Source: a virus
Length of the DNA: 35,780 nucleotides
Virus record (IMG/VR): IMGVR_UViG_3300031261_000045
Strand: one strand, 5' to 3'
Shown piece after piece: positions 1 through 35,780 of this stretch (position 1 is its first letter; each line of letters starts with the position of its first letter). Below the pieces are notes generated by a model. The model was not told the origin of the DNA, made no database searches, and worked only from the letters and a program-made list of their open reading frames with translations. Made by a program: the position numbers and the translations under genes.

Positions 1-7393: not shown

Positions 7394-7960
7394 TCAATGC
7401 GGCGGGGCGCCAGCAAAATGCAACAAAACCGTCACCACCAATGAACATATCGCGATAGCGCCAGAAACAATCGCCAGCAAGGTGTTGCGCCGGGCCGAGT
7501 CGGCAGTCGTTTCCTGCACAATGCGCGCCTGAAGACCGACCGTCTGTTCCGCGTCGCGTTCTGCGTGCAAACGATCCCAATCTTTGGCATTGGTGTCCAA
7601 ACGCACGAACGTAGACTGTGCCTCGATGATCCGCTGATTCTCATGATTGAGCAGTTCCAGGCGGCGTTCATACTCGATCGCCTGAATAGCGCGAGCCTTT
7701 TCCATCGCGGCGAGACAGGAGAATATCAGTTCACGCAAGGTCTCATTGCGCGTAAGACTGATCTTGTTCAATGCCTCCAACCGTTCTTCGGATTGCATCT
7801 TATTGGCATCGACCCGGTGATCGATGATGCGGATGACACCCTCAAACTGCGCCTGAATGGCAATCGCCGAAGCCGCCACCCGACGCTCCACAATGTCCGC
7901 CGTCCGATCGATATGCGCTTGCTCTTGTCTGTCCATAGACCGAAACACCCTAAAGGCCAA
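7394..7960 (-). CDS. Tail-anchored coiled-coil protein (188 aa from a TTG start; 180 aa from the ATG at 7935)
   Basis: A long charged heptad-like region (QSEERLEALNKISLTRNETLRELIFSCLAAMEKARAIQAIEYERRLELLNHENQRIIEAQ) is followed by a single C-terminal hydrophobic helix LLAIVSGAIAICSLVVTVLLHFAG. The ATG at 7935 has AGGGTG upstream. Confidence 0.55.
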   Translation of the reverse strand: MAFRVFRSMDRQEQAHIDRTADIVERRVAASAIAIQAQFEGVIRIIDHRVDANKMQSEERLEALNKISLTRNETLRELIFSCLAAMEKARAIQAIEYERRLELLNHENQRIIEAQSTFVRLDTNAKDWDRLHAERDAEQTVGLQARIVQETTADSARRNTLLAIVSGAIAICSLVVTVLLHFAGAPPH

Positions 7961-8147
7961 GATGATACAACGCGGGTCTGCCGGTGGCGGTCAAATCGCC
8001 ACAGGGCGGGGCCTGGGAGCCTGCTGGGGGCGGTGGCAGGGCGGCCCGCAGGGGGACTAGCCCAGCGTCAGTAACGGCCTGTACGACCGTTACAGGGCCG
8101 TTATAGAGGGGGTGGGTAAATCGGCTTTCGAAATGCGTCATGCACAT
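7950..8147 (-). CDS. Questionable small ORF (65 aa, Pro/Ala-rich) with strong SD (GGAGG) and upstream TAAATA
   Basis: Minus strand reads TTTAAATAAacgataactagaattctGGAGGtcttcacaccATG. The product is low-complexity, so it may instead be an untranslated leader of the next gene. Confidence 0.2.
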   Translation of the reverse strand: MCMTHFESRFTHPLYNGPVTVVQAVTDAGLVPLRAALPPPPAGSQAPPCGDLTATGRPALYHLGL

Positions 8148-8174
8148 GGTGTGAAGACCTCCAGAATTCTAGTT

Positions 8175-8192
8175 ATCGTTTATTTAAACGAT
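8175..8192 (-). other. Palindrome ATCGTTTATTTAAACGAT overlapping the stop codon of the giant gene
   Basis: Perfect 7-8 bp arms. The 220-bp gap before the next gene also contains the overlapping hairpins GTAACGGCC...GGCCGTTAC (8074-8106). Confidence 0.3.
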
Positions 8193-11100
8193 CCCAGAGG
8201 CAGATACCCGAGGATGTTATCGGTATACGGGATATTCGGGTCCCGCACGATCGAGACCGCCTGATCCATCGCGATGCCGGTGGCCGACACCCCGAGAATA
8301 CCGGTCGTGCGACTGACCGATGGGATGATGATCGTCCCGGCGATGCCAGAGCCATAGACGCCGAACGGATCGCGCCCGATCGGGAAGATCAGCGGCACCC
8401 TCAGCGCCGGTATCCGATACGGGAGATTGCCCGCATAAACGACGCTACCCGCTAGATGCGAGGCCGCGTTGGTGACGCCCACCACAACGGTGGCATGGAT
8501 CGGCGCAGTAACCGTGACCGAAGTGATCAGCCCGCTCGTGCTGACATTGTAGCTGCTGGCTGGTTGTAATATCGAATTGATCCTGACATCCACCGCGCCG
8601 AGCGTATTGACCACGTAGATTGTGGCGCCGCCCGGACTGAGGCCGGTGCTGAGCAGACGAACGGGACCCACCGAGGTGCCGAGCGTGCCGCGACGCAAGT
8701 GCCCCAAGGTGATCTGATTGCCGACCCGCACCGCAGCAAAATACTCGATGCGTTCGGCATCAATCCATATCACCCCTGGTCGATTGCCGAGCGGCAAGGG
8801 CAATGGATCGGCCGGTTGCAGTTTTGCCGCCAGGGGCTGGGTGTTCAAATCCACCACGATGCTTGTGGCATTGCCGGGGAGATCGCTATCCAGTCTGCCT
8901 GCGTAATACGGCGAACGCAGCCGATAGTCGAAGCTTTGATCGAGAACCGGAGCCATGCGCAGAACCGAGGGTGTGCGGGTGGCGTATTGATAGTGCAGGG
9001 TCGGCGTCGCGGGTAGCGCCGAAAATGTCATCATCACCACAAATCCACTGGTCTGGTCTGCAATGGCCAAGGCCGGAAGCGTCAAGGTCACATACGGCAC
9101 GGTGGCCAGTTTGGTTACAATATGATAATCATCATCCGGGACCAGGGTCAAGCCGTTCATGGTCACCAGCATCATGTTCGGTGCAACCGAGGCGGGTAGC
9201 AGATAGGTTTGGTGTGAGTTCAGCCCGGTCACCGGATAACTCGATGTGCGTATTTGCATGCTTCCGGCATTGCTGAAGGTTGTCGCGACAATTGTATCGA
9301 GACTGTTGATCGGCCGTCCCAAGAAGGGAAGCGTCTTACTGGTCAGGAAATCCGCATCCAGGGTGACCACGCCCGTGTTGCTCACTGTGTAATCCGGGGT
9401 CTGTCCCGCAAGGCTCACCACGGCGGCGATTTGATACGGATCAAAGGCTTGCGTTTCCAGTGCCACCAGCAGATTGCCATACACCACGAACTGGCCTGCG
9501 ATCATCGTCGAGGGGGTCTGCCCGACCGGCACCACGATATTGAGCGGATGCGTGCTGGGCGAACTGGACAAGGTGCAAATCGGGATCGCAGCGGTATAGA
9601 GGACGTTATTATAATAGACCGTGAGACGATCCGCGCTTGAGGTCGGAGCGATCGGCAGATACATCCAGGGCGTGGCTGGAGTGATCAGGCCATAGAATGT
9701 TTGTGGCGGAGTCAGACGCACCCCGCTCACCTCGATAATCGTTCCGGCGTGTGGCGGCATCGTCACCGGATCGGCGATCGTCAAAGTCCATTGCAAACCG
9801 GAATTGAATGCCAGGACCTGTTGTTGCACCGTAGTGGCTAGGGCAGCGCCACCCGGACAGACTAATTCTTGCTGATACGTTACGATACCGGACACCGGAT
9901 CGGTTACTGGATAATCGCTGTAGACTGGCAGATAACTGATGAGTGCGACATCGCTGCCCACAGACGGCGGGACGGAAAGCGTGACGCTCGTGCCATTGAC
10001 CTGATAGCCGCTGGACAACACAACGCCATTGACGATCACTGCGACATTACTGGCGAGCGTGGCCTGGGCGATGCTCAGCGCATTCACCCCGGAACTGAGA
10101 AATTGACTATCAGTGACCGGGGTCAGACCGCCGAAGCCGAACACATGCAAGACCACGCGAGTGACCGGGCTGGTTTGCAGCGTGGCATTGATCGTGACTG
10201 TGCGGCCAAAATGATCGACTGTGTAATCGGTGCCGAGGGTGGCGCGCAGGCCATTGCAATGCACCAGCACGGCTGCCGCTGATTGCGCCATGGTGGCAAA
10301 TGAAAACGTCTGGGTGCCGGTGAAGGCAGGCAGATCAAATCTCTTGATTTCGATCGGCGGTGCCCCGGCATTGGCCAAACTGGTGACGATGAGTTGCAAG
10401 CCATCATCGGCCGCATAGCCAATGCGTTCCTCGGGATGCTCCGCTTCGAGTGCCGGATCGCGCAGGCCGTATTCGCGCGGCTGGCCGGGGAGGGACGGAT
10501 TAACGACGGTTGTCTCTACGGTGGCGAAGCGATCGCCGCTGACGGTCAGGGCGACCTGTGAGGTCTCGCTGATCCCGAGTGTATCCCACCCGGAGGTGGG
10601 ATAATTGCTGACTGGATAGTCATTGGCATTGAATATAAAGCCATCGACCCAGCCGCCTTTGAATTGCAGGTTCAGCAGTTGCCCGAGATCGGTTGGCATC
10701 CCGGCACTCGGCTGGTAGTAGCTGGCTATCCGGTGCACTGCGCCGGATTGATCATTGGCTTCGTCAGTGGTGTTATCCCAGGGCTTGGTATCCCAGGTGG
10801 CGACGTCCCAGCCCCCGGCTGCGGCACTGCCGACCACGCGATCAAACAGCAGGGTGACCGTGACCTGCCGATCCAGGGCCGTCGCGGCGACCGTATTCTC
10901 GGCCGTGGAGACCGCCAAGGCGATTTGCTGGGCGGTTCCCCCATTGGCGCTCGCCAAGGCGCTGGCGGCCGTCCCAGCGGCAGCCATCGCGGCAATGATG
11001 GCCAGATAGTTGGTATACCAATTCACCCAAGGCTGGGTTTGCAGAATCGCAATATCAGTGAGGTTGGCGGGATCGAGCACGCGATAGACGCCCAGCCGCT

Positions 11101-14100
11101 GATCCCAATAGACTGGCTTGTCGAAATCGGTCGCCAGGGTGGGGGCGATATCGGTGGGGGGCGTGTAGCTCGTGGCATATTCGCGTATCTTCACGCGATA
11201 GGGTTTGACTTCATTGACAAAGTCAATCAGGTTGACGGTCTGATCGACTCGGGTGAACGGGGTTTCCAGCAACGGCACGTTGTAGCCCAGAATGCTCATG
11301 AAAGATGTTTTGAAAGCCCAATCAACATTGCTCTGCTGGGCATGGACAAAATCCACCATATTGAACCACAGCGTGTTGATCTCAGAGTCTTTCAGCACAT
11401 TGGCGTAGCGCAGGGCATCGAGCAGACTGCGCAATTCCCATGAGCCATCACGCAAGGTGACATCGGACGGGGCCAGCAGTTCCGCGCCGGGGGCCAACCA
11501 TGTCGGGGTTTCCGGCACCCGATCGGGATCGTATAATGCCTTGGCGAGTTGGATGGTGCCATTTTCGATCGCCACGGTGGTCCAACTGGCGCTCGTCGGA
11601 TCGAACTGGGTCCAGATAAACCCACCCGTTCCGGCATCATCGACAACCACCAGTTGATTGACCGGCTGGGTCCCTTCGCCGATATTGCGCGCGGCGATAG
11701 TGGCATAATGGATGACGGGCGGATCATTCACACTGTAACCGGAAGCGTAATAATCAGCATAGCTCAGGAACACATCGCTCGCGCTATCATCGGCAGCGGC
11801 CAGGATCAGATGGTATCGCTGGGTGCGTAACAAGCTGAATGGTTGGCCAGCGCCTTGATAGGTCCAGATCGCCCAGAACCCTGTGGGAGGTAGCACCAGA
11901 ACGCGATCGCCCAGGCTGAGGGTCGCAAGACTGTCGCGGACGGTCTCGGAGGCGACCTGCACTTCGTAGGTGGGAGCCAAGGCGAAGAAGGCATCGGCAT
12001 TGAGCAGCAGAAAGGCAATGATCTCGGCTGGGGTGGCCGTGCTATTGGCCTGCTGGAAGCTGGCGCTCGCGCGATTGGCTGCCACCCCATCGAAGGTCCA
12101 GATGCTCCAATGCGGGACGAAGCTGGTCAGACTGTTAACCAAAACCGTCATGGTTTGGCTGATCGGCGCGACGATCCCCGGCAGCAGGTTCCCGGCCCCG
12201 AGGAAATCCGCGCGCGCCAGTAGATTATCGCGCTCGGCCATCGAGTAAACCTGTACCATCCAGGCCCCGACCGGGGGCGGTTCCACCGGATAGGAGGCAT
12301 CGGTTTGTGTCCATTGGAGCGTCGCACTGGGCGCATCATAGCGGGTCAGGCTCGGCAACACCGCCGTGCGTTGCACGCAGATCGGCGTTTGCGCAAAGAT
12401 CGCGTTCACCGCATCGACGAAATTCTGCCGCGCGTCCAGCAAGCCCCCCCGTGCGCCCAGCATGCCGCTGATCTGAAACATGTTTTGACCAGACTGAATC
12501 CCGACATTGCGTTGCGCCGGGAGCGTGCCAGACGGCAAACTGCGCATCCCCTGCAAATCAACCGTGAACCCGGTCAAACTGTCGCGCAAATGCTGCCACA
12601 GATAAGCCGATGGCAACGAGGACGGATCATTCGGCCGCATCAGCGCCCATTGGTCATGCCGCTCCGCCAGATCGCGAATCGTGTGCTGCTGCACTTTCAT
12701 CACTGTGCTGCTATCATCCAACGCACTCGCGACCCCACTGATCAGCAAACCATTGCTGCTAATGGGCGCCATCCAAGCCAGACCGGCACTCGATGGATAG
12801 GTAATCGCCTGGATCACCGTGGCCACCGAAAGACTGCGAAACGAAACCACGGGTACAACCGTCAGCCCGCTGACCCAGAAGTAATACTTCAGCACATCGC
12901 CGAGGGTCGGATCATACACCACCCGCTCGACCCAGGAGGGCGCGTCCGTGAGATACACCCGTCCCAAGGACGAATCGGTTATGGCCTGGGCGATATAGGT
13001 CGTCGGATCGACGAGGCTTTCGATCCATTCATACACATCGACGCTGCTAAGTGGCGCCACACGGGTCCATTGCTGGATGCGATAGTGCAACTCGACCACA
13101 TCGCGATCGTTACTTGCGCCTAAGACATCGGTGGAGGGATCGATAAACTTGACGGTGGCGATATTCCACCACACCCGGCCGCGTTCATTCGGCCCCCACG
13201 GGTTGAGCGCAGCAGATGTCGCTCCGGCGTTATAGCGGGCCGGATCGAACGGGGTGAGATAATCGAGTTCCTTGCGGGCGCGGCCTGCAATTAAGCCAGC
13301 AACCGGATCGATCACGTCGATGGCGTTCACCACTGGCGTGTTGCTGCTCATGAGCATACCCGTGATCTGCGTCCCGGCTGCATAGATCAGCGTCTCGCTG
13401 ATCGTCGTCGGATTATTGCGCAGGGGCTGCTGGCGGGCGAGAGACCATTCGCCGCCATCCCATTGCTGCACCGTCCAGGGCATCGTGGCTGAACCGTCGA
13501 TCCAGGCGAGGTCGCCGATCATCCAATCGTAGCCCGCGACCATCAGCGTCGCCAGATCAGGAAACCGCATTTCGCGCAGAATGCGCACCATAGGCGCGGT
13601 GTCGGTGGGCAGATAGACGTAGCCCTGTGTGCTAACCGAATCGATATCGATGGTATTATTGGCGAAGTTGATGGCGATCAAGGTTGCGACACCATGCAGG
13701 TCCGGATAGGACAGACTGGGCGCATCAATGACGATGTAGCTACCAATGTCACTTTGTTGCAGATTGAGTGGTTGGCTGAGGGTCAGTCGCGTGGTCTGGG
13801 TCGCGGTTCGATCGGTGCTGCCGATGACGGGTGCGAGCACGCTGAGCAGCGCATTTGGGAGCGCCGCTGTGTTAAAGCTTTCCAGCACCGTAAAGGTTAG
13901 ATCGGCTCGTTCATACACCCAGAGGCGTTCTCCGGCGGGCAAGGTAGCAGTACCTGCCTGCAATTCTTGGCTGAACACCGTCGGCACGTCGGCCCAGGCG
14001 AACACTGTATTGGCGACATCGGTTAGCCGCACCGGCCCGGCAATCGGCAAGGCGGCAGGGACGAAGCCGCTCTGCATGGTGAAAAATTGGCTCGGGTTCG

Positions 14101-17100
14101 GCGGCACGTCATACCAGCGCGGATCGCCCGGCGCGAGCATGATCCAGTTCAGCGGCGCATTGGCGAGCGGCTGAAAACTGACAAACTGCGGATCGTCACG
14201 GGTATCGGTCTGCGCCAGTTGGAACGTCACGAACCCATCGGCCGGAGCCCCGTATTGGCCGACCTGAAAGCCCCATTCTTCGAGGAACGATAGCGTGCTG
14301 TTGCCGGATGCGCGGGTGCTGCGCATCAGTTTCTCGAACACGCCGGGGGCACCCTTCTGCTGGATCATTCCTTGATAGAACTCAAACTGCTCGACTTCGG
14401 CCAACAGGAGGTTATCCAGGTAATTACGCTCGGCATAGCCGATCACGTGACGTGCGTAGTCCCGCAGGTCGGCCACATCTGCCAGTTCGATGTCAAACAT
14501 GTAGCGCACATCATTGGCGGCTTTCTCGAAGCTAGAGGCCAAGGTGTTGCCGGTGATGACGAAGCCGGGTGCGTCCAGCCGTCCGCTCCATTGCTGCGCC
14601 CGATTGCAGATCAATTGCAGACGCGGCTGGCGGAGATTGAACAACGGCAGATAGATGGCATCGTCAAAGATGGTTACGTTATCAAAAACTAACAAATGTT
14701 CGATGGTGCTGAGATAGAGCCGGGCCAGGAAGATATCGGCATTCAGCGCGGTGATGGTCAGATCGCCATCCAGACGGCTGAGCAGGACGTTGTTTTGGCT
14801 GATCGGGGCGCCGACGCGATCGCACAGCCCGAAGAACCCCGTGCTGTTGTCCTCCACGTTATTGATCGTCCCGGTGAGCGTGCTGAATTGGATTTGCCGC
14901 TGTCCGGGCGACAGGGCGATGAAGTTGCCGGGCTGCCATTTGACCTGCGTCCAGGACAGGAATTCCAATGCCGCCATCGACCAGTTCAGGATCGCGCCGG
15001 ATTGCGGATCGGTGCCGCTGAAAATCCACCCCCGTGATACCAAGTAACGTTCATAGCCGAGCAGAAAATCGCCGACCGCCTGATAGGTGTTGAATATCGT
15101 GCCATAGGCGACTTGTTGGAGCGCCTTGAAACCGGTCGCATAGGTGACGATGCGTGGCGCCGGGATCGCGAATGGACTGAGATCGGGACGCGGGGTCCAG
15201 AAACTCAGTTCGAAGATCGGGCCGCTGGTGTGCGAGCGTTGGCACTGATACACCGAACCCTGCGAATTGCAGTAAGTATTCAGCGCATACCACGTGCTGG
15301 CTTGCCAGGGGCTGATCTTCGGTTCCGCGACGCTGGCGAGACTGATCACGCCTTTGACCGAGGCCGGATCAGGCGGGATGATGGTGAAGGAAGGGGTGCG
15401 CCCGTCATAGCCAATCACCCGCCACCCGGCGCCCGTCCACTCGACGATCACGCCGCTATAGACCTCGGTATCGTTGGGTGGCGATGTATAGAGAATTGTC
15501 TGCACATTCTCGGCAGGTAGCAAGCCGAAACTATCGCACACCGCCTGCACCGTGTTGCTCGATACGAACCCCGCCATCTGATGCAGCAGGCGCACATCCA
15601 AGCCGCGCACCGCATCGCCCAATTGACTGCTCGTGCCGCCCTGCGAAACCAGATAGTCGGCGAGCCATTGCGAGACGCCAGTGACCATCACAGGTTGGCC
15701 TGCCGCATCGCTCTCGCCATGCAGCAGATTGGTTGAGTCAGTGGAACGCAACAAAGTGTTCAGATCGACCCATTGATCAGCGATCAGGCCGCGCGTGAGG
15801 GTCGTCCAGCAGGTATCGGTGAAGCGGGCGGGCTTCATCAAAAAACTGACACAGGCCAGGGCATATTGAAACGACGGGGTGGTCCGCCAAAGCATCTCGA
15901 CCGGACCGAAATCGCCTGCTTGCCAGGGCTGGCTGGAGAGCGCGACGAGCCCCGAAGTGACCGTGACCAGACCGATTTGGGTGGGATCGCGCAGATGGCC
16001 CGTCGCATCGACCGGCAAGACCGCCAGCAGACCGGGCCGAGAATAGACCGCATCATAGCCCGCGCGCACGCCACCCGCGATATAGCCGTTCGTGGCGTCG
16101 ATCCAGACCCGATTGCTGGGGGTGTAAGGCGGCGCGCCATACTGCGTCACCCACCAGGACGGCTGAGTTTGAAAGCCCAGCATTTCCCAGGGACGCAGAT
16201 GTGGCGCATCGGTGCCGTAATAATCGTGATAGACCGCGCGCCAGCTTCCAGCCATCGGCAAGCCAAAGAGGTCGAGGCTGCCGCGATAGTTCCAGGTGAA
16301 AGGATTGCTCGGATCGTAGCCCAGCGCATTGCGATAATCCAGCCCGTTGTTCTGCGCCCAGATTTCGAAGAATGGCGCCAGCAGGCTGCTCACCTCGGCG
16401 TGGCTATAGCCGTTCGCGGGGGCGTAGAAATGCCCGCCACACCATTGCTGAATGTCAAACACCGGCCGCGCTTCGGTCTGCAACGCAGGATCGAGATTGG
16501 TGTAGATTAGTTGTTCCAGCGCCAGGATGATCGCATCGCGCCAGTCATTATTGGCGGGTGTGCGACTGCCGTCATGCCCCTGGATGAAAGTAATCGGCGG
16601 ATTATACAAGGCATCGACCAGCAGCGCAGGCACCACAGCCGGTTGGATACCCAGGGCCGAGGCCGTGGGCGGAATGAACCATTGGCCGCCCGCCATCGTG
16701 CTGAGCCAAAACGGCATCGCATTGGTATGGCCAATCTTCAAGGCCGCCAGGGTCGTCGCCACCCAAGTACTGGCAGGATCGATATCCACTCGCAGCACAC
16801 CACGATTGCATAGATCAACCAGCTTGCGGGCGAATTTGTTACGGAATCTGTTATATTCCTGATCGGCGTAGCGCAGTGCCAGGGTCAGATCGAATTGGCT
16901 GGACGACGCCAGCAGCATGGCCTTGAGCAGGGTCGCCCGATGCTGGAGAACCTGGGTGCCGAGAGACAGATCGCGCGGACTGTCGCGATAGTTGTTGCTG
17001 GCACTGGCCGTGCCGCTGAAATTGCTTTGCTGGCTGATCAAGTCGGCAAAATGCTGCTGGACATCGCTGTTCGACACCCGGCTAACCTCTTGCGCCAAGG

Positions 17101-18829
17101 GATTGGCTTGCAAATTGACCGGAATATCCCAAAAGCCATTGATCGCGATCGACTGGCTGGTGATGCCCGCATCGTGCCACGGCGAGTAATATTGCGGATC
17201 ACCCGCGCTACTATGCGTGGCGTAACGATAAAGCCCGATGATCGGCGTCGATCCGGCCAGATATTGTGTCGTGGCGATCGCATTGTCGTAGACAATGATA
17301 CCATTGCTGTCAAACACCAAGGGTTGCAAAATGACCGGATCGGCCGCCCCGGTGCCCAGCGCGTAGCCGAAAATGTGATCGCCATAAAACGTGCTGTTGG
17401 GATAACGAACCGGATCGTTCAAGGGCGCGGGGGTGGTGCTGAGATCATACAGCATGAACAATGGCGCCACATCCTCCGACCAAATCTGCTGGAAGGTCAT
17501 GGAAGTGCCTGCCGCGAACGGTCCCAGTAGCGCAGGCAAGGGTGTCGCCAGGGTGACCGCAGTGGATGCTGTGGTGATGACTGTAACAACCGGAATCGGC
17601 GTGGTTAACGTTTCGCTCGTGACACCGATCTCGACATCAAACCCCTTGACGGTGGTGGCGACCGGCAAGGTTCCCGCGAAGGTGAGGGTGCTGCCTTGCT
17701 GAGGGGTCGGTTTGTAGAGTGAGGCAGAGCATTGCCATAACACCAGATCGCGGACGAATTCGATGATTGGGCGCAAGGCTTGACGGCTGACGAAATCCAC
17801 TCCGGCCCACAGGAAGGTGGCGCGATGCACCCACAGATTGCGGCTCGACCATGCGTTGGTTTGCTGCGATGAGCGATCAATGGTGACGTATTGTGCCGCG
17901 AGACCCCGGATCAGCGTGCCATACGGGGTGAACCGGATGCTCTGACCGACGCCATCGATGATATACTGATCGAAGGCCGCTGCGTCCCAGGGCGTGGTAT
18001 CCCAGGCCGGACCACCCCAGCCTTCGGTCAGATGCAAGGTATCGTAGATACGCAGCAGCATCCCCGAGCTAAGCTGGGTGACCGGCGGACTGGGCGCGCG
18101 TGAGGGGGTAGTATCATTTGAGGTGAGTCCGGTCACATCGATGCTCGTCATGTTGGTCACGGTGCCGATAAAGTCGGCAATGCGCGTCACCATGACCACT
18201 GTGCCAAGAGCAGGCGCATCTGCGAAGATCAGACTGCTGCCATCCGGACTGAGGGTGGTTGGCATTGTTTCACCCGCAACATAACCGGTCGGGGTTTCCT
18301 GCGCGAGGGTGATCGAGGTCATGGATGGTGGCAGGGCGAACAGCGTGGTAACCCCGTCGCCGGTATAATACGTGATTGGAACGTTAATCGCCAGGACCGG
18401 CATATCCTCGGCGCCATCGCCAAACCAATAGTATTGCCGATAGTTCATCCAGGCGTCGATATTGATGGGCGGCGCCCAGCTATACAATGCGGTGTCGAAC
18501 AGCCGCTGCTGATTGCTGACGATCGCCCCGGTGTCATCGAGATAAGAAATGAAATCCGGATAGGTCAGGGCATTGCGAATCGTATTGCTGGTGGAATTGA
18601 GGCTCACCATGCCGGGTTCCAACTGGTAGAACGCGCGAGTCTGATCCGGTTCGGCGAGATAGAAATCGGTGGTCGGGTCGGCCCCGCTGATTTGGTGACC
18701 GATGTAACCATTGATACTGTCGGAAATTCCTGGCTGGAATAAGGCATCGACCGTGGCGCCGAAGAAGGCGGTCAGGTCGGCGGTTTGGTTGCAGCCGGGC
18801 AGCAGGGAGATGAAACGCCGTTTGGTCAT
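8180..18829 (-). CDS. Giant structural protein, 3549 aa. It sits where gp7/gpI wedge and tail-fibre proteins sit in P2/Mu/T4-like baseplate modules. No family recognised.
   Basis: Uninterrupted 10.65-kb ORF. Its ATG at 18829 abuts the stop of the gp6/J-like gene (TAAATG). Composition is rich in Thr/Ser/Gly/Ala/Val/Pro, typical of beta-rich fibre or wedge proteins. No catalytic motifs recognised by eye. Confidence 0.8.
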   Translation of the reverse strand: MTKRRFISLLPGCNQTADLTAFFGATVDALFQPGISDSINGYIGHQISGADPTTDFYLAEPDQTRAFYQLEPGMVSLNSTSNTIRNALTYPDFISYLDDTGAIVSNQQRLFDTALYSWAPPINIDAWMNYRQYYWFGDGAEDMPVLAINVPITYYTGDGVTTLFALPPSMTSITLAQETPTGYVAGETMPTTLSPDGSSLIFADAPALGTVVMVTRIADFIGTVTNMTSIDVTGLTSNDTTPSRAPSPPVTQLSSGMLLRIYDTLHLTEGWGGPAWDTTPWDAAAFDQYIIDGVGQSIRFTPYGTLIRGLAAQYVTIDRSSQQTNAWSSRNLWVHRATFLWAGVDFVSRQALRPIIEFVRDLVLWQCSASLYKPTPQQGSTLTFAGTLPVATTVKGFDVEIGVTSETLTTPIPVVTVITTASTAVTLATPLPALLGPFAAGTSMTFQQIWSEDVAPLFMLYDLSTTPAPLNDPVRYPNSTFYGDHIFGYALGTGAADPVILQPLVFDSNGIIVYDNAIATTQYLAGSTPIIGLYRYATHSSAGDPQYYSPWHDAGITSQSIAINGFWDIPVNLQANPLAQEVSRVSNSDVQQHFADLISQQSNFSGTASASNNYRDSPRDLSLGTQVLQHRATLLKAMLLASSSQFDLTLALRYADQEYNRFRNKFARKLVDLCNRGVLRVDIDPASTWVATTLAALKIGHTNAMPFWLSTMAGGQWFIPPTASALGIQPAVVPALLVDALYNPPITFIQGHDGSRTPANNDWRDAIILALEQLIYTNLDPALQTEARPVFDIQQWCGGHFYAPANGYSHAEVSSLLAPFFEIWAQNNGLDYRNALGYDPSNPFTWNYRGSLDLFGLPMAGSWRAVYHDYYGTDAPHLRPWEMLGFQTQPSWWVTQYGAPPYTPSNRVWIDATNGYIAGGVRAGYDAVYSRPGLLAVLPVDATGHLRDPTQIGLVTVTSGLVALSSQPWQAGDFGPVEMLWRTTPSFQYALACVSFLMKPARFTDTCWTTLTRGLIADQWVDLNTLLRSTDSTNLLHGESDAAGQPVMVTGVSQWLADYLVSQGGTSSQLGDAVRGLDVRLLHQMAGFVSSNTVQAVCDSFGLLPAENVQTILYTSPPNDTEVYSGVIVEWTGAGWRVIGYDGRTPSFTIIPPDPASVKGVISLASVAEPKISPWQASTWYALNTYCNSQGSVYQCQRSHTSGPIFELSFWTPRPDLSPFAIPAPRIVTYATGFKALQQVAYGTIFNTYQAVGDFLLGYERYLVSRGWIFSGTDPQSGAILNWSMAALEFLSWTQVKWQPGNFIALSPGQRQIQFSTLTGTINNVEDNSTGFFGLCDRVGAPISQNNVLLSRLDGDLTITALNADIFLARLYLSTIEHLLVFDNVTIFDDAIYLPLFNLRQPRLQLICNRAQQWSGRLDAPGFVITGNTLASSFEKAANDVRYMFDIELADVADLRDYARHVIGYAERNYLDNLLLAEVEQFEFYQGMIQQKGAPGVFEKLMRSTRASGNSTLSFLEEWGFQVGQYGAPADGFVTFQLAQTDTRDDPQFVSFQPLANAPLNWIMLAPGDPRWYDVPPNPSQFFTMQSGFVPAALPIAGPVRLTDVANTVFAWADVPTVFSQELQAGTATLPAGERLWVYERADLTFTVLESFNTAALPNALLSVLAPVIGSTDRTATQTTRLTLSQPLNLQQSDIGSYIVIDAPSLSYPDLHGVATLIAINFANNTIDIDSVSTQGYVYLPTDTAPMVRILREMRFPDLATLMVAGYDWMIGDLAWIDGSATMPWTVQQWDGGEWSLARQQPLRNNPTTISETLIYAAGTQITGMLMSSNTPVVNAIDVIDPVAGLIAGRARKELDYLTPFDPARYNAGATSAALNPWGPNERGRVWWNIATVKFIDPSTDVLGASNDRDVVELHYRIQQWTRVAPLSSVDVYEWIESLVDPTTYIAQAITDSSLGRVYLTDAPSWVERVVYDPTLGDVLKYYFWVSGLTVVPVVSFRSLSVATVIQAITYPSSAGLAWMAPISSNGLLISGVASALDDSSTVMKVQQHTIRDLAERHDQWALMRPNDPSSLPSAYLWQHLRDSLTGFTVDLQGMRSLPSGTLPAQRNVGIQSGQNMFQISGMLGARGGLLDARQNFVDAVNAIFAQTPICVQRTAVLPSLTRYDAPSATLQWTQTDASYPVEPPPVGAWMVQVYSMAERDNLLARADFLGAGNLLPGIVAPISQTMTVLVNSLTSFVPHWSIWTFDGVAANRASASFQQANSTATPAEIIAFLLLNADAFFALAPTYEVQVASETVRDSLATLSLGDRVLVLPPTGFWAIWTYQGAGQPFSLLRTQRYHLILAAADDSASDVFLSYADYYASGYSVNDPPVIHYATIAARNIGEGTQPVNQLVVVDDAGTGGFIWTQFDPTSASWTTVAIENGTIQLAKALYDPDRVPETPTWLAPGAELLAPSDVTLRDGSWELRSLLDALRYANVLKDSEINTLWFNMVDFVHAQQSNVDWAFKTSFMSILGYNVPLLETPFTRVDQTVNLIDFVNEVKPYRVKIREYATSYTPPTDIAPTLATDFDKPVYWDQRLGVYRVLDPANLTDIAILQTQPWVNWYTNYLAIIAAMAAAGTAASALASANGGTAQQIALAVSTAENTVAATALDRQVTVTLLFDRVVGSAAAGGWDVATWDTKPWDNTTDEANDQSGAVHRIASYYQPSAGMPTDLGQLLNLQFKGGWVDGFIFNANDYPVSNYPTSGWDTLGISETSQVALTVSGDRFATVETTVVNPSLPGQPREYGLRDPALEAEHPEERIGYAADDGLQLIVTSLANAGAPPIEIKRFDLPAFTGTQTFSFATMAQSAAAVLVHCNGLRATLGTDYTVDHFGRTVTINATLQTSPVTRVVLHVFGFGGLTPVTDSQFLSSGVNALSIAQATLASNVAVIVNGVVLSSGYQVNGTSVTLSVPPSVGSDVALISYLPVYSDYPVTDPVSGIVTYQQELVCPGGAALATTVQQQVLAFNSGLQWTLTIADPVTMPPHAGTIIEVSGVRLTPPQTFYGLITPATPWMYLPIAPTSSADRLTVYYNNVLYTAAIPICTLSSSPSTHPLNIVVPVGQTPSTMIAGQFVVYGNLLVALETQAFDPYQIAAVVSLAGQTPDYTVSNTGVVTLDADFLTSKTLPFLGRPINSLDTIVATTFSNAGSMQIRTSSYPVTGLNSHQTYLLPASVAPNMMLVTMNGLTLVPDDDYHIVTKLATVPYVTLTLPALAIADQTSGFVVMMTFSALPATPTLHYQYATRTPSVLRMAPVLDQSFDYRLRSPYYAGRLDSDLPGNATSIVVDLNTQPLAAKLQPADPLPLPLGNRPGVIWIDAERIEYFAAVRVGNQITLGHLRRGTLGTSVGPVRLLSTGLSPGGATIYVVNTLGAVDVRINSILQPASSYNVSTSGLITSVTVTAPIHATVVVGVTNAASHLAGSVVYAGNLPYRIPALRVPLIFPIGRDPFGVYGSGIAGTIIIPSVSRTTGILGVSATGIAMDQAVSIVRDPNIPYTDNILGYLPLGSFK

Positions 18830-21800
18830 TTAATTTGCGATCCGCAGGTTGGTCGCGGTGTTGGACGCGATCAGAACGATATCTGCGACCTGTGCCACGC
18901 TGATGAAAATCTCGTTGGCTTGGCACGGTATCTCGAACCCGTCCCCGAATGCGCCATTCGCGATCACTGGCACGATGACGACAGACAGGATTTGCCCGAC
19001 CAGTTGCTGATGGATATACGCGGCCAATTCGGTAAAGTAGAACGTTTCGCCGAAATCCCAGTTGCTGACGGCAAAGAACACATTGATTGCGGCAAGGATG
19101 CTGCTCTGGATTTCGCCATCGCTGACTGCCGAATTGGTCGCCCGGACGACTTTGAATTTGGCTTGCAGGGCCGGATCGGCAGCGGCACCGAACAGGAATT
19201 GATATTGCACGGGCCGCCACACGATCGTGTCGGAGAACATCTTGAAATCTTCCAACCCGGAAAACGCCAGACTGAGGTCCAGTTCGGTTGGCGGATAGGG
19301 TTGCTGGGCGGCAATCGCGCCCGCTGTGATCCATTGCCGCACCGCACTGTCATACGAGTAGGTCAGGCAAAAAATATCGACGATATTGGTGCTGGCCGGA
19401 TCGATCCGATGATCACTCGGGGCGTAATGTTGCCAATGAAAGAATAACGCATCGCCACTGGGCGTGGCGCTGGCCGAGGCGCTGATCCAATTGGCCGCGA
19501 CATTCGGACCGCGTCCGATGGCGAAGCGATAGCTGCTCGTGGTGTCCTGCGTCCAGCCGGTGAGTTGATACACCCAAAAGGTTTCATTCGCTAATGGGGT
19601 GACCGAAGAGACGACCTGAAAGCCGACCGTGCCGAGCGGCGGGGTATCCGCTTGCAGCAAACCATCATTGTCATACCCGTTCACTGTGTAATATGGTTGG
19701 TCATACGGAGGCACTGCTGTGTTGCTCCAGAACAAATAGTTTGTCGCCGGGCTGCCGGAGATGAGGTTGTAAAACGTGTCGGGCCGATCCGGCACGCCAT
19801 CACCGTTACTATCAGCAAACAAGACCGTGGTGCGCCGGGGTTCGGCCGTGCCATCCGGATAGGTCCAGAGCCGATCGATGGTGAGGCCGTAATCGATTCC
19901 CAACGCATAGCCCCTCGGGTCGTTCAGATTGGGATTGATCCGCAGCACGCTGAGATTATCGGCCGTGGCTTCGCCCGTGGTCTGCGCCAGGGTGCGCACG
20001 CCATTGTCGTACCATTCGACCGCGCCGAGGCTTTCGAACACATAGCGCAGGCCGCGCGTATTGATCCGCCACACGCCGCCGACAATGTTAACCAGCCCGA
20101 TCAGCACCGTGGTCCCATTCGGCCCGCCCAGCGTCGCCTGAGGCGCGCCAAAACTGTTCTGCGCCGTGCCCAGAACCCAAAGCCCGGTGGCATAATCGTA
20201 GAGCAGCGAGAAGGACAGCCGCAGATCGAGATAGCCCGAGAGCATATTGACCGACAACCCGCTCGGGGTGTTCAGGGTCGATGGCACCGTGGTAACCACC
20301 TGGGGCAGTACAGCGAGCAGGATCGCCCCGCTTGGCAGGCTTTGCGACAGCGTCACTGGCCCTGCCGTATTGACCACCAAGGGGGTATCGATCGCATTGC
20401 CGAGGCTGACCACCGAAACCCAAACCAGGGTGCTGTTGACACTGAACTGTAACAGCGCCCCGACCTGGATCAACCCGGCCGCAGCGGGCAGGCTGGGGAG
20501 GGCGACGCGGCCCCGATTGGCATCATGGATGAACGTCCCGCTGGTGTTGAATAATGCGGCACTGGACGGCGCCCAGGTAAAGGGCGCACCGGCCTGATCG
20601 AGCGGCGCCCGGATGGTGTTGTTCCGGACATTCTGCAGCAGCACGTCGCGGATCAAATTCGCTGTGGTATACTGATTGATCGCAGGCACGATATAATCAT
20701 TGAAGATTTGTAATGAGGTGCGATTGAGCGTAGTGGGCACTTCGAAATAGGTATTCGCCGGATCGCTGAAGAACAGGCCATCCTCGCCGAAGATCGACAG
20801 GTCCTGATAGGTGCCGGTCGGATCATGCAGATCGATGTAGCGCGATTGGCCACTATAGACTCGGTTGACGGCGTTGATCTTGACCGCCAGATTGGAGGAC
20901 AACGGAAAGGTATTGTAGTCCTGACCGGACACCATCCGGTTCTGCGTACCATAGACCTGGGGGGCGCGCTGGCGGATTTGCTCGATCGTTTCGGCTGCAC
21001 TGGCATTCGCCACGGTCTCCAGCAGCGAAAACGTCAGATACACCAGCTTGGGCGATCCGGCGGTGTTGAAATATTGGATCGGCAGTGTGATGTTGCTGAT
21101 TTCGCTCGGCTGGATTTGGTAGGTCAGACCGTTGGACACCCGGTAGGTCACCGCAATATTGCCGACCGGGGCGAGACCGAAACTGCCATCCGAGAACCGG
21201 AGGGTGACCTGATCGTTATCGCGGGTCAGCACCGAGTAGATTGTGCGTACGGTATTGGCGAGATTGTTATAGGTGATATTATTGTTGAAGATCGCCGGGA
21301 CTTTGGTCCAATCGATTTGCACGGCGCCATTGTCATCGACGGTATCCACCCAGATATCGTTATTATTGACGTTGCTTACCCCCAGATCGAGCAACTGGTT
21401 CTGCACCGGGGTGGCGATCTGGAACACCTGTTGGGCGGTGTTCCCTTGTTTGAACAGCAGGAAGAAACCGGTGCGCGTGCTGGCATAACCATTACTGTCG
21501 TTCAAATAATACAGTTGCAGGGCATTGGCTGGATTGGGATCGCGTTCGAACAGAGTGCCATTGTCGCTGAAATCGCCATTGCAAATCTCGAACGCCATCA
21601 CGGTGCCGCTGACCGTGGCGCTGAAACTCAGGCTGGAGGCGGAAGCCAAACCGTTGATCCGGTACAGGTCGGTGCTCACATTCGCCACCGTGCCGGAGGC
21701 TAACGGCAGGCCGAACGGATTGGTTTGGATGAACGCGGCGTTCATGACCAGGGTGAATTGTTCTTGCCAGTTGATATTATTCGGGTCATTCCAGACCACC

Positions 21801-22216
21801 GCCTGATTGGCGAGATCGTTACCAAGACTGTCGTACACATCATCACTGGTCGTTACCTGGGTGAGTTTCAGCACGCCAGTGGCGGGTTGACAGCGGCTCG
21901 GATTGTATGACAGGAAACGCGCCAGTCGCAGGATGCTTTCGCGCGATTCGGCGGTGTCGATGAAGTTTTCACGCGCCGCGATATCGGTCTTGAAGGCCAA
22001 TGTTCCCGCCAGCCAGGAAAGAAGATCGGTTATCGCGACAAATTCCGAGGAGATGATCCAATCATTGAAGTTCTCGGGATAATTGACGAGGATGTAATTC
22101 CTAAGAGCTTGATTGATGCTTACCGGGTCGGTGGCGTTGAAATTGATCTGGGTGAAACCCTGATAGATCGAAGTCCATTCGTCTCCTGCGAGGAGGTCTG
22201 TTTGCCGCGAACTCAC
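18830..22216 (-). CDS. Baseplate wedge protein, gp6 / baseplate-J-like (1128 aa; GTG start)
   Basis: Position immediately after the gp25-like gene is the conserved W-J (gp25-gp6) order. The segment ETIEQIRQRAPQVYGTQNRMVSGQDY resembles the ESDxxLRxR...G..Y signature of baseplate_J proteins. AAGGA SD lies 8 nt before the GTG at 22216. Assignment is by context plus a weak motif. Confidence 0.55.
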   Translation of the reverse strand: MSSRQTDLLAGDEWTSIYQGFTQINFNATDPVSINQALRNYILVNYPENFNDWIISSEFVAITDLLSWLAGTLAFKTDIAARENFIDTAESRESILRLARFLSYNPSRCQPATGVLKLTQVTTSDDVYDSLGNDLANQAVVWNDPNNINWQEQFTLVMNAAFIQTNPFGLPLASGTVANVSTDLYRINGLASASSLSFSATVSGTVMAFEICNGDFSDNGTLFERDPNPANALQLYYLNDSNGYASTRTGFFLLFKQGNTAQQVFQIATPVQNQLLDLGVSNVNNNDIWVDTVDDNGAVQIDWTKVPAIFNNNITYNNLANTVRTIYSVLTRDNDQVTLRFSDGSFGLAPVGNIAVTYRVSNGLTYQIQPSEISNITLPIQYFNTAGSPKLVYLTFSLLETVANASAAETIEQIRQRAPQVYGTQNRMVSGQDYNTFPLSSNLAVKINAVNRVYSGQSRYIDLHDPTGTYQDLSIFGEDGLFFSDPANTYFEVPTTLNRTSLQIFNDYIVPAINQYTTANLIRDVLLQNVRNNTIRAPLDQAGAPFTWAPSSAALFNTSGTFIHDANRGRVALPSLPAAAGLIQVGALLQFSVNSTLVWVSVVSLGNAIDTPLVVNTAGPVTLSQSLPSGAILLAVLPQVVTTVPSTLNTPSGLSVNMLSGYLDLRLSFSLLYDYATGLWVLGTAQNSFGAPQATLGGPNGTTVLIGLVNIVGGVWRINTRGLRYVFESLGAVEWYDNGVRTLAQTTGEATADNLSVLRINPNLNDPRGYALGIDYGLTIDRLWTYPDGTAEPRRTTVLFADSNGDGVPDRPDTFYNLISGSPATNYLFWSNTAVPPYDQPYYTVNGYDNDGLLQADTPPLGTVGFQVVSSVTPLANETFWVYQLTGWTQDTTSSYRFAIGRGPNVAANWISASASATPSGDALFFHWQHYAPSDHRIDPASTNIVDIFCLTYSYDSAVRQWITAGAIAAQQPYPPTELDLSLAFSGLEDFKMFSDTIVWRPVQYQFLFGAAADPALQAKFKVVRATNSAVSDGEIQSSILAAINVFFAVSNWDFGETFYFTELAAYIHQQLVGQILSVVIVPVIANGAFGDGFEIPCQANEIFISVAQVADIVLIASNTATNLRIAN

Positions 22217-22227
22217 TGGAATGGTCC

Positions 22228-22650
22228 TTATGACTGATTGAAATAGGTGGTTTCAGAGAGTTCAAAATTGGCGCTGAATGTGGCGATCACGTTCCAAGGC
22301 AGATACAAAAGCGTGGCTTCGATGCGAAACCCTTTGTCGATTTGCAGCGGAGTGATCGTCTGGGGCACCACGCGGGCATCGAGGTTGCAGATGCGGGTGG
22401 CTTCGGCTATGATCGCACCGGCCAGGATCGGCGTCATCGGCTCAAACAACATATCCCACAGTTTGCAGCCGTAGTCGGGCCGCATAACCCGCTCGCCCAC
22501 CCGTGTATTGAATGATGTCATCAGATCAATATTGATCAGATCAATGTCATAGAGCGAACGCACGCCGGTGATATTCGAATACAGCGTGCTATAGCCGAGG
22601 AAATACCGTGTAAGCTGACTGGAACTGTTTGATTGGGTAATGACGGCCAT
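22228..22650 (-). CDS. Baseplate wedge protein gp25 / GPW family (140 aa)
   Basis: Signature RVGERVMRPDYGCKLWDMLFEPMTPILAGAIIAEATRIC aligns with T4 gp25 TRKGSRPFDPEFGCDLSDQLFENMTPLTADTVERNIESAV. Size is typical. AGGTGG SD upstream. Confidence 0.85.
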   Translation of the reverse strand: MAVITQSNSSSQLTRYFLGYSTLYSNITGVRSLYDIDLINIDLMTSFNTRVGERVMRPDYGCKLWDMLFEPMTPILAGAIIAEATRICNLDARVVPQTITPLQIDKGFRIEATLLYLPWNVIATFSANFELSETTYFNQS

Positions 22651-22666
22651 GTTTCCACCTAGATGG

Positions 22667-22688
22667 AATATTTAGCGGCGGCTATAAA
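22667..22688 (-). promoter_or_regulatory. Late-promoter-like motif CGCTAAATATT (plus an adjacent TTTATAGC) in the 54-bp gap upstream of the gp25-like gene
   Basis: Minus strand reads ggagggTTTATAGCcgccgCTAAATATTccatctAGGTGGaaacATG. TAAATA core at 22669-22674. Confidence 0.4.
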
Positions 22689-22704
22689 CCCTCCGGTTAA
22701 TCAC

Positions 22705-23559
22705 CTAGTGGAATTCCGGCGATTCTTCGTCTTGTTTGGCGATGTCTTGGATCGCCTCCATATCGGGCCACGTGGTTTGCACCAGCCGATAGAATTTATA
22801 GAACCGACGCGTAAACTTGCGTTGGTAGACGGTGTTAAGACTGTGCAGCCACGCGCTTTCGAACCAGATGTCATAGACCCGGCGAAATTGGCTATAACTA
22901 ATGGTCTTGAAACGATCGGGTGGCTTCTTGGCCATCGCTAGGAGAGCGAGTTTGTAGATAATTGTGTGCAGGCCTTGTTGATAATAGCCATTGAATTCGA
23001 TCGGGCTGTTATAATACGCGGCCCGATCGGCAACTGGCGGTTTGCCGGATTTGGCGACATTGGCTTTGTGTTGGGTATAGCCGCGTCGATAATCCATCAC
23101 ATGGGTAAACTCATGGGTGAACTGTGCCCAGTCGAGTTTGTAGCCGAGGTCGATTTGGTCGCGCGGATCGTCTTTCAGCATCATCACCAAAAGCATGTGT
23201 TGCCGTCCGGCCATGGTGGCGGTCGTGACATAGGCATCACTGGTGGATTTTGGGTTCCAGCCGAGGCCGATATAGAGGTCCTGATAGGGGATGCCGACTT
23301 CGGTGGCGCGGAGCAGCCACAGTTCATCGCCTTTGGCCGTCCGGACATTAAAGAGGCCCATGTCTTTGAGCGGCGTCTTGGCATTGGCTTGGTAGAGCCA
23401 TTGCGAGAACTTATGCGAGGCGCGTTGTGCATAGCGCAGTTTGCGCAGGTCAATCTCAGGCGTCTCGAAGAGTTCCGTCGCATGCATAACGATATTTAGG
23501 TTCCTAGCGGTGAAGTGTCGCCGTTTCGTTGGACCCGAGAATTCTGTGAAACCGAGCAA
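22705..23559 (-). CDS. Hypothetical protein with HExxH motif (possible zinc metallopeptidase; 284 aa from TTG at 23559 or 260 aa from ATG at 23487)
   Basis: THEFTHVMDY contains HEFTH. A possible third ligand Glu lies ~34 aa downstream (SPIEFNGY). An HExxH alone can occur by chance. cCTAAATAtcgtt lies directly before the ATG at 23487; the TTG at 23559 has no SD. Confidence 0.4.
   Translation of the reverse strand: MLGFTEFSGPTKRRHFTARNLNIVMHATELFETPEIDLRKLRYAQRASHKFSQWLYQANAKTPLKDMGLFNVRTAKGDELWLLRATEVGIPYQDLYIGLGWNPKSTSDAYVTTATMAGRQHMLLVMMLKDDPRDQIDLGYKLDWAQFTHEFTHVMDYRRGYTQHKANVAKSGKPPVADRAAYYNSPIEFNGYYQQGLHTIIYKLALLAMAKKPPDRFKTISYSQFRRVYDIWFESAWLHSLNTVYQRKFTRRFYKFYRLVQTTWPDMEAIQDIAKQDEESPEFH
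23491..23499 (-). promoter_or_regulatory. CTAAATAT motif 5 nt upstream of the internal ATG (23487) of the HExxH gene
   Basis: Minus strand reads ccgctAGGAAcCTAAATATcgttATG. The spacing would make this transcript nearly leaderless. Confidence 0.3.
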
Positions 23560-23596
23560 AAAACCTGTTGACGGGGGCGATCGAGGTTTCTAGAAG

Positions 23597-24268
23597 ATGC
23601 GCCACGGCAGCCCGGCTGCTGGTCCTTGGAAAACAGGTGTTGAGATGAAGGTAACCGTGAGGCGGGCTGACCGCTATGTTCGTGCAGCCATTGACGCAGC
23701 GAAGAAGTTTTCTCTCAAAGCGGCCGAGTCGATTTCCATCCATGACGCGTTGCTGCGCGGTGATAATGACGGCAGGCCGCCTAGTGCGTTGCTTGATCGT
23801 ATCAATAAACTGGCGCGGGAGAACACCGACGCGTTGCAGACGGCGGTCGGTTTGATCGAAACCGCTTACGCGATCCGCCAGCAGATTGCCGAGGCGAATC
23901 TGCACCATGGGATTTCGGCCATCCTGACTCGCGAGCAAGAAATGAAGCTCAAGGAGACCATTCTGACCGCGATGTTGGGTCAACTTGCCGATACAGGCGA
24001 GGAAGCCGAAACGGCGATCACCAAGGCGACCCATGTGCGGACGAACCCGCCGACCAGTCGGGACCTGTACGGCGAGGTGCGGGATCGGATTTCGGTGATG
24101 GTGCCGCATGCGGACTTGCGCACTGACATTGAGACCCATCTGCGCAAGCTCAAGAGCGATCAAGTGGCAGCGAATGAACGGCGCAACTTCTTGAATGTGA
24201 CTGTGCATATCGAACTCGACTCGAAGGCGGTTGACACCTTGCGTATGGCGCACATCATCGAGTCATAG
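23597..24268 (+). CDS. Hypothetical protein (223 aa; alternative start 23645 gives MKVTVRR...). It is oriented against the surrounding minus-strand operon.
   Basis: Charged, helical-looking sequence with GAGG and AGGTG SDs before the two candidate ATGs. The antisense ORF 23504-24253 is Arg/His-rich and judged spurious. A possible sigma70-like promoter TTGACG-17-TAGAAG lies at ~23566-23594. Confidence 0.5.
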   Translation: MRHGSPAAGPWKTGVEMKVTVRRADRYVRAAIDAAKKFSLKAAESISIHDALLRGDNDGRPPSALLDRINKLARENTDALQTAVGLIETAYAIRQQIAEANLHHGISAILTREQEMKLKETILTAMLGQLADTGEEAETAITKATHVRTNPPTSRDLYGEVRDRISVMVPHADLRTDIETHLRKLKSDQVAANERRNFLNVTVHIELDSKAVDTLRMAHIIES

Positions 24269-24272
24269 AGCT

Positions 24273-24300
24273 AACCCGAGAGCTTCGGCTTTCCGGGTTG
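24273..24300. terminator. Candidate bidirectional stem-loop between convergent genes: CCCGAGAGC-UUCG-GCUUUCCGGG (UUCG tetraloop)
   Basis: Located 5 nt after the stop of the plus-strand 223-aa gene, in the 250-bp gap before the stop of the minus-strand 142-aa gene. Only a weak T-run follows it. Confidence 0.3.
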
Positions 24301-24518
24301 GGGCGAAGCGGGAGATTGTCGAATCGGAACAATTTGGCTCACGCCATGTCCTTAAAAGACACCATAATGGGAATACGATCTTTGCTGTCCATTCCATGTT
24401 CCATTGGGACCACTGGTTGTCCTGGGCCACCACGATCGTTGTTCGTTGCTGGTTGTATTTGCTGGATGCTGGTTGCTCGTTCCAGATTTGCGTCTCTCGC
24501 TTTCGTTCCCCCACAGTG

Positions 24519-24947
24519 TCAGCTTGAGCGGACCGCAACATTGGGTAGCGGGAGCGAGACCACGGGTGCTGCGATACTGATCTGACAGTTGGACAGGCGA
24601 GCGGCGGCAGCCTCGATTGCCGCCATCAGATTCTCAAGGGCGGCAATCAGCTTGATCATTTGTTTGATATAGTTCAAGTTGACGGTGATTGATGGCGCCA
24701 CGAAATTGGTGATCCATTTGATACATCCGCCCAGACTGGTTGGTATGGTGATCAGAATATTCAACACGGCGATCTGCGATTCCATCGCCTCGATCTCGGT
24801 TTGGATTTCGGCCATCGCTTCATCGACGATGGCCTGGATCGCCGCGCATGGATTGATCGCATCGACATCATCCGCAATGCCATTGATCTGATCGGTAATA
24901 TTGGCTAGGTACGCCGGATTGAAAACGGCCGCGCCTTGTGGCTGCAT
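24519..24947 (-). CDS. Hypothetical protein (142 aa), likely a baseplate or spike-associated component by context
   Basis: Its start lies 9 nt after the stop of the 58-aa gene. No family recognised. Confidence 0.5.
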   Translation of the reverse strand: MQPQGAAVFNPAYLANITDQINGIADDVDAINPCAAIQAIVDEAMAEIQTEIEAMESQIAVLNILITIPTSLGGCIKWITNFVAPSITVNLNYIKQMIKLIAALENLMAAIEAAAARLSNCQISIAAPVVSLPLPNVAVRSS

Positions 24948-24956
24948 GATGAACTC

Positions 24957-25130
24957 TCAAAAAATGTTGGTGATGATGCCGTTCTGCACGGTGACGATTT
25001 GCCCGGTCAGTGTGCTGAATGAGCCGCTTGCGCCGACGCCGACTTGCAACACATTATCGATTTTGACCACGGTGCCGCCGATCTCGGAATAACTGTTATT
25101 AACCGGGGGTGTTGGGGTTGTGCCGCTCAT
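24957..25130 (-). CDS. Small protein (58 aa) immediately downstream of the spike gene. It is a possible spike-tip or cap protein, although no PAAR motif is recognisable.
   Basis: MSGTTPTPPVNNSYSEIGGTVVKIDNVLQVGVGASGSFSTLTGQIVTVQNGIITNIF. GGAGAAG SD sits 3 nt before the ATG, and CTAAATAG lies ~25 nt upstream. The longer 187-aa ORF overlapping the spike gene is rejected. Confidence 0.45.
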   Translation of the reverse strand: MSGTTPTPPVNNSYSEIGGTVVKIDNVLQVGVGASGSFSTLTGQIVTVQNGIITNIF

Positions 25131-25152
25131 GATCTTCTCCGTTATATCGTGT

Positions 25153-25160
25153 CTATTTAG
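25153..25160 (-). promoter_or_regulatory. CTAAATAG motif overlapping the spike stop codon, ~25 nt upstream of the 58-aa gene
   Basis: Minus strand reads gatCTAAATAGacacgatataacGGAGAAGatcATG. Confidence 0.4.
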
Positions 25161-28100
25161 ATCGTCATCGCCGCATAGGTGACGTTTGGCAGGTCTTGCG
25201 CGGTCCAGGCATAATTGACCGATTCGAACGCGCCTGCCCGCGATCCCAATGATCCCCAGTATGCGGTCGGGAATTGGCCGCGAACCAAGGGTCCGGCCAC
25301 TACCACCACAACATGGCCGTGGATATCGGGCTGGGCTTGCTGACTGCCATTGAGACCGGCCACAACCAACTGCCCGGCTTGCGCGCTCGCTGCCGCTGCG
25401 ACCCCGTTGCTGAGCGGACTCCACTGGCCGCCAGCTTTCAGCGCTGCGGTAATCGCATTGGCATTGCCTGTGATGGTGACCCCTAGAAGACTGCCCACGG
25501 CCTGAACAAACCCACTGCAATTGCCGGTATGGGCCGGGTAGGCTTGGATACAGGCGGCTTGGACGCGATTGGATGCCTGTGGATTGGACCCCAAGTTCAC
25601 AGCAGCGTAGAGCCGGGCGTTATCTGGACTGGCGATATCAAAGGGAATGATGCGTTCCCCGGCGGGTTGACCGGGTGCTTGGCTGTAAACTTGTATTCCG
25701 GCTATGCCGGTATAGTTCGGATTGCCGATTTGCACGATGCCAAGATAAATGGCGGCATGATCGCGATAGGTGCCATTGTCGTTAAAGATGGCAATCGGCT
25801 GATTGGCCGCCCAGGTGGTGTAATCGGCATTGCCTTTTTTCCATTGCGTTGGATTTGACAAGTTGGAGAGCAGGGAGGCGGGTGATGAGGTCGGCCCGAC
25901 GAAGCCATTCGCGTTGGGTTTGAGGGCCGCCAGACCGCCAGGGGTCTGGTCGCACTCGCCGCTCCCGCCAACTGGCGCATTGATCACGGGGGGTGGCACG
26001 ACCGCTGGGCGCCCCCCGCCCAGTGTCGCCGAGCTTGCTGGTTGGGTGGCCAGATTGACGGGCTGTGGTGCGGCCATGGCGGCAGCCGCGCTCGCAGTTG
26101 GATCGAGAGGGGTGGCTGGATTGCCTGTGGTGTTGCGATCACAGGGAGCAGGTAAACCATATTGACCGGAATAGGCTTTGGCTTTGGCATCGGCGATGGC
26201 GCTGAGACTGGCCACCACCTCGGCACAACTGCGGTTGCGAAAGATCGAAGGATTGGCGGCAGCGGCGGCCGGGAAGAGGCTTGCGGCACTATCGTTCGGC
26301 GTGTTTTGGGCTGCCGCGATCAGTTTCGGGCCGCCACTCGACCCGGCAAAATGCATAATGTAGAGTTGCCCCGGTGTCGGATTGTTGATGCCTTGTTTTT
26401 TCAGCAGCGCGGCATTGTCATTGATGAACTGACCACCCATCAAGGCGTTACTTTGCGCCTCATTAATCTGGCTGAACCCGACGTTATATTGGTTACCGTA
26501 TTTCGTCACCATGGCGCCCCAGGTGCCTTGGGTGAATTGATACAAACCAGTCGCGCTACTGGTTTTGGCGCCGATACCGGGCTGAAAGCTCGATTCCATA
26601 TCGGCAAACGCCAACATTGTGGCGGGATCGGCATTGGTTTTCGTGCAGGCTTGCATGATCGCGTTGAAGACTTCGGTCGAAATCGGCTTGGTGCCTGCGG
26701 CTCCCGGACTACACCCGGTATCATTGAGCGTGCCATCAGCATTGACGTTCGATGACGAGCCTGCGCCAAACGTTCCGGTGGCATTGATTTCGGTGCAACT
26801 GGTGGGCGGCGGCGGAATGTCGCCATTGGGATGATCGTGCCAGGGTTCATGCGTTGGCATCCGACTGACGATGGTGTTGATCTGGGCACCGGCTTTCCAC
26901 AACGGAATCGTGTCATTAACGAAGCTTTGCTTGGCGTCGCCGTGCATCAGGCCGACTGGCAGGACCGGCGGGGTGATGGTGACCGGCGAATCGGGCATGG
27001 CGGGCGGGGCCGCCCCGGTCATGTCGAGAACCGACGTGCCATCCCGCATTTGCTGACTTCCGGCCCGCTGAGACATCTGCAAACCGGATTGTAACCGCAG
27101 ATTGCCCCCGGCCAGGACGTTCAGATCGGCGGCAACATTGACACTGCCTGCGCCGCCTGCCTGCATGATGAGATCGACCGCCGAGGTGACCTGAAAATCG
27201 GAGGCGGCGATATTCAGAATATTGCCTGCCGAGGTCAATTCGATATTGTTATTGGCATTCAAGTTGATTTTCGCGTTGGCCTGGAGTTGCACATCAGCAC
27301 GCGCGGCGGCGGTGATATTGGCTCCGGCACGCATATGAATATTGCCGCCCGCATCGAGCAAGATGTCGCGATCAGCGCGAATATTCAGGTCCTTTTCGGC
27401 CCGCATACTGATCGAGTCAGCGGTATAGATATCCACCCCGGTATCGGAAACTTCGATCCAACTGTTGCCGTTTTTGGAATTAATGTAGATGTAGCCTGAG
27501 GTTTCGTGAATCAACACCTGAGCGCCCGAGCGACTGCGCAGGCGGATGAATTCATTTGCGGTATTATCATCCACATGCATAGTATTGCCGCGTGGCGACA
27601 AAAAGCCGAACACCTGGGAGGGCGATTCACGCCGGGCTGAGGTGGAAGCCGAGCCCCGTTCGGTATCGCTGGTCAGACCCTCGATGGCGAGTCCATTGGC
27701 CAGCGGTTCAAAACGCGGGCGGCGCGGATTGGTCGTGTCGCCCACACTGGCTTTGTTATACTCAACCACCGGGGCGATTTTCAGTGGGGTACCTGGTTCG
27801 GTGGTGACATTGACCGCGATGCCCGGCACCATCCAATTCATGTTTTGTTGATAGGTGCAGCCCAGCCAGTAGCCGCGCGACATATCGTTATTGGCGAAAA
27901 ACACCACGACCTCGTTATTGAGATCGGGCGGCACCGCCCAGAAGCCATAGGATTGCTGCGATCCATCCATGGTGATGCTGGATTTGGACAGTTTGGTCGG
28001 ATCGGTCGATCCGGCAAACGGACTGACATAACTCACCGTGATCCAGGAGCCGGGATCAGTCGGATCGCCACCACCCAGTTCGGGAATATAGACCCCAAGC

Positions 28101-28210
28101 CGCCCCATGCATTGCGCGTCGGTGTTCTGTTTGACAAAACCGATATAGATCGCCATAGGCAACGATTGACTGGACGGCTGAAAGGCGTTGGGAACGCGAG
28201 AACCGATCAT
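25157..28210 (-). CDS. Baseplate central spike, gp5/VgrG-like, with lytic transglycosylase and CHAP-like domains (1017 aa)
   Basis: N-terminal OB-fold pattern IGFVKQNTDAQCMGRLGVYIP...PGSWITVSYVSPFAGS...GFWAVPPDLNNEVVVFFANNDMSRGYWLG parallels T4 gp5 FVGVVEDVMDPDRRGRVRVRIYG...LPWARVMQP...GTWVIGHFFDGDLQYPVVMG. The middle region has a repetitive beta-helix segment (NIHMRAGANITAAARADVQLQANAKINLNANNNIELTSAGNILNIAASDF...). An SLT-type motif is present: ADMESSFQPGIGAKTSSATGLYQFTQGTW (the ES...GLxQ family 1 lytic transglycosylase signature). The C-terminus has a Cys...His pair (GNCSGFVQAV ... PDIHGHVVVVVAG) resembling CHAP amidase/peptidase motifs. The start overlaps the upstream stop (ATGA). Confidence 0.75.
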   Translation of the reverse strand: MIGSRVPNAFQPSSQSLPMAIYIGFVKQNTDAQCMGRLGVYIPELGGGDPTDPGSWITVSYVSPFAGSTDPTKLSKSSITMDGSQQSYGFWAVPPDLNNEVVVFFANNDMSRGYWLGCTYQQNMNWMVPGIAVNVTTEPGTPLKIAPVVEYNKASVGDTTNPRRPRFEPLANGLAIEGLTSDTERGSASTSARRESPSQVFGFLSPRGNTMHVDDNTANEFIRLRSRSGAQVLIHETSGYIYINSKNGNSWIEVSDTGVDIYTADSISMRAEKDLNIRADRDILLDAGGNIHMRAGANITAAARADVQLQANAKINLNANNNIELTSAGNILNIAASDFQVTSAVDLIMQAGGAGSVNVAADLNVLAGGNLRLQSGLQMSQRAGSQQMRDGTSVLDMTGAAPPAMPDSPVTITPPVLPVGLMHGDAKQSFVNDTIPLWKAGAQINTIVSRMPTHEPWHDHPNGDIPPPPTSCTEINATGTFGAGSSSNVNADGTLNDTGCSPGAAGTKPISTEVFNAIMQACTKTNADPATMLAFADMESSFQPGIGAKTSSATGLYQFTQGTWGAMVTKYGNQYNVGFSQINEAQSNALMGGQFINDNAALLKKQGINNPTPGQLYIMHFAGSSGGPKLIAAAQNTPNDSAASLFPAAAAANPSIFRNRSCAEVVASLSAIADAKAKAYSGQYGLPAPCDRNTTGNPATPLDPTASAAAAMAAPQPVNLATQPASSATLGGGRPAVVPPPVINAPVGGSGECDQTPGGLAALKPNANGFVGPTSSPASLLSNLSNPTQWKKGNADYTTWAANQPIAIFNDNGTYRDHAAIYLGIVQIGNPNYTGIAGIQVYSQAPGQPAGERIIPFDIASPDNARLYAAVNLGSNPQASNRVQAACIQAYPAHTGNCSGFVQAVGSLLGVTITGNANAITAALKAGGQWSPLSNGVAAAASAQAGQLVVAGLNGSQQAQPDIHGHVVVVVAGPLVRGQFPTAYWGSLGSRAGAFESVNYAWTAQDLPNVTYAAMTI

Positions 28211-31200
28211 GAAGAACCTTGTGAAAATGAGTTAGCGCCAAGGGAAAAATATGAGGCGGGGGTGGTGCCATTGGCGTCTTGCGGATTGGCCCCACTCTTG
28301 ATGAAATTGGCCGCGCCAGTCGGCCCCGCGATATGTGCTGCTGCCAATAAGCCTGCGGTTTGATTGGGTGTGGTATCGCCGGTGATCACGCCCTGATTGA
28401 CCAGACTCTGATAGTTACGTTGCATACCCGTATCCATAACCTGATTCTGCACAGTGGGATTGGCGAGATAATCACTTAGCGAATGGATGCCGTCCTTGCC
28501 GGTCCACGAACTGTCTTGCTGGAGCACGGATGAATCGGATTTCGCAGCGATCGCCGAGGCCGCTGTGGTGTAGCCTTGATCGGCCAGATAGGCGGCGCCG
28601 GTTTGGTATTGCCCGACAAAGCCGAGGCCGTTATTGCCTTGTGCGGGATTGTTGCCGGATTCCTTGGCGCCGAGGCTGGCTTTGAGCGCAGCGGTTTGAT
28701 CGGCTGTGAGATTGCCCACCGTCGTCGTGTCAGCGGCTTGCAGAGCCGTGGGGATCGCGGCCGTGGAGGGGCTGGTGCCTTCGGTGAGGCTTTGCAGGGT
28801 GCTGGCGCTCGCGGGGGTCGCTGATTGGGTCATCTGGGCTGAGGACCCGGCCCCACCATTGGTGTTGGCTGAACTGCCTGGGGTATTGGAACTGCCGGTG
28901 ATTCGCGCCGGGTCGAGCAACAGTTCACGATTGGCCATGATGGTCTGTTTGAAGGTGCCATCGGTGAAAAAATTGTTAATGCGGGTCACGGTGTAGAGTC
29001 CACCGAAGATCGGGCTGTCCTTCAACACCGGCTTGAAATCTTCGCCGACAGCACTCGGGTACCGGAACTTCAAATAGAAAAGCTGTCCACCCCCGGACCA
29101 TTCCGGCAGATCGACGAACGTGGCCGGGGTTTCGGCGCGCAGCGCGATTTGTCGTTGCAAATTCGATTGCCCGAGCCAGAACGGATCGCCGCGTATCTGC
29201 ATCTCGATCTGATTGAATTTCGTCATGAAGGTGGGGTCTTCCTGTGCCAGGATCGCGCCCGCGACCGATTGATCGCGCGTGTATTGCCCGGAAAAGCCAT
29301 CCTTACCGCTTGCGATTTTCGCACCCTGCGTGCTGGGCCAAAATGGGATCAAGATCGGCAGATTCTGATTGGCGCTGGTTTTACTGGCGAGCGCCGTGAG
29401 TAAATCTTCGACGAACACTTTATTACTACCTTGCGCGACCTCGGACAGCGTTTTCGGAGTGGATGTGGTGCCGGAAGCATTATTACTGGCCGCCATCGGT
29501 GTATTGCCCAGCGACCTCGGTGTTGTGCCGGGCACGTTACCGGTCAGCGAAGCGGCAACTGACCCTGCCACCCCGTTCGCTTCGACCGTGCTCCGGGCAT
29601 TGGCTGGTAATGCGGCCAGTGTCGAGGCCACTGAGGTCGAGCCGCCGAACAATGCCGCCGTCTGAGCGCCGATGCCATTGGCCTGCACCAGACTGGCCAG
29701 GGACGGGCTGTTGGCCACGTTAGCGGGGGTTGCCACGCACGCTGCGGTGACCGGGGTGCCGCCCGTATTGTCCACCGTGACGTTCTGTTTGCCACTCCCG
29801 ACCGTCAGATCGATATTGGCGGTGTCGCGATCGTAGGTAGGGCATTGGCTGGCGGGATTGTTGGCCGCATTGGATGAGACCGAATCCATGCCCTGGCGCG
29901 CGCCCGCATAGCTTGGGGTTAGTGCCTGAAACATGAAGTTGAAATCGTAATTGAATTCCAGCACTTCGGTGTTGAGACCGGTAAAGACAAAATCATATCG
30001 TTTGTTTAGATACTGGTTATCGATGAGTTTCTGAATCATCTGGCGTTGCACGGCGGGGTCTTTGGCATTGTCGGTTTGGGTTCGGCTGATGATGGCGCTT
30101 TGCGAGGCGCGTGATCGCACATTGTAGACGACTTTTCGGGTGTAATTCAGGGACGTGCCATCTTTATCATGGCCGGTGATTTGCGAGTCCGCCTCGACCG
30201 AAAACAACACCGATTCGCGAAATTTGCAGCCGTTGGTGGTATTTGAATCGAGGTCCTGTCCGGGGTTGTTGGGCAGATCATCGATCGTAATGGTGTGGCC
30301 TTCTTCGGTATGTTGGATCGACGACATAATAAAATTTTGGGTGCTGGCTTGCGGATTAACCACTGGGCTATACTTGCCATTCACCATATCATCCGCTTTG
30401 GACGGGCTCTTGCTGGGTTCTTGCGCTTTCAGCTTGAAGTTTTTCGGGTCTTTGCCGATGGTTGACGCTGGGCCTTTGTCGATCGGGAAACTGACGATGG
30501 AGATGTCCAACAGCGGCAGATTCTTGCTCTTATCGACGCCTTGGGCATCCTCGCGCGCCTTATTGACCTTCGTCGCGTAATCGTCCCAAAGCGCCCCCAA
30601 CGTGTCGCCGACGACGCGAAACGGGGTCATCGACGGCGCATAATGAATGCTGTTATACTGATCGATCAAAGCGGCCGATTCATTCGTCATCAACGTGATG
30701 GTATAGACGCCGCCGCCCTCGTTCAGTTTGACATCGATTTTGGTAATTTGGATCGAATAGGTCCAGACCCCGCCGTTACTAAAGTCCTTCGCGGGATTGA
30801 CATAATTGCCGTTTTCGTCATAGCCTTTGAATTGCACTTCCAGATAGTATGAGCATTTGGTAAAATCAGAGATCGCCAGCTTATTGGCAGCGGCGGGGAA
30901 ACTATCCAGGAAGCTGGAACCCAGCGGATCGGTCACCACCAGGGTAAAGACGCTGGGCGTCATGTAAAGCGTTCGCGCCGTGCTGGCGGCTACCGTGTCG
31001 ATTTCGAGGGACTTGATATTGAACCCGGTCACGCCGCTTTCGGCGATGGTGACTTGCGGGATCGTCTGCATCTTTTGGTTCAGCGTGCTGATATCGGTGG
31101 CGCCGGTCTGCGCCACCATGTCGCCTTCGCGCGCGAGGTAGAAGCGGATATGATAGGTTGGTTGGTAGACCGAGTTCAGCGCATTGCCCTGCATGCCTGC

Positions 31201-31617
31201 AATCATCGCATCGAATGAAGCGGCAGCAGGCCGATTATCCACGGGCAGGGCCTTGATCGGCGGGGCCGGGTCGGTGGCGGGGGCTTCCGGCGATTTCGGC
31301 AGGAAATCGGTCTGCAAGCCGGGCAATCGGTTATCGGAAAAGCTATCGGCCGTGGCGCCCTCGACCGGCAGCCCGTATTGCTGCGAGGTATCGACATTGG
31401 CGCTATTGCCCAGGCTCAGGGTGAGCGGGGCGGCGACCGGCTGGGGCACAAAGCCCGGTGGATTAGGCACCACTGCCGGAGCGACCACCTCCTGCTCGGG
31501 GCTGAATGGTTTGATCACCATGGTCGGGATGGCGGCGCTGTTGGTCAGACTGCTGGGGGTGCCATCGGTCGGAAAAATCTGCAACGGCGCAATGCCGGGG
31601 CGAAAAATATCGGCCAT
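28207..31617 (-). CDS. Large baseplate-hub or tape-measure-like structural protein with a C-terminal lytic transglycosylase-like domain (1136 aa)
   Basis: The N-terminus is Pro-rich, the middle is beta-rich, and the C-terminus carries KESGNNPAQGNNGLGFVGQYQTGAAYL ... LLAAAHIAGPTGA resembling the ES..NP...G(L/F)xQ ... AYNAG blocks of SLT domains. It is translationally coupled on both sides (ATGA overlaps). Which tail component it is remains unassigned. Confidence 0.55.
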   Translation of the reverse strand: MADIFRPGIAPLQIFPTDGTPSSLTNSAAIPTMVIKPFSPEQEVVAPAVVPNPPGFVPQPVAAPLTLSLGNSANVDTSQQYGLPVEGATADSFSDNRLPGLQTDFLPKSPEAPATDPAPPIKALPVDNRPAAASFDAMIAGMQGNALNSVYQPTYHIRFYLAREGDMVAQTGATDISTLNQKMQTIPQVTIAESGVTGFNIKSLEIDTVAASTARTLYMTPSVFTLVVTDPLGSSFLDSFPAAANKLAISDFTKCSYYLEVQFKGYDENGNYVNPAKDFSNGGVWTYSIQITKIDVKLNEGGGVYTITLMTNESAALIDQYNSIHYAPSMTPFRVVGDTLGALWDDYATKVNKAREDAQGVDKSKNLPLLDISIVSFPIDKGPASTIGKDPKNFKLKAQEPSKSPSKADDMVNGKYSPVVNPQASTQNFIMSSIQHTEEGHTITIDDLPNNPGQDLDSNTTNGCKFRESVLFSVEADSQITGHDKDGTSLNYTRKVVYNVRSRASQSAIISRTQTDNAKDPAVQRQMIQKLIDNQYLNKRYDFVFTGLNTEVLEFNYDFNFMFQALTPSYAGARQGMDSVSSNAANNPASQCPTYDRDTANIDLTVGSGKQNVTVDNTGGTPVTAACVATPANVANSPSLASLVQANGIGAQTAALFGGSTSVASTLAALPANARSTVEANGVAGSVAASLTGNVPGTTPRSLGNTPMAASNNASGTTSTPKTLSEVAQGSNKVFVEDLLTALASKTSANQNLPILIPFWPSTQGAKIASGKDGFSGQYTRDQSVAGAILAQEDPTFMTKFNQIEMQIRGDPFWLGQSNLQRQIALRAETPATFVDLPEWSGGGQLFYLKFRYPSAVGEDFKPVLKDSPIFGGLYTVTRINNFFTDGTFKQTIMANRELLLDPARITGSSNTPGSSANTNGGAGSSAQMTQSATPASASTLQSLTEGTSPSTAAIPTALQAADTTTVGNLTADQTAALKASLGAKESGNNPAQGNNGLGFVGQYQTGAAYLADQGYTTAASAIAAKSDSSVLQQDSSWTGKDGIHSLSDYLANPTVQNQVMDTGMQRNYQSLVNQGVITGDTTPNQTAGLLAAAHIAGPTGAANFIKSGANPQDANGTTPASYFSLGANSFSQGSS

Positions 31618-31922
31618 CAGGCGCCCGTTACGCGGCGCAGATAATCATGCTGCGGCACCATGATCTGCAATCCTGGCAGGAAGTTCCAGATCGGGTCGCC
31701 GCGCAGAAACGGATTGCGCTCGCAGAATACCCACCAGAAGGCGGGCGACGCATACAAGTCATAGGACAATCGGTCCGGGCGATACTGATGTTGCGGCAGT
31801 AACGTGTAAAGCTGATCGGTGCCATCCGGCGGCACCGCGCGAAAGACAAAGCGGCCGATTGCCCAACTTTTCTGTGGAGTCGCGCTATAGGGCGAATTGG
31901 CGGGATAGGTGACAACACTCAT
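31617..31922 (-). CDS. LysM-like tail protein X / gp53-like protein (101 aa from ATG 31922; ORF opens at TTG 31928)
   Basis: YRPDRLSYDLYASPAFWWVFCERNPFLRGDPIWNFLPGLQIMVP fits the Phage_tail_X/LysM pattern (GDTLDSIA..YYG ... ANP ... L.aG..L.lP). GAGGA SD is present. It is the first gene of the minus-strand operon. Confidence 0.5.
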   Translation of the reverse strand: MSVVTYPANSPYSATPQKSWAIGRFVFRAVPPDGTDQLYTLLPQHQYRPDRLSYDLYASPAFWWVFCERNPFLRGDPIWNFLPGLQIMVPQHDYLRRVTGA

Positions 31923-32037
31923 GATCAAATCCTCTGTCCAATATTTAGGCGGACAGGATTAACCAAGCAGTTTTCTACTTGTACTTTTGAAATCCCGCCC
32001 TATATAGCAAGCGGCTTCATTTTAGGTTTATCGCATT
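31923..32037. promoter_or_regulatory. Divergent intergenic control region between the structural operon and the sigma gene. It contains CCTAAATATT (minus strand, 31940-31949) and CCCTATATAGC (plus strand, ~32000).
   Basis: Minus strand reads tccgCCTAAATATTggacaGAGGAtttgatcATG. The plus strand upstream of the sigma ATG has TATATAGC, echoing the TTTATAGC upstream of the gp25-like gene. Confidence 0.4.
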
Positions 32038-34872
32038 ATGCAGAAGATCAAGTATATTACGAACCGTGAACTCCTGTCTGAGATACACAATTCGAAGAAC
32101 AGCTATTGCAGTTACTTGGCGCCGGAATTCGCCAATTTTGATATGATCGTGGCCTCGTTGGATGATGTCACTCCGGAACTGTTTCAGCAGGCGGTCGAGA
32201 GCAAGGCGTCAAAACTGTCCAGCAAGACCTTAACTATTGATCCGGCCAGTCTCGATCGCGAGGAAATCGTCATTCGGCTGATGTCGGATACGCATCTGCC
32301 AGCGGAGGCGGATGAGAAACGCCGCAAGGCGTCCAGCACTGGCGGCTGGGTGGTGAAGACCAACTTCCCGCCATTCCGCCATTTCATCCTGCGGGAAGGC
32401 AAACCGGTCGAGGTCGGCCGGTCGCATTGGCATGGCGGCTTGGAGAACGGCAATTTCACCCTCGAATGCGGCGGGATGTCAAACCGCTTGGCCAATATGT
32501 TCATCCTGCTGGTTGAACGTTACTCGCGCGGTGGTAGCTGGCGCAACTATTGTGTAGATCAAGAAACTGAAGCATTGACTCAGCGAGGCTGGCTGAATGG
32601 CGACGAGATCAATGAAGATGATATCATTCTGTCCTATGAAAATGGTCAGATGAAATGGTCGAAGATCAAGTCGATCTTCCGGAACGACGAGTATGATGGC
32701 AAGATGTTCCATCTTACCGTGACAGGCATGGACGCACTGGTGACGCCACACCACAAGTTCGTTACGGATAAGGGGTTGAAAGAGGTCGAGCTTCTGATCG
32801 AAAAAGATCGTTTGGTCTTGATAGGCGATCCGGTCGCCGACACGGATACAACCTATACTGACGAATTCGTTGAACTGATTGGATGGACTGTAACCGAAGG
32901 AAGTTACTATTTCGAGGAAGGACGCAACTACTGCCGGGTGTCTATTTCCCAGAACGAAGGTGCAAAAGCTGATCGTATCCGCGCATGTCTGAATTCTCTA
33001 AAAAGCACCTTTAGCGAGACCCATCGACCGGTCGCAAGCGGCACTTTGGTAGTGTTCAATTTGACCAAGGAGATGTGTGACAAAATCCTAGCGGTAGCCG
33101 AAGGTCGCGTTCTTTCCATGCCCTTCATCCTGACGCTGTCACAAGCGCAAAGAGAAATCTTGATCAACACGATGGTGGACGGTGACGGAAGTCGGACTAA
33201 AACGTTTGGCGCCGATAACAAGTATGGCGGCTATCTCAGATACAGCCAGAAAGACAAAAAGCATCTCGACGCCTTTCTGGCCCTATGCACGCTCGCCGGT
33301 CATCGCACCACGACACGCCTACGAGACGATATCGTGTCGTTTGGTGTTCCGACCTCGATCAACGAAGTCAACATCTTTTCAAAGGCGCACGATATTTTCC
33401 GGCACTCGATGGTCGAAAACATCGATTTCCACGGCGGTAAAAGAAACGGGAGGGCGCATCCTGGCAAGGCTTATCATCCAAACGAACCGACCGTAAACTA
33501 CAAAGGCAAAATCTGGTGCCCAGAAACCGAATACGGCTCCTTTATGTGTCGCAGAAATGGCACAGTGTATCAAAATGGCAATACCTACCTCGACGAAATG
33601 CGTAGTCATGCGCTCGTGCAACTGGCTCAAGTTGGCTTACAATTCAACGAGGCGCGGTCGGATAATCCATTTAGTTTTTACACGCAAATTATCAAAAATT
33701 GCCTGAGTGGTTCAACGATGATCTTGACCCGCGAGTATGGGTCGATCGCGATTCAAGATGTCGCGGAACAGGATGTCACGTTACTCGATGGAAACGGTGA
33801 TTGGGTCAAATCGCACATCCATGACTACGGGATGCAAGACACGGTCAATCTCAATTTCTCGGGCAATTTCGAGAAGGTGTCGATTCGATCAACACTCGAT
33901 CATGGTTGGGTACAGGAAGGAACCGGTGAGAGAATCAACACCAAGCATTTTGTCGATGGTAATGGCTATCGCACCAAAGAGGTTTGGACTGCTGACCTCC
34001 GCCCGTCAACCGTAATCGATGATGCAGAGGAACATCGTCGTGGTGTGATTCATGGCTTAATTTATGGCGACGGCAGTCTAAGTTGGGAACCAACTAAGAG
34101 TTACTTCATGCGACTGTGCGGCTCTAAGGTGAGCTTGGAGTCTTGGCTCGATGGTTATACCAAATCAAATCCACCATCTGCGAATGGCGACCCGGTTTAT
34201 TTCCTTCATAATATGTGGTGCGACCTCAAACGCCTTCCGGAAACTCCAGGTCAATCACTGGATTATCTGCGGGGATTTCTACGGGGTTGGCTTGCGGCAG
34301 ATGGCTGTGTCAGTTCAGAAGGCATAGTCACAGTCTGTGGGGATGTGGCCGAAAGCGAATGGATAAAGCAATGGGCGCCTCTGATCGGCTGGCATTTCGG
34401 AAGTTATACACTACTAGCGGAGGTGACCAACTTCGGACGGCGTAACAAAGTAAGCGGAAACCTTGTGATCCAAAAGCGTTCAATGGTCAGCGACGATTTA
34501 CTGAGAAGCCAACACCGTGATCAATGGATCGAAACCCATCAAGATAAACCCAAGGGCTGGCGGGTCTATCCCGGTAATCGTCAAGCCATTGATCCGAAGA
34601 ACGAGCGGGTGTATTGCCCTAGTGTTCCCACTACGGGAAGTTTCGCTCTTAGCTCAGGTATTCACTCATTCAACTGTTTTCGCCGGGTACTCAATATCGA
34701 ACGCCGGGCGCAAGATATCCGGGACGACCTGTTGATCATGGCCGGGGCGATGCCGAGCTATACCCGACAGGTGGATAATGAGATTGAACAGCGTGACCAA
34801 GATGGGAGTGATAGCACGATCGAGCGGATCAAGGGCAAGCGCGGTCGGAAACCCAAAAGCGCTGTGCATTAA
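32038..34872 (+). CDS. T4 gp55-like late sigma factor precursor carrying two inteins (944-aa precursor; ~275-aa mature extein)
   Basis: After removing residues 172-515 and 555-879, the sequence reads ...LANMFILLVERYSRGGSWRNY|TYLDEMRSHALVQLAQVGLQFNEARSDNPFSFYTQIIKN|CFRRVLNIERRAQ... This aligns with T4 gp55 ...[74 protein letters not shown]. The N-terminus KYITNRELLSEI parallels gp55 KYNYVNNKELLQAI. Both insertions fall exactly before a conserved Thr and a conserved Cys. Confidence 0.8.
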   Translation: MQKIKYITNRELLSEIHNSKNSYCSYLAPEFANFDMIVASLDDVTPELFQQAVESKASKLSSKTLTIDPASLDREEIVIRLMSDTHLPAEADEKRRKASSTGGWVVKTNFPPFRHFILREGKPVEVGRSHWHGGLENGNFTLECGGMSNRLANMFILLVERYSRGGSWRNYCVDQETEALTQRGWLNGDEINEDDIILSYENGQMKWSKIKSIFRNDEYDGKMFHLTVTGMDALVTPHHKFVTDKGLKEVELLIEKDRLVLIGDPVADTDTTYTDEFVELIGWTVTEGSYYFEEGRNYCRVSISQNEGAKADRIRACLNSLKSTFSETHRPVASGTLVVFNLTKEMCDKILAVAEGRVLSMPFILTLSQAQREILINTMVDGDGSRTKTFGADNKYGGYLRYSQKDKKHLDAFLALCTLAGHRTTTRLRDDIVSFGVPTSINEVNIFSKAHDIFRHSMVENIDFHGGKRNGRAHPGKAYHPNEPTVNYKGKIWCPETEYGSFMCRRNGTVYQNGNTYLDEMRSHALVQLAQVGLQFNEARSDNPFSFYTQIIKNCLSGSTMILTREYGSIAIQDVAEQDVTLLDGNGDWVKSHIHDYGMQDTVNLNFSGNFEKVSIRSTLDHGWVQEGTGERINTKHFVDGNGYRTKEVWTADLRPSTVIDDAEEHRRGVIHGLIYGDGSLSWEPTKSYFMRLCGSKVSLESWLDGYTKSNPPSANGDPVYFLHNMWCDLKRLPETPGQSLDYLRGFLRGWLAADGCVSSEGIVTVCGDVAESEWIKQWAPLIGWHFGSYTLLAEVTNFGRRNKVSGNLVIQKRSMVSDDLLRSQHRDQWIETHQDKPKGWRVYPGNRQAIDPKNERVYCPSVPTTGSFALSSGIHSFNCFRRVLNIERRAQDIRDDLLIMAGAMPSYTRQVDNEIEQRDQDGSDSTIERIKGKRGRKPKSAVH
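32551..33582 (+). mobile_element. Intein 1 (344 aa) with a LAGLIDADG homing-endonuclease domain, inserted before Thr of the gp55 GYT motif
   Basis: Block A CVDQETEALT. Block B LVTPHHKF. LAGLIDADG-like ELIGWTVTEGSYYF and ILINTMVDGDGSRT. C-terminal block IWCPETEYGSFMCRRNGTVYQNGN followed by the +1 Thr. Confidence 0.65.
33700..34674 (+). mobile_element. Intein 2 (325 aa) with a LAGLIDADG homing-endonuclease domain, inserted before the conserved Cys of gp55
   Basis: Block A CLSGSTMILT. Block B STLDHGW. LAGLIDADG-like GLIYGDGSLSW and GFLRGWLAADGCVSS. Block G VYCPSVPTTGSFALSSGIHSFN followed by the +1 Cys. Confidence 0.75.
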
Positions 34873-34890
34873 CCAGGATGGGAATAGTTT

Positions 34891-35421
34891 GTGTTTGAAT
34901 TGAAAATTTGCGGCTACGAGGAACTTCAGCACGTCATTGCGCGGTGGCAGCCGACCCATGTGCTGAGTGTCCTGAACGGGATGGAGACGCTACCGGGCAA
35001 CCATCTGTTTATCGAGGTGAGTGACATTCCCCGGCCGATGGAGGGGCATATCCATCCGGCGCGGGCGCATCTGGAACAGGTCTTCGAATTCACCGCCAAG
35101 CTAACCGCCGACGATCGTTTGCTGGTGCATTGTTATGCGGGCATGAGCCGCAGCACGGCGATCGCCATCGGGGTATTGATCCAGCATGGCATGGACTCTG
35201 AGACAGCGTTCGATCATGTCGCGGCGATCCGGCCGATCCTGATGCCGAATGAGATGTTCATCCAACTGATCGATGAGTATTTTGCTCTGTCGGGTGATTT
35301 GGTGAAAATCGTGGCGGATTTCCGGGACAGTGAGATGCAACGGGTCAATCCGCCGGATGGGGTGCGCTCACAGGCCTCGATTGCGGCGATGAAGAGTTTG
35401 CTGTTGCGCATGGGCTATTAA
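34891..35421 (+). CDS. Cys-based protein phosphatase (dual-specificity / PTP-like), 176 aa, GTG start
   Basis: P-loop LVHCYAGMSRSTAIAIGVLI matches the HCxxGxxRS(T) active-site signature. RBS-like AGGATGGGAA sits upstream of the GTG. Confidence 0.55.
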   Translation: MFELKICGYEELQHVIARWQPTHVLSVLNGMETLPGNHLFIEVSDIPRPMEGHIHPARAHLEQVFEFTAKLTADDRLLVHCYAGMSRSTAIAIGVLIQHGMDSETAFDHVAAIRPILMPNEMFIQLIDEYFALSGDLVKIVADFRDSEMQRVNPPDGVRSQASIAAMKSLLLRMGY

Positions 35422-35705
35422 GGCTCGCGCGGCACCGACTGGAACAATTCGTCCACCCATCCCGGCGCCGGAGCATAGGTTGGTGTAAGCGGCACACAGA
35501 TATGGCAGACGATTTCGACATCCTTGTAACGTTTCAGCACGGCTTGGCCGGACGGATAGAGGCCGACCGGCGCGCCGCATTTGGTGCACACATGGCTTCG
35601 GTCCATCTTCGGATGGACCCACACCATGTCCGCCAAGCGCATAGCCAACAGGCGGATTTCTTGCGGTTTCTTCGCCATGAACTTTCCTTTCAACCAATCC
35701 AACAT
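35418..35705 (-). CDS. Small zinc-ribbon-like protein (95 aa)
   Basis: Two Cys pairs, CTKCG and CHIC, ~30 residues apart. The alternative overlapping minus-strand frame (35368-35697) lacks such features. Confidence 0.35.
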   Translation of the reverse strand: MLDWLKGKFMAKKPQEIRLLAMRLADMVWVHPKMDRSHVCTKCGAPVGLYPSGQAVLKRYKDVEIVCHICVPLTPTYAPAPGWVDELFQSVPREP

Positions 35706-35712
35706 GACGGTT

Positions 35713-35720
35713 CTCTAAAT
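35713..35720 (+). promoter_or_regulatory. Plus-strand CTAAATAC motif upstream of a partial ORF at the window edge
   Basis: tctCTAAATAccgtggcgatttttAAGGGAtgatgtcATG. The motif, then an SD, then the ATG at 35748 repeat the arrangement seen on the minus strand. Confidence 0.35.
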
Positions 35721-35747
35721 ACCGTGGCGATTTTTAAGGGATGATGT

Positions 35748-35780
35748 CATGTTGAGTATCCTGTTTTACGGGCTGTGTGG
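35748..35780 (+). CDS. 5-prime end of an ORF truncated by the window edge (MLSILFYGLC...)
   Basis: ATG with AAGGGA SD and an upstream CTAAATA motif. Only 11 codons are visible. Confidence 0.2.

Follow-up and report, generated by a model that had tools for sequence, protein, structure and literature searches.

The window, by which we mean the whole stretch of 35,780 nucleotides that was analysed, carries on its minus strand a gp25-like gene, a gp6-like baseplate wedge gene and a giant open reading frame, in this order (Table 1). A previous sequence-only reading had described a single 10.65-kb ORF that starts at TAAATG directly after a gp6/J-like gene. Both statements are confirmed: the ORF is one genuine gene, and the minus-strand letters at the junction read ...GCA AAT TAA ATG ACC AAA... 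According to the ORF listing, no frame longer than 272 aa exists in any other frame across the same interval. With a local GC content of approximately 0.58, stop codons are expected at approximately 0.035 per codon, and simple arithmetic from this base composition gives a probability of about 1e-55 that a frame of 3,549 codons stays open by chance.

Table 1. Coordinates of the wedge genes and of the modules of the giant protein in the window.
Feature	Position	Strand	Description
gp25-like wedge/sheath-initiator gene	22228..22650	minus	140 aa; Pfam GPW_gp25, 2e-8
gp6-like baseplate wedge gene	18830..22216	minus	1,128 aa; phrog_10646 "baseplate wedge subunit", E = 0; phrog_219, 6e-25
TAA/ATG junction	18827..18832	minus	gp6-like stop (18830-18832) abuts giant-gene ATG (18827-18829)
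Giant ORF	8180..18829	minus	3,549 aa plus stop, ATG start; member of phrog_10938 ("virion structural protein")
Short helices, aa 1-35	18725..18829	minus	near-invariant L10, P11, T16, F22, F23, T26, D28, F31
N-terminal module, aa 1-~525	17255..18829	minus	stand-alone 799-aa gene in marine relatives
Beta-sandwich module, aa 142-232	18134..18406	minus	fold of N-terminal virion-anchor domains of podophage fibres/tailspikes
Conserved body, aa ~526-2800	10430..17254	minus	common to all isolated relatives
CBM5/12-like (chitin-binding type 3) module, aa ~1175-1204	15218..15307	minus	sequence motif W..n..Y..g..V.Y.G..Y.c...HtS
C-terminal region, aa 2801-3474	8408..10429	minus	array of divergent ~80-110-aa repeats
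Clearest C-terminal copy of the aa 142-232 module, aa 2923-2966	9932..10063	minus	hhalign 90%, E 1.5e-6; hmmsearch i-E 1.4e-6
Conserved island GVIWIDAERIEYF...LRRGTLGTS, aa ~3343-3385	8675..8803	minus	invariant in family members sharing the C-terminus
Last ~75 aa, 3475-3549	8183..8407	minus	unique to the giant protein

Because the stop codon of the gp6-like gene abuts the ATG of the giant gene, and no clear Shine-Dalgarno sequence was seen upstream of this ATG, it is plausible that both genes are coupled by termination and reinitiation. The encoded protein has a predicted mass of about 380 kDa. As had been read from its letters, it is rich in Thr, Ser, Ala, Gly and Val (together 42%) and contains few charged residues (Asp, Glu, Lys and Arg together 13%, Lys only 0.9%). 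The Pfam scan of the giant protein likewise returned no catalytic domain, in agreement with the lack of a catalytic motif noted before. The match to phrog_10938 reaches 1,263 bits on a profile of 3,324 positions, and each 400-aa tile of the protein up to aa ~2600 matches this profile.

The position of the giant gene is conserved. A gp6-like gene lies directly 5' of it in 79 out of the 79 IMG/VR loci that provide sufficient upstream sequence, and the order gp25-like, gp6-like, giant gene is found in Atu_ph07, PA5oct, 121Q, Phosso, and in marine and JGI contigs. The upstream gp6-like gene shares 34-45% identity with its counterparts in all relatives compared. The junctions between the gp6-like and the giant gene are tight, with a 1-nt overlap in Atu_ph07, direct adjacency in Phosso, a 6-nt gap in PA5oct, a 3-nt gap in L006 and a 4-nt overlap in L009. 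The slot after the gp6/J-like gene is occupied by gp7 in T4, gpI in P2 and gp48 in Mu, and the earlier assignment of the giant gene to the gp7/gpI slot is borne out by this synteny. The genes downstream of the giant gene show no synteny with relatives, and the small ORFs in the baseplate block of the window gave no family matches in Pfam or PHROG. The T4-core homologs listed for CBB comprise, with regard to the baseplate, only gp6, gp25, gp53 and a gp5-domain lysozyme (PMC5259590). A rival candidate for gp7 besides the giant protein is not apparent in the baseplate module.

A family of giant virion proteins

The giant ORF is a typical "largest protein" of Rak2-like jumbo myoviruses (Atu_ph07, Phosso, PA5oct, 121Q, CBB, phAPEC6), and represents an additional, average-sized member of an already known, uncharacterised family. 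A profile of aa 1-560 matched at least 1,557 protein clusters (E<=1e-3, counted at 50% identity), and IMG/VR contains more than 565 loci of the family. Among the matches listed, 143 representatives have a median length of 3,553 aa and a maximum of 7,307 aa, and 114 of them possess at least 3,000 aa; the 18 complete IMG/VR ORFs range from 2,981 to 3,841 aa. The ORF had been called among the largest in phage-like loci, which is correct for phages in general, but within its own family such a size is the norm.

Atu_ph07, Phosso, PA5oct and 121Q each carry a single-ORF homolog in this position, with lengths of 3,323-4,555 aa. A tblastn search with the giant protein found 93 jumbo-phage records covering aa 1-~2700 with 27-34% identity, and the hosts of the phages sharing these ~2,700 aa include Agrobacterium, Sinorhizobium, Pseudomonas, enterobacteria (E. 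coli among them) and marine hosts. The nearest isolate is 34% identical and the nearest metagenomic relatives are 42-50% identical; P0020, P0022 and P0024 are colinear with the giant protein to aa ~3470 at 42-45% identity. The named relatives within PHROG 10938 are Atu_ph07 gp180, Phosso XYS97451, PA5oct gp355 (gp128 in the paper), 121Q gp582, CBB_236 and phAPEC6 gp245. Like the proteins of these isolates, the giant protein is homologous over aa 1-~2800, has a similar length and occupies the same slot after gp25-like and gp6-like genes. Unlike Atu_ph07 and Phosso it does not contain their ~1,000-aa insertion between aa 1553 and 1780, and two variable stretches, aa 140-310 and aa 2100-2300 (the latter within the conserved body), are particular to it.

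Relatives of the giant protein are associated with virions. PA5oct gp355 is annotated "ESI-MS/MS" (virion detection), CBB_236 was found with 21 peptides in virion mass spectrometry and adjoins the wedge protein CBB_237 (PMC5259590), and phAPEC6 gp245 (381.9 kDa) was found with 17 peptides and adjoins the wedge protein gp244 (PMC7247149). Peptide coverage of the CBB and phAPEC6 homologs is low (7-8%). No functional assignment was found in the literature on this family, nor a structure that places one of its members in the baseplate: the tail map of phAPEC6 has a resolution of 25 A (PMC7247149), and in the phiKp24 structure study capsid and tail were modelled while the baseplate was not resolved.

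The family is abundant, and its genes are the largest in a widespread lineage of jumbo phages, which includes candidates for phage therapy (PA5oct, relatives of Rak2/phiKp24, and 121Q-like coliphages). The giant protein of the window is an ordinary member of this family and nothing unique.

Modules along the chain

Conservation is highest in aa 1-140, with 45-67% identity to close relatives. The short helices of aa 1-35, which are placed with low confidence in the monomer model (pLDDT 54-69), are a candidate partner-binding peptide. In marine relatives the stand-alone gene covers the equivalent of aa 1-523, and the rest is encoded by the gene to which it is TAATG-coupled, with a length of at least 6,689 aa. 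At this boundary, which occurs in three assemblies, a Shine-Dalgarno sequence is present and the two genes overlap by TAATG. A fusion of wedge and fibre functions had been considered for the giant ORF. The separate, coupled gene of the marine relatives is a real argument for a fusion of a wedge part with some other part, but no similarity to gp7, gpI or gp10 could be shown, and nothing fibre-like was found in aa 1-1200.

The beta-sandwich of aa 142-232 matches solved anchor-domain folds, where one must keep in mind that the Foldseek E-values are not significant. Anchor domains of this type are T7 gp17 residues 1-149, the N-terminus of CBA120 TSP4 and Carin-1 Dpo31, with Pfam PF03906 (Phage_T7_tail). 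PF03906 itself gave no match in the giant protein, and among eight homologs a single one at E 0.035.

The AlphaFold model of aa 1-1200 is confident and compact (pLDDT 80, pTM 0.77). Helix makes up 25% of it and strand 18%, with helices predominating in aa 561-1100. The extended beta-structure that had been suggested from the composition is not borne out for this first third. A structure search found no PDB relative of the model apart from the anchor-type module, the model contains neither a coiled coil nor a beta-helix, and no fibre family was detected by Pfam or PHROG in any tile of the giant protein. The CBM5/12 copy in the window scores 18.1 bits (E 0.0029), which is under the Pfam gathering cut-off of 26.2 bits. 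At the aligned position the module is found by Pfam in 9 out of 13 family members (best 1.7e-12), and the family profile matches the chitin-binding domain of chitinase A1 from Bacillus circulans (1ED7) with E 2e-4. Domains of the structural-protein type, on which the sequence-only reading depended, are present in the form of the CBM5/12-like module and the T7-gp17-N-like anchor modules.

The C-terminal repeats are detected by profile self-alignment (probability 93%, E 2.5e-7). No more than roughly one in four sequences of the family sample share this region, aa 2801-3474, and no other part of the protein evolves faster (20-40% identity to close relatives). The conserved island within it is probably a variant of the aa 142-232 module, judged from a match probability of 46-53%. 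The final aa 3475-3549 have no counterpart among 159 family sequences. Along the chain from the N- to the C-terminus, identity to the closest relative decreases from 67% to 57%, 44% and 39%, the gp6-like protein of this relative being 61% identical. The C-terminal divergence is gradual with no sharp breakpoint, and it is only in the last ~75-100 aa that relatives show no relationship to each other. Such a gradient of conservation is as expected for an inside-to-outside orientation of the chain.

A possible place at the periphery of the baseplate wedge

We lean towards the view that the giant protein is a peripheral wedge protein in the gp7 position, with functions in fibre docking and glycan contact. 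Its synthesis would go along with that of the gp6-like wedge protein, as their genes abut and are never separated, and it would fill the position of T4 gp7, P2 gpI and Mu gp48. Each wedge would contain it as a third chain that faces outward, which would give six copies per virion. The N-terminal module, above all its first ~35-140 residues, may dock on the gp6-like pair. The conserved body of 2,200 residues could then make up most of the periphery of the baseplate and bear one sugar-binding CBM5/12 module, while the C-terminal array of T7-gp17-N-like beta-sandwiches would point outward and provide sockets for separate fibres or tailspikes, contacts to the cell surface, or both.

A more far-reaching version of this model is put forward tentatively, as it appears considerably less probable to us. 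Here, one chain of 3,000-7,000 residues, consisting mostly of folds without a solved relative, would replace the entire T4-type periphery from gp7 to gp11. The short conserved N-terminal peptide would take the part of gp7 in a core bundle with the two gp6-like chains, and the tandem anchor modules could be built-in sockets or pseudo-oligomeric adaptors for branched fibres and tailspikes.

The giant protein could instead be primarily a receptor-binding adhesin or giant fibre that is attached to the baseplate, has no structural wedge role and acts as the main determinant of host range, which we regard as unlikely. The CBM5/12 module kept in the family, the binding-type domains DUF642 or SPRY that Pfam finds in single members, the fast-evolving C-terminal third with its wholly different last ~75-100 aa, and the fibre gene that comes after gpI/gp48 in P2 and Mu are all in line with an adhesin; the compact and globular modelled third is not, and separate fibres or tailspikes exist in these phages (three in phAPEC6, four in Atu_ph07, and fourteen depolymerases in phiKp24). 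Swapped receptor-binding domains usually show a sharp mosaic breakpoint, which is absent here. That the protein as a whole determines host range, as had been proposed, is doubtful, because phages of Agrobacterium, Pseudomonas, E. coli and marine hosts have ~2,700 aa of it in common, a conservation that is unlike that of receptor-binding proteins.

Still less probable is a location elsewhere in the virion, be it as sheath "hairs" or whiskers, as a decoration of collar or sheath, or as a head or internal protein, with the adjacency to gp6 reflecting gene order only. In PHROGs, phrog_10938 is filed under "head and packaging"; such a category name is no evidence, although it does show that the location of the family is not settled. 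CBB, phAPEC6 and Atu_ph07 possess unusual hair-like fibres without assigned genes, and the Ig-like module decorates tail tubes in other phages. A head or neck protein would hardly be expected to adjoin the wedge gene, and to be tightly coupled with it, in all 79 loci, and the low coverage in mass spectrometry, weak evidence as it is, is compatible with few copies. To an artefact, with several genes joined through an error in sequencing or assembly or through an overlooked frameshift, we assign a probability close to zero. L009 is called as two genes and the marine relatives are split as well, yet the former "split" is one in-frame TAA within continuous homology, and the latter is a true gene boundary elsewhere, at a defined place in the three assemblies. 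Such an error, which the sequence-only reading had named as a concern, is ruled out because colinear homologs of equal or greater length exist as single ORFs in four independently sequenced isolates and as 18 complete IMG/VR ORFs; the lengths of the family representatives and the phAPEC6 peptides, which derive from a 382-kDa product, also stand against it.

If the role in the gp7 position is true, the giant protein shows how far the "variable" third component of the wedge can expand. It would then be a platform for branched fibre systems, which bears on the understanding and the engineering of host recognition.

Comparison with known wedge systems

T4 gp7, P2 gpI, Mu gp48 and TssG of the T6SS form the third chain of a conserved (gp6)2-gp7 wedge core. 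A search for gp7/gpI or gp10-like domains, as had been advised, revealed no similarity in sequence or fold. Profiles of 5 and 68 sequences compared by hhalign with T4 gp7, P2 gpI and Mu gp48 gave probabilities of 1.1% or less, scans of eight N-modules against Pfam and NCBIfam (E<=10) contained no gp7/gpI family such as Tail_P2_I, no PHROG link was found, and the aa 1-1200 model showed no fold similarity to solved gp7-like chains. By eye only, an "LLP" in the giant N-terminus resembles the N-termini of gpI and gp48.

The gp7-like part of wedges has been described as a lateral, fibre-binding "hotspot for evolutionary re-engineering" that is highly variable (PMC8894135), and in branched fibre systems, docking at gp10-like and anchor-type domains is documented (PMC9700779). 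Unlike the anchors of T7 gp17 and TSP4, which form the N-terminus of a trimeric fibre, the modules of the giant chain are internal, with one copy close to the N-terminus and a tandem series of several close to the C-terminus. Unlike in chitinase A1, the CBM5/12-like module sits in the middle of a structural protein without a catalytic partner domain. As in T4 gp7, P2 gpI and Mu gp48, the gene directly follows the gp6/J-like gene, an arrangement that is often translationally coupled, and its product exceeds T4 gp7 in length by a factor of 3.4 and gpI by a factor of 20.

Baseplate block and giant family

The long reading frame, which the sequence-only reading had described as a single ORF coupled to the gp6-like gene, is confirmed by the ORF listing and by the junction between both genes. 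On the minus strand this junction reads ...GCA AAT TAA ATG ACC..., so that the ATG of the giant gene directly abuts the stop of the upstream gene. The other five frames across the same interval contain no ORF longer than 272 aa, and by our own arithmetic the chance of such an open frame is approximately 1e-55, given a local GC of ~0.58. The composition claimed earlier agrees with our count (Thr, Ser, Ala, Gly and Val together 42%, charged residues 13%). With 0.9% lysine and 2.3% glutamate the giant protein is very lysine-poor despite DNA of only about 58% GC.

The surrounding genes constitute a T4-type baseplate module that lies entirely on the minus strand. The wedge module accepts insertions: in the IMG/VR locus L015 (UViG_3300047335_000127) a gap of about 640 nt (8871-9514) lies between the gp6-like match and the start of the giant gene, and in 121Q (4646-5410 of its locus) an HNH endonuclease gene lies between the gp25-like and gp6-like genes.

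Coordinates of the features discussed, with strand as reported
Feature	Coordinates	Strand	Remarks
Late-sigma-like ORF	32038-34872	plus	944 aa
gp53-like gene	31617-31928	minus	
Hub-related protein		minus	1,136 aa; baseplate block
gp5-like hub/lysozyme	25157-28210	minus	
Several small ORFs		minus	no assignment; between hub/lysozyme and gp25-like gene in listed order
gp25-like gene	22228-22650	minus	Pfam GPW_gp25
gp6-like wedge gene	18830-22216	minus	1,128 aa; phrog_10646 and phrog_219; upstream of the giant
Giant ORF	8180-18829	minus	3,549 codons; ATG start
Putative 65-codon ORF	7950-8147	minus	starts 33 nt past the giant stop; GGAGG 10 nt before ATG
188-aa ORF	7394-7960		listed TTG start
840-aa protein	4825-7347	minus	two genes downstream of the giant

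Against phrog_10938 (“virion structural protein”, profile of 3,324 positions) the giant protein scores 1,263 bits. By tblastn, 93 phage records, all of them Rak2-like jumbo myoviruses, contain relatives with 27-34% identity over aa 1 to ~2700. The homologs of Atu_ph07 (gp180, 4,449 aa), Phosso (4,555 aa), PA5oct (gp355, 3,857 aa) and 121Q (gp582, 3,323 aa) all follow gp25-like and gp6-like genes. An exhaustive HMMER search with an N-terminal profile returned 1,557 cluster representatives at E≤1e-3, of which 840 also pass E≤1e-30; word-indexed searches, with only 9, 14 and 2 relatives, strongly under-represent the family by comparison. The median length is 3,553 aa and the maximum 7,307 aa among 143 newly listed representatives. 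More than 565 giant-family loci occur in IMG/VR; in all 79 of those that extend at least 3 kb upstream, a gp6-like gene terminates just before the giant gene starts. Of the IMG/VR ORFs, eighteen are complete (2,981-3,841 aa), 61 are truncated by the locus end and one has an early stop.

Given these homologs, family lengths and loci, the protein of the window belongs to a very large family, in which it is an average member. The chance that the ORF is an artefact of merged genes, a possibility raised before, is negligible, since single-ORF homologs of like length and position in isolates, in the family and in IMG/VR exclude it. Judged by its sequence the giant is a fairly divergent new member of a known family without characterised function, with 34% identity to the nearest isolate and 42-50% to the nearest metagenomic proteins; its best-conserved segment reaches 67% identity to L015. 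No feature distinguishes this copy within the family.

Domain organization and structure model

The best-conserved part comprises aa 1 to ~525, with 45-67% identity to close relatives over aa 1-150. In marine Tara Oceans contigs this N-terminal module is a stand-alone gene of 799 aa (P0007, corresponding to aa 1-523); the gene behind it, which encodes at least 6,689 aa and is preceded by a Shine-Dalgarno sequence and a TAATG stop/start overlap, is colinear onward from aa ~511. This arrangement was found in three contigs from three assembly accessions and is rare, because the fused form is present in 79 out of 80 IMG/VR loci. Both marine genes summed (L006-L008, e.g. L008 6663-19062) have about twice the length of the window protein. 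A different split, in a homolog from JGI metagenome 3300005253 (L009), was rejected as a domain boundary: the two called genes (1,429 and 2,064 aa) result from a single in-frame TAA at 14288-14290 inside continuous conserved sequence (...KIKFKT*RGAIQSIEQIINGVYS...), which could be a sequencing error, a pseudogene, or a case of readthrough or recoding.

An AlphaFold model of aa 1-560 from a 15-sequence alignment was poor (pLDDT 54.7), and Foldseek with it was uninformative. With 34 sequences from the exhaustive search a good model of aa 1-1200 was obtained (pLDDT 80.4, pTM 0.77). The model is compact (helix 25%, strand 18%) and at aa 561-1100 mainly helical; the extended beta-structure suggested from composition is therefore not borne out for the first third of the protein. 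Apart from the anchor-type module (aa 142-232), a beta-sandwich with a fold like the N-terminal virion-anchor domain of T7 fibre gp17, the other ~1,000 confidently modelled residues resemble no solved structure, baseplate chains of T4, phiKZ, P1 and CIS included. A role as tape measure was rejected, given this compactness and a helix content of just 25% in the modelled part; moreover, a tape measure is predicted elsewhere in Atu_ph07 (gp701). Family members hardly differ in the first ~35 residues, yet these are placed with low confidence in the monomer model. Segments that fold only against a partner are often conserved but poorly placed in such models, and this is one indirect hint towards a gp7/gpI-type role. 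A lipoprotein signal LLPGC (aa 9-13) was discarded, since its hydrophobic stretch is not long enough and the family consensus does not retain Cys13.

The conserved body extends to aa ~2800 and contains lineage-specific insertions, such as ~1,000 additional residues between aa 1553 and 1780 in Atu_ph07 and Phosso; stretches variable specifically in the window protein are aa 140-310 and 2100-2300. At aa ~1175-1204 lies a CBM5/12-like module, weak in this copy (E 0.0029) and clear in nine out of 13 related proteins, where the best hit has E 1.7e-12; with the family profile, the chitinase A1 chitin-binding domain is matched at E 2e-4. Only about one quarter of the family sample shares the C-terminal region (aa 2801-3474), which is made up of diverged repeat units, each ~80-110 residues long (probability 93% and E 2.5e-7 in a profile self-alignment); self-BLAST detects no internal repeats, which become visible only by profile self-comparison. 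The anchor-type module has a homolog in the C-terminal repeat of aa 2923-2966 (85-90% probability in hhalign, 1.4e-6 in hmmsearch), with weaker matches to an invariant “ERIEY...RGTxGT” island (aa ~3343-3385) and to aa 3396-3450. The last ~75 residues have no counterpart among the family sequences compared.

Neighbouring genes

The 188-aa and 840-aa genes were rejected as conserved partners of the giant, as neither has a match in the relatives; PA5oct carries a gp10-like gene two positions downstream of its giant. The 840-aa protein is homologous to the Major Vault Protein of eukaryotes (MVP_shoulder in Pfam, 4.7e-18, plus a Vault_3 repeat), and the alignment with solved vault structures pairs its aa 347-716 with MVP residues 343-722 (E 3e-15). 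Its sole matches in phage records are huge “uncultured phage” genomes of 462-735 kb (LR756500, LR756501, LR756503), with 37% identity over 96% of the length. Viral MVPs have already been reported from gut phages (bioRxiv 10.1101/2023.11.10.566534), and an MVP homolog beside the giant gene is absent in the isolated relatives. The putative 65-codon ORF overlaps the listed start of the 188-aa ORF; at the corresponding place Atu_ph07 and PA5oct have the small genes gp179 (42 aa) and gp356 (41 aa), respectively. On the plus strand, four distinct segments of the 944-aa ORF match phrog_12791 (“sigma factor for late transcription”, 2.9e-62), and the ORF also has a weak match to a thymidylate-synthase PHROG. 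It has several times the length of a T4 gp55-type late sigma factor and may represent a repeat or fusion.

Position and potential role in the virion

The gene is mentioned in papers on these genomes solely as the “largest ORF” (PMC5259590), and in the literature on relatives we found no location or function assigned to its product. The products themselves were detected by virion mass spectrometry in PA5oct (annotation note “ESI-MS/MS”), in CBB (CBB_236, 21 peptides, adjoining wedge protein CBB_237; PMC5259590) and in phAPEC6 (gp245, 381.9 kDa, 17 peptides, adjoining wedge protein gp244; PMC7247149).

A gp7- or gpI-type protein had been envisaged, of which the slot after a gp6/J-like gene stands and the similarity in sequence and fold does not. 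Position is the sole defining gp7/gpI feature of the giant gene: T4 gene 7, P2 gene I and Mu gene 48 each follow their own gp6/J-like gene, as the giant does. No sequence link was found by hhalign with 5- and 68-sequence profiles, no gp7/gpI-type family in Pfam, NCBIfam and PHROGs at lenient thresholds, and no fold link of the model to gp7-like chains. By eye, and without statistical support, the N-terminus (ISLLPGCNQTADL) resembles the starts of gpI (SRLLPTGSSPLE) and gp48 (LQLLPSGLAWN). An “LLP...” motif as a mark of gpI/gp48-type proteins proved unsubstantiated: neither Pfam nor NCBIfam gave a match at E≤10, nor did hhalign with P2 gpI or Mu gp48.

We favor the giant as a peripheral wedge protein in the position of gp7, and consider this probable because six observations concur: its synteny with the gp6-like gene, universal and tightly coupled; the virion detection of relatives; the absence of gp7 to gp12 from the listed T4 core homologs of a Rak2-like phage, for which only gp5-, gp6-, gp25- and gp53-related baseplate proteins are reported (PMC5259590); an N-terminal module that is separable; a conservation that falls from N to C, with 67%, 57%, 44% and 39% in L015, the closest relative, versus 61% for its gp6-like protein; and a sugar-binding module together with anchor-type modules. 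The gene, its family, the synteny, the modules and the virion association of relatives are shown; the wedge location, copy number, gp6 binding and fibre docking we infer from these. The N-terminus would be fixed to the gp6-like pair, the conserved body would make up most of the baseplate periphery, and the C-terminal array would face outward, where it might hold fibres or tailspikes encoded by other genes, contact glycans of the surface, or do both. The family, abundant, of ~380 kDa, of mostly unknown fold and probably a baseplate component, represents a worthwhile structural problem.

That the giant is primarily an adhesin or fibre, as also considered in the sequence-only reading, seems unlikely to us: ~2,700 residues are conserved between phages of very different hosts, a mosaic breakpoint is absent, the model is globular, and relatives possess separate fibre genes. 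A location elsewhere in the virion, e.g. in sheath hairs or the head, is quite improbable; the invariant coupling to the wedge gene fits poorly with it, and whiskers are described as distinguishing CBB from other Rak2-like phages (PMC5259590).

The reading as a wedge protein in gp7's position is in agreement with reports that in wedge proteins the gp7-like portion is lateral, fibre-binding and a hotspot of re-engineering (PMC8894135), that the branched fibres of related phages are organised by gp10-like docking domains (PMC9700779), and that the fibres and spikes of RaK2 are, by bioinformatics, built predominantly from podovirus-like peptides (PMC3622015).
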